Assembly: GCA_964495875.1 (NCBI GenBank) | Contig: CAZBWB010000002.1 | Coordinates: 24,363-88,362, forward strand | Source of the DNA: Candidatus Woesearchaeota archaeon | Lineage (GTDB): Archaea > Nanobdellota > Nanobdellia > Pacearchaeales > GW2011-AR1 | Reading direction: 5' to 3' | DNA: 64,000 nucleotides | Shown: piece after piece, positions 1 through 64,000 of the stretch | How positions within the stretch are numbered: the stretch's first letter is position 1 | How the letters are laid out: every line of letters starts with the position of its first letter | Program-made: the position numbers and the translations under genes | The notes under the pieces: generated by a model | What the model saw: only the letters and a program-made list of their open reading frames with translations | What the model was told of the DNA's origin: nothing | The model's database searches: none

Positions 1-234
1 TTTAATCATGTTTTTAATATGAGAGGCAAGAGTGTTTATTCTCTTTTTTTCCTTCTTTGTAGCCTTTTTATTTCCGATAATTATTTGATTGTCCTTTTTT
101 TCCAGTATGAGATTTGTAGTGTCAAACTCTTTTTTATTCTCTCCTGCAGGACCTTTTGCTTCAATTATATCTCCATTTACATTAACTTCAATTCCTTCAG
201 GAATTTCAATTGTTTGGAACAATTCTTTTTTCAT
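1..234 (-). CDS. rpl6: 50S ribosomal protein L6 (uL6), 5' part; gene continues past the left edge
   Basis: Not in ORF track (edge-truncated). Reverse-strand translation from ATG at 234 reads MKKELFQTIEIPEGIEVNVNGDIIEAKGPAGENKKEFD...LASHIKNMIK, open to position 1; canonical slot after S8. Confidence 0.85.
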   Translation of the reverse strand, partial: MKKELFQTIEIPEGIEVNVNGDIIEAKGPAGENKKEFDTTNLILEKKDNQIIIGNKKATKKEKKRINTLASHIKNMIK

Positions 235-235
235 T

Positions 236-472
236 TTAAATTAGGCAAAAATCATATTTACTTGTTCTTTTTAACATTCCTAAATCATATTTATTCAATG
301 CTCTTTTAGAAAGTATATTTCTTCTTAGATATTGATATCTTTGATTATTATTTCTCCTTTCTAGAATATTGGCTCCTCCAAGTGATTCTAACAAATCTAT
401 TCTCTCAAATAATACTTTAATTTTGTGAACACTTTCTCTTTCACTTATGATTGTAGGTATTATGTTTTTCAT
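236..472 (-). CDS. hypothetical 78-aa protein inserted between S8 and L6
   Basis: ORF fills the S8-L6 gap with 1-nt spacers on both sides; no family recognised. Confidence 0.45.
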   Translation of the reverse strand: MKNIIPTIISERESVHKIKVLFERIDLLESLGGANILERRNNNQRYQYLRRNILSKRALNKYDLGMLKRTSKYDFCLI

Positions 473-473
473 T

Positions 474-854
474 TTAGTAAAAATATGCTATCAAGCATCC
501 TCCTATTCCTTCTTCTAATGCTTCTTCATGGGTTATTAGCCCTTTATTTGTAGAGATAATCATAACACCCATATTTCTCGCAGGCAAATATCTTCTTCTG
601 TATTTTTCAATCTGGCTTTTATCAACACTGAATCTCGGTTTTATTGCCTTGCATTCTGATAATTCTCCGATTGTGACTTCAACGCTTCTTTTTTTCACAT
701 CAATCTTGTATTTTTTAATCGCTCCTTCTTGTTTCATTATCTTCAGAATTTCAATTAACAAATTAGATATTCTCTTAATTTTCGCAGTTTCTTTTCCAGC
801 TTTCTTGCTGTTTCTTATCATATTCAAAGCATCAGCAATAATATCTTGTGACAT
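474..854 (-). CDS. rps8: 30S ribosomal protein S8 (uS8)
   Basis: MSQDIIADALNMIRNSKKAGK... typical S8 N-terminus; ORF opens at 872 but ATG at 854 lies 1 nt after S14 stop. Confidence 0.9.
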   Translation of the reverse strand: MSQDIIADALNMIRNSKKAGKETAKIKRISNLLIEILKIMKQEGAIKKYKIDVKKRSVEVTIGELSECKAIKPRFSVDKSQIEKYRRRYLPARNMGVMIISTNKGLITHEEALEEGIGGCLIAYFY

Positions 855-855
855 T

Positions 856-1086
856 TTAACTATATTTTTCAAAACCGATTTCCTTTGCTATTTCTCTAAA
901 GCAATGTCGGCATAAATTTAATCCATATGATTTGATATGAGCGCCAAATCTTCCGCATCTTTCACATTTCTTAGCAGCAATTCCGATTTTTCTTTCTTTT
1001 GGCTTGTTGTGTTTCAAAAATTTTTCTCTGATTGCAGGTTTGTTTTTTAACTGCTTCAGTATTTTTCTCCAATCACTCGATGTCAT
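856..1086 (-). CDS. rps14: 30S ribosomal protein S14 (uS14), zinc-ribbon type
   Basis: C-terminal KKCERCGR...[10 protein letters not shown] motif; position between L5 and S8. Confidence 0.85.
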
Positions 1087-1088
1087 TT

Positions 1089-1583
1089 TTAAACAAACTC
1101 TGTCTGGAAGTTGTCTTCCATAAATTTAATTATTTCTTCAGGACTTATAGCCTGTCTTTTTGGGATTTTGCCCTGCTTGATTTTTTTAAACATGATTCTT
1201 CTTCCTGTTCTTTTGAAAACAACAGTTACATCCAATCCTATAATTCCTATATCTCTCTGATATTCCACTCCAGGAATTTCAATATATTCTTTAATACCAA
1301 AAGAAAAATTATTTTCACTTATTTGCTTTTTGGACAATCTGTTATCAATAGCACTCAGCATTTTTTTCAAAAATTCATTTATATTTTGCCTTATTGTAAC
1401 AACTGCACCAACTTCAAGTTTTGGTCTGACGCCCAGCGAAGGAATTCTCTTTCGTGTTTTTCTTTTTGAAGGTTTTCTTCCAGTAAGCAATTTCAAAAGT
1501 TTGACTCCTTTTTCCAAATCATCGCCAGTCCCTCCTATGCTAAACACAATTTTTTCAATTTTTATTTCTCTCATTAGATTCAT
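1089..1583 (-). CDS. rpl5: 50S ribosomal protein L5 (uL5)
   Basis: [18 protein letters not shown]...[10 protein letters not shown] pattern and operon position. Confidence 0.9.
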
Positions 1584-2224
1584 TTTATAGCCATTAATTG
1601 TTTAATTAAAATTTCAATATCATTCTTTCCTATTTTTACCTGGGCTGTCTTGTTTTTAATCTTGCTTAAAACTCCTTTTTCTCCTGCGTGCTTGCCCTCA
1701 AAAACCACAACTTCTGCTTTTTCCTTTAAAGGAATAATGCTTTCTATTTTATTTTTTAAAATATTAATCAGGACAGAGTCATTAACATCACATTTCATAT
1801 CTGATAAAAAATTCCTTCCATCGCTTAAATTCAACTGAATCTTTTTTCCTTTTAATATTTTCTTATTGATTATCTTAGAAATTTTCTTTTCTGCTTCTTT
1901 TTCATTAATCTCATCTATCATGAACTTTCCTTTATCCGACAAGTCCATCCTGTAGAATTTTTTTGCTGGAACAACATTTATTACATCAAACAATAAAACA
2001 TTATTTTTTTCATCTTTTACTGGCTTGTTATTCAGTAAAATATGCTTTGCATGGATTATTTTTTTAACTTCTTTTCTTTTTGATGCAATTTTTAAAATAT
2101 CTCTCAATACAATCAGAACAGGAATTCCTTTTCCAATATTGAAGTTAGGCCTGACTACATAAGCCGTGCCTTTTCTTCTTATCGGCCAGTTTTTAGGAAT
2201 TTTTTGTCTTTTCAAATGGCTCAT
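1580..2224 (-). CDS. rps4e: 30S ribosomal protein S4e (eS4)
   Basis: MSHLKRQKIPKNWPIRRKG N-terminus diagnostic of S4e; 4-nt overlaps with neighbours. Confidence 0.9.
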   Translation of the reverse strand: MSHLKRQKIPKNWPIRRKGTAYVVRPNFNIGKGIPVLIVLRDILKIASKRKEVKKIIHAKHILLNNKPVKDEKNNVLLFDVINVVPAKKFYRMDLSDKGKFMIDEINEKEAEKKISKIINKKILKGKKIQLNLSDGRNFLSDMKCDVNDSVLINILKNKIESIIPLKEKAEVVVFEGKHAGEKGVLSKIKNKTAQVKIGKNDIEILIKQLMAIK

Positions 2225-2649
2225 TTTTCTTTCTCCTTTTCTTTATTTTCCTTTTTTTCTGTTTTCTTTTCTTCTTTTACAAATCTTTTCATTCTCTTTT
2301 TATCTTCTGCATCCAATTCAACAATCTGCAGATTTGAAGCATTTAGCGGAAAATTAACGCTTGAACCATCTTTTTTCTTAATTTGAATCTTTTCCACTAA
2401 TATTTTTTCTGTTTTTATCTTAACTTCAGTTACCCTGCCCCGCTTGCCTTTAAACTTTCCTCTCATAATTTTTACATTATCTCCTTTTCTTACAGGAATA
2501 TTCCTTCTTTTGTATTTTTTTCTCAGTTCTTTGGACAGATTAACAGATAATAATTTTCTTTTCAGATGCAGCGGAGCATTTGCTATGTATTTCCTCTGCT
2601 TCCGAGGTTGCTTGCTTGATTTCCATTTAGTGCTAAATTTTCGTTTCAT
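2221..2649 (-). CDS. rpl24: 50S ribosomal protein L24 (uL24) with K/E-rich C-terminal tail
   Basis: KOW motif RKGDNVKIMRGKFKGKRGRV; tail EEKKTEKKENKEKEKEK. Confidence 0.9.
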   Translation of the reverse strand: MKRKFSTKWKSSKQPRKQRKYIANAPLHLKRKLLSVNLSKELRKKYKRRNIPVRKGDNVKIMRGKFKGKRGRVTEVKIKTEKILVEKIQIKKKDGSSVNFPLNASNLQIVELDAEDKKRMKRFVKEEKKTEKKENKEKEKEK

Positions 2650-2650
2650 C

Positions 2651-3139
2651 TTAATTAAACCTCCCTTGTGAGGCTAGTCCACGATTTATATAATTTCCAT
2701 CAAATCTATATGCAATATAATTTCTGAATACTCTTGTGATTCCATTTTCTTCTTCAATTTTTTTTAGAATATCCAATGGGTTTGGAGTCTTAAAAACAGT
2801 TATTTCCCCCTCATAAAGTTCTTTTTCAACATATCTTGTGGATTCCCCAAGAGTAAACATCAAAGACAAATCTATTAGTTTCCTATGTTCCAAAGCATCT
2901 CTTAACATTTTTTCTTCGATTTCAATATTTCTTTTTATTCCAACTCTTGGCACTGCGCATTTTTCAATTTCCTTAAACAATTTTCCTATGCTGTTTAAAT
3001 AAGAGATGCACCTTTCAAAATAAGATTTTTGGAGAAAATTTTTCAAATCTGTCAAATCATATCCTCGCTTCGCTAAAAATAAATTCAATCTTTCTGTCTC
3101 AGGTGATTTTTCTAAATTTTTTTCATCCATTTTAAACAA
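2651..3139 (-). CDS. hypothetical 162-aa protein inserted between L14 and L24
   Basis: Intact ORF, 1 nt from L24 start, overlaps L14 stop (alternative ATG at 3130); no family recognised. Confidence 0.5.
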   Translation of the reverse strand: MFKMDEKNLEKSPETERLNLFLAKRGYDLTDLKNFLQKSYFERCISYLNSIGKLFKEIEKCAVPRVGIKRNIEIEEKMLRDALEHRKLIDLSLMFTLGESTRYVEKELYEGEITVFKTPNPLDILKKIEEENGITRVFRNYIAYRFDGNYINRGLASQGRFN

Positions 3140-3533
3140 CTATGCTGGCGATTTTTGCAACTTGCTGCCATCGCTCTGAAACCTCCCTTGCAACTGGTCC
3201 TTTAATTTGAGTTCCTTTTGGATTTCCTTTTTCATCCTTGAGTATTGCAACAGCATTATCTTCAAATGAAATCCTTTCTCCGTTTAATCTTCTGTATGGT
3301 TTTTTCTGTCTTACAATTACAGCATCAAAGACTTTTCCTTTCATGTCCGGAATGCCTTTCTTTATACTGACTTTGACCCAATCAGCTATTTTTGCTCCAA
3401 CCTGCTTTCCTTTTTTTGCTTTTGCTTTTTTTACAGAGACAAGCCTGGCAATTCTTCCTCCGCTGTTATCTGCAACAATTAACTGCGCTCCCAAATTCAC
3501 TCCCAATGTTCCTTTAGCTGATATTGCTTTCAT
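3132..3533 (-). CDS. rpl14: 50S ribosomal protein L14 (uL14)
   Basis: MKAISAKGTLGVNLGAQLIVADNSGGR matches the L14 N-terminal pattern; ORF opens at 3551. Confidence 0.9.
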   Translation of the reverse strand: MKAISAKGTLGVNLGAQLIVADNSGGRIARLVSVKKAKAKKGKQVGAKIADWVKVSIKKGIPDMKGKVFDAVIVRQKKPYRRLNGERISFEDNAVAILKDEKGNPKGTQIKGPVAREVSERWQQVAKIASIVV

Positions 3534-3813
3534 TTTTTCCTCCAAGTTCAATACCAGCAGACATTTCCAATAAACTGTCTAGAAATTTTTTTTCTAGTTT
3601 AATTTCTCGTATTAAATCATCTAAAAAAAGTCCTTTTTCTAATCCCACCACTTTTTCTTTAACATATCTTAGATTACTCAATGAATTTTGGTATCTTTCA
3701 AGCATTTTTTCATAAAGAAAATCTATTTCTTCCAAAGCAGCATTTACATTTTCTTCAACTATCATTTTTTCCAGTCTTTTATAACCTTCCCCTAATTCTT
3801 TAATTGTTATCAT
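3514..3813 (-). CDS. hypothetical helical protein, paralogue A (99 aa)
   Basis: Shares EID-LY-KMLE-YQ core with the next ORF; sits between S17 and L14. Confidence 0.5.
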   Translation of the reverse strand: MITIKELGEGYKRLEKMIVEENVNAALEEIDFLYEKMLERYQNSLSNLRYVKEKVVGLEKGLFLDDLIREIKLEKKFLDSLLEMSAGIELGGKNESNIS

Positions 3814-4123
3814 TTTCTAAATTATTTTTTAAATTTTCAAGATCAAGATTAACAATCATAGATAAATCAGTTAAAAGTTCCAAATGTTTTCTTTCATTTT
3901 CTATCATCTGATTTATATCACTAGTATAAAAATCAGTAGATTCATTACCTATAATTGGTCTTAAAAATTCCATTCTTCTTTTACTTTCTAATAAGATTTG
4001 ATAATTTTCAAGCATTTTTCCGTAGAGTGAATCTATTTCTCTTCGAGCAGTTTCTATATCAAGATTTAATATTGCTGTTCCTATTTTTCTGCAATTTTTT
4101 AATCTCTCTTCATGTGTCATCAT
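3800..4123 (-). CDS. hypothetical helical protein, paralogue B (107 aa)
   Basis: IETARREIDSLYGKMLENYQILLESKRR aligns to VNAALEEIDFLYEKMLERYQNSLSNLRY of 3514..3813; ATGA overlap with S17 stop. Confidence 0.5.
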   Translation of the reverse strand: MMTHEERLKNCRKIGTAILNLDIETARREIDSLYGKMLENYQILLESKRRMEFLRPIIGNESTDFYTSDINQMIENERKHLELLTDLSMIVNLDLENLKNNLENDNN

Positions 4124-4473
4124 TTTCCTTCCTCCTTGACTTTCCCAATGACTGCAAAATGAATCAACTTACTTAATGGTCTGCATTCCTGAATTTTCAC
4201 AAAATCTCCGATATTGATTTTGTCAGCCATACAATCCGGAAGCCGAGCATGAATCTTTGTTTTTGATTTTTTGTATCTTTCATATTTTCTCACATAAACC
4301 ATTCTTTCAAATTCTATGACTATTCTTTTTGGAAATTTCCGAATGACTTTTCCTTCAAATGTCTTTCCTCTGATTTTTAGTTTTCCATGAATATGGCATC
4401 TTTTATCTTTACAGCCAGCTTCGGCTATTGGTTTCTCCTTTTCTGCCTTTTGCTTCTGATTTTTTTCTTTCAT
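4120..4473 (-). CDS. rps17: 30S ribosomal protein S17 (uS17)
   Basis: CHIHGKLKIRGKTFEGKVI...GDFVKIQECRPLSK typical S17. Confidence 0.9.
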   Translation of the reverse strand: MKEKNQKQKAEKEKPIAEAGCKDKRCHIHGKLKIRGKTFEGKVIRKFPKRIVIEFERMVYVRKYERYKKSKTKIHARLPDCMADKINIGDFVKIQECRPLSKLIHFAVIGKVKEEGK

Positions 4474-4496
4474 TTTTTTTCTATTTTTTGTGTGCT

Positions 4497-4793
4497 TTAA
4501 TCTATCGAATCCTTGTCGAATCCCAGCTTAACCAACAGTTCGGTTATCTTTTTCCTGTGGTCTCCTTGAAGTTCAATTGTGTTGTCTTTGTAAGTCCCAC
4601 CGCAGGCGAGCTCATTTTTCAGAGCTTTTGCGATTTTCTTTACATCTATTCCGCTGTCAAATCCTGTTATTACAGTCATTATTTTACCGTATCTCTTACG
4701 TTCTGTCGTTATCTTTATTCTCTGTGAACTTTTTACGATTTGCTCACACACACAGGCCTGTTTTGGAAGGCCGCACTTTGGACATATTTCCAT
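4497..4793 (-). CDS. sui1: translation initiation factor aSUI1 (eIF1 homologue)
   Basis: [17 protein letters not shown] zinc knuckle followed by SUI1 fold sequence ...[20 protein letters not shown]; start trimmed to ATG just after L29 stop. Confidence 0.85.
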
Positions 4794-4794
4794 A

Positions 4795-5010
4795 TTACTT
4801 ATTTTTCTCAACCTCCTTAGAAGATTCCTCTTCCTTGGTTTTATTGAGTGTGAGTATTCTTGCAATGATTTTCTTAATTTCTTTTGTTTTATTTCCTGTT
4901 TTTGAATTTCCTGAACGAGATTTGACTAATTCAGTTTTCAATTCTTTCATTTTCCTTTCTATATCTCCCTTGCTCATCTTTCTGATATCTTTTGCTTTTA
5001 GTGTGCTCAT
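4795..5010 (-). CDS. rpl29: 50S ribosomal protein L29 (uL29)
   Basis: [28 protein letters not shown] typical L29. Confidence 0.85.
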
Positions 5011-5663
5011 TTTTTCTTCTCCTTTTTATTTTCTATGAATTCTGAAGCATGTTTTAAATTTTCAATGATTTGCTTGTCTATTTTTATTTTATCTTTAAGT
5101 ACTGCTTCTGGAGAGAGTATGCTTACTTTAACTCCGACTATTCCTGGTTTTGTCTGAGCTATTGATTTTGCTCTGTCAACAACTTTTGCACTGTCACCGG
5201 TTTTCTTCAAATATCCCTGAGCAAATCTCCAGGATTTTGCTCTTGCCCCGGGTAATTTCCCTCCCAATACTATTTCTGCACCTAATGCTCCAGCATCCAT
5301 GATTTTTTGCAAAGTCCTGTAAGCAATTACTTTGAACTTTAATGGTCCCGACCTCTCTAATCCAAGTGCAATTTCATCAGCAATTATTTGGGCATCAAGG
5401 TTAGGCTGCAGTATTTCATCTATTTCAATTCTTGGATTCTCGAGTTTGAATCTTGTCTTCAGAGTTCTTGTCAATTCCTCGATTTTTTCTCCTTTTCTTC
5501 CAATAACCAAGCCAGGCTTATTTGTCGATACTATTATTTTTTCACCTATGGGTGTATACTCTATTCTGACTTTGCTGATTTTTCCTTTTCCGAGTTCTTT
5601 CTTAATATATTCCCGGATACTAAACTCATCTTTGTTGAACTTGACTATGCTTTTTTCTTCCAT
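5007..5663 (-). CDS. rps3: 30S ribosomal protein S3 (uS3)
   Basis: KH-domain sequence PGLVIGRKGEKIEEL and operon position. Confidence 0.9.
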   Translation of the reverse strand: MEEKSIVKFNKDEFSIREYIKKELGKGKISKVRIEYTPIGEKIIVSTNKPGLVIGRKGEKIEELTRTLKTRFKLENPRIEIDEILQPNLDAQIIADEIALGLERSGPLKFKVIAYRTLQKIMDAGALGAEIVLGGKLPGARAKSWRFAQGYLKKTGDSAKVVDRAKSIAQTKPGIVGVKVSILSPEAVLKDKIKIDKQIIENLKHASEFIENKKEKKK

Positions 5664-6298
5664 TTTTTCTTCTCCTTAACTTTTATTTGAATATGACTTC
5701 TTTTTCTTTTGATTCTTCCGAATCTTCCATAAGGACTTGATGCTTTGTTTGCAATTGCTTCAACAATTACTGGCTCTTCCAGTCCACCGGCATTTGCATT
5801 TGCCTGCAAACTTTTCAGCAATTTAATGAAATTCTCAGCTGTTTTTTTGGAATATCCTCCAGAAGATATTCCTTTTCCTTTTTGATGAGGAATTTCACCT
5901 TTCATAGGAATAGCTTTTTTATGGGCTAAAACCTGTTCTAAATCAGATATGGCTCTTTGAATGTTTTTTCCTTTGATGAATCTGCAAACTGCAGCTGATT
6001 TTTTTGTTGATATTGGCAGGCTTTTTCCATTAACAATAGCTTCTGTTTTTTTCGGTTTCTTTTGCTCTTTCTTTTTTTCTTTTATAGTTTGTTTTGTTTC
6101 CTTTCCTTCTCCTTTTTTTGATTCAGATATTTTTTTATTGGATAATTCATTAGAAGTTTCTTCCTTTATGGGAGCACCCTGACGTTTTATCATTTCTGTT
6201 CCAATTTTTTCTTTTACTTTTTTATGATGTCCTTTTAGATTTTCATTCATTTTATTAAGTGTTAATTTTTCTTTCTCTGCTGTTTTTTTATTTTCCAT
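5645..6298 (-). CDS. rpl22: 50S ribosomal protein L22 (uL22) with ~100-aa K/E-rich N-terminal extension
   Basis: C-terminal half (SLPISTKKSAAVCRFIKGK...VIVEAIANKA) is L22; start set to ATG 1 nt after S19 stop. Confidence 0.85.
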   Translation of the reverse strand: MENKKTAEKEKLTLNKMNENLKGHHKKVKEKIGTEMIKRQGAPIKEETSNELSNKKISESKKGEGKETKQTIKEKKKEQKKPKKTEAIVNGKSLPISTKKSAAVCRFIKGKNIQRAISDLEQVLAHKKAIPMKGEIPHQKGKGISSGGYSKKTAENFIKLLKSLQANANAGGLEEPVIVEAIANKASSPYGRFGRIKRKRSHIQIKVKEKKKWKKKA

Positions 6299-6299
6299 T

Positions 6300-6707
6300 T
6301 TATTTCTTAGCCTGAGATTTTGTTCCTTTAGTTGCACCTATACCCGCACTTCCGTGCTTTACTCTTCCCCTTGTTGGCGCAAACTCTCCGAGCCTGTGCC
6401 CAAGCATTTCTCCTGTAATTTCTGAAGAAATGAAATTTCTTCCATTATGAATCTGAACCTTCATCCCAACCATTTGAGGAACAATAACCAAATGCCTCTG
6501 ATGTGTTCTTATTGATTTTTTATTTGCTATTTTTTCTTTAGCTCTGCTGATAAAATCCTCTATTTCTCTGAATTGTCTGAGTATGGCTCTTCTTTCTTTT
6601 GACCCGACATATTTTGCAAATTCCCTTACATCTATTCCTTTCAATTCTTCCAGAGTTTTTCCTCTGTATGTAAATTCTTTTCTCTTAAGTTCATTTTTTT
6701 CCGCCAT
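6300..6707 (-). CDS. rps19: 30S ribosomal protein S19 (uS19)
   Basis: VQIHNGRNFISSEITGEMLGHRLGEFAPTR typical S19. Confidence 0.9.
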   Translation of the reverse strand: MAEKNELKRKEFTYRGKTLEELKGIDVREFAKYVGSKERRAILRQFREIEDFISRAKEKIANKKSIRTHQRHLVIVPQMVGMKVQIHNGRNFISSEITGEMLGHRLGEFAPTRGRVKHGSAGIGATKGTKSQAKK

Positions 6708-6708
6708 T

Positions 6709-7410
6709 TTATCTTTTTCTCCTGCCAGTTCTTCTTGGTCTTATTAATCCAACCTTTTTTCCAGGAGGTGCATTTCTCTTCGCAATCTTGCTTTTAGGAT
6801 TTTTTCCTCTGCCAGAACCAAAAGGATGATCTATTACATTTACTTTTACTGCTGATGTTCTTGGCCATAATTTATTTTTTGCTTTTTTAATATAATGTTT
6901 TTTTCCTGCTTTTACAAGGGGTTTTTCAAGCCTGCCTTCTCCTGCAACAACTCCAAGAATCGCTCTGCAGTTCATATTAAATTTCTTTTCTTTTTTTGAA
7001 GGCATTAAAACAAAAATATCCTTGCCGACAATTCTGTTTAAAACCGCAGAACTTCCAGAAGTTTTAATGAATACTCCTCCGTCTCCTGGACGTGATTCAA
7101 TATTATAAATTGCTTTTTTTACAGGAATATCTTTTAATTTCATAATATTTCCATCCTGGATTTCCTTTCCCCCGAATTTTATCTTTTGCCCCTCAATCAT
7201 TCCTTTAAATGCAGGAATATAAAATATTCCTTTGTCATACTTAATTTTTGCTATCGGAGCAGTATGTCCTGGCGAACCCATCAATTTGACAACAGTTCCT
7301 TCTCCTTCAAGTTGCCTTGGATATTTTAATTTATATTTGAATGCTTTTCTTCTGACTCTGTAACTGAAACTTCCATGCCCCTGCGCTTGTTGGATTATTC
7401 TTTTTCCCAT
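6709..7410 (-). CDS. rpl2: 50S ribosomal protein L2 (uL2)
   Basis: Length, GNIMKLKDIP...DHPFGSGRGK motif and position. Confidence 0.92.
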   Translation of the reverse strand: MGKRIIQQAQGHGSFSYRVRRKAFKYKLKYPRQLEGEGTVVKLMGSPGHTAPIAKIKYDKGIFYIPAFKGMIEGQKIKFGGKEIQDGNIMKLKDIPVKKAIYNIESRPGDGGVFIKTSGSSAVLNRIVGKDIFVLMPSKKEKKFNMNCRAILGVVAGEGRLEKPLVKAGKKHYIKKAKNKLWPRTSAVKVNVIDHPFGSGRGKNPKSKIAKRNAPPGKKVGLIRPRRTGRRKR

Positions 7411-7411
7411 C

Positions 7412-7648
7412 TTACATCAGTCCTAACTTCGTTGCAATGTCAATTGCAGGAAATTCTTTCTTTAATTTAACATAAGCATATTTTTTATTCCCCCTAATCA
7501 AGGCTCTTATTTTTTCAACTTTAACATCAAAAAGCTCTTCAATTTCTTTTTTAATTTCTGGTTTGGTTTTCTCTTTTTCCACTGCAAATGTCAAAATATT
7601 TTCTCTTTCAATCATCATAACAGCTTTTTCAGTTACTATTGGTTTCAT
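7412..7648 (-). CDS. rpl23: 50S ribosomal protein L23 (uL23)
   Basis: MKPIVTEKAVMMIERENILTFAV... typical L23. Confidence 0.9.
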   Translation of the reverse strand: MKPIVTEKAVMMIERENILTFAVEKEKTKPEIKKEIEELFDVKVEKIRALIRGNKKYAYVKLKKEFPAIDIATKLGLM

Positions 7649-8265
7649 TTTCTAAGCACCTCTGGCACAGGATATTTAGCATATTCTGGAAAAAGATTTT
7701 TCCCCAACCTTAATCTGGAATAACATTCTGCAGTTAATTTGCAATCTTCTAAAGCATTATGGGCTTTTCTATTGTCTTCCATTCCACAGAATTTTAATAT
7801 ATTTGACAGCCCCATATCGCTGTGGTCATCTTTCACAAGAAATTTTTCATATAAATCAAAATATCTGTTTTGGGCAGTATCATGCAAATCAAAACTTCTG
7901 TAGTAAAATGGAATTTCTAATCCGTATTTCTTAGCTCTTATTTCTATAAATGTAACATCAAATTGAGGATTCTGGCACAAAAAGTTTTTCATACTTCTTT
8001 TATCCACCCATTTAAAGAAATGATGTAATAATTGTATTTGGGACTGTTTTTTAGAGTCTCTTAATTCTGCTTCTGTTTTTCCAATAACTTCCAGAACAGG
8101 TTTTGTCCCTGGAGTATTTATAATTTCATCTTTGTCATCAATTCTGCATTCTTCAAGGAATTCTGTCCTGCTTGTCAAATCATATGCTCCAATTTGCCAG
8201 ATTCCGCATTTTACTCTATCTAATCCGCTTGTTTCAATATCTAAGACTATTGGTAGAAAATTCAT
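7645..8265 (-). CDS. DEDDh (DnaQ/RNase T-like) 3'-5' exonuclease inserted between L4 and L23
   Basis: Exo I LDIETSGL, Exo II NPQFDVTFI, Exo III HNALEDC; 4-nt start/stop overlaps with both ribosomal neighbours. Confidence 0.75.
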   Translation of the reverse strand: MNFLPIVLDIETSGLDRVKCGIWQIGAYDLTSRTEFLEECRIDDKDEIINTPGTKPVLEVIGKTEAELRDSKKQSQIQLLHHFFKWVDKRSMKNFLCQNPQFDVTFIEIRAKKYGLEIPFYYRSFDLHDTAQNRYFDLYEKFLVKDDHSDMGLSNILKFCGMEDNRKAHNALEDCKLTAECYSRLRLGKNLFPEYAKYPVPEVLRK

Positions 8266-9047
8266 TTTATCCTTTCTCCTAAATCTTTAATTGCCTGTTC
8301 AGTATAAACTATTAATCTTCCAAGCCCGCCTTTTGCTAAATCCATAACAGAAACCTCTTTTGCATTTTTAACATCAAAAGCATTTGTCTTTAATTTCTCT
8401 CTTTCTCCGATTACAAATAACATTCCGGCATTTTTCTTATATTTTCTTCCCCTTGATTTTCCCTTCCCTGCTCTTATGACTTTTTTCTTTACTGCAATAT
8501 CATACAAATTTCCAAGAATTTTTTTCAGGATTAATAATAAATCCTTAGTTTTCAAAGATAATAATTTTGTCTCAATAACCAACGGCAGTTCTTTAGCTTT
8601 ATCAATGCTCAAATATTTTCTTTTGACATATTTTTCATCAGCACTGGCACTTAAGGCAGAAATTAATGCTATTTTCATTTCTTTTTTGTTAATCTTTCCA
8701 GGTGCCATGCCTGTTATTTTTGGCGGATGTGCCCGCATTCCCCCCTTTGCCTGAGGAACTTCAGCAGCCTCCCAATTAAACTGGCTTCCTCTTCTTGACA
8801 TGACTTTTCTTGGAACTCTTGACATACCCCTTCCATAATGTGTCTGCCAGACATGCCTTCTGTGTCTCATCTTTCCTTTTGCAGAGTGTTGTTTGCCGGC
8901 CACAGGCGACGGAGCATAAGGCTGCCAGATTTTTTTAGATTCCAGAACTTTTGCAACAATGTCCTCCCTGATTGGATGAGAAAAACAATTAGGCAATTCA
9001 ATCTCCTTGCCCGCTTTCCCCTCTACAGAATATATTTTTGTTTTCAT
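8262..9047 (-). CDS. rpl4: 50S ribosomal protein L4 (uL4)
   Basis: SPVAGKQHSAKGKMRHRRHVWQTHYGRGMSRVPR typical archaeal L4. Confidence 0.9.
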   Translation of the reverse strand: MKTKIYSVEGKAGKEIELPNCFSHPIREDIVAKVLESKKIWQPYAPSPVAGKQHSAKGKMRHRRHVWQTHYGRGMSRVPRKVMSRRGSQFNWEAAEVPQAKGGMRAHPPKITGMAPGKINKKEMKIALISALSASADEKYVKRKYLSIDKAKELPLVIETKLLSLKTKDLLLILKKILGNLYDIAVKKKVIRAGKGKSRGRKYKKNAGMLFVIGEREKLKTNAFDVKNAKEVSVMDLAKGGLGRLIVYTEQAIKDLGERIK

Positions 9048-9271
9048 CTTGGTGTTATATTTTTCATATTTTTACTTAAAAGACGTTCAGCTAATTCTTC
9101 TGGATACTGTTCAGCATAATCTTGATAATCAAATATATTATTAATTAAGTCTCTCATACATGCGTCTTCACTAAACCTGTCTAATAAATCCTGTTTTAAT
9201 GATCTTTTTGGGCATCTATCAATTACATATTCTCCATTTTCAAATTTCATATAAATTATGTGTGCGTTCAT
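9044..9271 (-). CDS. hypothetical 75-aa protein inserted between L3 and L4
   Basis: 4-nt overlaps with L3 stop and L4 start; no family recognised. Confidence 0.45.
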   Translation of the reverse strand: MNAHIIYMKFENGEYVIDRCPKRSLKQDLLDRFSEDACMRDLINNIFDYQDYAEQYPEELAERLLSKNMKNITPR

Positions 9272-10215
9272 TTCAACTCCAAAATTTCATAATTTTTCTT
9301 TAATTGTTTTTTAGTTTGTCTTAAAGGAGCAGTAGCGAGCAATGCTCTTTTTGCAGACCCCTGCACACTTCCAAAAACAATAATATAATTTGTTTTCACA
9401 TCTCCGAAATTTGTCATATTCCTGAATTCTTTTTTATCTTCTGCTTTTCCCAAATCAAGTATTTTATTATTATAAACAATCCTTGTGAACATTCCTAACT
9501 GTCCTGCCAACGGAGCTCTGAATGTAACTCTTGCAGGATGCCATGGTCCTAAACTTCCGGGTTTTCTTCTTCCTTTTTCAGATTTATGTGATTTTAATGT
9601 TATTCCAAATCTTTTCACAGGTCCTTGCAAACCCTTTCCTTTTGTTAAACCTCTTATATCAATAAGTTGATTTTTTTCAAAAACATCCAGAACAGAAATT
9701 TCTTTATTCAGATTTTCCTTGACAAAATTAAGTTTTTCTTCTTTGCTACCTCTAAATCCGATTTCAGATAAATCAGGAACTTTTTTTATTCCTGCTTTTT
9801 TGGGCTGAGAATAAACAATAATTCTAACATCATCATATTCCTTAACATCTTCTATTTTTTCTTTCTTTGTCTTTGGCAGTTTCAGTTTTCTTTTTAATTC
9901 TTTATCCAGATTTTCAGCCAAAACTTCTTTAATCACTTTTCCATCTTTGTAAAATCTGACAGAAAAAATTTTCATATTCGGACATTCCAATATTGTTATG
10001 GGAATCGCCATATTTTTCCCTTTTGTCATAGAATGTTCAGTATTGTCTTTAACAATTGCAGAAGTCATTCCTGCTTTATAGCAAATAAATCCTTTAAGAT
10101 TTTTTACAGAATCAATTTTAATCGCATCCCAGTTTACACTAGGCAGAAATTTATTGACCCTTTTCCTCGGCCAAAATTGCAAACTTCCTTTTCTCGGTGA
10201 TTTTTTCGCGGGCAT
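9268..10215 (-). CDS. rpl3: 50S ribosomal protein L3 (uL3)
   Basis: PRKGSLQFWPRKR N-terminus, GKGLQGPVKRFG, first gene of the operon. Confidence 0.92.
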   Translation of the reverse strand: MPAKKSPRKGSLQFWPRKRVNKFLPSVNWDAIKIDSVKNLKGFICYKAGMTSAIVKDNTEHSMTKGKNMAIPITILECPNMKIFSVRFYKDGKVIKEVLAENLDKELKRKLKLPKTKKEKIEDVKEYDDVRIIVYSQPKKAGIKKVPDLSEIGFRGSKEEKLNFVKENLNKEISVLDVFEKNQLIDIRGLTKGKGLQGPVKRFGITLKSHKSEKGRRKPGSLGPWHPARVTFRAPLAGQLGMFTRIVYNNKILDLGKAEDKKEFRNMTNFGDVKTNYIIVFGSVQGSAKRALLATAPLRQTKKQLKKNYEILELK

Positions 10216-10235
10216 TTCTTAATATAGCGGATAAC

Positions 10236-10243
10236 ATTTTAAT
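10236..10243 (-). promoter_or_regulatory. putative TATA box of the ribosomal superoperon
   Basis: Reverse-strand ATTAAAAT centred ~24.5 nt upstream of the L3 ATG; weaker than other boxes. Confidence 0.4.
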
Positions 10244-10309
10244 CCCTGGAATGAAATAGAGAGAAAATAGAGGTTTTTAAGTGTTATGGGGGGAGTTTTT
10301 GAAAACTCA

Positions 10310-11005
10310 TTAAGCAACAAATTCCTTTTCTTCTTTCATGACATTGCCATCTATATTCGCATCTCGGATTATTTTGCCTTTTCTCTTTGCAAGCTCACGC
10401 ATTTTTGCAAAGTCTTTCTCGCTTTCTGGAAGAATTAATTCATCAATCAGAAAAACATGGTTAATTTCTGCTGTTTTAAAACCCTGCTTTTCAAAAACAA
10501 AATCCCTTGCAATTTCTGCATCAGTCGTAACAAGCTTGCAAAAATCCGGCTTAGGCGCCTCTTCCTTGTTTTTTGGCTTGGCTGACTTAGGAGCCTTTGG
10601 CTTTATTTTTAATTTGTTTTCTCCGGATTCAAAACTCAAAGCAAAAAAAGCCTTCGGCAATTTTTCAAGCAAACTTAAAATTTCATTTCCAGACATCTCT
10701 GCATCAATCATGTATCTCTTAACTCCCTGAAACTGCTTAATTTCCTTAAATTCCAGTTCTCCTTTCAAATTAGTGGTAGAAATAACTGCACCTGTAACTC
10801 TGATTTTTTCTTCTCCAAGTTTTTCAGAAACCACCCTTACAAATTCATTTGCAAACTCATAACTGGTATTGATTGTATATTTTCTTCCGGATTTTTTTGC
10901 TTTAATCAAACCCCTGTCTCTGAATTCTCCTTTGCTGAATTTCTGAAACTGCAGATGCACAGACTCATCAACATTTCCCTCAAAAACTTTTCTTATAAAA
11001 TTCAT
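10310..11005 (-). CDS. hypothetical 231-aa protein
   Basis: Long intact ORF with normal amino-acid composition; no family recognised. Confidence 0.55.
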   Translation of the reverse strand: MNFIRKVFEGNVDESVHLQFQKFSKGEFRDRGLIKAKKSGRKYTINTSYEFANEFVRVVSEKLGEEKIRVTGAVISTTNLKGELEFKEIKQFQGVKRYMIDAEMSGNEILSLLEKLPKAFFALSFESGENKLKIKPKAPKSAKPKNKEEAPKPDFCKLVTTDAEIARDFVFEKQGFKTAEINHVFLIDELILPESEKDFAKMRELAKRKGKIIRDANIDGNVMKEEKEFVA

Positions 11006-11045
11006 ATTTATCCTCGTTTCTCTTTACAAATTTTATTCACAAACC

Positions 11046-11053
11046 TTTATAAA
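11046..11053 (+). promoter_or_regulatory. TATA box (TTTATAAA), leaderless spacing
   Basis: Centre 25.5 nt upstream of ATG 11075. Confidence 0.6.
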
Positions 11054-11074
11054 TTTTAACTACTTAAGCAATAA

Positions 11075-12112
11075 ATGGAGGATGATTATATAAAAAAAAT
11101 TACCACTGTATTGATTTTAGTAGCTCTTTTAGTTTTGTCTTTCTTTCTTATCAAGCCGATTTTAATGTCTGTGATAGTGGGAGTAATTCTCGCTTTCATT
11201 TTTGCTCCAATTTATAACTGGTTGTATAAAAAAACCAAATTCAGAAATCTTCCAGCAATTATAATCTGTATATTATTATTAATACTTATTATTCTGCCAT
11301 TTTATTTTATAGCTCCTGTTGTTGTAGATCAGTCAATTAAACTTTATTCAGCTTCGCAGCAGATAGATTTTATTACACCCATAGAAAATATCTTCCCTTC
11401 TATTTTTATGTCAGACACAGTTTCAGAGGAAATTGGTTCTATGATTCATACTTTTGTAACAAATATTATTAATGCCGTAATAAATTATTTTTCAACATTA
11501 ATTCTCAACTTTCCGAATATGATGCTGCAATTAGTTGTTGTTCTTTTCACATTTTATTTTGTGCTTATGGATAAGAAAGAGTTCTTTTCTTATGTCCAGA
11601 GCCTACTGCCATTCTCAAAAGAAACTGAAAAAAAGATACTCGATTCTACAAAAAGCATTACAGTTTCTGTTATTTATGGACAGGTTATAATTGGGCTTAT
11701 TCAGGGTATTATTGCAGGACTCGGTTTCTTTATTTTTGGAGTTCCTAATGCCCTTTTATTCACTCTACTTATGTGTTTGGCAGGAATACTTCCGATTATC
11801 GGAACAGCAGTAGTTTGGGCTCCGGCAGCAATATATCTTCTCGTAAGTGGAAGCCCGCTTTCTGCATTAGGAGTAACTGTTTTTGGAGTCGTTTCATCAG
11901 TAGCAGATAATTTCTTAAGACCAATAATCGTTGCAAGGAGGTCAAAAATACATCCCGCAATTCTTTTGGTTGGAATGATTGGCGGATTGTATATGTTCGG
12001 AATTCTTGGATTTATCCTTGGTCCGCTGATTTTGGCATATCTGTTAATTCTTCTTGAATTTTATAGAGACAGAAAAATAAAAGGAATTTTAATTCAGCCT
12101 GAAACTCGATAA
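11075..12112 (+). CDS. AI-2E/PerM (UPF0118) family membrane transporter
   Basis: 345 aa, ~8 hydrophobic helices, overall pattern of the PerM family. Confidence 0.65.
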   Translation: MEDDYIKKITTVLILVALLVLSFFLIKPILMSVIVGVILAFIFAPIYNWLYKKTKFRNLPAIIICILLLILIILPFYFIAPVVVDQSIKLYSASQQIDFITPIENIFPSIFMSDTVSEEIGSMIHTFVTNIINAVINYFSTLILNFPNMMLQLVVVLFTFYFVLMDKKEFFSYVQSLLPFSKETEKKILDSTKSITVSVIYGQVIIGLIQGIIAGLGFFIFGVPNALLFTLLMCLAGILPIIGTAVVWAPAAIYLLVSGSPLSALGVTVFGVVSSVADNFLRPIIVARRSKIHPAILLVGMIGGLYMFGILGFILGPLILAYLLILLEFYRDRKIKGILIQPETR

Positions 12113-12147
12113 ATATAAAAATCAATCTCTCTAATTTATTAAAAAAG

Positions 12148-13629
12148 ATGGAATTGAAAATTAAACTTCTTGATTGGTCTGCTGGGCTTCCGGTTGCTAT
12201 GCTTGACGAAGAAACTGCAAAAAGAATGGGGGTGCATACAAAAGACCGTATTTCTATCAAAACAATTTCACGAAAACCAATGGAAATTTCAACGATAATT
12301 GATACAATCAAAAAATTCATCGGAAAAAATGAACTTGCTGTCTCTTCTGAATTGAGGGAAAGACTCGGTTTAAAATCAGGACAAAGAGTTAAAGTTAGTT
12401 TATCTCCTACTCCGAAAAGTTTAATTTATATCAAGAAAAAAATGAACAAGGAGAGACTTTCACAAAAAGAAATAAATGAAATTATCAAGGATGTAGTAAA
12501 TAATTCTTTGTCTGAGGTAGAAATCGCACTTTTTGTTTCAGCAATGTATGAGCACGAAATGGATATGAAGGAGATAGTTTATCTGACAAAGGCGATTTCA
12601 AAGACAGGAAATCAGATGAATTTCAAAAAAAAATATATCGTTGATAAACATTCTATCGGAGGAGTTCCAGGAAACAGAACAACACCGATAGTTGTTTCAA
12701 TCTGTGCTTCAGCAGGATTGACATTCCCAAAAACATCTTCAAGAGCAATCACGAGTGCGGCAGGAACAGCAGATGTCATGGAAACAATTGCCAAAGTTGA
12801 ATTTTCAACAGAAGAATTAAAAAAAATAGTCGAAAAAACAAATGCCTGCTTGGTATGGGGAGGTTCGCTTGGGATAGTGCCAGCAGATTCTAAAATAATA
12901 ATGATTGAAAGAATCCTAAAAATAGACCCAGAATCCCAGTTGCTCGCTTCCATAATGTCAAAAAAACTTGCCATGGGAAGCAAATACATTTTAATTGATA
13001 TTCCTTATGGGAAATCTGCAAAAGTCAACAAACAACAGGCTTTAAAATTAAAAAAGAAATTTGAATATCTCGGAAAAGTTTTTCACAAAAAACTTAAGGT
13101 GGTTCTCACAGAAGGAAAAGAGCCGATGGGTAACGGGGTTGGGTCTGCTCTTGAATTGATTGATGTTATAAGAGTTTTAGACCCAGCAGAAGATGGACCG
13201 AGAGATTTAGAAGAAAAATCTTTATTTTTAGCAGGAGAAATTTTAGAAATGACGGGGAGGGCAAAAAAGGGCAAAGGAAAAGAAATGGCTGGAGAAATTC
13301 TGGCCTCTGGAAAAGCTTTTGCTAAATTCAAAGAGATAATAAAAGCACAAAAAGGTTCTTTTAAAAAAATTAAACTCGCAAGATTCAGAAAAAAAATTCT
13401 TTCATCAAAATCAGGCGTTGTTGCAGAAATAGATAATAAAAAAATAAACTCATTAGCAAGAGTTGCTGGATGTCCTGTGGATAAATTTGCAGGACTTTAT
13501 ATTTATGTTTCTGTAAGAGATAAAATCAAAAAAGGAGGAAAAATTTTAACAATTTATTCAGAATCAAAATCAAGACTTAAAGAAGCAATTAATTTTTATA
13601 AATCCAATAATCCGATAAAATTGAGATAA
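12148..13629 (+). CDS. deoA: AMP phosphorylase (archaeal thymidine-phosphorylase family, DeoA type)
   Basis: 493 aa; N-terminal extra domain MELKIKLLDWSAGLPVAMLDEETAKRMGVHTKDRISIK, then DKHSIGGVPGNRTT and SSRAITSAAGTAD motifs. Confidence 0.8.
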   Translation: MELKIKLLDWSAGLPVAMLDEETAKRMGVHTKDRISIKTISRKPMEISTIIDTIKKFIGKNELAVSSELRERLGLKSGQRVKVSLSPTPKSLIYIKKKMNKERLSQKEINEIIKDVVNNSLSEVEIALFVSAMYEHEMDMKEIVYLTKAISKTGNQMNFKKKYIVDKHSIGGVPGNRTTPIVVSICASAGLTFPKTSSRAITSAAGTADVMETIAKVEFSTEELKKIVEKTNACLVWGGSLGIVPADSKIIMIERILKIDPESQLLASIMSKKLAMGSKYILIDIPYGKSAKVNKQQALKLKKKFEYLGKVFHKKLKVVLTEGKEPMGNGVGSALELIDVIRVLDPAEDGPRDLEEKSLFLAGEILEMTGRAKKGKGKEMAGEILASGKAFAKFKEIIKAQKGSFKKIKLARFRKKILSSKSGVVAEIDNKKINSLARVAGCPVDKFAGLYIYVSVRDKIKKGGKILTIYSESKSRLKEAINFYKSNNPIKLR

Positions 13630-13670
13630 TTCACAATTATCTTTTTAAAGTTTTATTTTCTTTTTTTGGC

Positions 13671-13940
13671 ATGCCAGAAGATTATATAAGAAATTTAGTT
13701 GATTATTTTAAGAAAAATCTGAAAAAAGGTTATACTCCAAATGCACTCAAAGTCGCACTAATTAAGCAGGGTTATTCAAGAATTTCTGTTGAACAAGCCC
13801 TGAAAAAAGCAACTGCTGAACTTGCAGAAAAAGCTCCTGTATTAAAGGAAAAACCAGTCATAAAATATGAAATTATTGATGAAAAGGATAATCCTGTTAC
13901 TATAAAAAAATCCTGGTGGAAAAGGATGTTTGGATTCTAA
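13671..13940 (+). CDS. hypothetical 89-aa protein
   Basis: ORF only. Confidence 0.4.
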   Translation: MPEDYIRNLVDYFKKNLKKGYTPNALKVALIKQGYSRISVEQALKKATAELAEKAPVLKEKPVIKYEIIDEKDNPVTIKKSWWKRMFGF

Positions 13941-13946
13941 CAAAAC

Positions 13947-13954
13947 CTTTAAAT
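13947..13954 (+). promoter_or_regulatory. putative TATA box for tRNA-Ser
   Basis: CTTTAAAT centred ~28 nt upstream of tRNA position +1. Confidence 0.45.
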
Positions 13955-13978
13955 TCCTTCTTTTATTCGAAATATTGA

Positions 13979-14058
13979 GCCTCCGACGCATAATGGTAGT
14001 GCACCTGCCTTGAGAGCAGGGCCCTTTGGGCAACCAGGTTCGATTCCTGGCGGGGGCG
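13979..14058 (+). tRNA. tRNA-Ser (anticodon UGA), class II, no encoded CCA
   Basis: Hand-folded. Acceptor GCCTCCG/CGGGGGC (one G-U). D arm GCAT-AATGGTA-GTGC. Anticodon arm CCTGC-CTTGAGA-GCAGG. 13-nt variable arm GCCCTTTGGGCAA. T arm CCAGG-TTCGATT-CCTGG. Discriminator G. Confidence 0.85.
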
Positions 14059-14064
14059 TTCTTT

Positions 14065-14886
14065 ATGGTAAAAAAAGATTTTGCAATAGTATATTTGGTT
14101 GCAGGAATTTCAAGCAGATTTGGAGGAAAGATTAAGCAATTTGCTAAAGTAGGTCCGAATGGAGAAACTTTAATAGAATATTCTTTAACACAATCTATTC
14201 CAGCTGGTTTTTCCAAGATAATCTTTGTTGTCGGAAATAAAACTGAACAGCCTTTCAAAGAAAAATTTGGGAACAGTTATAATACAATACCGATTTATTA
14301 TGCATTACAATCATATGATGAAAAAGCAAGAGACAGACCTTGGGGAACTGCAGATACATTATATTCTGCAAAACATTTACTGGATTGCCCGTTTGTTGTA
14401 TGCAACGGAGACGACCTTTATGGAGCAGAGACATTCAAAATTTTAATAAATCATCTTAAAAATAATGATTCAGGAGCAAGCATAGGATATAGATTAAGTA
14501 AAGTTATTCCTGAAAAAGGAACGACTAATAGGGGTATTTTTAAAAAAGATTCAGACAATAATGTAAAAGAGATTAAAGAAATATTTGATATAACAAAAGA
14601 TAATCTTTGGGAAAAAGGATTAAAAGAAGATGACCTATGCAGTATGAATATTTTTGCTTTGCATCCAGAAACAGTTAAATTATTAGAACCTGTGATAGAA
14701 TCATTTAAGGAAAAACACAAACATGACAGAAGAATAGAGTGTCTCATTCCTGAAGAAATTTCAAATTTAATAAAAGCAGGGAAATTGAATATGAAACTTT
14801 ATGACACACCGGAATCTTGGGTAGGAATTACAAATCCCGAAGATGAAGAGATTGTTCGGGAGAGGCTTTCTGAAACTTCCAATTAG
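14065..14886 (+). CDS. sugar-phosphate nucleotidyltransferase
   Basis: N-terminal VYLVAGISSRFGG (LxxGxGxR-type NTP-transferase loop); ORF start trimmed because 14026..14064 overlaps the tRNA. Confidence 0.7.
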   Translation: MVKKDFAIVYLVAGISSRFGGKIKQFAKVGPNGETLIEYSLTQSIPAGFSKIIFVVGNKTEQPFKEKFGNSYNTIPIYYALQSYDEKARDRPWGTADTLYSAKHLLDCPFVVCNGDDLYGAETFKILINHLKNNDSGASIGYRLSKVIPEKGTTNRGIFKKDSDNNVKEIKEIFDITKDNLWEKGLKEDDLCSMNIFALHPETVKLLEPVIESFKEKHKHDRRIECLIPEEISNLIKAGKLNMKLYDTPESWVGITNPEDEEIVRERLSETSN

Positions 14887-14918
14887 AAAAATGACCTGTC
14901 TGCTAAAAATTAATAATC

Positions 14919-15215
14919 TTAACCAAATAACGCAGACAAGCCTTCTGCCGCAGCTTCTTTCTTTTCTTCTGGGGGTGTCTCTGCTTTCTTTTCTTTAGCA
15001 CCAGATTCGCCAGCTCCGCTAACAGGAGCAGCAGCAACCAAACTGGCACTTGCTAATTCTTTGTCAATGTCAACACCTTTCAAACTGGCAATTAAAGATT
15101 TGATTTTTGATTCATCAATCTCTGCACCAGCAGCTGAAACTACAGCTTTCAAATTCTCTTCATTGATTTCTTTTCCAAGTTTGTGCAGCAAAAGTGCCGC
15201 ATATAAATTTTCCAT
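14919..15215 (-). CDS. rpl12: 50S ribosomal stalk protein P1 (archaeal L12)
   Basis: [22 protein letters not shown]... and canonical C-terminus EGLSALFG. Confidence 0.9.
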
Positions 15216-16165
15216 TATTTTTCTCCTTCAGATTTATTTTCTTGTTGAGTATTCTGAGCCGCCACCTCCCCAGCCACCACCCCTTCATTATCAGTTAATC
15301 CACTATTTTCCTGTGATGCTTGGTTATTAGGTTCTTCTTCATTTTCATTACCTTCCTCCTGCATTTTTTCATTAATATTTTCAATACCTGCGTCAGCAGC
15401 AAACTTCTCTAAAGCTTTAGCATTTTTTTCTGCTTTTTGAAGTAAAAATCCAATCGTATCTTTGCAGACATAACCAATCTCAACTGCGAATGGCAATGCC
15501 TGTCCAAATGCTGTTTTGAGTTCTTCAATTGTTTTTTCTTTATCAATATTAATCTCAGTATATAATTTATTATCTTGAGAATCAAAAGCAGCCAGAGGAA
15601 CAAAGCCGATTAAAAAAGGTTTTATGTCAAGTTTATTCATCACATCTGCTGCACTTGCTGAAATTTTTTCACCCTTTTTTGTTATTATCTTTGATTGCTT
15701 TATAGTTATTTTTCCTTTGTCAATTTGAATCTGAATTCCCAATGCTCCAAGTTCACTTATTGCAGGACCGGGCATTAAATCAGTAGGACCTGCAGGAATC
15801 TCTATATCTTCTGTGGCTTCTTGTCCTGGTTTTGCTTTAACAGGGCTTTTATTCTCCACTAATTCTACTGCAAGTTCAAAAGCCTCTATGTCAGAAAAAA
15901 GAACAGCAATATCGCTTTTGATTTTTTCTTTTAGTTTTTTTACAACTTCATTTCCTGAATTATCCATGGCTCTGAAAATTAAATTTTTCTTTGGCACTCT
16001 TATAATTGCTTTGCCTCTGAGTTTTTTGCTGATTTCCTGAAACTGGGATGCAGGAATATTTTTTATAGATGCAATTAAAATTGTTTTCTTGTTTTTTATT
16101 AAATTCATAAGCTCCTCTACAATTTTTTTCTTTTCAGATGAGACTTTTGTTTTTTCTTCTGGCAT
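15215..16165 (-). CDS. rpl10: 50S ribosomal stalk protein P0 (uL10)
   Basis: Length, position between L1 and P1, N-terminal L10 domain; C-terminus atypical (see findings). Confidence 0.85.
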
Positions 16166-16166
16166 T

Positions 16167-16793
16167 TTATATTTTTATCTTCTGAGGTTTAGTCATAGTA
16201 AATTTAATTTCAATATTCTTGATATTTTCTTTGTTTCTCGGCAATTCTTTAACAATTACATTATAAACTGCCAGGATATTTTCAATGATTTCTTCATCTT
16301 TCATGCTCTGCTTGCCGATAGGAAGTTTTATGCTCGCCTCTTTTGCCCTTATCTTTACACAATTATTTATCTTGTTTTTCAAATCTTCAATCTCCTTATC
16401 ATTGACATTCATTAAAATTCCTAATTGTGGAGAGGGCATTTTACCAACAGGTCCCAAAACTTTACCAAAAGTTGTAGCAACAACAGGCATTAATTTTGCC
16501 TCTGCAATAAAAAAATCAAATTTTTTAACCAGTTTTTTTAATTCATTTTTATCAGAATATTTTTTGAATTCATCTTTTGTGATTGTCTCAATATTTTTTT
16601 TCTTACTTTCCATGAAGCCACATATTTTCTTATCTTTAATTTTAAAAGGAATAGGAATAATTAAGTTGAACGAATGCTTTTTTACATCAAATTTTTGCAG
16701 GTTTATAATTAAGTCTAAGGTTTGGTCAAACTTTCTTTCTTTTCCTTTTCTTAACTCAGATAGAGCTTTTTGCAGTTGTTCTTTTAGTTCCAT
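16167..16793 (-). CDS. rpl1: 50S ribosomal protein L1 (uL1)
   Basis: FDQTLDLIINL...GKVLGPVGKMPSP typical L1. Confidence 0.9.
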   Translation of the reverse strand: MELKEQLQKALSELRKGKERKFDQTLDLIINLQKFDVKKHSFNLIIPIPFKIKDKKICGFMESKKKNIETITKDEFKKYSDKNELKKLVKKFDFFIAEAKLMPVVATTFGKVLGPVGKMPSPQLGILMNVNDKEIEDLKNKINNCVKIRAKEASIKLPIGKQSMKDEEIIENILAVYNVIVKELPRNKENIKNIEIKFTMTKPQKIKI

Positions 16794-16805
16794 TCTAATT
16801 ACCTT

Positions 16806-16851
16806 CTACATTACGCATCAAGAACATAGAAAATATTTCCTGATGATGTAG
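16806..16851 (-). promoter_or_regulatory. interrupted hairpin in the L1-P0-P1 leader
   Basis: CTACAT/ATGTAG (6 bp) and CATCA/TGATG (5 bp) separated by a 4-nt asymmetric bulge; 13-58 nt upstream of the L1 ATG. Confidence 0.4.
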
Positions 16852-16934
16852 TTCTACGGTAAGATCTTGAAATATCTTGGGTTTATAAATCTTATCACAA
16901 TAATTCTTAAAAAGTGAAATAGTTCTTTCTTAAT

Positions 16935-17294
16935 ATGGAACTCGTGGCATTATTATCTTCTGGAAAAGGGACATGGGCGCAGGTGGCAGGATTAATGAAA
17001 CACGGAGACTGGGAAAAAATTATTCTTTTGGGAGACGAATTCTCTTCACAGTTCAAGATTCTTAACAAAGCAGACATAACAGAATTTATTAAATTAGATT
17101 TAAATAAAAAATTAAAGGATTTGAGAGACGAGTTTTCGAAAAAACTCAAGGGAAAAATTAATGGAACAGAAGTCGCATTAAGTATTGCTTCTGGAGACGG
17201 CAAACAGCACATGGCTCTTATTTCTGCCCTGATTAATCTCCCTGTCGGAATAAGATTTGCTGCATTAACAAGGGAAGGTGTTGTGGATTTGTAA
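16935..17294 (+). CDS. hypothetical 119-aa protein
   Basis: ORF only. Confidence 0.45.
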   Translation: MELVALLSSGKGTWAQVAGLMKHGDWEKIILLGDEFSSQFKILNKADITEFIKLDLNKKLKDLRDEFSKKLKGKINGTEVALSIASGDGKQHMALISALINLPVGIRFAALTREGVVDL

Positions 17295-17295
17295 A

Positions 17296-17646
17296 ATGAA
17301 GTACGTAGATAAATTAAATATCTCTCAAAATGAATTTGGAATCAATATTGAAATAAAATTAATAGATGGATGGAGAGATGTAGCTAAAGAATTTCCTACA
17401 GAAAGAATTGAACAGATATTAGAATCGCCCGTAAAATTAGCAGAGAGATATTTAGAAGATCATATTGGACTTAGAACAGAAAAAGAATATGGGCTAACTG
17501 GAATCTCTTTACCAAACAGAAAAGGATTAGATCTTTTCCCATCTCAGAATTCATATATAAGCCATAATATTACTTCAACCCAAGAATTTTTTGCAATTTT
17601 AACTGTTATTTCTGATTATTTGGGATTATTAGATTACATCAAATAA
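17296..17646 (+). CDS. hypothetical 116-aa protein
   Basis: ORF; start set to ATG 1 nt after the upstream stop. Confidence 0.45.
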   Translation: MKYVDKLNISQNEFGINIEIKLIDGWRDVAKEFPTERIEQILESPVKLAERYLEDHIGLRTEKEYGLTGISLPNRKGLDLFPSQNSYISHNITSTQEFFAILTVISDYLGLLDYIK

Positions 17647-18624
17647 TTAAATCTCATTCTTCTTAATCCACATATCCTCTCTGCTTTTTCCCAACAAAAC
17701 AACACGGCTCTCTTTTTTCTCGTCGAGAAATTTATATCCTGGGATAAATTTCAGAATCTTTTTTGAAAACTCAATAATATCATCATGAGAAGGCATTCTT
17801 TCATAACCTAATCTTTGTCGTGCAAAACCCACAGACATGAATCCTTTTATTTCAATAAACACAGGATTTGACTTTTTGATAAGTTTGGCATAATTCTCTG
17901 GCTCAATCATGTTCAAATCCCTGACTAAATTTATTCTGAAAACAGTTCTGCATTTTAGGTTTTTCATTAATTCCAGACTTTTATTCAGTTTTTTCCAAGC
18001 ATTTTTCATCACACTTCTGTGAAATCTTTCATAAAGTTCTTTGTTGGGAGTATTAACTGATATGTAAAGTTGAGTAGGCAGTTGTTTGTTCTTGGCTAAT
18101 TCTTTTATTTCTTCAGGATAAAGTCCGTTTGTGACAAGAAAACTCGTCTTTCCTCTTTTTCTCAATTCTTTGATTAATCCTCCGATATTTTTGTAAATCA
18201 TTGGCTCACCAGAAAGAGAAATTGCAAACTGCATTGGTTCCTGTGCTTCTTTCCATTTTTTCATATCTGCTTTACTCAAATTTTTTTTGTATGAGGATTT
18301 CTTAAAACCAATCAGTAGCTTTCTCTGTGCTTTAATACAACCATCGATGATATCTTTTGGAGAATCTGTTTTTCCAATTAGTTTATCTCCGATTGTTAAT
18401 TCAATTGCCCTCCAACAATGCAGACATTTATTGGAGCACCACATGACAGCAGGAGTCATCTGACAGCATAAATGTGATTTTATCCCATAGAATTTTTCTT
18501 TATAGCAAACATCTTCATTTCTTAGAGATTTCTTCGTCCAATTGCAAATTTGCACAGCAGAATGCTTTCTGACAATTGCATAATGTTGTTTCTCCAAAAC
18601 CTCCCTGACTTTTTGGGGTATCAT
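17647..18624 (-). CDS. taw1: tRNA 4-demethylwyosine synthase Taw1/TYW1 (radical SAM)
   Basis: EKQHYAIVRKHSAVQICNWTKKSL...CSNKCLHCWR radical-SAM cluster motif. Confidence 0.85.
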   Translation of the reverse strand: MIPQKVREVLEKQHYAIVRKHSAVQICNWTKKSLRNEDVCYKEKFYGIKSHLCCQMTPAVMWCSNKCLHCWRAIELTIGDKLIGKTDSPKDIIDGCIKAQRKLLIGFKKSSYKKNLSKADMKKWKEAQEPMQFAISLSGEPMIYKNIGGLIKELRKRGKTSFLVTNGLYPEEIKELAKNKQLPTQLYISVNTPNKELYERFHRSVMKNAWKKLNKSLELMKNLKCRTVFRINLVRDLNMIEPENYAKLIKKSNPVFIEIKGFMSVGFARQRLGYERMPSHDDIIEFSKKILKFIPGYKFLDEKKESRVVLLGKSREDMWIKKNEI

Positions 18625-18645
18625 AAAACTTTCAAAATAAAATGA

Positions 18646-18653
18646 ATTTTAAA
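18646..18653 (-). promoter_or_regulatory. TATA box, leaderless spacing
   Basis: Reverse-strand TTTAAAAT centred 25.5 nt upstream of ATG 18624. Confidence 0.55.
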
Positions 18654-18655
18654 CT

Positions 18656-20083
18656 TTACCTAAACCAGCTTATAAGCCAAAAAGCCATGATTACAAAAAG
18701 CAATACCAAGAAGAAATAAGTTATGAAGGAAAATGCTTTTTTGGCTTTCTTCTCACTTTTTGTTATTGCTAAAATTGTCAGGTAGAAGAATCTTCCGCCG
18801 TCGAAAATTCCAACAGGAAGCATATTGATTAATGCAATACTGAAACTGATTAAAATAATCCACCACAACAAATTATAGATAAATATTCCTGCCTCAAATT
18901 TGGATTCATAATAAACATTTGATTTTTTAAAAGAAGACAATCCAGAAACAACCCTGCCCAATACTCCAGAAGCTTTTTGATTTATAAATCCTATACCTAT
19001 ATAAGGAATATTTTCATTATCAGGATTCTCTCCAAGAATAATCAGATACTCTTTTTCTTCGTCATCACTAAGAGTAGTTATTGAAATTTCATCTCCAGGA
19101 GAATATTTCATTAATTCTTCCTCAATTTTTTCCATACTGGTTATTTTCACACCATTGAGGTGGGTTATTACGCCTTCTAAACCTGCATTTACAGCAGGCG
19201 TATTATCATATAATAAAACATATTCTTCACCGTCTTGCTGCTGTTCTAAAAAATCTTTTGTAAGAAAGAATTTCTCACCATCTGCCGTAATTTCATTAAG
19301 CCCTGTTTCGTTAATTGAACTGACTAAATTTTCATAACTCGCATTCTCTAGAGGAACTCCGTTTATTGAAGAAATAGCTGAAATAGCAACTGCAGAATAT
19401 GTATATGTATCAAAAGAAATTCCTGCAGGAACAAAAGCCAAAGAAAAGAAAAGCCACATGATTATGAAAAAGAAAATTCCTGTTAAAATATTTGCAAAAG
19501 TGCCTGCAGCAAGAACAGACATCTGTGGAAAAATCTTTTTTTCCTTCATACTTTTTTCATCCTGCTCAACAAATGCTGCCAAGAATATAGGGAGGAAAAA
19601 AGGAAAAAATCCAAAACCAGTTGATTTTATTTTAATTCCGTGTCGCTTCATGAAAATTCCATGAAAGAATTCATGCGGAATTGCAACAATAGCAATAATG
19701 AGTATCCAGTATGTAAAATAAAAAGGAGGTAAAAAATCCAGTTTGAAAACCTGGGGCAGATAAGGTATAAGCGGCATTATCGGAGGAATTTTTATAGCTC
19801 TCACAATCTCCGGATTGAGCACATAAACCCAGACAATTTTTCCAAACATATAAATAATAAAAACCATTAACAAATATCCCAAACCAATCACAACATAACT
19901 TAGAAAACTCAATGTTTTTGTGAATTTTTTCCCGATTTTATCAATAATCTTCATCCCCCAACTCGTCCGGTATAAAAGTAAGAATCCTTCTTTTTTGAGA
20001 TTTTTCCTCTTTCTGTAAAGAAAAATTCCAATAAAAATTACAAAAATTACCAATAATCCAATATCATACATCATGAATTTCAT
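18656..20083 (-). CDS. site-2 protease (M50 family) with PDZ-like insert
   Basis: HEFFHG (HExxH) and NMLPVGIFDGG (NxxPxxxxDG) motifs in hydrophobic helices. Confidence 0.8.
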   Translation of the reverse strand: MKFMMYDIGLLVIFVIFIGIFLYRKRKNLKKEGFLLLYRTSWGMKIIDKIGKKFTKTLSFLSYVVIGLGYLLMVFIIYMFGKIVWVYVLNPEIVRAIKIPPIMPLIPYLPQVFKLDFLPPFYFTYWILIIAIVAIPHEFFHGIFMKRHGIKIKSTGFGFFPFFLPIFLAAFVEQDEKSMKEKKIFPQMSVLAAGTFANILTGIFFFIIMWLFFSLAFVPAGISFDTYTYSAVAISAISSINGVPLENASYENLVSSINETGLNEITADGEKFFLTKDFLEQQQDGEEYVLLYDNTPAVNAGLEGVITHLNGVKITSMEKIEEELMKYSPGDEISITTLSDDEEKEYLIILGENPDNENIPYIGIGFINQKASGVLGRVVSGLSSFKKSNVYYESKFEAGIFIYNLLWWIILISFSIALINMLPVGIFDGGRFFYLTILAITKSEKKAKKAFSFITYFFLVLLFVIMAFWLISWFR

Positions 20084-20092
20084 TTTATACCT

Positions 20093-20254
20093 CTATTTTT
20101 TCCTCAAAGGACGAAAAGAGCTTCTGCCGCACTTTCTGCATTTTACCTTACCCCTTAAAATTTTTTGTGGTTCAGCCCTGATTTTGGAGTGGCATTTTTT
20201 GCAAACAAAAACATTCTTGAAAAGTCTGTTTGATGCTTCCTGTATTTTTGCCAT
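20093..20254 (-). CDS. rpl40e: 50S ribosomal protein L40e (eL40), 53 aa
   Basis: Below ORF-track cutoff. Reverse translation MAKIQEASNRLFKNVFVCKKCHSKIRAEPQKILRGKVKCRKCGRSSFRPLRKK has the CxxC...CxxC ribbon and LRP tail of L40e. Confidence 0.7.
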   Translation of the reverse strand: MAKIQEASNRLFKNVFVCKKCHSKIRAEPQKILRGKVKCRKCGRSSFRPLRKK

Positions 20255-20255
20255 G

Positions 20256-20462
20256 TTATTTATTGTAGGATTTATTTATTTCATTTCTACATCTTTCACG
20301 AGCATCTGCTAATACTCCATGAATTTGAACATTATCTCTATGACAAAACTTTTCTAAGGTAACAATAACATCTATGATTAACTCTCTCATCTTCTCTTTA
20401 TCTTTTTCATTTTCTAATAAACTGATTTTTTCTTTTAAATCAGCAAAAAATTTGTCTCCCAT
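20256..20462 (-). CDS. hypothetical 68-aa protein
   Basis: ORF tightly packed between aIF5A and L40e. Confidence 0.4.
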   Translation of the reverse strand: MGDKFFADLKEKISLLENEKDKEKMRELIIDVIVTLEKFCHRDNVQIHGVLADARERCRNEINKSYNK

Positions 20463-20463
20463 C

Positions 20464-20850
20464 TTATAATTTCCTCCGGATTATTCTCTGTCCTTCAACA
20501 TCCCAGTACTCAACATTGGAATTTTCAGTCAGCTCTTGTTTTATTTCGTCCGGACATGCAACCTCGATTGTTTCAAAATTTTCCAAATCCATAATACTGA
20601 CTTTATCTCCTATTGAAAGAACCTGCCCTTTTCTTTTATTTACTAATGGTACTTCAAATTTATCATGCCCTGGAACAACAAAGACTTTTTTCTGTCCTGA
20701 TATTATGCTCACTGCCTCAATTCTGACTTTGGAATGTCCGTGTTTTCCTGTCTTGCTTACATCCATTTTTTTTACAGTGCAGGGTTCACCATCAATCAAA
20801 ATATTTGCACCCACTTTTGCATCTGTGGCACTGATAATTTTCAAAACCAT
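20464..20850 (-). CDS. eif5a: translation initiation factor 5A (aIF5A)
   Basis: Hypusine loop SKTGKHGHSKVRI. Confidence 0.9.
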   Translation of the reverse strand: MVLKIISATDAKVGANILIDGEPCTVKKMDVSKTGKHGHSKVRIEAVSIISGQKKVFVVPGHDKFEVPLVNKRKGQVLSIGDKVSIMDLENFETIEVACPDEIKQELTENSNVEYWDVEGQRIIRRKL

Positions 20851-20871
20851 AAACTAAAAAGAAAAATTAGA

Positions 20872-20879
20872 TTTATAAA
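20872..20879 (-). promoter_or_regulatory. TATA box (TTTATAAA), leaderless spacing
   Basis: Centre 25.5 nt upstream of ATG 20850. Confidence 0.6.
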
Positions 20880-20957
20880 ATTACCTGCTAATGCTCGCAG
20901 ATTAAATACCAAAGCAGATTAGACAAATTTTTTAAACATATTAATTCTTCAATTTTA

Positions 20958-21605
20958 ATGCCGTTCAAGAAAAAAGATTTTATTGAAATAGAATTTACAG
21001 GAAAAATCAAGGATGGAGATGTTTTTGATTCAAATATAAAAGAAGACCTGAAAAAGCTAAATCCTGATGCTCCTGTAAAACCATTTGTTTTTTGTTTGGG
21101 TGAGGGAATGTTCTTAGAAGCAATTGACGATTTTTTAATAAATAAAAAAACTGGAAAATATGAAATCGAGTTGTCTCCTGAAAAAGCATTTGGAAAAAGA
21201 AATCCCAGTTTAATCCAGCTTATTCCGATGAAAGTTTTTATAGAGCAGAAAATAAATCCAATTCCTGGAGCGATGTTTAACTTTGACGGAAGACCAGCAA
21301 AAATACTGACAGTTTCTGGCGGCAGAGTAATTGCAGATTTTAATAATCCTTTGGCTAGCAAAACAGTTGTTTATAAAATCAATGTAAAAAGAAAAGTTGA
21401 TGATTTAAATGAAAAAATAAAGGCACTAATGGATTTCTTTTTCAGAAAAGAATTGCAATTCCAGATAAAGGACAAGAAAATAATATTTCAGGTTGAAAAA
21501 TCCATGAGCGATTATGCCAAAATATTCAAGGATAAATTTAAAGAGATTCTTGGGCTTGAATTGGAGATTCAGGAGACTGATAATTCACCTAAAAAATCAC
21601 AATAA
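20958..21605 (+). CDS. FKBP-type peptidyl-prolyl isomerase (SlyD-like, with IF insert)
   Basis: IEFTGKIKDGDVFDSN... and GGRVIADFNNPLASKTVVYKINV (DFNHPLAGK-like). Confidence 0.8.
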   Translation: MPFKKKDFIEIEFTGKIKDGDVFDSNIKEDLKKLNPDAPVKPFVFCLGEGMFLEAIDDFLINKKTGKYEIELSPEKAFGKRNPSLIQLIPMKVFIEQKINPIPGAMFNFDGRPAKILTVSGGRVIADFNNPLASKTVVYKINVKRKVDDLNEKIKALMDFFFRKELQFQIKDKKIIFQVEKSMSDYAKIFKDKFKEILGLELEIQETDNSPKKSQ

Positions 21606-21607
21606 TT

Positions 21608-21615
21608 CTTATAAA
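21608..21615 (+). promoter_or_regulatory. TATA box (CTTATAAA), leaderless spacing
   Basis: Centre 25.5 nt upstream of ATG 21637; supports the trimmed FtsZ start. Confidence 0.55.
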
Positions 21616-21636
21616 GAGATATTAATTATTTTATTA

Positions 21637-22743
21637 ATGGAAGATATTTACAATCCTATAGGACCTTCTAATGACATATCGTTGAGTTCTTCAGTGCAGG
21701 AAATTGACAGGGAACTCGAGGAGCTTTTGAAAAAACAATCCGCTAAAATTAAGGTTGTTGGTGTTGGAGGTGGTGGCGGAAATTCCCTGAGCAGAATGAG
21801 GGAAATAGGCATTAAAGGAGGAGAGCTCATTGCTGTAAATACTGATGCCCAGGATTTATTATATACCAATGCTGACCAGAAAATACTAATCGGAAAAGAG
21901 CTGACACAGGGATTAGGGGCAGGAAGCAATCCAAGAACAGGAGAAGAAGCTGCTAAAGAATCTGAATCAGAAATAAAAAAGAAAATTGCCGGAAGTGATA
22001 TGGTTTTTATTACCTGCGGTTTGGGCGGAGGAACAGGAACAGGGGGAGCTCCTGTTATAGCAGGGCTGGCAAAAAAACAGGGCTCTTTGGTTATCGGAGT
22101 CGTAACCCTGCCATTTACAATTGAAGGAAGAAAAAGAATAGAGAATGCTATGGATGGCTTGGAAAGAATGGAATCTATCGTTGACACATTGATTGTAATT
22201 CCAAATGATAAACTTCTTGAGTTAGCTCCTGAATTGCCGTTGCATACAGCATTTAAAATTGCAGATGAAATACTGACAAATGCGGTGAAAGGAGTGACAG
22301 AGCTCGTAACAACTTCTGGCTTGGTTAATCTTGATTTTGCAGACATAAAAACAGTTATGGTTAATGGAGGTGTTTCTTTGATTGGCATGGGAGAATCAGA
22401 TACTGCTCAAAGAGCAATAGAAGCAGTTGAAAAAGCAATACAAAATCCTCTTTTGGATGTTGATATTTCAGATGCTGGCGGAGCACTGATAAATATTATT
22501 GGCGGTTCTGATATGAGTTTAGAAGAATGTAAGCAGATTGTAGAGACTGTTGCAAATAAATTAAACTCTGATGCAAAACTAATCTGGGGAGCCCAGATTT
22601 CAGAAGACATGGAAAAGTCAATAAGAGTTTTACTTATAGTTACTGGAGTTAAGAGTTCTCAGATTCTCGGAAGAGAAGAGACTTTGGAAGACATAAAACA
22701 CCAGGAAATTGAAGAAGAATTAGGAATAGAATTTTTTGAGTGA
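21637..22743 (+). CDS. ftsZ: cell division GTPase FtsZ
   Basis: GVGGGGGNSLSRM and GLGGGTGTGGAPVIA tubulin signature. Confidence 0.92.
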   Translation: MEDIYNPIGPSNDISLSSSVQEIDRELEELLKKQSAKIKVVGVGGGGGNSLSRMREIGIKGGELIAVNTDAQDLLYTNADQKILIGKELTQGLGAGSNPRTGEEAAKESESEIKKKIAGSDMVFITCGLGGGTGTGGAPVIAGLAKKQGSLVIGVVTLPFTIEGRKRIENAMDGLERMESIVDTLIVIPNDKLLELAPELPLHTAFKIADEILTNAVKGVTELVTTSGLVNLDFADIKTVMVNGGVSLIGMGESDTAQRAIEAVEKAIQNPLLDVDISDAGGALINIIGGSDMSLEECKQIVETVANKLNSDAKLIWGAQISEDMEKSIRVLLIVTGVKSSQILGREETLEDIKHQEIEEELGIEFFE

Positions 22744-22747
22744 TAAA

Positions 22748-23035
22748 ATGAACAAAGAAAGAAAATATTCTTTAAGAGAGATTAAAGAGATAATTAGAAT
22801 TGATAGAGATGGAATCATAATTCGTGGCTTGGAAAGGGAAAGTCAGAAGATTGCTTATAAAAGATTGATTAAAAACATAAATGAAATGCAAAAATATCCA
22901 GAAGTTTTTAGAGTTGATGAAAGAGGAGGTCTTTATTCTTTATTAAATAGGATAAAAAAGAGAATAGATAACGAGGAAGATAAGAAAGAAATCCAAGAAG
23001 AGAGAAAAGAATTTGAAGAGTTATTTAATCTTTAA
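22748..23035 (+). CDS. hypothetical 95-aa protein directly downstream of ftsZ
   Basis: ATG 5 nt after the ftsZ stop; K/E-rich. Confidence 0.4.
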   Translation: MNKERKYSLREIKEIIRIDRDGIIIRGLERESQKIAYKRLIKNINEMQKYPEVFRVDERGGLYSLLNRIKKRIDNEEDKKEIQEERKEFEELFNL

Positions 23036-23071
23036 GAATAATTTTAAAAACTCCTTCTTTTTAATTAAATC

Positions 23072-23260
23072 ATGAATTTAAAAGCATTTCCCGGAAAGAT
23101 AAAATCTTTTGTAATTAAATGCAAAAGAGTCTGGCTTATCTTGAAAAAGCCGACAAAAGAAGAATTTATAAAAGTCACAAAAGTTGCTGCAGTTGGAATT
23201 ATAATTCTCGGATTCATTGGTTTTGCAATTTCATTACTTATGAAAATTTTTGTTAAGTAA
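23072..23260 (+). CDS. secE: protein translocase subunit SecE (Sec61-gamma)
   Basis: 62 aa, KKPTKEEFIKVTKVAAVGIIILGFIGF single C-terminal TM; precedes spt5. Confidence 0.8.
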   Translation: MNLKAFPGKIKSFVIKCKRVWLILKKPTKEEFIKVTKVAAVGIIILGFIGFAISLLMKIFVK

Positions 23261-23388
23261 GATTTATAAACTCCCTTTTTTACTTAAATATATCTTTCTA
23301 AGATATTATGTCTTAGATGGAGCTGAATGAATACGCGATTTTCATCAGAGGCAATTAAAAAAATCGTCCATCAGCATCGAGAGGGAAA

Positions 23389-23841
23389 ATGATTTTCATA
23401 ATAAAAGTCACGACAAACAAAGAAGAGAAAGCAGTTGATATGATAGCTGAAAGAGCAGAGAAAAAAAGTCTCAATATTTTTTCAGTTTCCCGTCCGCATG
23501 GGCTTAGAGGATACATTCTTTTGGAAGCAGAAGACAGGGAAAGTGCAGAAGAAGTGGCATACAATCTTCCTTATGTAAAAGGAATAATCGGCAAGACGAT
23601 AACTTATGAAGAAATAAAAAATATGATTGAACCATCAATTGAAAAAATTTCAATAAAAGAAGGAGATATAATTGAAATGATTGCAGAACCTTTCAAAAAA
23701 GAAAAAGCAAAAGTTTTAAGAATAGACAAACAAAAAGGGGAAGTAGTGGTAAGTTTGTTAGGAGCAGTTGTTCCCTTGCCTGTAACAGTTAAAATTGATA
23801 ATGTTAAAGTTGTAAGACGTGAGGAGGAAGAAAATGAATAA
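23389..23841 (+). CDS. spt5: transcription elongation factor Spt5 (NusG)
   Basis: NGN domain (IFIIKVTTNKEEKAV...GYILLEAE) plus KOW (KEGDIIEMIAEPFKKEKAKV). Confidence 0.88.
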   Translation: MIFIIKVTTNKEEKAVDMIAERAEKKSLNIFSVSRPHGLRGYILLEAEDRESAEEVAYNLPYVKGIIGKTITYEEIKNMIEPSIEKISIKEGDIIEMIAEPFKKEKAKVLRIDKQKGEVVVSLLGAVVPLPVTVKIDNVKVVRREEEENE

Positions 23842-24049
23842 ATTAATCAACTATATTAATGAGAAAAAACTAATCAGAATTAATAGAAAAATAGAAAATC
23901 TTGAAGAACAATTAATGTACTTGGTGGTAGAAGTATTGCCTTCTACAGGCAAATTTGATAATGAAGAAAGTGGAAGATTAACACCAAAATTATTAAATCT
24001 TTATTATAAAAGAAGGAAAATCCTAAAAAATGTTGAGGCATTAACATAA
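23834..24049 (+). CDS. hypothetical 71-aa protein between spt5 and rpl11
   Basis: ATG overlaps the spt5 stop; ends 1 nt before the L11 ATG. Confidence 0.4.
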   Translation: MNKLINYINEKKLIRINRKIENLEEQLMYLVVEVLPSTGKFDNEESGRLTPKLLNLYYKRRKILKNVEALT

Positions 24050-24050
24050 A

Positions 24051-24731
24051 ATGCAAGTTAAACTTTTGATTGAAGGCGGAGCAATGCAGCCAGGACCTGC
24101 TTTAAGCCAGAAGATTGGTCCTTTAGGTCTGAACATGGGTCAAATAATTTCAAAAGTCAATGATGCTACAAAAGATTTCAAAGGACTTAAGGTTCCGGTT
24201 GAGTTGGACATTGACCCAGGAACAAAAGAATTCAATGTTAATGTTTTTTCACCGCCTGTTTCAGAACTTTTAAAAAAAGAATTAGGAATAGAAAAAGGTT
24301 CAGGAATCCAGTCAAGAATGCAGGTGGCAAATGCTTCAATTGAGCAGATAATTTCTATAGCAAAAACAAAACTTCCAAACATGCTTTGCAATGATTTAAA
24401 ATTAGCTATTAAAACTATTGTCGGGACTTGCGGCAGTCTGGGAATTTTAATAGAAAATAAACCAGCGTCAGATGTTGAAAAATTAATTGATGCAGGAAAA
24501 TATGACAAGGAAATCCAGGAAGAAAGAACAGAAACATTCCAGGAAAAGAAAGAAAAACTTGATAGATATTTTACTGAACTTCATACTAAGCAGGAAAAGG
24601 CTATAGAACAGGAAGAAGCAGAGAAAGAAGCTGCTGAAGCAGCTGAGGAAGGCGGAGAAACTGCAGAGAAAGAATCCAAGGAAGAACAGGAAGAACAAAA
24701 AGCTCCAGAGCCAGAATCTGAAAAGAAATAA
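24051..24731 (+). CDS. rpl11: 50S ribosomal protein L11 (uL11) with ~65-aa acidic C-terminal extension
   Basis: VKLLIEGGAMQPGPALSQKIGPLGLNMGQI... is L11; tail EEAEKEAAEAAEEGGETAEKESKEEQEEQK. Confidence 0.9.
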   Translation: MQVKLLIEGGAMQPGPALSQKIGPLGLNMGQIISKVNDATKDFKGLKVPVELDIDPGTKEFNVNVFSPPVSELLKKELGIEKGSGIQSRMQVANASIEQIISIAKTKLPNMLCNDLKLAIKTIVGTCGSLGILIENKPASDVEKLIDAGKYDKEIQEERTETFQEKKEKLDRYFTELHTKQEKAIEQEEAEKEAAEAAEEGGETAEKESKEEQEEQKAPEPESEKK

Positions 24732-24739
24732 TTTATAAA
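24732..24739 (+). promoter_or_regulatory. TATA box (TTTATAAA), leaderless spacing
   Basis: Centre 25.5 nt upstream of ATG 24761. Confidence 0.6.
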
Positions 24740-24760
24740 TTTGGGTCTGTTTAGTAGTTA

Positions 24761-25423
24761 ATGAAAAAAGATTTAGATTTGGTGAGAATAATAACTTATT
24801 TATTTTTTGATGGACATTTATATAAAGATTTAAGCTGTTTTTATTTTTCATCGAAAGATGATCAAATTCTAAAAGAACTTGATAAAATTGTTCAAAGAAA
24901 ATTTGGAATTAAAGGAAGATTCTATTATAATGATGGGGGAGCAGGAAGGATAAAGACGCATAAGTATAGAGTATTTAATAAAAAAATCTGTACAGAATTA
25001 AATAATCTTGGAGTGCCAAAAGGTTCGAAAACAATTACAGAATTCACAATTCCAAAGTGGATTATTAAAAACAAAAAATTTGCTAAAGAATTTATAAAAA
25101 TAGCATATTTTTGTGAAGGTTCGATGAAAGAAAATAGAAAAAATCCTAGAATAAAACTTAATATAAATAAGGCGCAACAATTGTTGAAGAATGGATTATT
25201 ATTTATGGAGTCTATTAGAAATATTCTAAAGAAGAATGATATAGAAACCACTAATATAGGAATCTATAATGCTAAAATTAGATCCGATGGTGTTAAAGTT
25301 AAAGAATTAAGATTTAGAGTTATCACTAAGCATAACAATAAGTTTATAAATAAATTTACACCATTTTTTAAATACGGGGCTGATAAGTTACCTCTTGTAT
25401 GGGATTCAAAGGAGCGACAATAG
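24761..25423 (+). CDS. free-standing double-motif LAGLIDADG-type homing endonuclease-like protein
   Basis: Motif 1 IITYLFFDGHL and motif 2 IKIAYFCEGSM about 100 aa apart, 220 aa total (I-DmoI-like architecture with D/E catalytic pair). Confidence 0.6.
   Translation: MKKDLDLVRIITYLFFDGHLYKDLSCFYFSSKDDQILKELDKIVQRKFGIKGRFYYNDGGAGRIKTHKYRVFNKKICTELNNLGVPKGSKTITEFTIPKWIIKNKKFAKEFIKIAYFCEGSMKENRKNPRIKLNINKAQQLLKNGLLFMESIRNILKKNDIETTNIGIYNAKIRSDGVKVKELRFRVITKHNNKFINKFTPFFKYGADKLPLVWDSKERQ
25343..25350 (+). promoter_or_regulatory. TATA box (TTTATAAA) for tRNA-Pro, inside the LAGLIDADG ORF
   Basis: Centre 29.5 nt upstream of the proposed tRNA +1 (25376). Confidence 0.5.
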
Positions 25424-25562
25424 TTCCTTGAGCATAAAGCTGTGGGGTAGCTTGGTAGCCTTTCAGGTTTGGGTGAGGATTAGCTCGAGACGAGTAGAAA
25501 TACAAATCCCGAGAGATCTTCCAAATCACCTGACGACCCCGGTTCAAATCCGGGCAGCCCCA
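25376..25562 (+). tRNA. tRNA-Pro (anticodon UGG) with two introns: exons 25376-25382, 25443-25473, 25528-25562
   Basis: Spliced product GGGGCTG-TG-GGGT-AGCTTGGTA-GCCT-T-TCAGG-TTTGGGA-CCTGA-CGAC-CCCGG-TTCAAAT-CCGGG-CAGCCCC-A (73 nt) is a canonical archaeal tRNA-Pro. Intron 2 (25474-25527, 54 nt, position 37/38) folds into a full bulge-helix-bulge. Intron 1 (25383-25442, 60 nt) is inferred from the displaced 5' acceptor strand. Confidence 0.75.
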
Positions 25563-25580
25563 TTTAGGAAGTCATGCAAA

Positions 25581-25799
25581 ATGCCAACAAAATTAAAAAA
25601 AACAAAATCAGCAGGAAGGTTTGGAGCAAGATATGGCAGGTCTGTGAGAGCAAAGCTTATAGAAACAGAATCAAAACAAAGAAAAAAACAAAAATGCCCT
25701 TATTGTGGGAAAATGGGAATAAAGAGATTGTCTAAGGGAATTTGGAAATGCCCAAAATGCAATAAAAAATTTACATCAGATGTATATTATTTAAAATAA
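25581..25799 (+). CDS. rpl37ae: 50S ribosomal protein L37Ae (eL43)
   Basis: SAGRFGARYGRSVR...CPYCGK...GIWKCPKCNKKF; ORF-track N-terminus (25395-25580) is read-through of the tRNA. Confidence 0.9.
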   Translation: MPTKLKKTKSAGRFGARYGRSVRAKLIETESKQRKKQKCPYCGKMGIKRLSKGIWKCPKCNKKFTSDVYYLK

Positions 25800-25800
25800 A

Positions 25801-25938
25801 ATGACAGCCTATAAGTGTTTCAAGTGCGGGAAGAAAGTGATTGTTAAAAATCTTGAGAAGAGATTCATCTGTCCGTATTGCGGAAGTAAGATTTTTTATA
25901 AACCCCGGACAAGAATAAGAAAATTGAAAATAGAATGA
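25801..25938 (+). CDS. rpoP: DNA-directed RNA polymerase subunit P (Rpo12), 45 aa
   Basis: Below ORF-track cutoff. MTAYKCFKCGKKVIVKNLEKRFICPYCGSKIFYKPRTRIRKLKIE has the CxxC...CPYCG zinc ribbon of RpoP. Confidence 0.75.
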   Translation: MTAYKCFKCGKKVIVKNLEKRFICPYCGSKIFYKPRTRIRKLKIE

Positions 25939-26246
25939 TGAAAGAACAAAAAATTCAGGAAATACAGATGTTGGAACAGAATTTGCAAAATTTGCTTTTT
26001 CAGAAACAGGCATTTCAGATGGAATCTTCTGAAACAGAATCAGCATTAACAGCAATTGAAAGTTCCGGAGAGGAAGTTTTCAAAATTATCGGGCAGTTGA
26101 TGGTAAAAACAGAAAAATCAAAAATCAAAGAAGAACTTGAAAACAAGAAAAAAATACTTGAACTAAGAATAAAGACACTTGAAAACCAAGAAACTTCATT
26201 ATCAAAAAAACTTGAGGAATTAAGAGAGGAAGTAATGAAAAAATAA
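25935..26246 (+). CDS. pfdB: prefoldin beta subunit
   Basis: 103-aa coiled coil, QEIQMLEQNLQNLLFQKQAFQ...; ATGA overlap with rpoP stop. Confidence 0.8.
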   Translation: MMKEQKIQEIQMLEQNLQNLLFQKQAFQMESSETESALTAIESSGEEVFKIIGQLMVKTEKSKIKEELENKKKILELRIKTLENQETSLSKKLEELREEVMKK

Positions 26247-26283
26247 TATTATTTGATATCTATTCTGATAAATCACAGAAATC

Positions 26284-26291
26284 TTTATAAA
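26284..26291 (+). promoter_or_regulatory. TATA box (TTTATAAA), leaderless spacing
   Basis: Centre 25.5 nt upstream of ATG 26313; supports the trimmed SepF start. Confidence 0.6.
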
Positions 26292-26312
26292 TATCTCATC
26301 TATAATTTTACT

Positions 26313-26708
26313 ATGGTTTTTGATAAGATAAAAAGATTTGTTTCAGGCTCACTCAAAGATAAAGAAGACCTTGGAGAAGAATATATAGAAATTGACCTGG
26401 ACAAGGAAGAAAAAGAAAACAAAGTTCTCGTAAAACTTTTCTCTCTAAAACAATATGACGATGTTAATGATATTTTAAATGCATTAAGAGAAGGATATAC
26501 TATAACTATAATTGATATAAGAGATTTGAGAAAAAAAGACCCAATTGAATTAAAGAGGGCTATAGCCAAAATCAAAAAAACAACAGATGCTCTTGAAGGC
26601 AATATCGCTGGATTTGGTGAAAATATCGTGATAGTAACTCCTTCTTTTGCCAAAATTTATAAAGAAAGTCCAAAACCAAGAGAATCAAGAAATAAGTTTG
26701 AATCATAA
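26313..26708 (+). CDS. sepF: cell division protein SepF (DUF552)
   Basis: VKLFSLKQYDDVNDILNALREGYTITIIDIRDL...LEGNIAGFGENIVIVTP matches the SepF core. Confidence 0.75.
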   Translation: MVFDKIKRFVSGSLKDKEDLGEEYIEIDLDKEEKENKVLVKLFSLKQYDDVNDILNALREGYTITIIDIRDLRKKDPIELKRAIAKIKKTTDALEGNIAGFGENIVIVTPSFAKIYKESPKPRESRNKFES

Positions 26709-26739
26709 ACTTTAAAACCTGTTTATTTCTTCCAAAATC

Positions 26740-27372
26740 ATGAAATCCATATTTATCCCTGCAAAAATCAAGGCAAGAGTAAACAAAAAGAAAATAAAAT
26801 TTCTTTCAAAGAAACTTCCGAAAAATATAGCAATTGTTTATTCTGTTCAGTATCAAGAAATAGCTAAAAATATAAAAGAAATCCTCTTAGAAGACCATAA
26901 TATAACTGATTTTTTCCAAATTTTAGGATGTTCAAAGCCGGATTTTTCAAGCCAAACACAGGCAGTATTATTGATAACCTCTGGAAGATTTCATGCAATG
27001 TCTCTTGCAATTGAATCCAATCTTCCTATTTATATATTGGGAAATAAAGAATTAAAACAGATTTCAAAAGAAGAAATAATATCCCTTAAGAAAAAACAAA
27101 AAGCAGCTTATTTGAAATTTCTAAATGCAGATTGTGTCGGGATTTTAGTATCAACAAAACCAGGACAGGAAAATCTGAAAAAAGCTCTTGGGTTAAAAAA
27201 AAGCCTTGATAAAAAGTCTTATGTATTAATAGGGAATGAAATCAATAGTTTAGAATTTGAAAATTTCTCAATTGATTCTTGGATAAATACAGCATGCCCA
27301 AGATTAGACATGGATTTTCCTATTATTAATATAAGAGAATTAAACATTAGCAAGTCCAAAAAGAGTTTTTAG
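26740..27372 (+). CDS. dph2: miniature Dph2-like diphthamide-synthesis radical-SAM protein (210 aa)
   Basis: TSGRFHA and NTACPRLD motifs; one Cys in each third (LGCSKP, NADCVG, TACPR). Confidence 0.55.
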   Translation: MKSIFIPAKIKARVNKKKIKFLSKKLPKNIAIVYSVQYQEIAKNIKEILLEDHNITDFFQILGCSKPDFSSQTQAVLLITSGRFHAMSLAIESNLPIYILGNKELKQISKEEIISLKKKQKAAYLKFLNADCVGILVSTKPGQENLKKALGLKKSLDKKSYVLIGNEINSLEFENFSIDSWINTACPRLDMDFPIINIRELNISKSKKSF

Positions 27373-27729
27373 AGCCACAACAATTGTTGCAGGAACAAAC
27401 AAAGCCAAAAGAGCAGCAAAAGTTGAAGAGACTATATTTCCAACCCCTAATCCGAGAAGCGAACCAAGAACACTTTCCATTCCAAATCTGCTTACAACAA
27501 CAAGAATTGCACCAGTAATTAAAAATGTCTGAGAGTCCTTTCTTGCCACTTTTATTGAAAATCCAACGACTAACCCAATAATTACCAATATACCATAAAT
27601 TATAGAACTATATGTTTGCAAAGAGGGTATTGAAAAAAAACTTGCAGAAATTCCGATTAAAACAGCGAGTATAACTCCTATCAGAAATGCCCATGCACCA
27701 ATTGAATTTTCTCTAGCTTTTATCCCCAT
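27340..27729 (-). CDS. hypothetical membrane protein (4 predicted TM helices)
   Basis: Hydrophobic, Gly-rich helices; converges on and overlaps the Dph2-like 3' end by 33 nt. Confidence 0.5.
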   Translation of the reverse strand: MGIKARENSIGAWAFLIGVILAVLIGISASFFSIPSLQTYSSIIYGILVIIGLVVGFSIKVARKDSQTFLITGAILVVVSRFGMESVLGSLLGLGVGNIVSSTFAALLALFVPATIVVALKTLFGLANV

Positions 27730-27877
27730 TTTTTCTTAATAAAAATACTTCTGTCAAATATATAAATGTTTTTGTCGTCATAAAAATAACAAAAATATAG
27801 GAAAACTCCATGTATTTAATAAATATTTTACAACACAGAAATATTTATAAACCATAGTAACTCCGAAATGATTACAA

Positions 27878-29560
27878 ATGAAAACAAAAATCTTCACATT
27901 ATTGAGCTTAAGCATTTTAGCTTTGGTGATAATGGCTGGAGTGGTAAGTGCAGCAATAACTCTTACGCCAGATACATATTCAACAAGCATACAACAAGAT
28001 GCTTCAGATTCTTTTACTTTTGTGATTCATAATGATGGAGCAGGTGGAGATTATAATCTAATTAATATAAGTGCAGATGTTTCTGATTTAACAGGTTCTG
28101 CTGGAACAATTTCTTCAGATAATGTTGTTATATCAAATCTTCCAACAAGTGTTGGAGATGATGAAGATAGTTCTGATGTCACTGTTAAAATAAATATTGA
28201 TGAATTTCAAGCAGCAGGAGTATACACAGGAACAATAGAAATTAGTGGGGAGCATGAAGGTTCAACTGGTTCACCAGATCCTAAACAAATTTCTCTTACA
28301 GTGACAGTAACAGAAAAACCAAGACCTGAAGAAGTTCAGGAATGTATATTAACAGGAAATGATGCTGGAGCAGATAATGATGATTTAGAACTTAAAATAA
28401 AAGACATATCTGTTGTATCTGGATTTGGTGAGGATACAGATTGGTTCCCTTTTGACAAAGTTGAAGTAGAAATTGAGGTAAAGAATGATAATAATGATTA
28501 TAAGATGAAAGATATCACAATCGGATGGGGACTTTATGATACTGAAACAGGAGACTGGTATGTTGATGAAGAAGAGAATGATTTTAACTTAAAATCTGAT
28601 GATAAAAAAACTTTAACAGTAAGTTTTGAACTTGATGAAGATATAGATGAACTTGCTGAAGGAGATTATGTTTTTTATGTTTGGGCTAATGCTGTTTTAG
28701 ATGCAGACACAGAAAAAGATCTTTGTGCGAGTGTTTTCGAAGACGAAATTTCAATAGCAGATGAAAACGACTTTGTAATTTTGAATAATATACAATTTCC
28801 AGAAACAGCCTCTTGCGGAAGCCCAATTCAAATAACAGCAAATGTCTGGAATATTGGTGATGAAGATCAAGAAGATGTTCTTGTTGTAATTCAAAGCGAA
28901 GAATTAGGAATCACTAAAAAAATAGTTGTAGGAGATATTGATGCTTTTGAAGATGAAAAGATTGATGTTCTTTTGAATATTCCTCAGGATGCAGAAGAAA
29001 AATCATACCTATTTTCTTTGAAGGTATTTGACGAATATGGAGAAGTATTTGAAAATGATAATGATGACAAGGCAGAATTCCAAGTTTACTTAAAAGTTGA
29101 AGGTTTATGCTCAAGTGAACCAAAAGTGACAGTTTCTGCTTCATTAGAATCAGAAGCAAAAGCAGGCGAGGATTTGATAATTAAAGTAACTGTAACAAAT
29201 AGTGGTGTAAAAACAGGCACATTTGATGTAAGTTTGAGTGATTATTCTGATTGGGCAACTTTGGAAAGTGTTGTTCCAGGAACTCTTACTCTGAATGCAG
29301 GAGATTCAGAAGACGTTATAGTAACACTAAAAATAAATTCAGATGTTTCCGGCAACAAGAACTTTAATGTTTTAGTAACAGAAGGAACAAAAGTATTTTC
29401 ACAGCCAATTGCAGTAATGGTAGAAAAACAAGGCGGATTTGGCGGAATTACAGGCGGAATAATCTCAGAAGGAAACTGGCCAATCTGGGTAATCGGAGCA
29501 GTGAATGTTGTTCTGATATTCATAATAATTCTAGTAGCACTAAAAGTTGCTAAAAAGTAG
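27878..29560 (+). CDS. acidic surface protein with CARDB-like beta-sandwich repeats and a C-terminal TM anchor
   Basis: Sec signal (LSILALVIMAGVVSA), repeated ...VTVTNSG/ANVWNIGD... segments, C-terminus GGFGGITGGIISEGNWPIWVIGAVNVVLIFIIILVALKVAKK. Confidence 0.7.
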   Translation: MKTKIFTLLSLSILALVIMAGVVSAAITLTPDTYSTSIQQDASDSFTFVIHNDGAGGDYNLINISADVSDLTGSAGTISSDNVVISNLPTSVGDDEDSSDVTVKINIDEFQAAGVYTGTIEISGEHEGSTGSPDPKQISLTVTVTEKPRPEEVQECILTGNDAGADNDDLELKIKDISVVSGFGEDTDWFPFDKVEVEIEVKNDNNDYKMKDITIGWGLYDTETGDWYVDEEENDFNLKSDDKKTLTVSFELDEDIDELAEGDYVFYVWANAVLDADTEKDLCASVFEDEISIADENDFVILNNIQFPETASCGSPIQITANVWNIGDEDQEDVLVVIQSEELGITKKIVVGDIDAFEDEKIDVLLNIPQDAEEKSYLFSLKVFDEYGEVFENDNDDKAEFQVYLKVEGLCSSEPKVTVSASLESEAKAGEDLIIKVTVTNSGVKTGTFDVSLSDYSDWATLESVVPGTLTLNAGDSEDVIVTLKINSDVSGNKNFNVLVTEGTKVFSQPIAVMVEKQGGFGGITGGIISEGNWPIWVIGAVNVVLIFIIILVALKVAKK

Positions 29561-29572
29561 AGATAAAGAATT

Positions 29573-30190
29573 TCATTTCCTGAAAATCTTCTTGTAAATT
29601 TTTTCTCCGAATTTATATTCTTTTTCCAATCTTATTATTAGCATTCCGCATACATAACCTATTAATCCGCCAATCACTACGTCACTTAAAAAGTGAAGTC
29701 CAAAATAGACTCTTGAAAATGCTACTAGCGAAGCAAAAGCAATCCATATATATTTGAATCTTGGAAATTGTTTTGATAAAATAGGAACAGCACAAAAGGC
29801 GAGCATTGCATGAAAAGACGGAAAAGAAAAATTCCATGTTAAATAACTGGCTTTTTCAAGCAAAGGCAAAACAGAAACAATACCTAATTGGAAAGGTCTC
29901 TGTTTTTGCACAATTATCTTTAAAACAAAGCTTACCAATACTGAAACACCCAATGTGGTCCATAGAGGAAGAATCCACTTTCTTTTATGCTCTCTCCACA
30001 AAAATAAACTTGTCAGAAAAAAGAAAATTATGATTGAAGAGCTGAGGGAAGTTATGCCAAGAAAAAAATCATTTAGAATATCATTCCTTAAAAAAGAAAC
30101 CCCATAAACTATGTCTGAATCAAAATATAAACTTACTGTCACTATTAATAACAGCAACAAGCCCCAGATAAGCCCTCTTTTTTTATCCAT
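29573..30190 (-). CDS. PAP2-family lipid phosphate phosphatase
   Basis: All three PAP2 motifs: KIIVQKQRP, PSFHA, SRVYFGLHFLSDV. Confidence 0.8.
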   Translation of the reverse strand: MDKKRGLIWGLLLLLIVTVSLYFDSDIVYGVSFLRNDILNDFFLGITSLSSSIIIFFFLTSLFLWREHKRKWILPLWTTLGVSVLVSFVLKIIVQKQRPFQLGIVSVLPLLEKASYLTWNFSFPSFHAMLAFCAVPILSKQFPRFKYIWIAFASLVAFSRVYFGLHFLSDVVIGGLIGYVCGMLIIRLEKEYKFGEKIYKKIFRK

Positions 30191-30209
30191 TATTCTATAA
30201 ACATTAAAT

Positions 30210-30219
30210 TATTTAAATA
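30210..30219. promoter_or_regulatory. palindromic bidirectional TATA box TATTTAAATA
   Basis: The 8-mer register is 25.5 nt from both divergent ATGs (30190 minus, 30239 plus); intergenic space is only 48 nt. Confidence 0.55.
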
Positions 30220-30238
30220 CGTTTCCACTAAAATATTT

Positions 30239-30808
30239 ATGAAAAAAGGTTCAAAAACATTATTTTCAATATTGATAAGATACATAATCTTGATTTTATT
30301 AGGATTGCCAAATCTCTGGCTTTTTTATCTCATCTTCACTCCATTGACAGTCTACCCTGTTTTTTTTCTTCTAAATTTATTTTTTACAGCCTCTTTAGCG
30401 GGTAACTCTATCTCTATACCTTTGCTTTCTGACAAAATTGAAATAATAGAAGCATGTGTGGCAGGTGCTGCATATTACCTGCTCTTGATTCTTAATCTGG
30501 CAATTCCAATGAAAATAAACAAAAGATTAAAGATGTTCTTATTCTCTTTTGGAGCTCTCCTTTTACTGAACATTCTCAGAATTTTTTTGCTTAGTCTATT
30601 GTTTATTTCTGGAACATCTTTTTTTGATATAACGCATGAACTTTTTTGGTATTTGGGAAGCACAATTTTTGTCGTAGGAATCTGGTTTGCCGGCGTTAAA
30701 ATTTTTAAGATTAAAGAAATTCCCTTTTATTCGGATTTAAAAAATACAGGAATTTTAAAATATTTAAAGAAAACTAAGAAATCCAAGCGTTCCAAAAAGA
30801 ATAAATAA
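30239..30808 (+). CDS. small exosortase/archaeosortase-family-like membrane protein
   Basis: 189 aa, polytopic; ordered Cys (IEACVAG), Arg (LLNILRIF) and His (DITHELFWY) in or near TM segments, as in archaeosortase active sites. Confidence 0.5.
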   Translation: MKKGSKTLFSILIRYIILILLGLPNLWLFYLIFTPLTVYPVFFLLNLFFTASLAGNSISIPLLSDKIEIIEACVAGAAYYLLLILNLAIPMKINKRLKMFLFSFGALLLLNILRIFLLSLLFISGTSFFDITHELFWYLGSTIFVVGIWFAGVKIFKIKEIPFYSDLKNTGILKYLKKTKKSKRSKKNK

Positions 30809-31240
30809 TCCAGCTATCAACACTCCGATTGATATTGCTAAAATACTTTTTTTTCTGTTTAAATCAAGTAGCCATGACAAAAGGCAACCTGTCCAAGCGC
30901 CTGTTCCGGGCAAAGGAACTGCAACAAATAAAATCAATGCAAAAAATCCGAGTGTTTCATATCTCTTTTCAAATCTGTCAACCTTTTTCTGAAATCTTTC
31001 AATATATTTTTCAAATAATTTTTTATAAAAATTAGTTCTTAAAAAAATATGATGGAGATTGTCCAAAAAATAAAATACAAAAAAAATCACGAAAATATTC
31101 AACAAAACTATCAGAGAAAAAATGAGCCATACCGGAATATTGTGCTCTGTGGCATATAATATCGCAATAGGCAAACCTGCCCTTAATTCAGTTACAGGCA
31201 TTATCGTAAGAAGAACTGCATAAAGAAGTCTCAAGTCCAT
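30764..31240 (-). CDS. small multi-TM protein (COG2426 'small multidrug export'-like)
   Basis: N-terminal LLTIMPVTELRAGLPIA motif; 158 aa. Confidence 0.5.
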   Translation of the reverse strand: MDLRLLYAVLLTIMPVTELRAGLPIAILYATEHNIPVWLIFSLIVLLNIFVIFFVFYFLDNLHHIFLRTNFYKKLFEKYIERFQKKVDRFEKRYETLGFFALILFVAVPLPGTGAWTGCLLSWLLDLNRKKSILAISIGVLIAGLFILFGTLGFLSFL

Positions 31241-31245
31241 TTTAT

Positions 31246-32007
31246 TTAATCTTCATTTTGTTCCTCTAACGCTTCATTAACTCTTGCAAGCATTTCTACC
31301 ATTAATTTTTCTGTGACTTGGAGTACTTCACAGTTATTTATATTCAAATTGTAACAGGTATTATCAAATTGCTCTATACTTGTTTCATTCCCCTGTTGTA
31401 ATTGTATAAAAGTATATTCTCTTCCAGGGTCACATACAAGACTTTCATTTTTTATAGGTTCACCTTTTAAAGCAACCATTAGATTCATTAGATTTGCAAC
31501 ACCGATAATTCCATCACCATCACAATTAAAATTTTCTGTAAAATTTAAAACAATTTGTTTTCTCATAACCAATTCTTCTACGTCGAAAGGTATCTTTTCT
31601 AATTTTCTTGGATCATTTCTTAAATAAAAATTATAATGTCCTGCAATTACTTTTCCAAGAGTAACCTTTTTATCAGAACCTACTGGTAAAGAAGTTTTAT
31701 AAATTGTTTTTCCAACAAGTGTTTTTCTGTCAATTTCAAATTTAATCCCTTTATAAGTAAAATGATTCATAGAATTAATTAAAATAAAAATTCCAACAAA
31801 AAATAATGCCAGTATTCCTGCAATCAAAAATATTTTTTTTAATTGTTCATTCTCTTTTTTTATTTGTTCTTCAACTTTTTTCTCGGGTTTTTCCCCATCT
31901 TCAATAATTTTCCCCCCGTCATCTTTTTCTTTTTTAATATCAATAATTTCACGAGTTTCCTCTTTCTTCTTCTCTTTTTCCTTCCCTTTTCTTTCTCTTT
32001 TTTTCAT
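31246..32007 (-). CDS. N-terminally anchored extracellular protein (paralogue 1)
   Basis: K/E-rich cytoplasmic head, one TM, ectodomain with FTYKGIKFEI and ...ETSIEQFDNTCYNL; own CTTATAAA box 25.5 nt upstream. Confidence 0.55.
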   Translation of the reverse strand: MKKRERKGKEKEKKKEETREIIDIKKEKDDGGKIIEDGEKPEKKVEEQIKKENEQLKKIFLIAGILALFFVGIFILINSMNHFTYKGIKFEIDRKTLVGKTIYKTSLPVGSDKKVTLGKVIAGHYNFYLRNDPRKLEKIPFDVEELVMRKQIVLNFTENFNCDGDGIIGVANLMNLMVALKGEPIKNESLVCDPGREYTFIQLQQGNETSIEQFDNTCYNLNINNCEVLQVTEKLMVEMLARVNEALEEQNED

Positions 32008-32041
32008 TATCTTTAATTTCTATCTTAGTTTATAAGTTTTA

Positions 32042-32605
32042 TTATATTCCAATTATTTTAAGTAAGAAGCCATCAGTAATCTTTGCCAAATCTTCTAATT
32101 TTCCTCTGATAAATACACAATTATTATCCTGAACAATCTCGGTTGCATCTGCTTCTTTAATTGTGATAAAATTATCTTCGCAGGTTTTTACAGGAAGCTC
32201 TTCATCTTCACACACTTCTCCATCCAAACAGGCCAATTGCATTCTCTGTATTATAGACTCAAGATTACGATAAATCTCGCTGGAGGATTCTATATCATCT
32301 GACGAAATATAAAGAGGTTTGTCATAATAATTATTTATGGATTTTAATTCTGAATCAATTGTTTCTATCTCATTTGGATTATATCTGAATGAAAACTCAG
32401 AATTTTCAATTTCAACAATCCAAAACCCGTTTTTTTCAATAAATTCATACCCGTTATAGGTAATCTTATTTTCTTCAGAATTACTTCTGCTAAAAGAATA
32501 CCCAAAAATACTCGCAAATAGGATTAAAACCAAAGCCAATCCAACAATTAACTGATTTCTTTTCTTCTTCTTTTCTTCTTTTCTTTTTGATGTTATCTTT
32601 CTCAT
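32042..32605 (-). CDS. N-terminally anchored extracellular protein (paralogue 2)
   Basis: Same architecture; ITYNGYEFIE and ...ATEIVQDNNCVFI align with 31246..32007; own TTTTTATA box 25.5 nt upstream. Confidence 0.55.
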   Translation of the reverse strand: MRKITSKRKEEKKKKRNQLIVGLALVLILFASIFGYSFSRSNSEENKITYNGYEFIEKNGFWIVEIENSEFSFRYNPNEIETIDSELKSINNYYDKPLYISSDDIESSSEIYRNLESIIQRMQLACLDGEVCEDEELPVKTCEDNFITIKEADATEIVQDNNCVFIRGKLEDLAKITDGFLLKIIGI

Positions 32606-32698
32606 ATTAGATAAATCAAATTATAATATAAAAACTTTTTCAAAGCTCCTGCCATGATGTTAAAAAAAAGAAAAAGAAAATAAAATAAAAAATTAAAC

Positions 32699-35179
32699 TT
32701 ACGCTACCACGAGTGACGCGCTTGTTGAAGATGTTCCCTTGTATTTCTTGCCAGCTGTTGTATCAACAGTCTGAGTTCTCAAATAAGTAACAGCATTTAC
32801 TGTATCATCAGCGCTGTAACCAGCAACCAATAATGCAATCTTTCCTGTTGTGTAAGCATCACCAAAGCTCTGTATCAAGAATTCTCCTGAACCAACACCT
32901 GTCGCAGCTGTCCAGTCTGCAGTACATTTAGCACCGCCAACCAAAGTAGCAGCAGCTGAATTAATACAGCTTCCACCAACCACAACCAGGTTCTTTGAGC
33001 TTACAGAACTAACTTCGCTGTCCTTTACAAGAACTTCTCCCAGTATACCAGTTCCACCTTCCATTACAGAAGTTTCTTCTGTAAGGAATACTTCTGCATA
33101 AGTTTCTGAATCATCAGTACCAGGATAATACACTTCAGCCCAATCTTCATCTGGTGCTGTATAATGCAATATTCTTGGAGCACACTCATCTCTAATATAT
33201 GTTTCATATATATTTGTATCTCCTTGTTCTTCACCATTTGGTCCTCCTGTTCCTGCATTATCTACTTCACTTACATACACCTTATTATCAGTATTATCAT
33301 TTAGGGTAAGATTAAACATTGTACCTGTACCGAGATTTTCATCCTTGTCTTCACCAACCATAAAAAGTGCAACTTCTGACCAACCATGGCCCTTAAAAGT
33401 AGTGTTGCCTGGTGAACCCACAAAGCTAACTGCTCCAAGGGTAGTATGATTAGCACTTTTATTAGTCATTGCCTGACCATAAACCCCAGTAAAATTGTTA
33501 TCATATGGCAGAAATACCATTAATCCTCCGGGTGTAAGTGCAGTATGAAAGTTAACATCTTTATTATCGCTGGGAATTCCAGCTGTGATATTAACTGATT
33601 CATCTCCTCCAGAGGTATAATTAATAAAACCAATAGTTAGGGATACATCTCCAATACTACAAGTATCTGTTTGTTTCTTTTCTGTACAAACATCTACCCA
33701 AGAACTTCCATCATATTTTTGGATGGTAGTTTCATTTCTACCAGCAGTTGTATCTTGTGAAACTTTCGCTCTTAGCAAATAAGATTCACCCTCTTTACTG
33801 GTATTATAAGTTGCAACAAAATAAGAATGCCAGTCACTTCCTCCTCTTTTTTCATAGAATACCAAGTCACTATAATTTGTTGTTGCTAATTTCTCATCAG
33901 TGGCTTTTCCAATTCCAATAAATTCTCCGGATGAATTAGAGTACAATATATTAAAACTAACTGTGCCGTCTTTCAAAGGCATAGTCAATTCAATACTTGT
34001 ATCACTATCTTTTTCAACAGTTATTTTCTCTTCTGCAGCTCTCACAAGTTCATTCATTGAGAATTTAACTGCTCCAAATCCAGGCATTGTAAGTTCTGAT
34101 TGAGGAGATAAAAAAGATTCTTCGTCTGTTTTCCATTGTATGGTAATCTTATCAAGTTTACCTGATGATTTCCACAGATGGCCTTTTATTCCAGTGATTG
34201 TATCATCATTTAATTTTATATCCTGTCCATGGTTTAGTTCAAGTTTACCAGTTCCAATACTAAATGATGCACCACCTACTTCACCAGAAACTGCTAACTT
34301 GGTTACATCTCTAACACCAAGGTAAGAACCATCATCTAACTTGTACGAATTTCCTTTAACAAGTTTTCCACTTGCAGGAACTCTTTCTCCGTCAACCATG
34401 AATACTACTTCATCCTCATCAATCCATTCAATAGTCACTGACTTACCTGAAACAGTTGCTGTTTCACCTTCTTTAACATTCCCAATAGCTGCAGAGTCTA
34501 ATAAAATAGTTTTCCCAAAATAACTATTGGATGACCCATTTGCCATTTCTGAAACATAATAGGTTTTTCCCATTAACGGAAAATCACTGCCTTCAATATC
34601 CTCCATTCTAAGATTAGCGTCTACATCACTTGTAACATCACTAAGGAAATCAATGGTATAGTTTAAGATATATGTGTTTGAAGATATTTTAAATCCTATC
34701 ACTGGCGTTCTCGTACTTAATCCAACAAGACTTTCATAATCAGAATCTCTGAAATGTGTTAATTCTGGAGTACCAAGAGAAATGGTTTGTTCATAATTAA
34801 ACTCATCATTATCACCTGCAATATATGTTCCATCTGCAAGCAATGTAGATAAATCCTCATCATCTACAGTTCCAACAAATGTACCCCAAGTATTGTTGAT
34901 ATTGAGATTATCACTACCTTCTGCAAGCAAAACATTATCTCCGCTCGGAGTTCCACCAGTAGTTCCTAAAGAAGATGCTAAGTTATCTTCAATGAATCCT
35001 GCCTGAACCAAATCTGAAGGATCTACTCCAGCTCCAGTTCCGTAAACAATTGCTACATTTGCAGTGCTTCCAACAACAAAAGGTGATGGATAATTTGCAG
35101 CAGCAGCAACGCCAGCAGTCATACCGATCATCAATGCACTCACAGCTATTGCAGAAATTTTCTTAAAAATATTTTTCAT
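32699..35179 (-). CDS. S-layer protein (Methanococcales-type N- and C-terminal domains)
   Basis: Sec signal. N-terminus NYPSPFVVGSTANVAIVYGTGAGVDPSDLVQAG. C-terminus NLVVVGGSCINSAAATL...KIALLVAGYSADDTVNAVTYL. Strong AGGAGGT upstream. Confidence 0.75.
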   Translation of the reverse strand: MKNIFKKISAIAVSALMIGMTAGVAAAANYPSPFVVGSTANVAIVYGTGAGVDPSDLVQAGFIEDNLASSLGTTGGTPSGDNVLLAEGSDNLNINNTWGTFVGTVDDEDLSTLLADGTYIAGDNDEFNYEQTISLGTPELTHFRDSDYESLVGLSTRTPVIGFKISSNTYILNYTIDFLSDVTSDVDANLRMEDIEGSDFPLMGKTYYVSEMANGSSNSYFGKTILLDSAAIGNVKEGETATVSGKSVTIEWIDEDEVVFMVDGERVPASGKLVKGNSYKLDDGSYLGVRDVTKLAVSGEVGGASFSIGTGKLELNHGQDIKLNDDTITGIKGHLWKSSGKLDKITIQWKTDEESFLSPQSELTMPGFGAVKFSMNELVRAAEEKITVEKDSDTSIELTMPLKDGTVSFNILYSNSSGEFIGIGKATDEKLATTNYSDLVFYEKRGGSDWHSYFVATYNTSKEGESYLLRAKVSQDTTAGRNETTIQKYDGSSWVDVCTEKKQTDTCSIGDVSLTIGFINYTSGGDESVNITAGIPSDNKDVNFHTALTPGGLMVFLPYDNNFTGVYGQAMTNKSANHTTLGAVSFVGSPGNTTFKGHGWSEVALFMVGEDKDENLGTGTMFNLTLNDNTDNKVYVSEVDNAGTGGPNGEEQGDTNIYETYIRDECAPRILHYTAPDEDWAEVYYPGTDDSETYAEVFLTEETSVMEGGTGILGEVLVKDSEVSSVSSKNLVVVGGSCINSAAATLVGGAKCTADWTAATGVGSGEFLIQSFGDAYTTGKIALLVAGYSADDTVNAVTYLRTQTVDTTAGKKYKGTSSTSASLVVA

Positions 35180-35324
35180 ATCTTTTCTTTTAACCTCCTT
35201 TCAACTCTATAAAACATGTTGTCGATGACAACCTCCTCTCAACTAATGGCATAGGGGGACCATTTATTGAGATGAACATTAGTCCCCTTACAATCCCCTA
35301 TTAGAACACTCTCTCGTCGAGTGT
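35180..35324 (-). promoter_or_regulatory. structured ~146-nt 5' leader of the S-layer gene
   Basis: Three hairpins: 35306-35324, 35253-35289 and 35218-35232. Two AGGAGGT copies (35193-35199, 35231-35237), each 13 nt before an ATG. Confidence 0.5.
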
Positions 35325-35346
35325 GTATAATTCTCAAGAATTTCCC

Positions 35347-35354
35347 TTTAAAAA
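35347..35354 (-). promoter_or_regulatory. candidate TATA box of the S-layer gene
   Basis: Reverse-strand TTTTTAAA; the usual spacing puts the transcript start at ~35325, at the foot of the first hairpin. Alternative box at 35411-35418. Confidence 0.4.
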
Positions 35355-35589
35355 GATTATTGCTTAATTCAATTATTTCCTTTTAGAAAACATATATTTG
35401 TTTATTTTTATTTATAAACCCTTTGCTATCACTATTGTATTATAACACATATTCATCTATCTTTGAAAATAGAAAGATTTATTAAGATATGGTATCTTAA
35501 TAGAATATATTGAGTAAAAAAACATATAACTACATAATATATATTACAGATATATGTTCAAAAATTAACCATATGGTTTTCCGTCGATA

Positions 35590-35931
35590 ATGGCAATAAG
35601 AGAAATCACAATAAAAGGAGAGAAAGAAGCATTTTCTATTTTCAAAAAAGGGTCTTCTGGTAAAAAATATGATTTTTCGGGTATTTTAGCTTTGAGACAG
35701 CTATTAAGCAACGAAAAAGCAAGGATTTTACATGTGATAAAAACAAGAAAACCCCAGTCTATTTATGATTTAGCTAAAAAATTAAACAGAGGTTTTAAGG
35801 CTGTAAATGATGATGTCAAATTACTGGAAAGATTTGGTTTTATAGAATTAATAGAAGAAAAAACAAAAAACCGGACGAGATACAGACCTGAAATTGTAGT
35901 AGATACAATCACGATTAATGTAAAAATTTAA
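35590..35931 (+). CDS. winged-helix (MarR/ArsR-like) transcription regulator
   Basis: ARILHVIKTRKPQSIYDLAKKLNRGFKAVNDDVKLLERFGFIEL helix-turn-helix plus wing. Confidence 0.6.
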   Translation: MAIREITIKGEKEAFSIFKKGSSGKKYDFSGILALRQLLSNEKARILHVIKTRKPQSIYDLAKKLNRGFKAVNDDVKLLERFGFIELIEEKTKNRTRYRPEIVVDTITINVKI

Positions 35932-36512
35932 TAATACACATTAAAGGATATTTCATAATCTTCATTGCTTCTTGTAAAATCCTGGGCAGCCCCCTTGTAA
36001 TTCTGTGTTATGTTGCCTTTATTAACCAACAGAAGTTCCTCTCCTTCTAAACTAATTCTCAAGGCATAGCCTTTTATTGGAGTATCCTCTCCTACATTCC
36101 AGCTATTCTCACAGATTTCCTTTAAAGTAATTTCCATTGTTTCACAGGCACTTCTGCCATCTAGGCACATTTCATCATCTCCGCAACTAAAAATCAGATT
36201 TTGCACAGATAAAAAGCCTGTGGAATCTTCACAATCAGTCGTATATTGCAAAAATGACTGGATAAATCCTTCAACTTCATAACTTTCAATTTCCATCTTA
36301 GAACTTCTCAGGGAAAAACTAAGGAAAAAAAGCAATATAACAGATACTATGATTATTATCAATACAAACCCAACCATTTCCTCTTGCGAGCGTTTGCCCG
36401 AGACAAGATGGTCAAAATAATCCCGAGTGTGAACGGGAGTAGAGCGTTTTGACCTTGGACAAATTTTTTGTATTAATCCCAATGTTAAGGCGCGAGTTTT
36501 TTTATTTTTCAT
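35928..36512 (-). CDS. pilin-like protein 5 (194 aa), long basic N-terminus
   Basis: ...GKRS|QEEMVGFVLIIIIVSVILLFFL then a Cys-containing ectodomain; ATGA overlap with the upstream gene. Confidence 0.45.
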   Translation of the reverse strand: MKNKKTRALTLGLIQKICPRSKRSTPVHTRDYFDHLVSGKRSQEEMVGFVLIIIIVSVILLFFLSFSLRSSKMEIESYEVEGFIQSFLQYTTDCEDSTGFLSVQNLIFSCGDDEMCLDGRSACETMEITLKEICENSWNVGEDTPIKGYALRISLEGEELLLVNKGNITQNYKGAAQDFTRSNEDYEISFNVYY

Positions 36513-37048
36513 GTTTTATCCTCAGAACTTACCATCAATCTTGCAAGTTCACATTTACCATAAACTCCTGTGTCTGAACTTTCTTTCCAGCATAATGCAA
36601 CAAAATTTGATGAAGCAGGCAATTTATTTACATTTTTTGAATAAACTTCAATAACTCCGCAATCAGGAAAATTTCCCGAATTACATACGATATTCCCTTC
36701 ATCCGGGTAGATTTTTCTTATCTTTATTTCAGCAATTCCCCAAAAGCCAACATATTTTGATATATGCTCTTTTAAAATCATGATTTTGTCAGCATCAATA
36801 CAATTCAACTTGCTGCTTCCAAAAGAATCTCCGCAAGCAAACTCAGGCGAATTAGCAAGTTTTGCAACAAGTAGCATAGAGTTCTCTTCTTCAAGAATAT
36901 TTGCACTTTGTTTTAGATTGGAAAATCTTATTACTAATACAAATATTCCAACAAATATAAAAAAAAGCGTAACTGCTATTAGCATAAATGCCATTTGCTG
37001 AACCTTCAGTTGTCCTTTGTTATGTGATTTTCTTTTTTTTATTACCAT
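36509..37048 (-). CDS. type IV pilin-like protein 4 (class III signal peptide)
   Basis: MVIKKRKSHNKG|QLKVQQMAFMLIAVTLFFIFVGIFVLVI. Confidence 0.55.
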   Translation of the reverse strand: MVIKKRKSHNKGQLKVQQMAFMLIAVTLFFIFVGIFVLVIRFSNLKQSANILEEENSMLLVAKLANSPEFACGDSFGSSKLNCIDADKIMILKEHISKYVGFWGIAEIKIRKIYPDEGNIVCNSGNFPDCGVIEVYSKNVNKLPASSNFVALCWKESSDTGVYGKCELARLMVSSEDKT

Positions 37049-37965
37049 AATCCACATCTGCTTTCCATTTCATTTTTATAATCAAGATTTTCAATTTTTT
37101 CCTCTAACAAAAGAACATCCTTTGAATCATCAAAATCTTCTGCGAGTTCAGATAATTCTGTTAAATAACTATCAATATCAGATTCACAACCTTTCTCTCT
37201 AATTAATAATGCTTTATCTCTATATATCAGAGAGAGTTCTTCTATTCTTTGCATCAATCTTTTTAACTGACATTCATAAACATCAACATCTCCAAAAATC
37301 CCAGCATACATTAGTGCATCAGACACAAAATACATTTTTTTCCCTTGTTTTTTGACATATCCATAATCATAATTCACACTAATATCACAATTTCCTGAAA
37401 AGCATACATTAATCATATCATCAGAGCAACCTCCTGTTAAAAGATTCTCTTGATTTAATTTTTCGATTTCATATTCAATTTCCTCCGGAGCATTAACAAA
37501 ACAATAAATGTCTTTGGAAGAAGTCATGTAAATTAAATCAGCAACCTTGAACGGAAAATCAAATGGCTTTGAAAAAATATAAAATGTTTGTCCTTCAATA
37601 ATTTCTTTTGAAAAGATATACTTGTTTGAAAAACCCACATCGGTATTTGTCTCTGTCCATGTATTAAAACTTTTTTGCGAAACTTTAATCAGTTGTTTGC
37701 CGAAGTTTCCTGCATTATTACAGCTGTTGTAAATTCTTGATTCTGCCGGTATTGTGAATGATGTTGTTTTTGCTGATTCAAAACCAGTCTCCAAAGGATT
37801 AAGCAGAATCCCGATTTCTTTTCCTGTTTTGGCATCAATCGTTGTTCGTTCTGTTTTCATAAGTTTTGTCACTCCGTAAATCGCAAGAAAAATTATAAAG
37901 ATTCCTACAATAATCGCAAAAAGCCATCCGAAAGATATTTGTAAAGCACCTCTTTTCTTTTTCAT
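37042..37965 (-). CDS. type IV pilin-like protein 3 (class III signal peptide), 307 aa
   Basis: MKKKRG|ALQISFGWLFAIIVGIFIIFLAIYGV; ORF opens at 38016. Confidence 0.55.
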   Translation of the reverse strand: MKKKRGALQISFGWLFAIIVGIFIIFLAIYGVTKLMKTERTTIDAKTGKEIGILLNPLETGFESAKTTSFTIPAESRIYNSCNNAGNFGKQLIKVSQKSFNTWTETNTDVGFSNKYIFSKEIIEGQTFYIFSKPFDFPFKVADLIYMTSSKDIYCFVNAPEEIEYEIEKLNQENLLTGGCSDDMINVCFSGNCDISVNYDYGYVKKQGKKMYFVSDALMYAGIFGDVDVYECQLKRLMQRIEELSLIYRDKALLIREKGCESDIDSYLTELSELAEDFDDSKDVLLLEEKIENLDYKNEMESRCGLW

Positions 37966-37981
37966 TTTTCCAATCAGAGAT

Positions 37982-38410
37982 TTACGAACGGGTAATTGTA
38001 ACCAAAGATTCCCCATATTCTTTTATAACTATCATTCTTATCTTACCCCCAATATTATCTATGCAATAAGGATTTTCTGAGGATGTAATTTTTCCAATAT
38101 CGATATGTTCAATTTTTCCCCTGTCAACTATTTTTTCTGAATCAAACATTAAATTCTGAGATTCATCAATGAAGCAAACCGCATTTATGCTGTTTGGAAG
38201 AGAATATTCTTTTGTCTGACTTCCCTGCTGACTCTGCCACATTTGATTCACGTCTGCCTGCAGATTATCCATGAAAAGTTTAACCTGTATTGTTTTTTGC
38301 ATGTCGATAAATTTTATTATTGCATAAACAGCGACAGAAAGAAAAATAATTATAAGAAAAATGGAAAAAATCATTCCAAAGGATAATTTCAGCTGCCCCT
38401 TTTTTTTCAT
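37982..38410 (-). CDS. type IV pilin-like protein 2 (class III signal peptide), 142 aa
   Basis: MKKKG|QLKLSFGMIFSIFLIIIFLSVAVYAI; Q at +1 as in EppA-type archaeal pilins. Confidence 0.6.
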   Translation of the reverse strand: MKKKGQLKLSFGMIFSIFLIIIFLSVAVYAIIKFIDMQKTIQVKLFMDNLQADVNQMWQSQQGSQTKEYSLPNSINAVCFIDESQNLMFDSEKIVDRGKIEHIDIGKITSSENPYCIDNIGGKIRMIVIKEYGESLVTITRS

Positions 38411-38431
38411 TCTTAAAAAAAGCGATTAGAA

Positions 38432-38439
38432 CTTATAAA
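38432..38439 (-). promoter_or_regulatory. internal TATA box ahead of the four small pilin-like genes
   Basis: Reverse-strand TTTATAAG centred 25.5 nt upstream of ATG 38410, in the only real spacer of the operon. Confidence 0.45.
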
Positions 38440-38443
38440 TCTT

Positions 38444-40585
38444 TCAATATTCAAAAAATTCAAAAGGACGTAAAATTATATTGCATTTATTTTGTGCAGG
38501 CTTATTTCCATATTCATCCTGGCATTTTATGTATAAGTTATTGCTAGTATCCCATGCCACAGAATGAACTATGTCATCACCGCTTATCATGCTAAGCCCG
38601 TCTTCAAAATTATAAGAACATGAGGTAATATCATAAACACACTCTGCCGGCTCACTTGTTATTATTTTCAAATCCCCCCCTTCATAATATGCTCTTGTAA
38701 TTAAAGGTGTGGTAAAATCTGCTTCTACTTCAAGCTCTGTTGTGGCAGTTGCTACATTTCCGGCCATATCAAAACACTGTATATGATAAGTATAATCTCC
38801 TTCTGAAAGATAAAGTTCATCAGAGTGCTCATAAGAACGTGTATTTTTAAATTCAGTATAATCGTTGTAGTTTCCAGTACTGCTGTAATAACAATCTGCT
38901 ATTCCATTTTCATATCCTGCTGATGTTCTTGCTTGCAGTTTGATCTTGACAATATTACTTGAGCCTTTGATAATTCCGCTTGGCTCTACTGAATCAATCA
39001 CCAGAGCACGGGAACCGATTAAAGTTAATTCTTTGGATTCAGTATTCATGTTTCCTGCTGAATCACTGCACCTGAAATAAAATTTATTTTCTTCCTCATT
39101 TTGAAGTCCTGTCAATGTTCCAGAACATGAGTAGCTTATCTGGGCATTAAATGTGGTAAATTCACTTATTTTATCACCACACGATATCATCATTTCTTCC
39201 ATCTCTTCATAGGATTTATCGCTGTGGCTCCATCTGCATCCTCCATTCTCACTTAACAAAGGTTCATTGACATAAATTCTTACATTTGTTTCATGGGCTT
39301 CTGTTTCGCCGAAATATCTTATAGGTGTGTTATCTAAAAGATTAAATCCCTGAATCAGAGGTGGTGAAATATCTGGAAGAGGGTCAATGCAGAATTTAAA
39401 TAAAAATTCTCCTACATTAGCATAACCATTGACATTCTCACATCTCACATAATATTCATAATTTCCTCCTGACGGAAGTTCAATTCCTTCATTTTCAAGA
39501 TTTGCCTGTCCAGGGAAAAACATAAGTTGAGTATGGTTTCTGTCCCACAAACCGCTTCCAAAAGAAAGTTGCATATCATCAAAACTTGATGTTCTGTGGT
39601 CTTCTATCCTGCATGTTCCTTCTTTGTCTAATTCAATTCCAAAAGTAAAAGATTCAAAAGAAGGCAGACAACCGCCTTTGTATTTTACTTCAACTCCGTT
39701 TGTTGCTGGTATTGGCTCATAGGAATAATCACCAGACAACAAAGAATCCTCTCTTGGTGTTATCTTAGGAGAAGTCGTGTCTGTCGGACTTACATAAATA
39801 CATCTCGCATTATCTCCTTCATTTATCAGTTCACATGCCTGCCCCAGACTTTTACACTTGTATAATGTGCATGGAAATTCTCCTCCGTTGCATTTGTTAC
39901 AATCAGCTCCTCCTGTCTGCGATTGCCATGTCTTACAGTCAAATACCACTGCTCTTTGGTCTGTTCTCAAAGTCATCCTCCAGAAAGTGATTAATGCTGT
40001 TAGTATTCCAATCGGCCATCCCACTACCAATGTAGCTAAATTTGCACCCAATCCAATTCCTGTTGCAATTCCTGCTGCGAGATTTCCTACAGTAAAACCC
40101 AAACCAATAGAAGCTCCTATAGCATTTGCCCAAAAAAGGGCTTCGTCAACATCATGCCCTCCAGCCCACCATACTGCTGCAAAAGTTATCACCCAAGCAA
40201 CACCAGCCCAAAGCAATCCACTTTTCATTATATCAAACTTAATATTTACTTTTCCCAAAAGCTTAATAATTTCTTTTCCCAATTTTTCGCCCACAAAATA
40301 TGCTACTGAATGACCAGCTTCTACTTCCCCTACTGTTGCTAATACCCCTCCCCCTCCTGCTTTTGCCATTATTGCACCTGTTATAGAAGCCTTTGTATTT
40401 TCTTCTGATTCCTGGTCGGATTCATTGGATTTTATTATTGCTTTTCTTATAACATTAGTTGATAACGGAGAACTCGATGTCTGTGCAGAAATAATGTTTG
40501 TAAATGCTACGATGCTTGTGATTAAAATAAAAATCTGAATTAACGCAATAGATTTTTTTTCTCTTTTTCCATTATTCTTTTTCAT
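38444..40585 (-). CDS. 713-aa envelope protein: signal peptide, Gly-rich hydrophobic helices, Cys knot, four or more beta-sandwich repeats
   Basis: MKKNNGKREKKSIALIQIFILITSIVAFTNIISA signal. WAGVAWVITFAAVWWAGG / GASIGLGFTVGNLAAGIATGIGLGANLATLVVGW helices. Repeats YEYYVRCENVNG, FYFRCSDSAGN, YTYHIQCFDMAGN, LYIKCQDEYGN. Confidence 0.6.
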   Translation of the reverse strand: MKKNNGKREKKSIALIQIFILITSIVAFTNIISAQTSSSPLSTNVIRKAIIKSNESDQESEENTKASITGAIMAKAGGGGVLATVGEVEAGHSVAYFVGEKLGKEIIKLLGKVNIKFDIMKSGLLWAGVAWVITFAAVWWAGGHDVDEALFWANAIGASIGLGFTVGNLAAGIATGIGLGANLATLVVGWPIGILTALITFWRMTLRTDQRAVVFDCKTWQSQTGGADCNKCNGGEFPCTLYKCKSLGQACELINEGDNARCIYVSPTDTTSPKITPREDSLLSGDYSYEPIPATNGVEVKYKGGCLPSFESFTFGIELDKEGTCRIEDHRTSSFDDMQLSFGSGLWDRNHTQLMFFPGQANLENEGIELPSGGNYEYYVRCENVNGYANVGEFLFKFCIDPLPDISPPLIQGFNLLDNTPIRYFGETEAHETNVRIYVNEPLLSENGGCRWSHSDKSYEEMEEMMISCGDKISEFTTFNAQISYSCSGTLTGLQNEEENKFYFRCSDSAGNMNTESKELTLIGSRALVIDSVEPSGIIKGSSNIVKIKLQARTSAGYENGIADCYYSSTGNYNDYTEFKNTRSYEHSDELYLSEGDYTYHIQCFDMAGNVATATTELEVEADFTTPLITRAYYEGGDLKIITSEPAECVYDITSCSYNFEDGLSMISGDDIVHSVAWDTSNNLYIKCQDEYGNKPAQNKCNIILRPFEFFEY

Positions 40586-40586
40586 T

Positions 40587-42338
40587 TTATTTATGACTCT
40601 CTGCTTCTGGGATATTTGCTTTAGAGACATTTTCTCCCACAAATAATTCCTTCCATGAGTAATAGCTATTTTGCTGGATATAATTTGATTTTACTCCGCA
40701 ATCTCCTAAGACAATACATAATTCTTCCTGGTTTCCTGCCCATTCTGATTTTAAATCAACAGTGCCTACCCCTAATTCTCCGCTGGCACCCTTATCCATA
40801 AAAGATTCAGATTCAGGACATTTTCTGGCACAAAGTGCACGACAATCTCTAAGAACCGCTGTGCAATTATCCAAACATTCTGCATAGCATTTGCCTTCAA
40901 TAGCCTCCCATCCGCTCGTTACACTTTTAAAATATCCTGCAACAGAACTTGCACTTCCAACACTGCATACTTGTGAAGGAGATATCTGTGACTCAACTCC
41001 AAGTATTGCAGCATCTGGCTCCCAAAAATTAAACCCAGGAGGATATTTAGGAACACACATAGCTTTTATAGATTTAATAGACTCATTTATTAATTCTCCT
41101 GCTGAATTGTAATTAGAGGTATAATTTGAAAATAATATATCATCTCCGTTTTCATCTTTTCTGGTTACTCCCATCTCAATTTTGCAATCTCTTTGGTCTG
41201 TATCCAAGCATACTTTTGAACTATTTTGGAACACGCAGTCCTGCCATCTGTTCATAAAACAATTTGCTTCTCCAGGAACATCTTCTTTGCACAATTTTTC
41301 TCTTAAATTTCCGCATAATTCCCATTGAACCTCTCCATCATAGCAATAAAGTCTATAAGATAAATCTCCTGGTTTTGCATCTTCAAAAGAGATTATTGGT
41401 TCAGAACACCACGCACTGCCATGCGCTTTTATTTCTCCATTATAATTGCAACTTAAGTCTCCGCAGATATAATTTCCAGAATCAACGCTTTCTCCTGCTC
41501 TTTTTTCTCTGCACGTGCTTCCTAAAAGATAATTGCAGTTTCCGCAATTAGGTGAATCTGCATTTGAATTTCCATAACCACAAATCTCACTTGAAGCAGG
41601 GTCTTTTATGTAAGTCCAATAAGGAACATCATCTTCTAATCCAGAATTATAAACATTTGCAGGGTTTCCGCAGTTATCAACAAAAAAAACCTCGTTTCTC
41701 CCCTCAACACAGGTTGTTCTTTTAGTCATGGTGCATATTGTTCCTAATTCAGGAGCACTACACAACAGTCCTGCATGGAATTCTTTTCCTTCTGAATTGC
41801 ATTTTTCTCTTGTTTCAATAGTGCATTTTTTCCCTTCATCTGTCTGAAAAACACAAGCACCTTTTGCAGCAGGTCCTGCACTCAGCAAACATTCTTCCTG
41901 AGTTGTTATACTGTCGTCAAAATTTGGCTGAACTCCTATGTCTGCTGATACTTTATTGCAGGTTGTTCTCCGTATAAAAGAAGCACCTTCTCCAATAAAA
42001 CAACAGCCATACTGGCATTCAGCAATTTCTTCAGCATCTTTGTCATACCAATATCCTCCGAGATTAGGATTGCATGCTGTTGATGAAGAAGCCATACATG
42101 TTCCTTGTGCATTATTTACACAAGTGCCTGTTGAGCAATACTGGGTTGATTCACATGCAGTGTCATCTATTCTATAATTTTGATTGCAATACTGGCTATT
42201 CCCAACATCTAAACAAATCCCTCCGTTTATCGTCATCTCACAACAAATAGCACTTACAATATTTAATGAAAATATTATAAATATCCCTAATAAAATTCCT
42301 TTCAAAAATATTTTTTTAAATTCTCTTTTTTTAATCAT
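40587..42338 (-). CDS. 583-aa secreted cysteine-rich protein (~45 Cys)
   Basis: MIKKREFKKIFLKGILLGIFIIFSLNIVSA signal, then Cys every ~12 residues to the C-terminus; no family recognised. Confidence 0.6.
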   Translation of the reverse strand: MIKKREFKKIFLKGILLGIFIIFSLNIVSAICCEMTINGGICLDVGNSQYCNQNYRIDDTACESTQYCSTGTCVNNAQGTCMASSSTACNPNLGGYWYDKDAEEIAECQYGCCFIGEGASFIRRTTCNKVSADIGVQPNFDDSITTQEECLLSAGPAAKGACVFQTDEGKKCTIETREKCNSEGKEFHAGLLCSAPELGTICTMTKRTTCVEGRNEVFFVDNCGNPANVYNSGLEDDVPYWTYIKDPASSEICGYGNSNADSPNCGNCNYLLGSTCREKRAGESVDSGNYICGDLSCNYNGEIKAHGSAWCSEPIISFEDAKPGDLSYRLYCYDGEVQWELCGNLREKLCKEDVPGEANCFMNRWQDCVFQNSSKVCLDTDQRDCKIEMGVTRKDENGDDILFSNYTSNYNSAGELINESIKSIKAMCVPKYPPGFNFWEPDAAILGVESQISPSQVCSVGSASSVAGYFKSVTSGWEAIEGKCYAECLDNCTAVLRDCRALCARKCPESESFMDKGASGELGVGTVDLKSEWAGNQEELCIVLGDCGVKSNYIQQNSYYSWKELFVGENVSKANIPEAESHK

Positions 42339-42339
42339 T

Positions 42340-43098
42340 TTAACAATATCCGCTCGGTGAAAACACGAGACTTCTTGAAGCGAATTCAAATTTATTTCCT
42401 TTTTCTCTGTTTGTTATGATGTAAATTTTTGTATCGTCGCTTAAGAATTTTTTATCAATCTTAATATCAGGATAAAAATCCATGTAAATTGTTACATCAG
42501 TGTCTCCATAAGTCGCTTCCCATTCTAGTATACTGTTTGTAACTGCAATCAATTCATAAAGATTATTGTCAAGCACAACACTGAAAGAATCATATTTCTC
42601 TGTTTCTCCTTTTGTCAGTGTCAAGGAATAATCAAATGTAGAGACAATTCTGTCTGGAAGCAATTCTACATTCACAGGACCTTTTTTTAAATCCACACCA
42701 TATCCTTTTTTTTCATAATTTTCTTTTAAAGAATCAAAACAATCCTGGACTTCATCCTCAATTTCATTTTTTATTTCCTGTTCAATGTGTGGCTTTAATT
42801 GTGGTTCTTGAATAGAACAAAGTGCACAATATTGTGCAGTATAGCATAAATTTTTTATGTTTATATTATCAAAAGTGCTGAAGAATGCAGGTTCAAAATC
42901 TCCTCCCTGCAAAGAAATTTTTTCCACGACATCTTCAATCTCTTTTTCAGTGCATGCCTGAATGAATTCCGGAGGATTTTTCACACCTTTGCCAACTGCT
43001 GATTTTATCTGTGGAAAAAACATATATATCAAAATACCAAGCACAAAAATAACTATAGCAATTATGATAAAAATTGTAACCTGCCCCTTTTTTTCCAT
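42340..43098 (-). CDS. type IV pilin-like protein 1 (class III signal peptide), 252 aa
   Basis: MEKKG|QVTIFIIIAIVIFVLGILIYMF; first gene of the operon. Confidence 0.55.
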   Translation of the reverse strand: MEKKGQVTIFIIIAIVIFVLGILIYMFFPQIKSAVGKGVKNPPEFIQACTEKEIEDVVEKISLQGGDFEPAFFSTFDNINIKNLCYTAQYCALCSIQEPQLKPHIEQEIKNEIEDEVQDCFDSLKENYEKKGYGVDLKKGPVNVELLPDRIVSTFDYSLTLTKGETEKYDSFSVVLDNNLYELIAVTNSILEWEATYGDTDVTIYMDFYPDIKIDKKFLSDDTKIYIITNREKGNKFEFASRSLVFSPSGYC

Positions 43099-43119
43099 AT
43101 CTGATTTACGATATCTTTA

Positions 43120-43127
43120 TTTATAAA
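43120..43127 (-). promoter_or_regulatory. TATA box (TTTATAAA) of the pilin-like operon, leaderless spacing
   Basis: Centre 25.5 nt upstream of ATG 43098. Confidence 0.6.
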
Positions 43128-43324
43128 CTTTAAGAAATTTTTAATTTTTATTTACTAATCCGTCACATTTCCCCGCCACCATCCCCCAATTTTCATCATT
43201 AAAAATTTATGAATTAATAATTATTAAATAGAATTTTACACTTTTTCTCTCGCGTTAGTCCTCTGCTCAGACCAGCAATTTGCTTTTTAATTAACGCTGT
43301 TAAAACAGATAATAACTTAAATTG

Positions 43325-44050
43325 CTAATCCTCGTTTTCAACACGAGGTGCAAGAAGAAAACCAAGCTCCATATGTTCTGATTTGATAACCATTCTTAAT
43401 GGATGGTCTTCTGCAAAATTCAAAATTGTTTTTTCAACAAGTTTTGCACCCTTCATGAATTTCCCCAAATATTCCAAACTATATCTTGATTTGCAATTTT
43501 CTGCTTCAATCTTTGCTTCATCACCAGAAAATTCTGACCTTGCAGAATTAATGCCTCTGGCTTCAATAATAAACTTACTGTCCTGTATTATAAATGAACA
43601 GGCATCAGAAACAACCATACAGTCTTCTATTGAATCAATCAAATCAACCGAATTCATTTCAACTCGTGCAGTATATTCTAATGCAGGCATTTCTTTTTCT
43701 TCTGCTTCTATCTCAATCAAATTCAAATTAAAATTCCTTCTTATCCTGTCCTGAATTTGAATATTCAAAAAATTCTCTTTTTTTTCAAGTATCAATGAAC
43801 TTCCGCCTCCACATCTTTTTAAAATTCTTTTCAAATTATCAAGATTCACTCCTAAAATTTCCTCTCCTGCTTCAAATTGACTAAATGAATTCCTTGGCAA
43901 TTTGAAATTTACCATAGCGACATTGGCAGGGTCTATCGCATTAATGCTAAGTCCGAATTCATTGAACTTTATCCTTACTTCTGTTACAAGTTCTGAAAGA
44001 ATCTCAATTACCCTTGAGAATAATAATGGATTATCTAATTTAACTAACAT
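43325..44050 (-). CDS. pcn: DNA polymerase sliding clamp PCNA
   Basis: 241 aa, FSRVIEILSELVTEVRIKFNEFGLSINAIDPANVAMV... typical PCNA. Confidence 0.88.
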   Translation of the reverse strand: MLVKLDNPLLFSRVIEILSELVTEVRIKFNEFGLSINAIDPANVAMVNFKLPRNSFSQFEAGEEILGVNLDNLKRILKRCGGGSSLILEKKENFLNIQIQDRIRRNFNLNLIEIEAEEKEMPALEYTARVEMNSVDLIDSIEDCMVVSDACSFIIQDSKFIIEARGINSARSEFSGDEAKIEAENCKSRYSLEYLGKFMKGAKLVEKTILNFAEDHPLRMVIKSEHMELGFLLAPRVENED

Positions 44051-44107
44051 CTCCTAACAAAACATGTTTGTTTTTTAAGCATTATTGTGGTTTAGATAAC
44101 AGTAATC

Positions 44108-44115
44108 TTTTTAAA
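44108..44115 (+). promoter_or_regulatory. TATA box (TTTTTAAA), leaderless spacing
   Basis: Centre 25.5 nt upstream of ATG 44137; used to trim the ORF start. Confidence 0.5.
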
Positions 44116-44136
44116 TTATGGGCAGGAGATATTTTT

Positions 44137-45048
44137 ATGTTATTGGAAGAATTGACAAAAAATGAAACTCTGAATATAGATTTTCATAATCATTTGCAGA
44201 CCGGAAGCGAGTTCAGAAAGAGACCAGAAAAATTTAAGGAAAAAATAAAAAATTTATTTTTAGAAGAAGGTTTTTCAGATTTAACAGGAATATTGAATAA
44301 ATTAATGGATACAGAATTAGATATTTTATATATAACAGATACTGTTGATGGAAATGGAGATAATCAAAGATATATAAATTGGACTTCTGATGAACAAATT
44401 CAAGATGCTAGAGAAAAAGGCTATGAAATAGAACCAGGCAAATATTATGTTTTTTTCAAGAAAGAGGGAAAGATTAAGGTATTGGGAAATTCAAAAGAAA
44501 TTGAGTCAAAAGAAGGACATATTGTTTTGGCTGGAATAAAACGAAATAAGAGAATCGATTCTTCAAAAATATCTTCATTAGAAGAAGCACTGGCAGAAGC
44601 AACAGATGGAGAATTGAAAATCGCAGATCATCCATATACCCTCCTTGATGGAAAATCAGGGACTTTAAGAAGAAGTAAAAATCCTGAGCAAGATGCTAAA
44701 AAGTTTGATGCTCTTGAACAAAATGGAAATTTTTATTTTCCAATTTCAATTTCTAATATCCTGGTAAAAAGAAAAAACTACAATAAGCCCATTATATCAA
44801 ATTCAGATGGGCATCATCCAAAAGATATAGGAAAAACATATAATATTCTTGACACTCAAAATTTAGATTATAGTTCTGAACGAGCATTTCGAGATTCGAT
44901 TAATTATGAAATAAGGCAAGGAAACTTTGATACAATATTTAGTCCGATTCCAATGTGGAGAGTTTTTCATCATGCCTTGATGATGGGTATTTATATGATT
45001 AGAGATTTATATAAAAAAATATTCAAAAAAGATAATCACAATTTATGA
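44137..45048 (+). CDS. PHP-domain-like metal-dependent phosphoesterase
   Basis: Ordered His/Asp motifs IDFHNH, EGHIVLAG, IADHPY, NSDGHHPKDIG resemble PHP motifs I-IV. Confidence 0.45.
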   Translation: MLLEELTKNETLNIDFHNHLQTGSEFRKRPEKFKEKIKNLFLEEGFSDLTGILNKLMDTELDILYITDTVDGNGDNQRYINWTSDEQIQDAREKGYEIEPGKYYVFFKKEGKIKVLGNSKEIESKEGHIVLAGIKRNKRIDSSKISSLEEALAEATDGELKIADHPYTLLDGKSGTLRRSKNPEQDAKKFDALEQNGNFYFPISISNILVKRKNYNKPIISNSDGHHPKDIGKTYNILDTQNLDYSSERAFRDSINYEIRQGNFDTIFSPIPMWRVFHHALMMGIYMIRDLYKKIFKKDNHNL

Positions 45049-45216
45049 ACCAATCTGAGAATCAATTAAAATATTCTGCTGCCTGCTCCATTCTTTATCT
45101 GAATGAGTCTTTACATAATTTGCCCAGAATTTTACAAACTTTAATCTTTCTTTAAAATTTATCTCTTTATCTTTTTCCAATTCTTTAAGGTCAATTTTTA
45201 TCTTTAATTTTGTCAT
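45043..45216 (-). CDS. hypothetical 57-aa protein translationally coupled to the upstream nucleotidyltransferase-like gene
   Basis: Below ORF-track cutoff. ATGA start/stop overlap at 45213-45216; MTKLKIKIDLKELEKDKEINFKERLKFVKFWANYVKTHSDKEWSRQQNILIDSQIGS. Confidence 0.35.
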   Translation of the reverse strand: MTKLKIKIDLKELEKDKEINFKERLKFVKFWANYVKTHSDKEWSRQQNILIDSQIGS

Positions 45217-45803
45217 CTTATTATTTTAAACTTGTCACCAACATTTAATTTATCAATCAAATAAACCAATTCTTCTTTATTAAGTTTTTCTTTGAAAATG
45301 TCATATAAATGCTTGGCATCTTCTAAATCTTTTTCACTTCCTAAAAATAATTTGTAAGCAATCTGCATTTCAAAAGGAGAGATATATAATTTTCCTTTAT
45401 TCAAAATCACTTTAATTTTATTTTTAAACGAATATTTATCCAAATCATTTTTTATTTTTTTAAATTCAATGTTTGGCAGTGGCTGTCCTGTTCTTGCAAA
45501 CCTTATTGCGTGTTCTTTTAACATATCAATGGCTTCTTTTTCTTTTGAAGTATTTATGCACTCAAAACCATTCCCATATATTTTCTCCCACAATCTTTGA
45601 AATTCTCTTTCATTTATTTCTGGAACCAATAAATCTATATCTTCTGTTGCTCTTGACCTGCCAAATAAAATTGAGACATAACCTGAAACAACAACATAAT
45701 CTGTGTGTTTTTCTAAAATATCGATAAAATCCAGGACAAATCTGTCTAATTTATTTATTTCTCTGTCCAAAATTACGCTCTTTTCCTCTTTATCATATTT
45801 CAT
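45213..45803 (-). CDS. nucleotidyltransferase-fold protein (MNT/AbiEii-like)
   Basis: VVVSGYVSILFGRSRATEDIDLLV resembles the G-S...D-x-D nucleotidyltransferase core. Confidence 0.5.
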   Translation of the reverse strand: MKYDKEEKSVILDREINKLDRFVLDFIDILEKHTDYVVVSGYVSILFGRSRATEDIDLLVPEINEREFQRLWEKIYGNGFECINTSKEKEAIDMLKEHAIRFARTGQPLPNIEFKKIKNDLDKYSFKNKIKVILNKGKLYISPFEMQIAYKLFLGSEKDLEDAKHLYDIFKEKLNKEELVYLIDKLNVGDKFKIIR

Positions 45804-45856
45804 TGTCTGATAAATGTCAAAATCTATTTAAAACTTCTTGTCTTTTCACAACAAAC

Positions 45857-45864
45857 AATATAAA
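45857..45864 (+). promoter_or_regulatory. TATA box (AATATAAA), leaderless spacing
   Basis: Centre 25.5 nt upstream of ATG 45886. Confidence 0.5.
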
Positions 45865-45885
45865 CTTCTCTAATATTTTCTTTTT

Positions 45886-47139
45886 ATGTCAGATTTTAAA
45901 GAGAAAAGAGTGAGGAGTTTAACTCAGCTGTATTATTCTAAACCAGAAGTGCAAAAAGTAATTTTTGAATTTTCAAAGAACAGGGAAATCTGTCCGAGAT
46001 ATTTTGAAGGATTTGGAAAGCGTCCTGATTCTCTGCAATATCTCAGTGATTTTTTTGAATTAGTAAAAAAAGGAGCAACGTCTTTTCATTGTTCAGAGGA
46101 AATCTGGCAAGAACCATTAAATCTTTCAACAGATATGGATGAGAAAAAATTGAATGAATTAAGAATAGGGTGGGATTTGTTGCTTGATATTGACAGCAAA
46201 TATTTGGATTATAGCAAGATAATGGCAAAGATAATCATAGAAATGCTGAAATTTTGCGGAATAAAAAATATCGGTGTCAAGTTTTCAGGAAGCAAAGGAT
46301 TTCATTTAATTATTCCTTGGAAAGCATTTCCAAAAGATGTTAATGGTGTAAAAACTTCAGACATGTTTCCAGAATGGCCGAGAATAATTACAAATTATAT
46401 TACACATATGATGAAGGAAAAATTAATTGAGCAGATTAGTGAGTTGTCAAAGCCGAACAGATATGTAAGAGATTTTCAGGCTCCGAAAGAAGTAATGCCT
46501 GATTTAATTTTAGTATCTCCTCGTCATTTATTCCGGATGCCGTATTCTTTGCATGAAAAAACAGCTCTTGCGAGTGTTGTCATCAAGCCAAGTGAAATTG
46601 AAGATTTTCAGCCAAAAGATGCAGACCCTTTGAAAGTTAAGATAAAAAATTTTCTGCCTGATTCACAGGAAAATGAAGCCCGTGAACTTTTGCTGCAGGC
46701 ACTCGATTGGCATAGAGAAAATAATCCAAAAAAAGAAGAAGAAACAAAAAGAGAATTCAAGCCGATTAAAATTTCAAATTTATCTGAACAAAATTTCCCG
46801 CCATGTCTTAAAAAAATTCTGCAGGGACTTGGGGATGGAAAAAAAAGAGCCTTGTTTGTTCTGATTAACTTATTTCGTTCAGTTGGCATGGAAAAAGATG
46901 AAATTGAAAAAAGAATTGAAGAATGGAACAAGAAAAATAAACCTCCTCTAAGGAAGGGATATATACAATCCCAATTGTCCTGGAGTTTTAAAAGAAAACC
47001 AATCATGCCTCCAAACTGCAAAGAATTCTACAAGGGAATCGGAATATGCATTCCAGATGAACTCTGTAAATTAATAAAAAATCCAGTTAATTATGTGACG
47101 AAGAGGAGTTTTATAACAAATTTTAAAAACAATAATTGA
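45886..47139 (+). CDS. priS: DNA primase, PriS catalytic domain fused to a PriL-type Fe-S C-terminal domain
   Basis: PriS motifs WDLLLDIDSK, SGSKGFHLIIP, RMPYSLHEK. C-terminal FPPCLKKIL...PPNCKEF...GICIPDELC (four Cys) resembles PriL-CTD. Confidence 0.8.
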   Translation: MSDFKEKRVRSLTQLYYSKPEVQKVIFEFSKNREICPRYFEGFGKRPDSLQYLSDFFELVKKGATSFHCSEEIWQEPLNLSTDMDEKKLNELRIGWDLLLDIDSKYLDYSKIMAKIIIEMLKFCGIKNIGVKFSGSKGFHLIIPWKAFPKDVNGVKTSDMFPEWPRIITNYITHMMKEKLIEQISELSKPNRYVRDFQAPKEVMPDLILVSPRHLFRMPYSLHEKTALASVVIKPSEIEDFQPKDADPLKVKIKNFLPDSQENEARELLLQALDWHRENNPKKEEETKREFKPIKISNLSEQNFPPCLKKILQGLGDGKKRALFVLINLFRSVGMEKDEIEKRIEEWNKKNKPPLRKGYIQSQLSWSFKRKPIMPPNCKEFYKGIGICIPDELCKLIKNPVNYVTKRSFITNFKNNN

Positions 47140-47150
47140 GTTATAATGCA

Positions 47151-48941
47151 ATGAAAAAGGTGCTGATTATATCTCTGGTACTTATAATCTTTTGTGCGTA
47201 TTTTGTTATTGCTGCAAATGAAACTGTTTCTGAAAAAGGTTATTCCTGCCTGGAAAATAAGGTTGCAGGCAAATGCTCTTCTCTTTCTTCTGAAGAAAAA
47301 ATATTTTCCCTGCTTGCAATAGACAGATGCAAGACAGAAGTACTTGCTGATTCAAAAAACAAACAATGCTGGCCTGCTTCAAATTGTAAATTAAAAACAA
47401 CTGCTCAGGCAATTCTTGCTCTTAATTCTGTAAATGCAGAAACTACTGAAGCAGAGAATTGGTTACTGTCACAGACAACTTCTCCTTCAGATGTTGACTG
47501 GCTTTTGCAAATAGAAGCAGAACCGACTTCATGCTCTGTTTCTTATTTAGGCAGGTCTTATCCGATTTCAATTAATTCAGACAGGAAAATAAGCGGCAGT
47601 CCTGGAAGCTGTTTGAGAATTTATGAGAATTACTGGTTAAAAATTTCTCCTGTTTGCTATAGTGAAGAATTTGAAATTTCTTGTGACCAAACTTTTTTCA
47701 CAAATTTATTATACAAAAAGAGAGATTCAGAAATAATTTATGTTTTAAAAGGCACAAATTCTGCTTCAGGAGGAGGTGTAACAAAGGAGAAAGTAAGTTC
47801 TGTTTGCTTTAAACAAGGAGCATCATGCAATTATGAGGGAAGCTTATGGGCAGCCTATGTCTTGAACATTAAGGGGTATGACGTTTCTGCTTACCTGCCT
47901 TATTTAATAAGTATGAAAGATGAAAATTCAGAATTTCTTCCAGAATCTTTCTTATACTCTTTAACAAGTGATTTTAGAGATGAACTTTTATCTAAACAAA
48001 AAGAAAACTGGTGGTTGGAATCAAGCGATAAGTTTTATGATACAGCAGTGGCTCTTTTATCTTTGCAAAAAGAAGAACCCCAGGAAAAAACAAATGCAAA
48101 AGAATGGCTCGAAGAAGTTCAGGGAGATAACGGATGCTGGCAGAATAGTATAAGGGATACTGCATTCATTTTGTTTTGTGCATGGCCCAAAAAAATAGTC
48201 ACTCCATCTGAAACAAAACCAGATTGTGAAGATTCAGGATATTATTGTATGACTAGCACTGCCTGTCAAAAAGTAGGAGATGTTTTAACAAATTATTCTG
48301 GCTGTTTTGGAGTAAATGTTTGCTGTAGTTCAAAAAGTTTATCAGAAAGTTGCTTGACTCAGGACGGAGAAATCTGCACTTCAAATGAAATATGCAAAGG
48401 AGGAAGTTTCGTTGATGCCACTGACACTGAAAGGTGCTGTATGGGGGGAGACTGCACAAAAATAGAGGAAGAGGAAGAAGAGGAGGAAGAGGAAGAAGAA
48501 GGAAAATCAGAATGTGAAATATATGGCGGAACATGCAAATCATCCTGCTCAGAAAATGAGGAATTACGTTCATATGATTGTCCTTCTTTTGATGTCTGCT
48601 GTTTCAGCAAAGCTAAGAAAGGATATACAGGAGTTATTATTTTGGCAATTCTTATTGTTTTGACTATTCTTGGAATTATATTCAGGAAAAAACTGAGAAA
48701 ATTCCTTTTTAATCTTAAATCTAAACTAAAAGGAAAATTCAAAGGAAAATTTTTCCCAGGTTTAAGAAAAGGTCCAAAAAGAAGATTCCCTCCAGGTCCG
48801 TCTGCATTAATTAGACCAAGAACCAGACCAAGAACTATCCTGCCTCCAAGCCAGAGACCTGCAAGAAAACCTGCTCCTGTAAGAAGACCCAAAAGTGAAT
48901 TGGATGAAGTTCTTAAGAAATTAAAAGAGATGGGGAAATAA
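47151..48941 (+). CDS. surface protein: alpha/alpha-toroid-like repeats, three Cys modules, poly-Glu, TM, Pro/Arg-rich cytoplasmic tail
   Basis: Signal MKKVLIISLVLIIFCAYFVIA. Repeats KLKTTAQAILAL / FYDTAVALLSL / IRDTAFILFCAW. 12xE run. TM VIILAILIVLTILGIIF. Tail PPGPSALIRPRTRPRTILPPSQRPARKPAP. Confidence 0.65.
   Translation: MKKVLIISLVLIIFCAYFVIAANETVSEKGYSCLENKVAGKCSSLSSEEKIFSLLAIDRCKTEVLADSKNKQCWPASNCKLKTTAQAILALNSVNAETTEAENWLLSQTTSPSDVDWLLQIEAEPTSCSVSYLGRSYPISINSDRKISGSPGSCLRIYENYWLKISPVCYSEEFEISCDQTFFTNLLYKKRDSEIIYVLKGTNSASGGGVTKEKVSSVCFKQGASCNYEGSLWAAYVLNIKGYDVSAYLPYLISMKDENSEFLPESFLYSLTSDFRDELLSKQKENWWLESSDKFYDTAVALLSLQKEEPQEKTNAKEWLEEVQGDNGCWQNSIRDTAFILFCAWPKKIVTPSETKPDCEDSGYYCMTSTACQKVGDVLTNYSGCFGVNVCCSSKSLSESCLTQDGEICTSNEICKGGSFVDATDTERCCMGGDCTKIEEEEEEEEEEEEGKSECEIYGGTCKSSCSENEELRSYDCPSFDVCCFSKAKKGYTGVIILAILIVLTILGIIFRKKLRKFLFNLKSKLKGKFKGKFFPGLRKGPKRRFPPGPSALIRPRTRPRTILPPSQRPARKPAPVRRPKSELDEVLKKLKEMGK
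48465..48500 (+). repeat. (GAR)12 purine tract encoding a 12-residue poly-Glu linker
   Basis: gaggaagaggaagaagaggaggaagaggaagaagaa, in frame in 47151..48941. Confidence 0.85.
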
Positions 48942-48944
48942 ATT

Positions 48945-49148
48945 ATGGAAAGAAAACAATTCTTAAGGATGTCGATGATCTTGGGCATTGTCATTTTCTC
49001 TTTTGGTCTTGGCTGGTTTGTAGGACTTAAAGTAGGAGAAATCTATATACCTTTATGGAGGGCTTTGTTAATATTTATTGGATTTTTATTGATTCTTTTT
49101 TCATTTTATCCAACAAAGAAAAAAAGAAAGAAAATTAAATCTAAATAA
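48945..49148 (+). CDS. hypothetical 67-aa two-TM membrane protein
   Basis: Starts 3 nt after the upstream stop; hydrophobic. Confidence 0.45.
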   Translation: MERKQFLRMSMILGIVIFSFGLGWFVGLKVGEIYIPLWRALLIFIGFLLILFSFYPTKKKRKKIKSK

Positions 49149-49171
49149 CTTAATCTTCAAAGAAAAAAAAC

Positions 49172-49179
49172 TTTATTAA
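49172..49179 (+). promoter_or_regulatory. TATA box (TTTATTAA), leaderless spacing
   Basis: Centre 25.5 nt upstream of ATG 49201. Confidence 0.5.
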
Positions 49180-49200
49180 CTAACTTTCTTTTATTAGTTC

Positions 49201-50514
49201 ATGATAAAAAAGAGCATGATTGTTTTATTAATTTTATTGCTGTTTTTTCCTCTGATATCTGCAATAGAGCTTGATATGAAAACAGAATTCAGCCAAGGAG
49301 AAACACTCATGGCAAAAGTGTCTGGAAATTTTATTAATCCATTGCAAAAATCAAACATCTTCTTCTATAAGGAACATGTGAGAATACCTGTCGGATATGA
49401 CATAAAACAAATAAATGAAGATTATTACATCTATGCAATTCTCATAGGAAAAGAGCCCAGAAATTATTCTATTGCTTTGGAAAATATAAGATATATAGAA
49501 GAGGGGAAAATGAGCGAAGAGGATATAAGAAAAAATTTCACAATAAATAATCAGATGGCAGATTTTTCAATAAACCCCGGCTTTGCTTCAGGAACTGAAT
49601 TTTCCATAGGAGTCCAGAATCTCCGGGATAATGACATAACTGTTGGAATAACAACAAGCAGTGATGTAAACATTTCTGAAGAGAGTTATCTTGCATCAAT
49701 AACACTAAAATCAGGCGAAAAACAATATGCGGATTTTATCTTTAAATCTCAGGAGCCGATTTTTAAAATAATAGAATTAAGCACAGAAAATTTAAAATAT
49801 GAAGTTCCGGTTTTTATTCCTGCAACAGAAACTACCCCCCCAGCTCCACCACCAACTCCCCCGACTCCTCCAGAAGAAATTACAGAACCCACAGAAGAGG
49901 AAACATTCAAGTTTGAACCAGATGAATTGATTATTTCCACACCAACAAATGAAAACATAACAAAAACAATTTATCTTTATAACACAGGAGACGAGGCAAT
50001 TGAAAATATTACTGTCTCTTTATCCTACTCCTTGAAGAATTATGTAAATATTTCAAAAGAGAGCATTGATGTGCTTGATGCCAACTCAAATGTTCCGATT
50101 GAACTAACCTTCTTTTCAGAAGAAGAATTTGAACTTGATGGACATATAAAAGCAAGGCAGGGTGAAAAAATTATTTACTCAGTAATCTCTGTAAAATTTT
50201 TAGAAGGTTATATTCCTCCTCCAGAAGAGCCCACTCCCCAAGAGCATACTACAAAAACTTGTGCAGAATTGGGATATGCTGTTTGTTCAGGAAATGAAGA
50301 ATGCAGTAGCGATGATGTGGTCTATGCAAAAGATGATGTTTGCTGCACAGGAACATGCAAGGCAAAAGAAGAAACAGGTTCAACAGGAAGGATAATTGGA
50401 ATTGCAATTTTAATAATTGTGATTATTGTTGTTTTTTGGTTTTATAAGAAAAAATACAAAGGCACAAAAAAGCCAACCAATTTACTGAAAATAACAGGTC
50501 TCAAGAAAAAATAA
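49201..50514 (+). CDS. surface protein with beta-sandwich domains, Pro-rich linker, one Cys module and a C-terminal TM anchor
   Basis: Signal LLILLLFFPLISA. TETTPPAPPPTPPTPPEE linker. CAELGYAVCSGNEECSSDDVVYAKDDVCCTGTC. GSTGRIIGIAILIIVIIVVFWFYKKK. Confidence 0.65.
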   Translation: MIKKSMIVLLILLLFFPLISAIELDMKTEFSQGETLMAKVSGNFINPLQKSNIFFYKEHVRIPVGYDIKQINEDYYIYAILIGKEPRNYSIALENIRYIEEGKMSEEDIRKNFTINNQMADFSINPGFASGTEFSIGVQNLRDNDITVGITTSSDVNISEESYLASITLKSGEKQYADFIFKSQEPIFKIIELSTENLKYEVPVFIPATETTPPAPPPTPPTPPEEITEPTEEETFKFEPDELIISTPTNENITKTIYLYNTGDEAIENITVSLSYSLKNYVNISKESIDVLDANSNVPIELTFFSEEEFELDGHIKARQGEKIIYSVISVKFLEGYIPPPEEPTPQEHTTKTCAELGYAVCSGNEECSSDDVVYAKDDVCCTGTCKAKEETGSTGRIIGIAILIIVIIVVFWFYKKKYKGTKKPTNLLKITGLKKK

Positions 50515-50739
50515 TCATGCAAAAACATTTAAATGTCTTCCATATTTATCAGAATCTATAATTTTTCCTTTTGAATTATAAATTGACAAAACTTTCTCTC
50601 TCTCATCTTCCAGTATTTTTCGAAATCTTGCCTCTTTTGATTCATGAGTTTCTTCTCCTTTCTTACGATTTTTTTGAATAGTATCATGCGCTAATCCAAC
50701 ATTTCCGGCGTTTGTCACTGCAACAAAATTATCTATCAT
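50515..50739 (-). CDS. hypothetical 74-aa protein (last gene of the ComEA-like operon)
   Basis: 4-nt overlap with the upstream gene. Confidence 0.4.
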   Translation of the reverse strand: MIDNFVAVTNAGNVGLAHDTIQKNRKKGEETHESKEARFRKILEDEREKVLSIYNSKGKIIDSDKYGRHLNVFA

Positions 50740-51236
50740 TTTATATTCTCATTATTTTTATCTTTATTAATTATTTCTTTAAGTCTTTTTTCTAATATTC
50801 CTTTTTCAACTTGCAATACTCTCGCTACTTCATCATAACCATGAAGTCTTCTTATAAGTTCATTAAATATCTCGTTCCATCCGTTATTTGTCAGTGCAAT
50901 TAATTCAGGAGAAATAATTTCAATATGTGCAGGCATATATCTGAACATCAGATATGCGAGGGAAGACATTTCATCAATTTCAACTTCAATTTCAGCAAAA
51001 CTTGTGTAAAAATCTTGCTGTGGTTTGATTTTTTTCTCTTCTCCGGTTTCCATGATTTTGACATTTTCTTTCATAGGAACTGGCTCTTTTATGTCCTTGT
51101 TTTTGACACTAATTCCTTTCTCTTTATCAATTTGCTCTATCAGTTTCTTCAGTGTTTCAACCAAATGTTCCGGCGGCTTTCCAATTATCTCAAATATAAC
51201 TACTGCCCTGATTTTCTTTGCTTCATCTAAACTCAT
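50736..51236 (-). CDS. hypothetical 166-aa protein (second gene of the ComEA-like operon)
   Basis: 14-nt overlap with the ComEA-like gene; no family recognised. Confidence 0.5.
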   Translation of the reverse strand: MSLDEAKKIRAVVIFEIIGKPPEHLVETLKKLIEQIDKEKGISVKNKDIKEPVPMKENVKIMETGEEKKIKPQQDFYTSFAEIEVEIDEMSSLAYLMFRYMPAHIEIISPELIALTNNGWNEIFNELIRRLHGYDEVARVLQVEKGILEKRLKEIINKDKNNENIK

Positions 51237-51780
51237 TTTTATATTTTTTATTTTTTATCATGAATAAAATTCCAAGCAAAACACAAAAAGCCATAAAGCC
51301 ATACTTAGCATAATTCTGCTTGTATGAATTTTCCTTGTCATTTTCAGTTTTTATATCTTTTGTATTCAACGTGTTTAATTTAATTATTTCCAATTCCACA
51401 GTTTTATTATTTTCCCTTTCTTCATCAACTATTGAAACTGATTCTTCTGATTTATTTTCAGGTTTTTCAGTTTCTTCTGTTATCTTTTCTTCTTCAGATT
51501 CCTTTTCATCTTCTTCATCTTCATCATCAACACATGCCAATCCCTGTTCTTTTATTTTGTTTAAAGTTTTTTCTCCGATTCCATACACATTTATCAAATC
51601 ATCAACAGAATCAAAAGGACGAGTATTAATTATTTCCTGTGCTTTAACTTCACCTATCCCATATAATTTATCCAACTCTTCTGCAGATGCTGTGTTGATA
51701 TTAATTTGGTCTTCATTGCAGGATGCAGAGATAAAAGAAATAGAAAATAAAACCATGATAAATACTATCCATCCTTTCAT
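51223..51780 (-). CDS. ComEA-like helix-hairpin-helix DNA-binding protein, signal peptide plus C-terminal TM
   Basis: ININTASAEELDKLYGIGEVKAQEIINTRPFDSVDDLINVYGIGEKTLNKIKEQG is a tandem HhH ComEA signature; followed by an acidic linker and FMAFCVLLGILFMI anchor. Confidence 0.75.
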   Translation of the reverse strand: MKGWIVFIMVLFSISFISASCNEDQININTASAEELDKLYGIGEVKAQEIINTRPFDSVDDLINVYGIGEKTLNKIKEQGLACVDDEDEEDEKESEEEKITEETEKPENKSEESVSIVDEERENNKTVELEIIKLNTLNTKDIKTENDKENSYKQNYAKYGFMAFCVLLGILFMIKNKKYKNEFR

Positions 51781-51801
51781 ATCGATTAAAATAAATGATT
51801 A

Positions 51802-51809
51802 ATTTAAAA
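51802..51809 (-). promoter_or_regulatory. TATA box, leaderless spacing
   Basis: Reverse-strand TTTTAAAT centred 25.5 nt upstream of ATG 51780. Confidence 0.5.
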
Positions 51810-51879
51810 ACTGTTATGTTATTTTTTATATTTAATCAATCACATAAAACCTTAAATATGATTTTCTAATTTATCTTCC

Positions 51880-52320
51880 ATGTTTGATCCAGAGGAACAT
51901 ACTAAAATAAGAAAAAATTTGGGTATATTAATTAACACACTTGAAGCATTAAGAGTCCCAACAAGATTAACAGAAGAAGAAAGAAAAGAAAGAATATCTA
52001 AAACCATAGATTTTTTATTTTCAGTGCGTGATGGATTCTTGTATCTTTCTGAGGGTTTGATTGTAAAAGACCCAAATAATTCTGTATATGATATGGGTTT
52101 ATTTAAAAAAGCTCTGGAATATTCAGATTCCAAAAATTTACAAAGAAGATATCTCTCTTCTAAAAAAAGACTTGAAAATTTAAATCATCCGATTGAACAA
52201 TTAATGAATTACGAAAATAAAAAAATTTCAGGTGCAATATTTGATTTTCTGTTAGCATTATTGAAAGGAGTAGGAAAATTCAGTAGAGATTATGCAAATC
52301 AAGAAGATACTGATGATTAA
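51880..52320 (+). CDS. hypothetical 146-aa protein
   Basis: ORF with CTTAAATA box 25.5 nt upstream. Confidence 0.5.
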   Translation: MFDPEEHTKIRKNLGILINTLEALRVPTRLTEEERKERISKTIDFLFSVRDGFLYLSEGLIVKDPNNSVYDMGLFKKALEYSDSKNLQRRYLSSKKRLENLNHPIEQLMNYENKKISGAIFDFLLALLKGVGKFSRDYANQEDTDD

Positions 52321-52710
52321 TTATTTAAAAAACTGAGCGAATTTTTTTCCTTTTTTCTTTGCTTCTTCAAGTGTAATAACCAGATTTTTATCAGACTTGC
52401 GGAGATTTTTAGGATGCAGAAAAATCCATCCCTCTCTGTTGAATCTTAATGCCAACACAGGTTTTAGCCCGAAAATCTCAGAAAAAATCATGAAATTTTC
52501 TATCTGTTCTTTTGAGATATACTTTACTGGCTTTTTGCTTGATTTTACCTCTATGCAGTATTTTTTTCCCTTTTTTCCTGCAATCAAATCACACTCTGCA
52601 TTTTCCATCACACCGCTCCCTGCAACACGAACTGCTCGGTAATTGTTTTCAATAAATTTCTGAAAAAGCTCTCTTTCTATTTTACTTCCTTTTGCTTTAT
52701 TTTTTGGCAT
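52321..52710 (-). CDS. hjc: Holliday junction resolvase Hjc
   Basis: KGSKIERELFQKFIENNYRAVRVAGSG...CDLIAGKKGKKYCIEVKSS matches the Hjc E-x-D-x-EVK nuclease core. Confidence 0.8.
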   Translation of the reverse strand: MPKNKAKGSKIERELFQKFIENNYRAVRVAGSGVMENAECDLIAGKKGKKYCIEVKSSKKPVKYISKEQIENFMIFSEIFGLKPVLALRFNREGWIFLHPKNLRKSDKNLVITLEEAKKKGKKFAQFFK

Positions 52711-52746
52711 TTTCTTTTCAGTAAAATCATATTATTATTCAAAATT

Positions 52747-53166
52747 TTATACGCTTTTCTTAGTAATCCAGGTCTGAAGAATTATAAATATTATAGCCAA
52801 AATGCTGATAATCCCTTTCACTGCGAGAAATGAAGCATTCTGAATATTTATCTGAGGAAGGCTTAAAATTCCCGCAATACTTGCAATACTTCCGACAACA
52901 ATCATTGTAATCTTGCCCAGAATTTCTGATGTTAAACCCTTTCTTTTTATTTTTCTAATTTCTTTTATTGAGGTTTCAAAAACCAATCCTAAACCAAGTG
53001 TAACCAGCCAGAGAGTTTCTATATAACCCTTTATATCAATATAAAACAAACTTTCCAGGACAATGCTTGCAAATCCGATTATACTCACAAGTGAAAGTGC
53101 AATTACAAAATTCCTCGAAGTTATTCTTCTTTTATCAGCCTCTTTGTTTTTATCCTCTTTTTTCAT
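52747..53166 (-). CDS. hypothetical membrane protein (4 TM)
   Basis: Hydrophobic profile only. Confidence 0.45.
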   Translation of the reverse strand: MKKEDKNKEADKRRITSRNFVIALSLVSIIGFASIVLESLFYIDIKGYIETLWLVTLGLGLVFETSIKEIRKIKRKGLTSEILGKITMIVVGSIASIAGILSLPQINIQNASFLAVKGIISILAIIFIILQTWITKKSV

Positions 53167-53192
53167 TTTATCTTCTTAATAGATTATTTTAT

Positions 53193-53378
53193 TTATAAAT
53201 CTCTTCCTTGTAGGGTTCTTCTCTTGTTTTCTTTTGCTCTTTTAATTCCTTTTCTCAGAATCTCTTCTGCCTCTCTTTCTAAAGCCATTCCCACATCTTC
53301 TGCAATACTTGAAACAGCATTTTCTTTATCCAACTCCTTCACAACTTTTCTTATGTTTGATTTTATAATTAATGCCAT
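53193..53378 (-). CDS. 61-aa histone-fold-like protein (archaeal histone / DUF1931-like)
   Basis: IRKVVKEL..AVSSIAEDVGMALEREAEEILRKGIKRAKENKRRTLQGRDL aligns by eye with the HMf-type helix-loop-helix-loop-helix pattern, including the ...GRKTIKAEDI-like end. Confidence 0.45.
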   Translation of the reverse strand: MALIIKSNIRKVVKELDKENAVSSIAEDVGMALEREAEEILRKGIKRAKENKRRTLQGRDL

Positions 53379-53443
53379 GTTTTACGAAATCAAAAAGAGT
53401 TTTTAAATATATTTTAAAGAATTCATTCAAAACTATTTGATAT

Positions 53444-54949
53444 TTATCTCTGAAAATTTTTATTTTGTTTATAGCTCCTAAAATAATGTTTCACTAAAGC
53501 GAGATTTATCTTTCCTGCTAAGATAGATTTAAGACCCATAAAAGACAATTTAATAATGTTTGATATTTTTACAGCCATAAGTAAAATTGTTTTATTTTCA
53601 ACATTTTTTATAAGAGATTTTGGAAAGAAAGATTTGGAAAACAGAGATATTTTAAGATTGTAGATTTGTTTCTTCTCATCTCTTTTTTTGTTTATATCCA
53701 TCTTCCAGTTAAAAAGGTCTTCTTCTGGATTTATCTGTTTTTTGTTGTCCTTTATCATTCTTTCAGTAAGGTCTGTTTTTGGAAAGCTAATTAAAGAGAA
53801 TATATTTAGATGATAAGGTCTTTTTATTTTTAATAAAAGATTTATACTATCCTTCATATCCTTTTCTGTTTCATACGGATTATCAAGAATTATATCATAA
53901 GTTGGTGCAATCTTATATTTGTTGAATATTTTTGCAACTTCTAAAAGCTTTTCATCTGAGACATGTCTGTTAAATATTTCACATCTGACTCTCTCTGAGC
54001 CAGACTGAATCCCTATACCCACCCTTTCAAGTCCACAAGATTTAAGTTTTGAAACTATTTCTTCAGTAACAAGATTGGGATGAAGACATAAACTAAAAGG
54101 CAAATTAATTTTCTTTTTATACTCTTTTAAAAATTCATCAAGCCAATCTTCCTCAAGAATAAAAATTTCATCATAAAAAAACACTTCTTTGATATTTAAT
54201 TTATCTTTAGCTTCAACTAACTCTTGCATGCAGTTTTCAACACTTCTTTTTCTTACAAAATTTCCCTTACCTTTATACAATCTATGTAAGTAAGAATTGC
54301 TGCAATATGCACAAGAATACGGACATCCCCTGCCCACCATCACATCGTATTTGCTGTATTTTAATTTTGGGTCATAAGATGATATTTCATTTTCATTTAT
54401 CGAATATTTGTGCTCTTCTGAAAAGTCATAGAAACTGACAGAATCCAAATCATCATTTAAATTATCTACTGGGTTTTTTATAATTTTATTACTTTTTTTA
54501 ACCCATAAATTTTTGATATTTGAAATATTTTTTTTATCTTTTAGGTTATTCATTAACTTAAGCATAGCCAGTTCTCCATCCCCGATACAAATTATGTCCG
54601 CATGTTTTATACATTTCTCTGGTTCAATTGTTGGATGCGTGTTTCCCCATATAATCAACTTGTTAAGAGATTTTAATCTTTCAGTTAGATTTATTGCAAT
54701 CTTAAAGAAAGGAGAACGAACAGATAAAGCAATTACATCTGGATTTAATGCTTTAATTTTATTAAATAGTAAATGAATTTCTTTTTCAGATGGTTCTTGG
54801 ATACCCCACAATAATTCTTTGAAGAAAATCAGATTGGATTCAAACCCATTCTTTCTTAATAATCCATGGATATTTCTCAACCCAAAAGCATGATGGTCGT
54901 ACAATGAAATTAATGCTGCGGATGGTTGGTTATTTGTTATTCTTTCCAT
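53444..54949 (-). CDS. B12-binding-domain radical SAM enzyme
   Basis: N-terminal Rossmann-like B12 domain, then GRGCPYSCAYC cluster motif. Confidence 0.75.
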   Translation of the reverse strand: MERITNNQPSAALISLYDHHAFGLRNIHGLLRKNGFESNLIFFKELLWGIQEPSEKEIHLLFNKIKALNPDVIALSVRSPFFKIAINLTERLKSLNKLIIWGNTHPTIEPEKCIKHADIICIGDGELAMLKLMNNLKDKKNISNIKNLWVKKSNKIIKNPVDNLNDDLDSVSFYDFSEEHKYSINENEISSYDPKLKYSKYDVMVGRGCPYSCAYCSNSYLHRLYKGKGNFVRKRSVENCMQELVEAKDKLNIKEVFFYDEIFILEEDWLDEFLKEYKKKINLPFSLCLHPNLVTEEIVSKLKSCGLERVGIGIQSGSERVRCEIFNRHVSDEKLLEVAKIFNKYKIAPTYDIILDNPYETEKDMKDSINLLLKIKRPYHLNIFSLISFPKTDLTERMIKDNKKQINPEEDLFNWKMDINKKRDEKKQIYNLKISLFSKSFFPKSLIKNVENKTILLMAVKISNIIKLSFMGLKSILAGKINLALVKHYFRSYKQNKNFQR

Positions 54950-55011
54950 AAATTATAATTTTTTTTAAGGATTATAAATTTTATTATACCTGATTTTATG
55001 ATTAATGCCAT

Positions 55012-55332
55012 TTAATATTTGAATCTCCTTTCATATTCTTTATGGTCCATCCATTCAAGGATGATAGAAAAAACTAACAGATTTCTTCCCTCTACGCTAT
55101 AAATAAGTCTCCACGCCCCAGGGAGATTATATTTCCATAAATTTTTTATCACGAATTTTTTAACATATTCTTTCGGAATCAATTTTTTTGGAATTTGAAT
55201 TCCACAAAAAGCATTATTCTCTATATCCTCAAATGCCCGCATAAGAATTTTGTATAATTCTTTATCTTCTTTTTCCAGTCTGCTAAAAGCATCTTTTATT
55301 TTTTCATTTGCAAATTGTATACTACTTTTCAT
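55012..55332 (-). CDS. RelE/ParE-superfamily toxin-like protein
   Basis: ...KYNLPGAWRLIYSVEGRNLLVFSIILEWMDHKEYERRF; ORF opens at 55377. Confidence 0.55.
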   Translation of the reverse strand: MKSSIQFANEKIKDAFSRLEKEDKELYKILMRAFEDIENNAFCGIQIPKKLIPKEYVKKFVIKNLWKYNLPGAWRLIYSVEGRNLLVFSIILEWMDHKEYERRFKY

Positions 55333-55621
55333 TTTTTCTCCATAAGAGATGGGTTTTTTTAAGAAGTTTTTCCACATCCTTCGGGTAATAAATCCATCCT
55401 ATCTTCATCTCTGCATCAACAGATATCTTTCCAGAAACAATAAGATAATCTAAGATAATTGAAAAAGTCTGATACATCATTTTTTTTGGAAGAGCTTTCC
55501 ATAATTGTTTTTTCCTAAATTCTCCATCATGTTTTTTTATAAAATCTTCCAAAAAGAGGACAGTATCTAATCTTGGAAATCTTGCAGAAGGATTTTGCGA
55601 TTTTATTAATTTCAAACTCAT
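55322..55621 (-). CDS. putative cognate antitoxin / small winged-helix protein
   Basis: 99 aa, overlaps the toxin-like gene; TTTATAAA box 25.5 nt upstream. Confidence 0.4.
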   Translation of the reverse strand: MSLKLIKSQNPSARFPRLDTVLFLEDFIKKHDGEFRKKQLWKALPKKMMYQTFSIILDYLIVSGKISVDAEMKIGWIYYPKDVEKLLKKTHLLWRKNEK

Positions 55622-55662
55622 GGTTATATCAATTGATTCACCTTTATAAATTTTATTATATT

Positions 55663-56022
55663 CTAGCTCATACCTCTTTGCTTTGCTAGATCAGACAATT
55701 CTTTTATAAACTCATAAAGTAGGTTGTCTGCAAATTTAATGTCTTCTTTTGTTGTTAATCTGTTATGGAAACCAGAACTTTCTATGTAATCAAAAAATCT
55801 TTTTGCGTAACTATCATCAACAAAACCACTCCTGTTCGCGAACTCAAATATATTCCCAACACGCTGAAACCACCCGCCAGATACTTTATGAGTAGAATGG
55901 ATATTATGTAAAACCTTATCTGGAATTTCATCCGTATAATCCTTCAGATGACTTCTGGCTTTAGCTAAATATTTTTGTAAAAGCATATTCTGGTAATCTT
56001 CTTCCACAGTTCTTTCAAGCAT
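55663..56022 (-). CDS. hypothetical 119-aa protein
   Basis: ORF with CTTATAAA box 25.5 nt upstream. Confidence 0.45.
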   Translation of the reverse strand: MLERTVEEDYQNMLLQKYLAKARSHLKDYTDEIPDKVLHNIHSTHKVSGGWFQRVGNIFEFANRSGFVDDSYAKRFFDYIESSGFHNRLTTKEDIKFADNLLYEFIKELSDLAKQRGMS

Positions 56023-56067
56023 GCCAACGGAAAAATAATCTCATTTATAAGAATTACTATTTTTTTA

Positions 56068-57555
56068 TTATTTTATCTTCCCCAGAAATTTAATAATATT
56101 CTCTTTGCCAACAGCCAAAATCAAAGCAGCTAATCTTGGTCCTTTTATTTTTCCAATCAAAATCATATATGCGCCCTCAAAAAATTCCTTGTTGTCTATG
56201 CCGACTGCATTGCAGATGTTGTAAAATTCATTAAATAATTCATCTTCTGTAAAATCCCTGACAGCCAAAGATTCCTTCAATGCATTTAATGCCTGCTTCT
56301 GCTTTTTATCTAACTTTATTTTAATCTTTTCCTGAATTTCAAACTTAAAATCTTCAGGAGCATATTTTTCAAGCCAGTTTTTGACTTTTTCTGCTCTTGC
56401 CTTTGATTCTTCATTTAATTCTTTTATTTTTCCAATCTGAACCAGAGTTATCAAATGCCTGAATCCTGCTTTTTCTGGCTTGCTTTTTGATAATTTTACC
56501 TGGGATAATTCATAAATCCTTTTTTCCTGGTTATTTGCCTTTTTTTCATAATATTTCTCTTCCAAAGCATCATACTCATCATAAATCTTTATCACATCAG
56601 CATCAAAACTTATCTGAAATCCCTTGTTTGGTCTTGTGCTGACAAAAAGATACCTCAGTATTTCTGGTTCATAAACTTCCAAAACATCACTCAGAGAGAT
56701 AACATTTCCTGCTGAACTTGAAAATTCTGTTCCTCCTTTGATTCTCACCCATTCATAAAACTGATACAACGGAGGATTATAATCAAAAATTTTTTTTGAA
56801 ATTTCCTTTCCTGTCATAAAAGAACCTCCATATACGCTATGGTCAATTCCTCCTGGTTCAAAATCAACTTTTTCATAAAACCATCGTGCAGGCCAGTCAA
56901 CTCTCCATTTTAATTTTACTATCCCGGTTTTTCTGTAATCAATTCTGTTCTTGAATCCGCATTTGCATTCATATTCAATAAAATATCCGTCACTCTTTGT
57001 TATTTTTGTTGAATCTTTTCTGCATTTTTCACAGTAAATTTCTATCGGAAGCCAATCTTTTTCTAACGGCTCTTTTCTGTATTTATTAAGAATTTTCCTA
57101 ATTTCATTCTTTTTTTCTATTGCTAATTTTATTAATTTGGCATATTTGCATTTTTTGTGCATTATATTTTGTCTTATAAATTCCGGTTTTATGCCGACTT
57201 TTTCAAGAGATTTTTCAAATTCTTTTTCAAAATATCCAGCATAATTTTTTCCTTTTCCTGAAGGAGAAGGCACTTCGCTTATAGGCATGCCTATATATTT
57301 TTCATAATCTTTGTCAACATCTGCAGGAACTTTTCTGAACCTGTCAAAATCATCCCAAGAATAAATAAATCTGGCTTTTTTCTTCTTATCTTTCAATGCC
57401 CTGACAACCAAGTCAGTTGTTATGACTTCTCTGAAATTTCCTATATGGACTGTTCCTGACGGACTGATTCCAGATGCACAAACATATTTTTTCTTTTTAT
57501 TTCTTTCCTTGATTATCTTATCAGCAATTGCATCAGCCCAAAAAAATTTTTCCAT
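56068..57555 (-). CDS. lysK: class I lysyl-tRNA synthetase
   Basis: FWADAIADKII...ASGISPSGTVHIGNFREV (HIGH-type motif) and archaeal LysK length. Confidence 0.9.
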   Translation of the reverse strand: MEKFFWADAIADKIIKERNKKKKYVCASGISPSGTVHIGNFREVITTDLVVRALKDKKKKARFIYSWDDFDRFRKVPADVDKDYEKYIGMPISEVPSPSGKGKNYAGYFEKEFEKSLEKVGIKPEFIRQNIMHKKCKYAKLIKLAIEKKNEIRKILNKYRKEPLEKDWLPIEIYCEKCRKDSTKITKSDGYFIEYECKCGFKNRIDYRKTGIVKLKWRVDWPARWFYEKVDFEPGGIDHSVYGGSFMTGKEISKKIFDYNPPLYQFYEWVRIKGGTEFSSSAGNVISLSDVLEVYEPEILRYLFVSTRPNKGFQISFDADVIKIYDEYDALEEKYYEKKANNQEKRIYELSQVKLSKSKPEKAGFRHLITLVQIGKIKELNEESKARAEKVKNWLEKYAPEDFKFEIQEKIKIKLDKKQKQALNALKESLAVRDFTEDELFNEFYNICNAVGIDNKEFFEGAYMILIGKIKGPRLAALILAVGKENIIKFLGKIK

Positions 57556-57578
57556 ATTTTAATTTAGTAAAACTCCTT

Positions 57579-57836
57579 TTAATATTTAACTTTATACACA
57601 TTTTTTCTTTGCCTTATTTCTATTACATAGACAATCAGAATATTTTTTTTAATATCCAATATCAGCCTGTAATCCCCTGCTCTTGCCCTGAAATAAGGGC
57701 TTCCAATAATTTTTTTTATGATGTGATAAGGCCTTATTTTTAGTCTTTCAATCACAGAACCAATCCTGTTTTGGGTTTCTTTTGGAAGTTTAGTTAATTG
57801 TTTTTTTGCTTTACCAGAAAGAACAATCTTATACAT
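57579..57836 (-). CDS. relE: RelE-family mRNA interferase toxin
   Basis: FRARAGDYRLILDIKKNILIVYVIEIRQRKNVY. Confidence 0.75.
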   Translation of the reverse strand: MYKIVLSGKAKKQLTKLPKETQNRIGSVIERLKIRPYHIIKKIIGSPYFRARAGDYRLILDIKKNILIVYVIEIRQRKNVYKVKY

Positions 57837-58059
57837 TTATCTTGAGCTCCTTTTTCACTTCTTCCCAATCGTAAACATCTCCTTTTTCAATTTCTTTTCT
57901 TGCCTCTTCAATATCTTTCTTGGTTTCTTCAGAAAGCTCCATTCTGTCTTCTAATAAATCCCAGATAATATCTTCATAACTTTCTTTAGAATATATTTTC
58001 ATTAATTGCAATTTTTCCAAAAGCTCCTTGCTAATTTGTATTGTGGTTACCATAGTCAA
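57829..58059 (-). CDS. antitoxin of the RelE module
   Basis: 76 aa, acidic, 8-nt overlap with relE. Confidence 0.55.
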   Translation of the reverse strand: MTMVTTIQISKELLEKLQLMKIYSKESYEDIIWDLLEDRMELSEETKKDIEEARKEIEKGDVYDWEEVKKELKINV

Positions 58060-58078
58060 TTATATGATTGCTATATAT

Positions 58079-58486
58079 TTAAACCTTTTTATTCCTGTCT
58101 AATTCTTTATTAACAAGTTTGTCAGCAATTTTCTGGAAACTATCCCATCTGCTAACATGGATATATTTAATTTTCTCAAATTTTTCCTGTAATTGCTGAA
58201 CCTTGCAGAACAATTCTCTGAGTTTTTCATTCTTCACCCTGTATTTTCCAAGCAATTGCTTTACGACTAATTCAGAATCAAGATAACATGTTATTTCTTT
58301 TTTAGTATATTTTGATGCCAACTCTAATGCTTTTATCAAAGCCGTATATTCTGCAATATTATTTGTGCATTTCCCGATTTTAGCACAATGTTCTTTAATG
58401 ATTTTTCCGTCTTTTCTGATTATAACTCCAATTGCACCTGGTCCTGGATTTCCCCTGCTTCCTCCGTCAGAATTTGTTTGTATCAT
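58079..58486 (-). CDS. rnhA: ribonuclease HI (type 1 RNase H)
   Basis: SDGGSRGNPGPGAIGVII...NNIAEYTALIKALELA...DSELVVKQL (DEDD core). Confidence 0.85.
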   Translation of the reverse strand: MIQTNSDGGSRGNPGPGAIGVIIRKDGKIIKEHCAKIGKCTNNIAEYTALIKALELASKYTKKEITCYLDSELVVKQLLGKYRVKNEKLRELFCKVQQLQEKFEKIKYIHVSRWDSFQKIADKLVNKELDRNKKV

Positions 58487-58671
58487 TGTTGCAATAAAAT
58501 AGGTTTTTTAATAGAGGGAAAAAAGGATTCATAAGGTCTTAATGGCTTTGTCTCTACTGGATAAGGTATTCCATACTTATAAGGATACCAATCTTTAAGA
58601 AATTGCTCCCATTGACTGGATATTTTCTCTGAATCAGTCGCTAATGTCTCAATTCTTTTTTTCATTTTCAA
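58483..58671 (-). CDS. hypothetical 62-aa protein
   Basis: 4-nt overlaps with both neighbours. Confidence 0.35.
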   Translation of the reverse strand: MKMKKRIETLATDSEKISSQWEQFLKDWYPYKYGIPYPVETKPLRPYESFFPSIKKPILLQQ

Positions 58672-58943
58672 ATATGCAAAACCTTGAATGTCTTGAAATC
58701 CTGAAATCTTTCTGGTTTAATTTCAACATTTTTTATCTGAGCATGTTTTGGTCCTTTTTTGCAAAGTTCAATCATCTTGTTCACATTGTCAGCATCACCC
58801 TCCAGGAAAATTTCAATCCGTCCGTCATCTAAATTTCTCACAAAACCTTTTACATTATATCTCTCGGCATTTTCCTTTATGAACATTCTGAAAAAAACTC
58901 CCTGCACAATCCCATTAATATAAAGTCTCACTGATTTTTTCAT
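58668..58943 (-). CDS. acyP: acylphosphatase
   Basis: LYINGIVQGVFFRMFIKENAERYNVKGFVRNLDDGRIEIFLEG. Confidence 0.88.
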   Translation of the reverse strand: MKKSVRLYINGIVQGVFFRMFIKENAERYNVKGFVRNLDDGRIEIFLEGDADNVNKMIELCKKGPKHAQIKNVEIKPERFQDFKTFKVLHI

Positions 58944-59036
58944 TCTTTAAGAAATAGATAAAGATTATTAAAGTTTTTTATACAATCCTATATTAGAGTT
59001 TCATAATGTTTAAAAATAATTAACCTAAATAATAAT

Positions 59037-59222
59037 ATGAATAATTTTAAAAATAAGATATTGGAAGATGAAATTGGAGGAGGCACAGTTGTAAGAGTCA
59101 GTTCTAAAGGACATTATACTACTTATAGATTAGGATATGCTAATGATAAAGAAGAGCCATTAGCAAATAAATTGGTTGATAAAGATGGACAACTTTATCT
59201 TTCTTTTATGAAAGATTATTAA
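59037..59222 (+). CDS. hypothetical 61-aa protein
   Basis: ORF only. Confidence 0.3.
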   Translation: MNNFKNKILEDEIGGGTVVRVSSKGHYTTYRLGYANDKEEPLANKLVDKDGQLYLSFMKDY

Positions 59223-59836
59223 ATATTTCTTCTGTCCAGCTCATTATTTACTATAGAAACAACATGACTCGCAAAATATGTTTTATTTCCGACAGAGACA
59301 GACTTTGCCATTGTTTTTAATCTCTTTAATTCTTTTTTCGGCAAGCCTTTCTGGTCTCCCAAAACAAAAGCACAATTTTCAGGAATTTTTAAATTTCTTA
59401 TGTCTTCTCCTCTTTTATCAAGCAAAAATATTTCTTTTCCCTGCTCTTTCAGCTTTTTCACAACATCCAAAAAACTCTTTTTCTCAATGAAACATCCTGG
59501 AAAAACTTCTGTTCTTTTTCCTTCTTTGTATTTGTAAAGAATCTTTTTGATTAATCCAGCAACATCTTTTTTAGAAATATCCAAACTTCCAACTTTTTTT
59601 CCTGTTTCAGGAATGCCTTTTGTTTTTCGTACCTGCATCTCAATATGTTTAGGGGGGTCTGGTTGCCCATAAAAAACTAAATGCAATTTAACGTCTTCCC
59701 TAACATCATGAGACAAGAAGAAAGCAGAAATCAAAACATGAATTACAATATCCATTCTTCCTGCTTTCATTAAATTATTCAAATCAAAATTTCCAGATGT
59801 TCTCGCCTTACTTGAAAAATATACAAAATGCCTCAT
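59219..59836 (-). CDS. trmY: tRNA (pseudouridine54-N1)-methyltransferase TrmY (SPOUT, DUF358)
   Basis: AGRMDIVIHVLISAFFLSHDVREDVKLHLVFYGQPDPPKHI matches the TrmY core. Confidence 0.75.
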   Translation of the reverse strand: MRHFVYFSSKARTSGNFDLNNLMKAGRMDIVIHVLISAFFLSHDVREDVKLHLVFYGQPDPPKHIEMQVRKTKGIPETGKKVGSLDISKKDVAGLIKKILYKYKEGKRTEVFPGCFIEKKSFLDVVKKLKEQGKEIFLLDKRGEDIRNLKIPENCAFVLGDQKGLPKKELKRLKTMAKSVSVGNKTYFASHVVSIVNNELDRRNI

Positions 59837-59886
59837 TTTATAGATATAGACATAAACTTTATATATCTTTTAATTTTTAATCTATC

Positions 59887-60207
59887 ATGCCAAAACAAAA
59901 TAATACTTTGCCTATTTTAACACACATTCTAGGACTACTTACCGGCTTTTTAGGTCCGCTTATACTTTTGCTTGCATCAGAAGATAAACAAGTCAAAAAA
60001 CATGCTAAAATAGTTTTGAATTGGCAGTTTACTCTTTTAATTTATTTTGCCATAGCAACAGTATTAGCCTTTATATTAATCGGATTTTTATTTTTCGCTG
60101 TATTGGGAATTCTGAATACTATCTTTTCAATAATTGGAGCAGTTAAAGCAAGTGAAGGAAAAATTTGGAAATATCCTCTTTCAATACCTTTTTTTAAGAT
60201 GAATTAA
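59887..60207 (+). CDS. DUF4870-like small membrane protein
   Basis: HILGLLTGFLGPLILLL...HAKIVLNWQFTLLIY. Confidence 0.55.
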   Translation: MPKQNNTLPILTHILGLLTGFLGPLILLLASEDKQVKKHAKIVLNWQFTLLIYFAIATVLAFILIGFLFFAVLGILNTIFSIIGAVKASEGKIWKYPLSIPFFKMN

Positions 60208-61055
60208 ACAGGTTGCAAAACAAATTTAGCCTTAGCAAAAATATCTCTGTCCTTCACAACTTCATAAACTCCGATAAATCTATTATCACTAAATGCAATA
60301 ATAATATCATCTTTCTTCGCATTAACTTTGTTCTTTAAATCTTCATTATAAATTGGCTTACCAGTGAATAATTGTTTAACAGAACTCTCTTTAACCTGAA
60401 TTGCAGGAAAGATTTTCAATAAAGCTTCTTCAGCAGGAATTATGATTTTTTCTGAATTTTCTTTTTTAATATCTTCTAATTTTACAGAATCTTTTTCCAA
60501 AAATATCCCAGCTCTGGTTCTTCTTAATTTTGTCATATGTGCATTTATTCCAAGTTCCTGCCCTAAATCATGGATTAATTTTCTAATATATGTGCCTCCC
60601 TGAACTTCTGCATGAAACTCAATATTTTTTCCTTTGCTCTCCAAAATTTCAAATTTCTTCACTTCTCTTTCCCTATATTGTCTTTTAACCCGTGATTTTA
60701 CAGGAGGCATCTGGATAATCTTTCCTGTAAATTTTTCTTTTATAGTTTTTTTGATTTTTTCTGCAGGAACTTCTTCATGAATTCTCATTTCTCCAGCATA
60801 TTCTTTGTCCTCTCCTAAAAAAAATCCTGTGAGTTTGCATGCTCTGTTTAGTGCGACAGGCAAAACTCCCGTAACTTTAGGGTCAAGAGTTCCAAAATGC
60901 GAAGTTTTTCTCAACCCCCAAATTTTTTTTACTTTTTCACAAACATCAAAACTAGTATATCCTGCTGGTTTGTCAATATTTATGATTCCGAATTCAAGAA
61001 GCTCTTTGATTGTTTTCTTTTCCTTTAATTTTTCTATATTCATTTTATAATTCAA
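60204..61055 (-). CDS. cbf5: H/ACA RNP pseudouridine synthase Cbf5 (TruB family with PUA domain)
   Basis: IDKPAGYTSFDVCEKV...SHFGTLDPKVTGVLPVAL catalytic Asp motif; alternative ATG at 61043. Confidence 0.88.
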   Translation of the reverse strand: MNYKMNIEKLKEKKTIKELLEFGIINIDKPAGYTSFDVCEKVKKIWGLRKTSHFGTLDPKVTGVLPVALNRACKLTGFFLGEDKEYAGEMRIHEEVPAEKIKKTIKEKFTGKIIQMPPVKSRVKRQYREREVKKFEILESKGKNIEFHAEVQGGTYIRKLIHDLGQELGINAHMTKLRRTRAGIFLEKDSVKLEDIKKENSEKIIIPAEEALLKIFPAIQVKESSVKQLFTGKPIYNEDLKNKVNAKKDDIIIAFSDNRFIGVYEVVKDRDIFAKAKFVLQPV

Positions 61056-61752
61056 ACTCTCCTTTCAGGTATTTTTTCCTTTTCTCTTCTTCAAACCGTT
61101 CTATAGCATATCTCAAAGCTGTTCGTGGCATATTTTCATAATGCTGTTTTAAAAAATCTTCCAGAATTTCCTGGTTTCTCTTGCCGACTTCTCTCAGCAT
61201 CCATCCCACTGCCTTGTGAATCAAATCATGCTTGTCATCAAGCAATAATTCTGAGATAGCCAGTGCATCCTCAAACTCATCTTTTTTTATAAAATTAAAT
61301 GTAGAGACAATTGCAATTCTTCTTTCCCAGAGATTTTCTGATTTTACAAACTCATACAGGATATTTTTCTTTTTGTCAAGCAGGAAATCACCCACAATAA
61401 CAGGTGCAGAAACATCCACCAAATCCCAGTTGTTTATGTTTCCTGTATTTTTCAGATAGAATTCAAATATATTGCCTTTATTCTCATCATCTGCTTTTTT
61501 GTATTTCTCGCATAATATAATCAGGCTGACTAATCTGTGTTCATGAATTTCGCTTTTTATCAGTTCCTGAAGCTTGTTCAAACCCATACCAGAGTATTTT
61601 TTTGCAATTTCTCTCTGAACAGGAACTTTTATCCCAAGAAATATATCTCCTTCTCCATACTCTCCTTTGCCTGTCTTAAAAAATCTCTGAAGATTTTTTG
61701 CTTGTTCATCATCGGATAAATCCAGCAGTTCTTTTTTCAATTCTTCTAACAT
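61045..61752 (-). CDS. DNA alkylation repair protein (AlkD-like HEAT repeats)
   Basis: AKNLQRFFKTGKGEYGEGDIFLGIKVPVQREIAKKY...WDLVD...HDLIHKAVGWMLRE. Confidence 0.8.
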   Translation of the reverse strand: MLEELKKELLDLSDDEQAKNLQRFFKTGKGEYGEGDIFLGIKVPVQREIAKKYSGMGLNKLQELIKSEIHEHRLVSLIILCEKYKKADDENKGNIFEFYLKNTGNINNWDLVDVSAPVIVGDFLLDKKKNILYEFVKSENLWERRIAIVSTFNFIKKDEFEDALAISELLLDDKHDLIHKAVGWMLREVGKRNQEILEDFLKQHYENMPRTALRYAIERFEEEKRKKYLKGEFEL

Positions 61753-61790
61753 AGTTAAAAAATCTCATATAAATTTATATATTTATCTTT

Positions 61791-62165
61791 ATGTTTACAC
61801 ACAAAATGGCACCTTCAAATTTTATCACCTTAAGAGAAATGCAATTGGAGGTGGACAGTTGGGTGCAACAATTTGACCCTGGTTATTGGCCTCCGCTTTC
61901 TATTATGGCACAAATAACAGAAGAAGCCGGAGAGATTGCCCGTAATCTCAATAATATGTATGGAGGAAGAGTAAAAAAAGATGCAGATGAGGTAAAGCAT
62001 TTAAGTGAAGAAGTTTGTGATATTATGTTTGCCTTAGTATGTTTAGCAAATTCTCATAATATTGATTTAGATAAATCCTGGAAAGAAACAATCTCTGAAA
62101 GATGCAGAAGGGATGATAATAGATTTGAGAGAAAGAATAATCACTCTCCTAAACGACTGGAATGA
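61791..62165 (+). CDS. MazG-type nucleotide pyrophosphohydrolase
   Basis: ITEEAGEIARNL...LSEEVCDIMFALVCLANSHNIDL (EExxE/D helices). Confidence 0.75.
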   Translation: MFTHKMAPSNFITLREMQLEVDSWVQQFDPGYWPPLSIMAQITEEAGEIARNLNNMYGGRVKKDADEVKHLSEEVCDIMFALVCLANSHNIDLDKSWKETISERCRRDDNRFERKNNHSPKRLE

Positions 62166-62536
62166 ATGCCTCTTGCGAATTCTTTTGATCGGATAAATTT
62201 TGTTTTTCTAAGTTCTTTTTTTAATAAAGAAATGAAGTTAGATTTTTGATCATATCCTAAAAAAACAATGTCTGGGTTTATTTTTTTAATTAATTTTATA
62301 TTATTGTCTTTATTATTTGAAACGCCTATAATTTTGTCTGCTATTTTTAATTTTTTAAGATTTAATGCTCTTGTTTTTTGATTGTTCTTTGGGAATTTCT
62401 TTTTATTTTCATAAACTAAATTATCATGAATAATAATCACAATTAAATAACCCCCTTGCTTTTTTGTATCTTCTAGAAATTTTATATGTCCTTTATGAAG
62501 AATATCAAATGTCCCAAAACATAAAATTTTTTTCAT
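62141..62536 (-). CDS. cytidylyltransferase-family nucleotidyltransferase (RibL/FAD synthase-like)
   Basis: ILCFGTFDILHKGHIKFL (GxFDxxHxGH). Confidence 0.75.
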   Translation of the reverse strand: MKKILCFGTFDILHKGHIKFLEDTKKQGGYLIVIIIHDNLVYENKKKFPKNNQKTRALNLKKLKIADKIIGVSNNKDNNIKLIKKINPDIVFLGYDQKSNFISLLKKELRKTKFIRSKEFARGIHSSRLGE

Positions 62537-62583
62537 AATCTTTTAAGAATTCCTTGCTCTAAAAAACTTTTTATTTTCTATCT

Positions 62584-62847
62584 CTAACCATATAACTCTT
62601 CTATTTCATCTCTTCTCTTGTCTAATAATCCTTCAATCACTCTGTAATATCTTCTTACTGATTCCATTAGTTCTTTTTCCATCTCTTCTGTCTTTCCAAC
62701 AATGTCTATCCTTTCTCTTTTGACCATACGCCTAGTGTTCGTTATTTCTTCTAGTATTCGTTTTTTTGCTGCTTCAGTGTCATGTATTGTGAAAGTTACT
62801 CTGTGAGATAATTCATAACGCAACCACTCTTTATAATCTTCTTCCAT
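62584..62847 (-). CDS. hypothetical 87-aa protein
   Basis: ORF only. Confidence 0.4.
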   Translation of the reverse strand: MEEDYKEWLRYELSHRVTFTIHDTEAAKKRILEEITNTRRMVKRERIDIVGKTEEMEKELMESVRRYYRVIEGLLDKRRDEIEELYG

Positions 62848-62902
62848 ATCAAAAAAAACTCTTTTTCTTATTTAAAGATTATTGTGATGGCATATTACAA
62901 AT

Positions 62903-63493
62903 CTATTTTGCCAGGGCTTTTCTCATCTGATGTTTCTGCTTTGTTGCTTTTCCGGCAGCTTTGGCTTCGTGCTTAACTTTTTTAGCAGCAGCTTTTTCAA
63001 TTTCCTTGCCAGCCTCAACAACAGCTGCTTTTTTTTCTTTTTCTTCTTCTTTCTTTTCAACTTCTTCTTTTTTCTCTTCCTCTGTTTTCTGAACACCTTC
63101 TTTCGCCTTTTCCATCATTGTTTTTTTGCCTTTCAAAATTCCTTCAGCTTTTTTCAAAATCCTTTCTTCTTTTGCTTTTTTAAACTTCAATTTTTCAGGC
63201 ATTTCTGCAAGTTCTGCTTTTACAATATCTCCTTCTTTCACAGCCTTAACTTTAATTTTGTGCGGAGGTTTTTTTATTCCTTTAAACCACAAAAATTCAT
63301 TCAAATATCTATCAATTTTAATCTTTCTCAAATCTCTGTCTCTAATTTTCATATGTCTAGCTAAAAATTCCTTGATTGTCCTGATTGCTTTTGGAGTTTT
63401 TTTATATCTCGGAACAATTTTAACTTTTTTTCTGAGCGGAATTACATATTCTCTTTCAATATTCTCTGATTTTGTTTCTGTTTTTTTAGCCAT
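62903..63493 (-). CDS. rpl31e: 50S ribosomal protein L31e (eL31) with ~100-aa K/E/A-rich C-terminal extension
   Basis: EREYVIPLRKK...AIRTIKEFLARHMK...KIDRYLNEFLWFKGIKKPPHKIKV. Confidence 0.88.
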   Translation of the reverse strand: MAKKTETKSENIEREYVIPLRKKVKIVPRYKKTPKAIRTIKEFLARHMKIRDRDLRKIKIDRYLNEFLWFKGIKKPPHKIKVKAVKEGDIVKAELAEMPEKLKFKKAKEERILKKAEGILKGKKTMMEKAKEGVQKTEEEKKEEVEKKEEEKEKKAAVVEAGKEIEKAAAKKVKHEAKAAGKATKQKHQMRKALAK

Positions 63494-63494
63494 T

Positions 63495-63698
63495 TTATCC
63501 GAAATGAGATTTTCTTTGCTTTCGCGGTTTAATATGCAGTTTTGTTCGTCTCCAGCTTCTTCTATGTCTGGTTATTGCAGAAGGATGAACTCTTTTGCCC
63601 ATCCCGTATTTTTTTAATACTACCCAAACAGGAGCCCACTTAGTTTTCCTACCCGCCTTTGCTAATTTTATTTTTTTGTTTTTATTTTTTATTGGCAT
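63495..63698 (-). CDS. rpl39e: 50S ribosomal protein L39e (eL39)
   Basis: KLAKAGRKTKWAPVWVVLKK...RHRRSWRRTKL. Confidence 0.88.
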   Translation of the reverse strand: MPIKNKNKKIKLAKAGRKTKWAPVWVVLKKYGMGKRVHPSAITRHRRSWRRTKLHIKPRKQRKSHFG

Positions 63699-63993
63699 TT
63701 TCTTCTATCTCCTTTAAAGACCCAATCCTGTCTTCTAACTGCATTTTTGAATATCTTCTGCTAACAAGCAATCCAGCCCTAATTTCAAGTCTATTACTTT
63801 TATGATCATTATAATGCAGAAAAATCACGGAAGGAGAAGTATTAAATATCTCAATTAAATGCCCGTCATCCTCATCCTTAACCCGTCCACAATAATTCTC
63901 AGAAAGGATTCTTGTGATTTTTTCCGTCTTTTTCCTGTTAATTCTGCAAATCATTTTCCCCATTTTTTTATCATCGTTATCATCATAAATCAT
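63682..63993 (-). CDS. hypothetical 103-aa protein
   Basis: ORF overlapping the L39e start by 17 nt. Confidence 0.4.
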   Translation of the reverse strand: MIYDDNDDKKMGKMICRINRKKTEKITRILSENYCGRVKDEDDGHLIEIFNTSPSVIFLHYNDHKSNRLEIRAGLLVSRRYSKMQLEDRIGSLKEIEENANKK

Positions 63994-64000
63994 TTTATTT

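Follow-up and report, generated by a model that had tools for sequence, protein, structure and literature searches.

A conserved seven-gene operon for proteins with pilin-like N-termini and two large envelope proteins in Pacearchaeota-type archaea

Introduction

The described systems closest to the locus analysed here are the Epd pilus of Methanococcus maripaludis and the clade 1 (System 1) T4P loci of archaea. Substrates of EppA carry leaders of 5-13 aa that end in Gly and are followed by Gln at +1, and the pilus genes of Methanococcus are distributed over four or more loci, the ATPase and the platform lying apart (PMC3875500); clade 1 loci encode at least five minor pilins and two large adhesin-like proteins (PMC4858521). 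Archaeal pilin loci without adjacent assembly genes are not unusual (PMC3875500, PMC4858521). For the DPANN archaea, the literature on filament genes is contradictory: T4P components are missing from DPANN genomes according to one study (10.1101/2020.05.14.094862), whereas annotations of FlaI/J/K exist for Woesearchaeota (PMC8407392). For some DPANN, System 1 and further TFF systems have been reported (10.64898/2026.04.22.720090).

The window, i.e. the whole 64-kb stretch of DNA that was analysed, contains at 35928-43098 of the minus strand seven densely packed ORFs, P1-P7 (Table 1), which probably encode the subunits of a cell-surface fibre or contact complex not described before. As in the M. 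maripaludis Epd and clade 1 systems, at least five pilin-like genes and two large non-pilin surface proteins are combined in one operon, the leaders are short with a small last residue and Gln at +1, and assembly genes are not encoded beside them. Unlike these systems, the operon has no DUF361/Class_IIIsignal match, no Glu at +5 and no DUF2341/PilY-like domain; no EppA, ATPase, TadC or MinD-like gene lies near it, a major pilin of ~70 aa was not found and the ectodomain folds are without known relatives. With the bacterial minor-pilin/PilY1 priming complex and the GspH-I-J-K tip of the T2SS it shares the co-transcription of four to five paralogous pilin-like subunits and a large non-pilin protein, conserved charges near the mature N-terminus and, in P5, an enlargement by an extra domain, as in GspK of the T2SS; the bacterial complexes, however, belong to another domain of life, the cleavage motif here is of the archaeal type, and similarity is lacking in sequence and not significant in fold (best match EpsI, E 0.7). 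Monotopic, pilin-like N-terminal helices are also a feature of FlaF/FlaG and of the Sulfolobus bindosome, and the operon lies beside an S-layer gene; in contrast to the situation here, FlaF/FlaG sit in the archaellum operon with FlaI and FlaJ, and the substrates of the bindosome are sugar-binding proteins, likewise absent from this locus.

Operon organization and promoter

An earlier note on this DNA had described a leaderless operon of seven minus-strand ORFs, and all seven were found at the coordinates first given. With the likely true starts, chosen with the support of homologue alignments (the Met of the P3 start, for instance, is at least 90% conserved), the spacers from P1 to P7 amount to +1, +1, +33, +16, -16/-7 and -4 nt, in agreement with the range of -16 to +33 nt proposed before. 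The centre of the TATA box TTTATAAA is 25.5 nt from the first ATG, that of P1, as claimed. This 8-mer is common in the AT-rich window (24 sites observed vs 9.4 expected), but a TATA-like box occurs at exactly the same distance upstream in about half of 51 homologous P1 genes from other genomes; the leaderless promoter, from which all seven genes are co-transcribed, is thus both real and conserved. A second motif, ATATCGTA, is found again, itself or in a close variant, at this position before P1 in roughly a dozen related genomes; it is a possible operator or promoter-proximal element.

Table 1. Positions of the operon genes, promoter elements and selected neighbours in the window
Feature	Coordinates	Strand	Likely start	Length (aa)	N-terminus or position
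P1	42340..43098	-	43098	252	leader MEKKG, then QVTIFIIIAIV...
P2	40587..42338	-	42338	583	MIKKREF
P3	38444..40585	-	40585	713	MKKNNGK
P4	37982..38410	-	38410	142	leader MKKKG, then QLKLSFGMIF...
P5	37042..37965	-	37965	307	leader MKKKRG, then ALQISFGWLF...
P6	36509..37057	-	37057 or 37048	about 180	leader ..HNKG, then QLKVQQMAFML...
P7	35928..36512	-	36512	194	leader ending GKRS, then QEEMVGFVLII...
TATA box TTTATAAA	43120..43127	-			leaderless P1 promoter, read directly
ATATCGTA motif	43107..43114	-			between TATA box and P1 start codon
Winged-helix regulator (HVO_A0114 / Lrs14-like)	35590..35931	+			convergent with the operon
ComEA-type HHH_3 protein	51223-51780				8 kb away

Five proteins with pilin-like N-termini

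P1 and P4-P7 begin with a short basic leader (median length 6-9 aa in the five families) that ends in K-[KR]-[G/A/S] and is usually followed by Q and then by one hydrophobic helix. The five N-termini had been quoted correctly, and the class III-like architecture recognized in them is kept in ~60 genomes: all five families have K at -3 and K/R at -2, and the motif K-[KR]-[GAS]/Q (the slash marks the predicted cleavage site) is conserved in P1, P4, P6 and P7, with G/A/S at -1 (one C in P4); Gln occupies +1 in all motif-matched sequences of P1, P6 and P7 and in 52 of the 58 from P4. P5 reads K-K-G/[YAF]-L-[QE], with Y/A/F in place of Gln at +1 and G or A at -1 in 37 of 47 sequences (K or N in the remainder). 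At +5, F (P1), S (P4, P5), Q (P6) or V (P7) is found, and the Glu that characterizes the QxSxE motif of EppA substrates is absent from all five families. The likeness to EppA substrates suggested earlier thus extends to the short leader with its small last residue and to the +1 Gln (criteria of PMC3875500), but not to +5.

The motif is conserved at the amino-acid level, since its codons vary freely: across ~60 genomes, CAA and CAG are used about 50:50, and all Gly and Ala codons occur. An RBS with a downstream start was considered as the source of the P7 'QEE-M' and similar motifs and rejected on the same grounds, the Gln and Glu codons varying freely; the commonest codon pair in P7 is GAA GAA, without GAGG, and +4 is Ile in 15 of 56 sequences. 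In a six-frame scan of the 64 kb for [KR][GAS][QAYF] followed by an uncharged stretch, only four sites were found, all in the operon; P6 was missed only because of its QQ at +5/+6. A stricter, FlaFind-type pattern, reported by Szabo et al. in 2007 as [KRDE][GA][ALIFQMVED][ILMVTAS]x3 and describing an uncharged hydrophobic stretch directly behind the cleavage site, is fitted by P1 only (R-G-Q-V-T-I). P4-P7 depart from it by charged or polar residues at +2/+3/+5/+6; the deviations are K at +3 (P4, P6), EE at +2/+3 (P7), and Y/F at +1 with Q/E at +3 (P5).

Each of the five is a single-pass protein with one N-terminal TM and an even number of Cys in its ectodomain. With hhalign probabilities of 96% for P4 and P5, 84% for P1 and P4, 74% for P4 and P6 and 51% for P1 and P7, profile comparison indicates that the five are distant paralogues. 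Cleavage of their leaders in the archaeal class III (type IV prepilin-like) manner is predicted; an A24 prepilin peptidase gene was found neither in the window and its extensions nor in related loci.

P1 has the most canonical class III-like N-terminus (motif kept in 69 of 72 homologues), followed by a single TM helix and, behind a Pro-rich linker, an alpha/beta ectodomain of two lobes that contains 6 Cys; in its AF2 model (pLDDT 89.5), the linker between TM helix and globular domain is of low confidence. All 447 P1 homologues are annotated as hypothetical. P4, with 2 conserved Cys, corresponds to the N-terminal half of P5 (the 96% match spans 148 columns). P5 itself (1643 homologues; 1699 representatives at 50% identity) combines an N-terminal helix of 44 residues with a beta-sheet domain and, at the C-terminus, a helical bundle, and its AF2 model (pLDDT 83.8) places the helix at 12-55 before long strands. 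P6 and P7 are pilin-like with invariant residues at K +3 and QQ +5/+6 (P6) and at E2, E3, G6 and F7 (P7). The P7 leader in the window is unusually long, comprising 42 residues with no nearer start codon; such leaders are modular, each ending in the same basic-Ser motif. For this long-leader element, no pairs were predicted by RNAalifold, and the z-score for folding of the copy in the window is only -2.35.

The large pair P2 and P3

P2 and P3 had been called 'giant'; at their actual lengths, they are large instead. P2 carries a Sec-type signal peptide and is secreted, rich in Cys (46) and not anchored at the C-terminus. P2 evolves faster than any other member of the operon, its median identity being 35% (40 genomes) vs 37% for the S-layer protein; P1 and P5-P7 are more constrained. 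P3 is polytopic by hydropathy, with an N-terminal hydrophobic segment and a Gly-rich hydrophobic region at ~138-230, and continues into a Cys-rich module and C-terminal Ig-like domains (weak Big_13 match); it has 44 homologues, and its Cys pattern is invariant. Since the two are fused in paralogues of about 1260 aa, the secreted, Cys-rich P2 and the membrane-embedded, Ig-like P3 form one unit.

Two further assignments were discarded. P2 and P3 are not paralogues of each other: an hhalign probability of 100% came from P2-P3 fusions in the alignment and dropped to 6% with a clean one. Nor is P3 a sixth pilin; many homologues read K-K-G-x-[IL]-A-[LI]-S-Q-I-I-I-L, yet a ..VSA/ISA site typical of signal peptidase I comes after the helix, and the P3 N-terminus is therefore treated as a long Sec signal or anchor.

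Distribution and genomic neighbourhood

The reduced archaeon suspected from the sequence is of the Pacearchaeota type of DPANN, as judged from a pacearchaeosortase (217 bits) and a PACE-CTERM protein (414 bits). A relative of P3 is encoded in at least 542 species genomes. Conservation of the gene order in relatives, on which the earlier note had made its reading depend, was found in nearly all related loci with enough flank (~60 loci). Expanded loci, in which P1 is duplicated along with a P2-P3 fusion protein, are common.

The operon adjoins PCNA and primase genes in ~60 genomes and has a constant envelope neighbourhood: an S-layer-like gene (48 loci), two anchored proteins, the pacearchaeosortase and the PACE-CTERM S-layer protein. 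The most constant neighbour is the winged-helix regulator, located beside P7 in 52 loci; PF25212 is matched in homologous loci, Lrs14/Sta1/Phr weakly, and the protein is a possible regulator. The ComEA-type HHH_3 protein, which has a signal peptide and a C-terminal anchor, is encoded in only 3 related loci.

Searches for relatives and for assembly genes

P1-P7 gave no significant match in Pfam or NCBIfam, and P2 gave no Pfam match at all; DUF2341 or a PilY1 beta-propeller was detected in neither P2 nor P3. The pilin models PF04021, PF07790, PF01917 and those of NCBIfam matched none of the seven proteins and none of 42-43 members each of the P4, P6 and P7 families, in which the only recurring hit was a weak one to DUF7248 (5 of 42 P4 members); literature on this and related DUFs was not found. 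Profile searches of PDB sequences with P1, P5 and P3 returned nothing, and an exhaustive profile search with P5 returned close relatives only, without a remote link to known pilins. In the Foldseek comparison proposed at the outset, the high-confidence P1 and P5 models had no match in the PDB at E <= 0.001, to pilins or anything else, and the EpsI match, the best for P5, is insignificant. Of the class III/pilin reading, the conserved N-terminal architecture stands, whereas a match to a pilin family is missing and the strict FlaFind-type pattern is confined to P1.

That no filament ATPase, platform or prepilin peptidase is encoded in the 64 kb, as noted earlier, was borne out by reading of the translations, Pfam/NCBIfam searches of candidate ORFs and motif scans. 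None was found in ~12 kb beyond the window ends, where only ribosomal, RuBisCO and ABC-transporter genes occur, or within ±10 kb of 80 related loci in species genomes. A small major-pilin gene (about 70 aa) was not found near the operon.

Possible functions of the operon

At roughly even odds, the operon is a pilin/adhesin module of a type-IV-filament-like surface structure whose assembly genes are encoded elsewhere. The precursors would insert with the N-terminus inside the cell, and an A24-type prepilin peptidase (EppA/PibD-like) encoded elsewhere would cut after G/A/S. The freed N-terminal helices may then bundle together, complementary conserved charges allowing specific pairing (K +3 in P4 and P6, EE +2/+3 in P7, E/Q +3 in P5), and yield a pseudopilus or short fibre. 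In it, the role of a priming or tip set similar to minor pilins would fall to P4-P7, and P1 would either be the abundant subunit or carry P2-P3; this fast-evolving pair, exposed beyond the S-layer, would provide the surface for contact or adhesion. Energy would be provided by a FlaI/PilB-type ATPase and a TadC/FlaJ platform from another locus, as in Methanococcus and Haloferax. Such a structure may serve host attachment or DNA uptake.

This filament reading is favoured by the motif, conserved at the amino-acid level and confined in the window to the operon; by the single N-terminal TM and even Cys count of five distant paralogues; by the 44-residue helix of P5 with the beta-sheet behind it; by the synteny in ~60 loci and the P2-P3 fusions; by an evolutionary rate of P2 that matches that of the S-layer protein, with P1 and P5-P7 under tighter constraint; and by precedents (PMC3875500, PMC4858521, 10.64898/2026.04.22.720090, PMC8407392). 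Against it speak the absence of assembly genes from the window, its extensions and the surroundings of the 80 loci, the reported lack of T4P in DPANN (10.1101/2020.05.14.094862), the missing pilin-family and Foldseek matches, and the P1 model, in which the TM helix ends in a linker instead of continuing as a pilin alpha-1 helix. The departure of four of the five proteins from the strict pattern, the absent +5 Glu, the lack of a small major pilin nearby and a median identity of about 50% across the order, above what is usual for pilins, point in the same direction.

Several of these observations would be accommodated by a static membrane-anchored envelope complex, a possible but distinctly less probable reading in which the five small proteins are uncleaved type II signal anchors whose N-terminal polar residues organize a heteromeric TM bundle around the polytopic P3. 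Such a complex, which might anchor or organize the S-layer, or else serve as a fixed site of host contact or transport, needs neither ATPase nor prepilin peptidase, in keeping with their absence near the 80 loci and in the window; P3 has its own membrane domain, the flexible linker in the P1 model resembles that of a tethered ectodomain, and the constant envelope neighbourhood, the fairly high conservation of P1 and P5-P7 and the absence of pilin similarity in structure (P1, P5) and sequence fit as well. FlaF/FlaG, pilin-like monotopic proteins reported to bind the S-layer (PMC4425475), are a precedent. A plain anchor, however, gives no reason why four families of paralogues should have an invariant small residue at -1 and Gln at +1 immediately ahead of the helix, it leaves the fixed basic leader of 5-9 aa unexplained, and the modular leaders, each ending in the same basic-Ser motif, look like processing sites.

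Somewhat more doubtful is a self-contained, lineage-defining surface machine of Pacearchaeota/Woesearchaeota with pilin-type helices that is not a canonical type IV filament, working without a dedicated FlaI/PilB ATPase and with leaders, the modular ones included, retained or cut by a different protease.

With its four or five pilin-like genes in a single operon, the locus resembles ComGC-GG and GspG-K in layout. A Com/T2SS-like pseudopilus for uptake (e.g. of DNA) or secretion across the S-layer, with P1 and P4-P7 as a short piston capable of retraction and P2-P3 as an outer gate or receptor, would also agree with the ComEA-type protein 8 kb away and with minimal biosynthesis and a dependence on imported building blocks (10.1101/2020.05.14.094862). 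It is nevertheless unlikely, as no ComEC-like channel, ATPase or platform was seen, the ComEA-like gene is rare in related loci, and homology to Com/Gsp pseudopilins does not go beyond the insignificant EpsI match. Chance ORFs or a mobile/viral island are hardly conceivable: the sole weak point, that all seven proteins are unannotated, is set against homologues in the thousands, synteny beside PCNA and primase in ~60 genomes, confident AF2 models (P1, P5) and variation of the purifying-selection type.

Significance

Among the uncultured DPANN archaea of groundwater, lakes and sediments, Pacearchaeota and Woesearchaeota rank with the most abundant, and Pacearchaeota are reported to be especially strongly host-attached (10.1101/2020.05.14.094862); yet genes of these groups have so far not been linked to any attachment structure. 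Whichever reading holds, the operon comprises seven protein families, none of them named in databases, that deserve curated models. Should the operon function in the absence of the usual ATPase and peptidase, it would represent a new kind of archaeal surface machine, e.g. a host-contact or nutrient-uptake apparatus on which minimal symbionts depend, and a new class of archaeal envelope complex with folds that have no known relatives. If the filament reading is true, the type IV filament superfamily would extend to subunits missed by current pilin models, and P1, P4-P7 and the P2-P3 pair would be concrete candidates for the host-contact apparatus.

Operon organization and promoter

The operon comprises seven ORFs numbered in order of transcription, of which P1 and P4-P7 encode the pilin-like proteins and P2 and P3 the large ones. 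Their placement in the earlier note was confirmed and can be extended: homologue alignments support likely starts of P2 at 42338, P3 at 40585 and P5 at 37965, which yields spacers of +1, +1, +33, +16, -16/-7 and -4 nt. The 8-mer of the TATA box preceding P1 is common in the window (24 sites vs 9.4 expected), and leaderless spacing by itself is ordinary for this organism, since other window genes show it (e.g. the box at 11046-11053 ahead of the ATG at 11075). A TATA-like box is positioned at exactly the same distance in approximately half of 51 homologous P1 genes from other genomes, indicating that the leaderless promoter proposed earlier is genuine and conserved. ATATCGTA often stands downstream of the TATA-like box, and many related loci share it at this position; the adjacent HVO_A0114/Lrs14-like regulator may bind there.

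Features of the operon and its surroundings
Feature	Position	Strand	Remarks
Operon P1-P7	35928-43098	-	seven ORFs
TATA box TTTATAAA	43127-43120	-	centre 25.5 nt from P1 ATG
Conserved ATATCGTA	43107-43114	-	between TATA box and P1 start codon
Long modular leader of P7	36384-36512	-	
HVO_A0114/Lrs14-like regulator	35590-35931		adjoins operon
PACE-CTERM putative S-layer protein	27878-29560	+	NF033506, 414 bits; few kb from operon
Pacearchaeosortase	30239-30808	+	NF033505, 217 bits vs cut-off 80; few kb from operon
Small N-terminally anchored protein after S-layer gene	31246-32007	-	kept in 33 loci
Small N-terminally anchored protein after S-layer gene	32042-32605	-	kept in 37 loci
Second S-layer-like gene	32699-35179		S_layer_C
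Cys-rich, C-terminally anchored surface protein	47136-48941	+	kept near primase gene in 16 related loci
Cys-rich, C-terminally anchored surface protein	49201-50514	+	kept near primase gene in 13 related loci
ComEA-type helix-hairpin-helix protein	51223-51780	-	PF12836 HHH_3, 66 bits; signal peptide, C-terminal membrane anchor

N-termini of the pilin-like proteins

P1, P4, P5, P6 and P7 each have a single hydrophobic segment, which is N-terminal; the Cys count of the remainder is even in all five. Orthologues from 87 related loci define a conserved junction for each protein, preceded by a possible leader of 6-9 residues (median). Judged from sequence, the five N-termini are built like archaeal class III signal peptides, and in all six frames of the 64 kb the motif with its uncharged stretch was confined to the operon. 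Codons at the conserved positions vary synonymously (CAA about as frequent as CAG, every Gly/Ala codon used, GAA alternating with GAG), which points to selection on the peptide and rules out a ribosome-binding site as the cause of the motif.

Junctions in orthologues, and median identity to the window proteins (same 40 genomes throughout; 50-52% is the range over P1, P5, P6 and P7)
Protein	Before site	Putative mature start	Median identity
P1	K-[KR]-[GAS]	Q-V-T-I-F-I-I	50-52%
P2			35%
P3			40%
P4	K-[KR]-[GA]	Q-M-K-L-S-F-G-M-I-F	43%
P5	K-K-G	[YAF]-L-[QE]-I-S-F-x-W-L-F	50-52%
P6	K-K-[GA]	Q-x-K-I-Q-Q-M-A-F	50-52%
P7	K-[KR]-[AG]	Q-E-E-M-V-G-F	50-52%
S-layer protein			37%
Primase			64%
PCNA			71%

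The proposal that these signals are nearest to substrates of the prepilin peptidase EppA holds in part: measured against the criteria for leader and +1 Gln in Methanococcus (PMC3875500), the operon proteins share the +1 Gln and a 5-13 residue leader with a small end residue, but lack the +5 Glu. Charged or polar residues occupy +2/+3/+5/+6 in four of the five, so that P1 alone conforms to a strict FlaFind-type pattern; no member of the operon matched the pilin models in Pfam and NCBIfam. The conserved charges are complementary (K3 in P4 and P6, E2E3 in P7, E/Q3 in P5), which suggests that the N-terminal helices may pair specifically.

Some 15-20% of the pilin-like genes, including P7 of the window, encode long leaders (20-60 aa) in which one to three modules, each with a basic-Ser motif at its end, stand in tandem. 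Such leaders occur in P1/P4/P6/P7 of loci L002, L008, L022, L025, L035, L042, L056, L062, L081 and L084. Two module types exist, type A ending in ..ICPKSKRS before Q and type B in ..LIPRNRS before GQ, and within one genome different paralogues carry the same type. The 17-mer AAGTCAAAACGCTCGCA closes type A; it was found in these leaders only and is identical in DNA across distant genomes with proteins only ~50% identical. No conserved RNA structure was detected in the long-leader element.

Large proteins, relatedness and predicted folds

P2 contains 46 Cys, carries a Sec-type signal peptide and lacks an anchor. P3 carries an N-terminal hydrophobic segment with a likely signal-peptidase I site after it; further along are a Gly-rich hydrophobic stretch, a Cys-rich module whose Cys pattern is invariant, and Ig-like domains. 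In ~25 related loci the operon is preceded by two extra genes, for a second P1 and for a ~1260-aa protein whose N-terminal half matches P2 and whose C-terminal half matches P3. This fusion, paired with a second P1, argues that P2 and P3 act as one unit with P1 as partner. In two Hainich groundwater contigs (L004/L005), P1/P2/P3 including the fusion paralogue are present without P4-P7 next to them; hence the system's two halves are separable in the genome.

Profile-profile comparison relates P4 to the N-terminal half of P5 as its paralogue (96% probability, 148 columns) and links P1, P6 and P7 weakly to P4/P5 via the N-terminal region (84%, 74% and 51%). The AlphaFold2 model of P5 (pLDDT 83.8) shows a 44-residue N-terminal helix, a long-strand sheet and a C-terminal helical bundle; this predicted order of helix then sheet is pilin-like. 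In the P1 model (pLDDT 89.5), a low-confidence Pro-rich linker (residues 29-38) lies between the TM helix and an alpha/beta domain of two lobes, an arrangement that rather resembles a tethered ectodomain. Foldseek found no PDB match to either model at E <= 0.001, its sole pilin-related match being EpsI (E 0.7), and sequence profiles found no PDB relatives; as far as these libraries show, the ectodomain folds are new.

Distribution and genomic context

The order P1-P2-P3-P4-P5-P6-P7 is kept in the fetched loci wherever the contig is long enough, so the order passes the synteny check proposed in the earlier note. P3 has 44 database homologues, all 'hypothetical', and a scan with one genome per species found a P3 relative in 542 genomes. 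With one exception, a MAG labelled Patescibacteria that is probably mis-binned, these bear Woese-, Pace- or Nanoarchaeota or unclassified-archaeon labels. In a 90%-clustered database P1 has 447 and P5 1643 homologues, and the P5 profile retrieves 1699 representatives at 50% identity. A full archaeal operon is present on the 147-kb contig JAHYJW010000002.1 (L032) of a MAG labelled 'Patescibacteria group bacterium', and one P1 homologue (P0078) bears the label 'Candidatus Omnitrophota bacterium'; in both cases a binning or labelling error is probable. By median identity, P2 evolves like an exposed surface protein, comparable to the S-layer protein, and the pilin-like set behaves as a constrained structural core.

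The window (G+C ~32%) encodes an archaeal ribosomal-protein operon, FtsZ, SepF, PCNA and primase, and its proteins are also found on a 106-kb NCBI contig and in the Logan assembly of SRR14802574. The pacearchaeosortase and PACE-CTERM protein identify the source as a Pacearchaeota-type DPANN archaeon, and together with the S_layer_C gene they form a conserved cell-envelope gene neighbourhood. In related loci, PCNA and primase are constant upstream of the operon; downstream lies a convergent HVO_A0114/Lrs14-like regulator (52 loci) and nearby an S-layer-like gene (48 loci), followed by the two small anchored proteins and the pacearchaeosortase. The protein at 32042-32605 starts with ..KKKKRN before QLIVGLALVLILF, a pilin-like junction with Asn at -1. 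The two Cys-rich surface proteins near the primase gene have no family match. Approximately 7 kb past the right window end (L089 1-305), a RuBisCO large subunit gene adjoins a NUDIX gene, which agrees with reports of a nucleotide-salvage RuBisCO pathway in DPANN.

Assembly machinery and possible function

The absence of an ATPase, platform or peptidase from the 64 kb was corroborated. ORFs of at least 150 aa in the window and 87 loci contain neither a T2SSE-type Walker A motif nor a credible A24 peptidase (G-x-G-D in a multi-pass membrane protein), the clustered flanks of related loci contain no ATPase family, and no small stand-alone major-pilin ORF was found. Pfam and NCBIfam reveal no type IV filament (TFF) component among the membrane and large proteins of the window, which match an M50 protease, an AI-2E transporter, a radical-SAM enzyme and similar; ~12 kb past the window ends carry ribosomal, RuBisCO, Tricorn-like and ABC-transporter genes. 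Publications disagree: T4P components were described as 'missing in DPANN genomes' (10.1101/2020.05.14.094862), whereas other work annotates FlaI/J/K in Woesearchaeota (PMC8407392), reports TFF systems 1, 4A and Aap-like for some DPANN (10.64898/2026.04.22.720090), and describes DPANN islands that combine FlaI and TadC with unrecognisable pilins (PMC6393860). Pilin genes apart from ATPase/platform genes are normal in Methanococcus and Haloferax (PMC3875500, PMC4858521).

On the best-supported reading, given about an even chance, the operon encodes a pilin-plus-adhesin module for a type-IV-filament-like structure; genes elsewhere would supply its peptidase, ATPase and platform. The nearest layout is that of archaeal clade 1/System 1 pili, which comprise two large adhesin-like proteins besides five or more minor pilins (PMC4858521). 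Of the filament interpretation in the earlier note, the class III-type pilin-like N-termini stand, whereas pilin family models and PDB folds remained unmatched. The main rival, possible if less likely, is a heteromeric complex that stays uncleaved and membrane-anchored and is tied to the S-layer; it fits the missing machinery, the envelope gene neighbourhood and the P1 model but leaves the invariant -1/+1 junction unexplained. There is a real, smaller chance that the operon works without canonical type IV filament machinery. A variant of the filament reading, a Com/T2SS-like uptake pseudopilus, appears improbable: its one additional support is the ComEA-type protein, which could be an extracellular DNA receptor and has homologues in only three related loci. 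An artefact is excluded.

What is new is a lineage-wide, unannotated operon encoding class III-type pilin-like subunits with unrecognised folds.

What the first reader, a model, noticed from the sequence alone, without database searches (positions are those of the whole stretch)
40587..42338. 583-aa secreted protein with about 45 cysteines in the middle of the pilin-like operon
After a Sec-type signal (..IFSLNIVSA|ICCE) the protein carries about 45 Cys by my manual count, roughly 8% of residues, spread evenly to the C-terminus. It has CC doublets (ICCE, QYGCC) and many CxxC-like spacings (CGNC, CYAEC..DNC). There is no TM anchor and I recognise no domain. A disulfide-dense or metal-binding extracellular giant encoded next to pilin-like genes fits an adhesin or tip protein. 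It would need an oxidising or otherwise Cys-stabilising extracellular chemistry, which is unusual for an archaeal surface protein.
Basis: seen in the sequence. Interest (0 to 1): 0.6.

Follow-up and report, generated by a model that had tools for sequence, protein, structure and literature searches.

The report
Disulfide-packed surface protein of nano-archaea
This gene encodes a secreted protein held together by about 22 disulfide bonds; it belongs to an undescribed family found in hundreds of tiny symbiotic (DPANN) archaea and is probably bonded to a neighbouring stalk protein within a conserved pilin-like surface apparatus next to the S-layer gene.

Summary
The ORF lies on the minus strand at 40587-42338 and encodes 583 aa with 45 Cys (7.7%, against about 1% in the window's cytoplasmic proteins). 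It has a Sec-type signal (VSA|I) and no other hydrophobic segment.

The gene is real and conserved. About 1,720 50%-identity clusters match it, and 522 species genomes of Woesearchaeota, Pacearchaeota and Nanoarchaeia encode a relative. Of the 45 Cys columns, 28 are invariant in 117 homologues, and the variable Cys come and go in pairs. This points to disulfides rather than metal sites.

The family has no Pfam, NCBIfam, PDB or BFVD match. The AlphaFold model is confident (pLDDT 89.5).

The gene always sits in one fixed cluster: PCNA, pilin-like 252, this gene, a 713-aa Ig-stalk protein, four more class-III-signal pilin-like genes, an HTH regulator and the S-layer gene.

Both this protein and the Ig-stalk protein carry an odd number of Cys. 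Paralogues fuse the two into one chain. C541 here and C217 of the partner are kept together in 112 pairs, lost together in 4 and never lost singly, which predicts an interchain disulfide.

Function is inferred only. The best reading is the exposed head of a type-IV-filament-like surface complex, analogous to PilY1 but not homologous to it. I rate it a new variant of a known kind.

The parts
40587..42338 (-). w583: the Cys-rich secreted protein (583 aa, 45 Cys). It founds an undescribed family.
   Evidence: ORF and Cys count. Homologues: 180,720 representative clusters. No Pfam, NCBIfam or PDB sequence match. AF2 pLDDT 89.5. No fold match in PDB or BFVD.
42249..42338 (-). Predicted Sec-type signal peptide of w583, aa 1-30, with cleavage at VSA|I.
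   Evidence: Read from the sequence: basic n-region, hydrophobic core and a V-S-A motif. 'VSA' is conserved in the family consensus. Hydropathy, coordinates. Not tested with SignalP.
40716..40718 (-). Codon of w583 Cys541 (..ELC541IVLGDC547G..), the predicted interchain disulfide partner of w732 Cys217.
   Evidence: Over 116 w583/w732 pairs, both Cys are present in 112, both absent in 4 and discordant in 0. Coordinates.
38444..40585 (-). w732 (713 aa from the ATG at 40585; the ORF lister gives 732 aa from a TTG at 40642). It has a signal or anchor helix, a disordered linker, four hydrophobic helices, a 7-Cys module and 4-5 Ig/FN3-like domains. It is the predicted covalent partner of w583.
   Evidence: AF2 pLDDT 76.9. 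Foldseek matches Ig/FN3 strings at E 1e-13 to 1e-9. All 21 Cys are at least 94% conserved. Fused to the w583 domain in paralogues. The start codon lies 1 nt after the w583 stop.
39935..39937 (-). Codon of w732 Cys217 (..VVFDC217KTW..), the predicted interchain disulfide partner of w583 Cys541.
   Evidence: The residue lies in a segment (207-225) that AF2 leaves at pLDDT below 50 in the monomer.
42340..43098 (-). w252: pilin-like protein, first gene of the operon. Class III signal ..KKG|QVTIFIIIAI..
   Evidence: The motif is conserved in 74 orthologues. Synteny.
37982..38410 (-). w142: pilin-like protein. Class III signal ..KKG|QLKLSFGMIFSI..
   Evidence: The motif is conserved in 45 orthologues.
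37042..37965 (-). w324: the largest pilin-like protein (307 aa from the internal ATG; the ORF extends to 38016). Class III signal ..KRG|ALQISFGWLFAIIVG.. The C-terminal C-x-L-W is invariant.
   Evidence: Used as the independent anchor for the co-occurrence test.
36509..37057 (-). w182: pilin-like protein. Class III signal ..NKG|QLKVQQMAFMLIAVTLFF..
   Evidence: The motif is conserved in 46 orthologues.
35928..36512 (-). w194: pilin-like protein, last gene of the operon. Class III signal ..KRS|QEEMVGFVLIIII.. The leader is unusually long in this window.
   Evidence: The motif is conserved in 43 orthologues. Codon listing.
43118..43127 (-). TATA-like element TTTATAAATA, 19 nt upstream of the w252 ATG, within the 226-nt gap after PCNA. 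Candidate operon promoter.
   Evidence: Read from the sequence. This is inference only; no transcript data exist, because only DNA runs hold this sequence.
35590..35931 (+). HTH regulator (weak Lrs14/Phr-like NCBIfam matches on the window protein; its orthologues in L001 and L003 hit Pfam HVO_A0114), convergent with the operon and syntenic in nearly all loci.
   Evidence: Pfam HVO_A0114 on the orthologues in L001 and L003. Weak NCBIfam hits below cutoff. Median 71% identity across loci, as conserved as PCNA.
32699..35179 (-). S-layer protein (S_layer_C) with a signal peptide. I saw no TM anchor when reading its C-terminus in the translation; no hydropathy scan was run on it. Always the next gene after the regulator.
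   Evidence: Pfam PF05124, 26.6 bits against a cutoff of 23.9. Synteny.

Best explanation
w583 is an extracellular structural protein with a new fold, exported by the Sec pathway. About 22 intrachain disulfides hold the fold rigid. A 23rd Cys, C541, bonds it covalently to C217 of the protein encoded immediately downstream (w732).

w732 is a string of Ig/FN3-like domains preceded by hydrophobic helices. Together the two proteins form one two-chain module. In paralogues the same module is a single chain.

This module is made from one tightly packed operon with five class-III-signal (type IV pilin-like) proteins. I infer that it is mounted on, or primed by, a short pilin-like assembly at the cell surface beside or through the S-layer. 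I also infer that w583 is the exposed, faster-evolving head that makes contact with whatever the cell attaches to. By analogy this is the role PilY1/PilC plays with the minor pilins in bacteria.

Shown here:
- conservation of the family and its fixed synteny;
- the pairwise Cys logic;
- the fusion paralogues;
- the interchain Cys covariation;
- the class III signal motifs.

Inferred:
- that disulfides actually form;
- the surface location of the complex;
- assembly as a filament or stub;
- the adhesive role.
For: 1. Disulfide scaffold.
- 28 Cys columns are invariant in 117 homologues of 30-71% identity. Cys conservation is 0.91 against 0.35 for other residues.
- Variable Cys appear and disappear in pairs: 210/276 and 342/360 with phi 1.0, 253/265 with 0.98, 499/503 with 0.97 and 33/51 with 0.90.
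- The AF2 model is confident without any cofactor (pLDDT 89.5).
- The only weak fold resemblances are to disulfide-rich modules: FnI, VWF TIL and TNFR-CRD.

2. Partnership with w732.
- The genes are 1 nt apart and adjacent in every locus.
- Thirty representative proteins and 57 locus ORFs fuse both domains in one chain.
- Cys counts are odd in 180 of 217 w583-type proteins and in 31 of 34 w732-type proteins.
- w583 C541 and w732 C217 are both present in 112 pairs and both lost in 4 (L007, L008, L087 and an L058 paralogue). They are never lost singly.
- The two split pairs with even+even Cys counts are exactly L007 and L087, two of the co-loss cases.
- The C217 segment is unstructured in the monomer model.

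3. Pilin context.
- Five neighbours carry [KR][GAS]|Q class III signals. Each family has its own conserved hydrophobic helix, seen across 43-74 orthologues.
- The operon is tightly packed, with gaps or overlaps of no more than 35 nt.

4. Exposed head.
- w583 is the fastest-diverging of the seven operon proteins: median 36% identity against 46-53% for the pilin-like ones.
- The w583+w732 module is duplicated as 1-2 extra fused paralogues in about 40 of the 132 loci surveyed.
- w732 resembles Ig/FN3 adhesion stalks.

5. Precedent.
- Archaeal type IV pilus loci with a large signal-peptide 'adhesin or minor pilin', S-layer-like Ig proteins and multi-Cys components are described in PMC4858521 and in bioRxiv 10.64898/2026.04.22.720090.
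- PilY1/PilC with minor pilins is described in PMC13533445.
Against: - No assembly ATPase, platform protein (FlaJ/TadC) or prepilin peptidase lies in the 64-kb window, or within 10 kb of the gene in the two relatives whose neighbours were annotated, L001 and L003.
- One paper states that type IV pilus components are missing from DPANN genomes (bioRxiv 10.1101/2020.05.14.094862). Others report FlaIJK-type systems in DPANN (PMC8561730).
- The pilin-like proteins match no Pfam pilin family, and their folds were not modelled.
- w583 has no similarity to PilY1 or to any known adhesin.
Disulfide formation in a sediment (probably anoxic) organism is therefore assumed, and no thiol oxidase was found in the window.
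- The cluster's near-universal presence and its fixed position beside PCNA, primase and the S-layer gene fit a housekeeping envelope role at least as well as host adhesion.
- The Cys covariation rests on four loss events and has no phylogenetic correction.
Confidence: 0.5

Rival explanations
1. S-layer anchoring or S-layer-penetration complex. The S-layer protein next door appears to have no membrane anchor. The w732 Ig-stalk with its hydrophobic helices, capped by w583, would tether the lattice to the membrane (SlaB-like) or form a collar where something crosses it. The pilin-like proteins would be structural membrane stubs. w583 would then be a housekeeping envelope part and not an adhesin.
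For: - The S-layer gene (S_layer_C) follows the operon in nearly all loci with enough flank.
- As read, the S-layer protein ends without a hydrophobic segment; no hydropathy scan was run on it.
- The cluster is present in 522 species genomes at a fixed place beside PCNA and primase, as expected for an essential envelope function.
- Foldseek hits for w732 include an S-layer protein, Deinococcus HPI.
- The 2026 census of archaeal type IV filament systems proposes that Ig-fold S-layer-like proteins in such loci prime or remodel the S-layer.
Against: - The S-layer gene is a separate transcription unit, lying behind an oppositely oriented regulator gene.
- Five proteins with canonical class III signals are the hallmark of type IV filament systems, not of known S-layer anchors.
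- In many fused paralogues the linker has no predicted TM helix, so the module is not itself a membrane anchor.
- The head evolves faster than the pilin-like core, and the module is duplicated in about 40 of the 132 loci surveyed. This is unusual for a stoichiometric lattice anchor.
Confidence: 0.22
2. Host-membrane-engaging device of an ectosymbiont. The hydrophobic, Gly/Ala-rich helices lie in the loop closed by the C541-C217 bond. They would act as a latent membrane-insertion element carried on a rigid disulfide-locked head, used to breach or bridge the host envelope. The pilin-like proteins would provide the push or the mount.
For: - The segment between C541 and C217 holds Gly/Ala-rich helices of borderline hydrophobicity (KD 1.65-2.0). 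Their number varies from 0 to 2 among fused paralogues.
- Pacearchaeota are reported to be unusually strongly host-attached.
- Cultivated DPANN are ectosymbionts requiring direct cell contact with a host (abstracts listed).
- The fold is new.
Against: - No resemblance to fusexins, viral fusion proteins or pore-formers appeared in Foldseek.
- The hydrophobic segment is absent from many paralogues, so it is not a defining part.
- In the split form, the helices may simply be the membrane anchor of w732.
- There are no experimental data on any organism carrying this operon.
Confidence: 0.1
3. Metal- or Fe-S-binding extracellular protein (redox, electron transfer or metal sequestration), with the Cys acting as ligands rather than forming disulfides.
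For: - The Cys density is high, with some C-x2-C and C-x3-C spacings.
- The organism comes from a sediment metagenome, where disulfides are harder to maintain.
Against: - Variable Cys are gained and lost strictly in pairs. This is the signature of disulfide partners, not of 3-4-ligand metal sites.
- There are no CxxCxxCxxxC motifs.
- Only 3 His are present.
- The signal reads as Sec-type (no SignalP or Tat predictor was run), whereas cofactor-loaded exported proteins normally use Tat (general knowledge).
- AF2 folds the protein confidently without ligands.
- The C-x3-C triplets lie on two helices predicted by AF2 (H482-491 and H496-506), which could pair as a hairpin (my reading).
Confidence: 0.04

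Closest known systems
PilY1 / PilC tip adhesins with minor pilins (bacterial type IV pili)
   Same: Both are large non-pilin proteins with a Sec signal, encoded inside an operon of 4-5 pilin-like genes. PilY1/PilC are proposed to sit on a minor-pilin complex and present an adhesive head (PMC13533445). The variable head with a conserved pilin core is also shared.
   Different: There is no sequence or fold similarity: no Pfam hit and no beta-propeller match in Foldseek. w583 is Cys-rich with a new fold. It is predicted to be disulfide-linked to a second, Ig-stalk protein. The system is archaeal, with class III signals of the [KR]G|Q type. No assembly ATPase or platform gene lies nearby.
Predicted adhesin / S-layer-like accessory proteins of archaeal type IV pilus loci (Makarova, Koonin & Albers 2016, PMC4858521; archaeal TFF census, bioRxiv 10.64898/2026.04.22.720090)
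   Same: These loci combine several small pilin-like proteins, one large signal-peptide protein called 'adhesin or minor pilin' and an Ig-fold S-layer-like protein. In Thermoproteales almost all components carry multiple conserved Cys expected to form disulfides.
   Different: Those loci include the ATPase and TadC/FlaJ genes and belong to Thermoproteales or Euryarchaeota. The present cluster has no machinery genes and is restricted (as far as was seen) to Woesearchaeota, Pacearchaeota and Nanoarchaeia. Its large protein is far more Cys-dense (7.7%). Homology to those arCOGs could not be tested, because no arCOG library was available.
Eukaryote-type disulfide-rich extracellular modules (fibronectin type I, VWF TIL/D', TNFR cysteine-rich domains)
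   Same: Short beta-hairpin elements are pinned by closely spaced disulfides. These are the only, very weak, Foldseek resemblances (E 0.1-1, covering 50-140 residues).
   Different: None reaches significance. w583 has no internal repeats, so it is not an array of such modules but one continuous architecture of about 550 residues.
SlaB-type S-layer stalk proteins of Sulfolobales
   Same: w732 (not w583) shares the general plan of a Sec signal, beta-sandwich domains and membrane association. It is also encoded next to an S-layer gene that appears to lack an anchor.
   Different: This comparison rests on my own knowledge of SlaB; no SlaB match was found or specifically tested. SlaB has a C-terminal TM helix and a coiled coil, no Cys-rich cap and no associated pilin-like genes.

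Membership tests
Type IV pilins / class III signal peptide proteins | Short basic leader ending in G/A/S at -1, followed by about 20 hydrophobic residues (the prepilin peptidase site) | tested here: not met
   w583 has a classical tripartite signal with a VSA|I site and no [KR]G|Q motif. Its five neighbours do meet this feature. w583 is therefore not a pilin.
Type IV filament system (the operon as a whole) | [quoted passage not shown] | tested here: met
   Five families each carry a conserved [KR][GAS]|Q motif plus a hydrophobic helix, across 43-74 orthologues.
Type IV filament system (the operon as a whole) | Assembly ATPase (FlaI/PilB type), platform protein (FlaJ/TadC) and class III signal peptidase encoded in the genome | not testable with these tools
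   None lies in the 64-kb window, or within 10 kb of the gene in the two relatives whose neighbours were annotated, L001 and L003. The rest of the genome could not be read. The literature disagrees for DPANN.
Type IV filament system (the operon as a whole) | Pilin fold (N-terminal helix plus beta-sheet head) of the pilin-like proteins | not tested
There is no Pfam pilin hit.
PilY1/PilC adhesins | C-terminal PilY1/PilC beta-propeller domain (Pfam Neisseria_PilC) | tested here: not met
   No Pfam hit at E <= 1 for w583 itself and none at E <= 0.01 for 25 family members. The top Foldseek PDB matches (E >= 0.1) are disulfide-rich modules, not PilY1/PilC.
PilY1/PilC adhesins | Sec-exported non-pilin protein encoded among minor pilin genes | tested here: met
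Fe-S / ferredoxin-like or metallothionein-like metal binders | Cys ligand clusters (such as CxxCxxCxxxC) that are conserved as sets and not as pairs | tested here: not met
   No such motif is present. Variable Cys covary strictly in twos. No Pfam match.
Fusexins / class II fusion proteins (Fsx1, HAP2) | Three-domain beta-rich class II fusogen fold | tested here: not met
   No Foldseek match with E < 0.09 in PDB or BFVD.
Archaeal S-layer proteins (S_layer_N / S_layer_C) | Pfam S-layer domains | tested here: not met
   w583 has none. The true S-layer gene of the locus is 32699-35179.
EGF / TNFR-CRD / FnI / TIL repeat proteins | Tandem array of a recognisable Cys-rich repeat | tested here: not met
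   No internal repeat is seen by segment-against-segment hhalign (all probabilities below 4%). Foldseek E >= 0.1.

The most novel reading that the evidence does not exclude
The disulfide-locked w583-w732 module, mounted on five dedicated pilin-like proteins, is the long-sought host-contact organelle of Woesearchaeota and Pacearchaeota. The Gly/Ala-rich hydrophobic helices in the loop closed by the C541-C217 bond insert into the host membrane. Extracellular oxidative folding in these anaerobe-associated archaea would then require an undiscovered disulfide-forming pathway.
Probability: 0.1. Interest if true: 0.9.

Novelty: new variant of a known kind. Interest (0 to 1): 0.62.

Why it matters
Woesearchaeota and Pacearchaeota are among the most widespread uncultured archaea and are thought to live attached to other cells. 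To my knowledge no attachment structure or envelope machinery has been assigned to genes in them.

This work defines a seven-gene surface module that is conserved, syntenic and nearly universal in the sampled genomes. Its most striking part is a protein of about 550 residues with a new fold and about 22 disulfides. A specific, testable interchain bond is predicted (C541-C217).

The finding offers three things:
- concrete targets for antibodies, cryo-ET labelling and heterologous expression;
- a marker gene family for the clade;
- an open question about how organisms from sediment and groundwater form and keep dozens of extracellular disulfides, given that no Dsb- or VKOR-like gene lies in the 64 kb examined.

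If the module turns out to be an S-layer anchor rather than an adhesin, that would still be new for this group.

Tried and rejected
Searches that found nothing:
- Pfam on w583 and on 25 family members. The only hit was a spurious, weak CoV_NSP4_N match in 6 members.
- NCBIfam.
- PDB sequence search with the single sequence and with the profile. The only hit was a chance NSP4 match at E 1.4.
- Foldseek of the confident model against PDB and BFVD. Nothing scored below E 0.09.
- Pfam on ten orthologues of the pilin-like proteins.
- A search for RNA-seq runs holding the locus. Only three DNA runs from one sediment study were found, so there is no expression evidence.
- Literature searches for a described DPANN Cys-rich pilin-operon protein. 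None was found.

Ideas tested and rejected:
- Internal repeats. hhalign of eight segments against each other gave nothing.
- Homology of w583 to the Cys module of w732 or to the second Cys-rich protein w601. Not significant.
- Using the even Cys count of the fused proteins as independent proof of an interchain bond. It is only the sum of two odd counts, so I replaced it with the residue-level co-loss test.
- My first pairing of w583 and w732 ORFs. It mixed in fused paralogues and alignment gaps, so I redid it with adjacent-ORF pairing and motif checks.
- Fe-S or metal binding, fusexin, S-layer protein and pilin identity for w583 (see the membership tests).

Technical limits:
- The A2 alignment was too large for a Pfam scan (error).
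- Model coordinates are not exposed, so the disulfide map could not be read from the AF2 model.
Full report
**1. The observation**

The ORF is on the minus strand at 40587-42338. It starts at ATG and encodes 583 aa. I counted 45 Cys, or 7.7%, from residue 32 to residue 547. A longer TTG start at 42389 would overlap the upstream gene. The ATG lies 1 nt after the upstream gene's stop codon.

The N-terminus has a basic stretch, a hydrophobic core and V-S-A|I. 'VSA' is kept in the family consensus. A hydropathy scan finds no other hydrophobic segment.

Across 76 ORFs of the window, proteins without a hydrophobic N-terminus average 0.97% Cys and those with one average 2.4%. This ORF is the top outlier.

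The window is a low-GC (about 32%) archaeal chromosome. It carries PCNA, primase, class I LysRS, P0/L10, aIF5A, FtsZ and SepF. The same sequence occurs only in DNA runs of a sediment metagenome.

**2. A real, conserved and undescribed family**

A word-indexed search returned 180 full-length homologues of 30-69% identity, all labelled 'hypothetical'. A profile search of 1.84 billion cluster representatives found 1,720 with E <= 1e-3 and 982 with E <= 1e-30. One peptide pattern found relatives in 522 species-level genomes. Nearly all are titled Woesearchaeota, Pacearchaeota, Nanoarchaeota or Nanoarchaeia.

No library or structure search gave a match:
- Pfam on the protein and on 25 members;
- NCBIfam;
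- PDB sequence and profile searches.

AlphaFold2 run with 114 homologues gave a confident model (mean pLDDT 89.5, pTM 0.63). It is made of many short beta-hairpins and a few helices. Foldseek found nothing below E 0.09 in PDB or BFVD. The best, non-significant, local resemblances are to disulfide-rich modules: FnI, VWF TIL and TNFR-CRD. There are no internal repeats.

**3. The cysteines behave as disulfide partners**

In 117 full-length homologues, 28 of the 45 Cys columns are 100% conserved. Mean conservation is 0.91 for Cys and 0.35 for other residues.

The Cys that vary do so in pairs:

| Pair | Both present | Both absent | phi |
|---|---|---|---|
| 210/276 | 104 | 13 | 1.0 |
| 342/360 | 107 | 10 | 1.0 |
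| 253/265 | 82 | 34 | 0.98 |
| 499/503 | 51 | 64 | 0.97 |
| 33/51 | 64 | 47 | 0.90 |

This pattern fits disulfides and argues against multi-ligand metal sites.

**4. The gene neighbourhood is fixed**

In distant relatives (33-36% identity) the called genes follow the same order. This order was read from L001 and L003:
- a ~420-aa protein and a ~600-aa protein, both on the opposite strand;
- primase, on the opposite strand;
- PCNA;
- a ~260-aa protein;
- the Cys-rich protein of ~580 aa;
- a protein of 800-1,000 aa;
- proteins of ~150, ~312, ~180 and ~167 aa;
- an HTH regulator, on the opposite strand;
- the S-layer protein.

tblastn over 80 genome loci reproduces this order wherever enough flank exists.

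Five of the operon proteins have canonical archaeal class III signals. Each family has its own conserved helix across 43-74 orthologues:
- ..KG|QVTIFIIIAI
- ..[GAS]|QMKLSFGMIFSI
- ..G|xLQISFxWLFAIIVG
- ..[GA]|QMKIQQMAFMLIAVTLFF
- ..[GAS]|QEEMVGFALIIII

The seven genes are separated by gaps or overlaps of no more than 35 nt. A TATA-like TTTATAAATA lies 19 nt before the first ATG.

All 26 loci with at least 6.5 kb upstream carry w583 in place. In 25 of them it is one uninterrupted match covering over 85% of the protein.

**5. The partner protein**

The downstream gene starts 1 nt after the w583 stop and encodes 713 aa from the ATG at 40585. Its model (pLDDT 76.9) has these parts:
- a signal or anchor helix;
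- a disordered stretch;
- four hydrophobic helices (residues 94-205);
- a small 7-Cys module (residues 215-265);
- four to five beta-sandwich domains.

The beta-sandwich domains match Ig/FN3 strings in PDB at E 1e-13 to 1e-9. Hits include PTP-delta, KIT, the GhpA grappling hook and an S-layer protein. All 21 of its Cys are at least 94% conserved.

About one in five of the best family representatives are proteins of 1,100-1,450 aa. They carry the w583 domain, a variable linker and the w732 part in one chain. These fused forms are paralogues. They sit between PCNA and the first pilin-like gene in about 40 of the 132 loci surveyed, next to the split pair. The window's lineage has only the split pair. 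The number of predicted TM helices in the fused linker ranges from 0 to 2.

**6. A predicted interchain disulfide**

w583-type proteins have an odd Cys count in 180 of 217 cases. w732-type proteins have an odd count in 31 of 34. The even total of the fused proteins is only the sum of two odd numbers, so I did not use it as evidence.

Instead I paired adjacent ORFs and fused chains into 115 non-redundant pairs and looked for cross-protein co-loss. One pair of columns stands out: w583 C541 (..LC541xxLGDC547G..) and w732 C217 (..FxC217xxW..).
- After checking apparent single losses, which were all alignment gaps, and adding L008, the table over 116 pairs is 112 with both Cys, 4 with neither and 0 discordant.
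- The four losses carry different substitutions: S/N, A/S, T/P and A/A.
- Their nearest relatives keep both Cys, so the losses look independent.
- The only two split pairs with even+even Cys counts are two of these cases.
- C217 lies in a segment that AF2 leaves unstructured in the monomer.

For the window's proteins this predicts 22 intrachain bonds in w583, 10 in w732 and one between them.

**7. Mechanism**

The best-supported reading is that w583 is the rigid, disulfide-locked and exposed part of a two-chain (elsewhere one-chain) module. Its other part is an Ig-domain stalk. The module is co-made with five pilin-like proteins that anchor or prime it at the surface.

Three observations favour an exposed contact role:
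- w583 diverges fastest among the seven proteins (median 36% identity against 46-53% for the pilin-like proteins, 65% for primase and 72% for PCNA), while its Cys scaffold stays fixed.
- The module is duplicated in about 40 of the 132 loci surveyed.
- The stalk resembles adhesion-molecule ectodomains.

The closest functional analogue is PilY1/PilC on a minor-pilin initiation complex (PMC13533445). The closest published precedent is the set of predicted archaeal type IV pilus loci with a large signal-peptide 'adhesin or minor pilin', Ig-fold S-layer-like proteins and multi-Cys components (PMC4858521; bioRxiv 10.64898/2026.04.22.720090). Membership in the PilY1 family fails, because there is no propeller and no sequence match. 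The resemblance is functional only.

**8. Caveats and rivals**

- No assembly ATPase, platform protein or prepilin peptidase lies in the window, or within 10 kb of the gene in the two annotated relatives L001 and L003.
- Papers disagree on whether DPANN have type IV pilus machinery.
- The cluster's near-universality and its fixed place beside the S-layer gene make an S-layer anchoring or S-layer-crossing role a serious rival (confidence 0.22).
- A host-membrane-engaging role for the hydrophobic loop is not excluded (0.1).
- Metal binding is unlikely (0.04).
- No thiol oxidase was seen in the window, so how these disulfides form in a sediment organism is open.
- I could not extract the disulfide map, because model coordinates are not exposed.

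**9. Verdict**

The protein founds an undescribed, widespread family with a new fold, so I rate it a new variant of a known kind: a non-pilin accessory or adhesin-like subunit of a type-IV-filament-like locus. It comes with a specific, testable prediction of a covalent partner.

Noticed in passing
window 47136-48941 (+) and 49201-50514 (+): There is a second Cys-rich secreted protein (601 aa, 5.3% Cys). It has a 12-residue poly-Glu run, three short Cys-rich repeats ending in CC-x3-C, a C-terminal TM helix and a basic Pro-rich tail. A 437-aa secreted protein with one such repeat and a TM anchor follows it. The pair is conserved divergently beside primase in most related loci. Neither protein has a family match, and the 601-aa protein shows no homology to w583.
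   Followed up: partly
L058 1479-9080, L022, L049, L060, L079 and about 35 other loci: Many relatives carry one or two extra fused paralogues (1,100-1,400 aa, Cys-rich domain plus Ig-stalk in one chain). They lie between PCNA and the first pilin-like gene, in addition to the split pair. The window's lineage lacks them.
   Followed up: partly
window 35590-35931 (+): A small HTH regulator is convergent with the operon and lies between it and the S-layer gene. The window protein has weak Lrs14/Phr-like NCBIfam matches below cutoff; its orthologues in L001 and L003 hit Pfam HVO_A0114. It is as conserved as PCNA across loci (median 71% identity). It is a candidate regulator of the surface cluster.
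   Followed up: no
window 35928-36512 (-): The last pilin-like protein has an unusually long leader here: about 42 aa before the KRS|QEEM site. It contains what looks like a duplicated ..RSKRS.. motif. Orthologues have leaders of 8-15 aa, and no alternative start codon lies closer.
   Followed up: partly
window 32699-35179 (-): The S-layer protein (S_layer_C) has a signal peptide. I saw no hydrophobic C-terminal anchor when reading its sequence, and no hydropathy scan was run on it. It is the most divergent gene of the neighbourhood: only about 18% of its length aligns across relatives.
   Followed up: partly
L008 (DATJPO010000002.1), L013 (JAHYJW010000002.1), L017 (JANBVJ010000020.1), L069, L077: Contigs carrying this archaeal synteny (PCNA followed by the operon) are deposited under the bacterial labels Omnitrophota and Patescibacteria, or under the DPANN labels Aenigmatarchaeota and Iainarchaeum. 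These are probably binning or labelling errors.
   Followed up: no
window 37042-37965 (-): The largest pilin-like protein ends in an invariant C-x-L-W at its very C-terminus. It also has the strongly conserved motifs FSKPFEFPFK and ALMYAAIF, and 8 conserved Cys. It is a candidate docking subunit for the head module.
   Followed up: no
window 27878-29560 (+): Another secreted 560-aa protein has a borderline CARDB-like domain (22.4 bits against a cutoff of 22.7). The window holds several unannotated surface proteins.
   Followed up: no
window 13979-14058 (+) and 14026-14886 (+): The only tRNA in the window (tRNA-Ser, anticodon TGA) overlaps the TTG-started 5' end of the nucleotidyl-transferase ORF as listed. 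The true start of that gene is probably further downstream.
   Followed up: no
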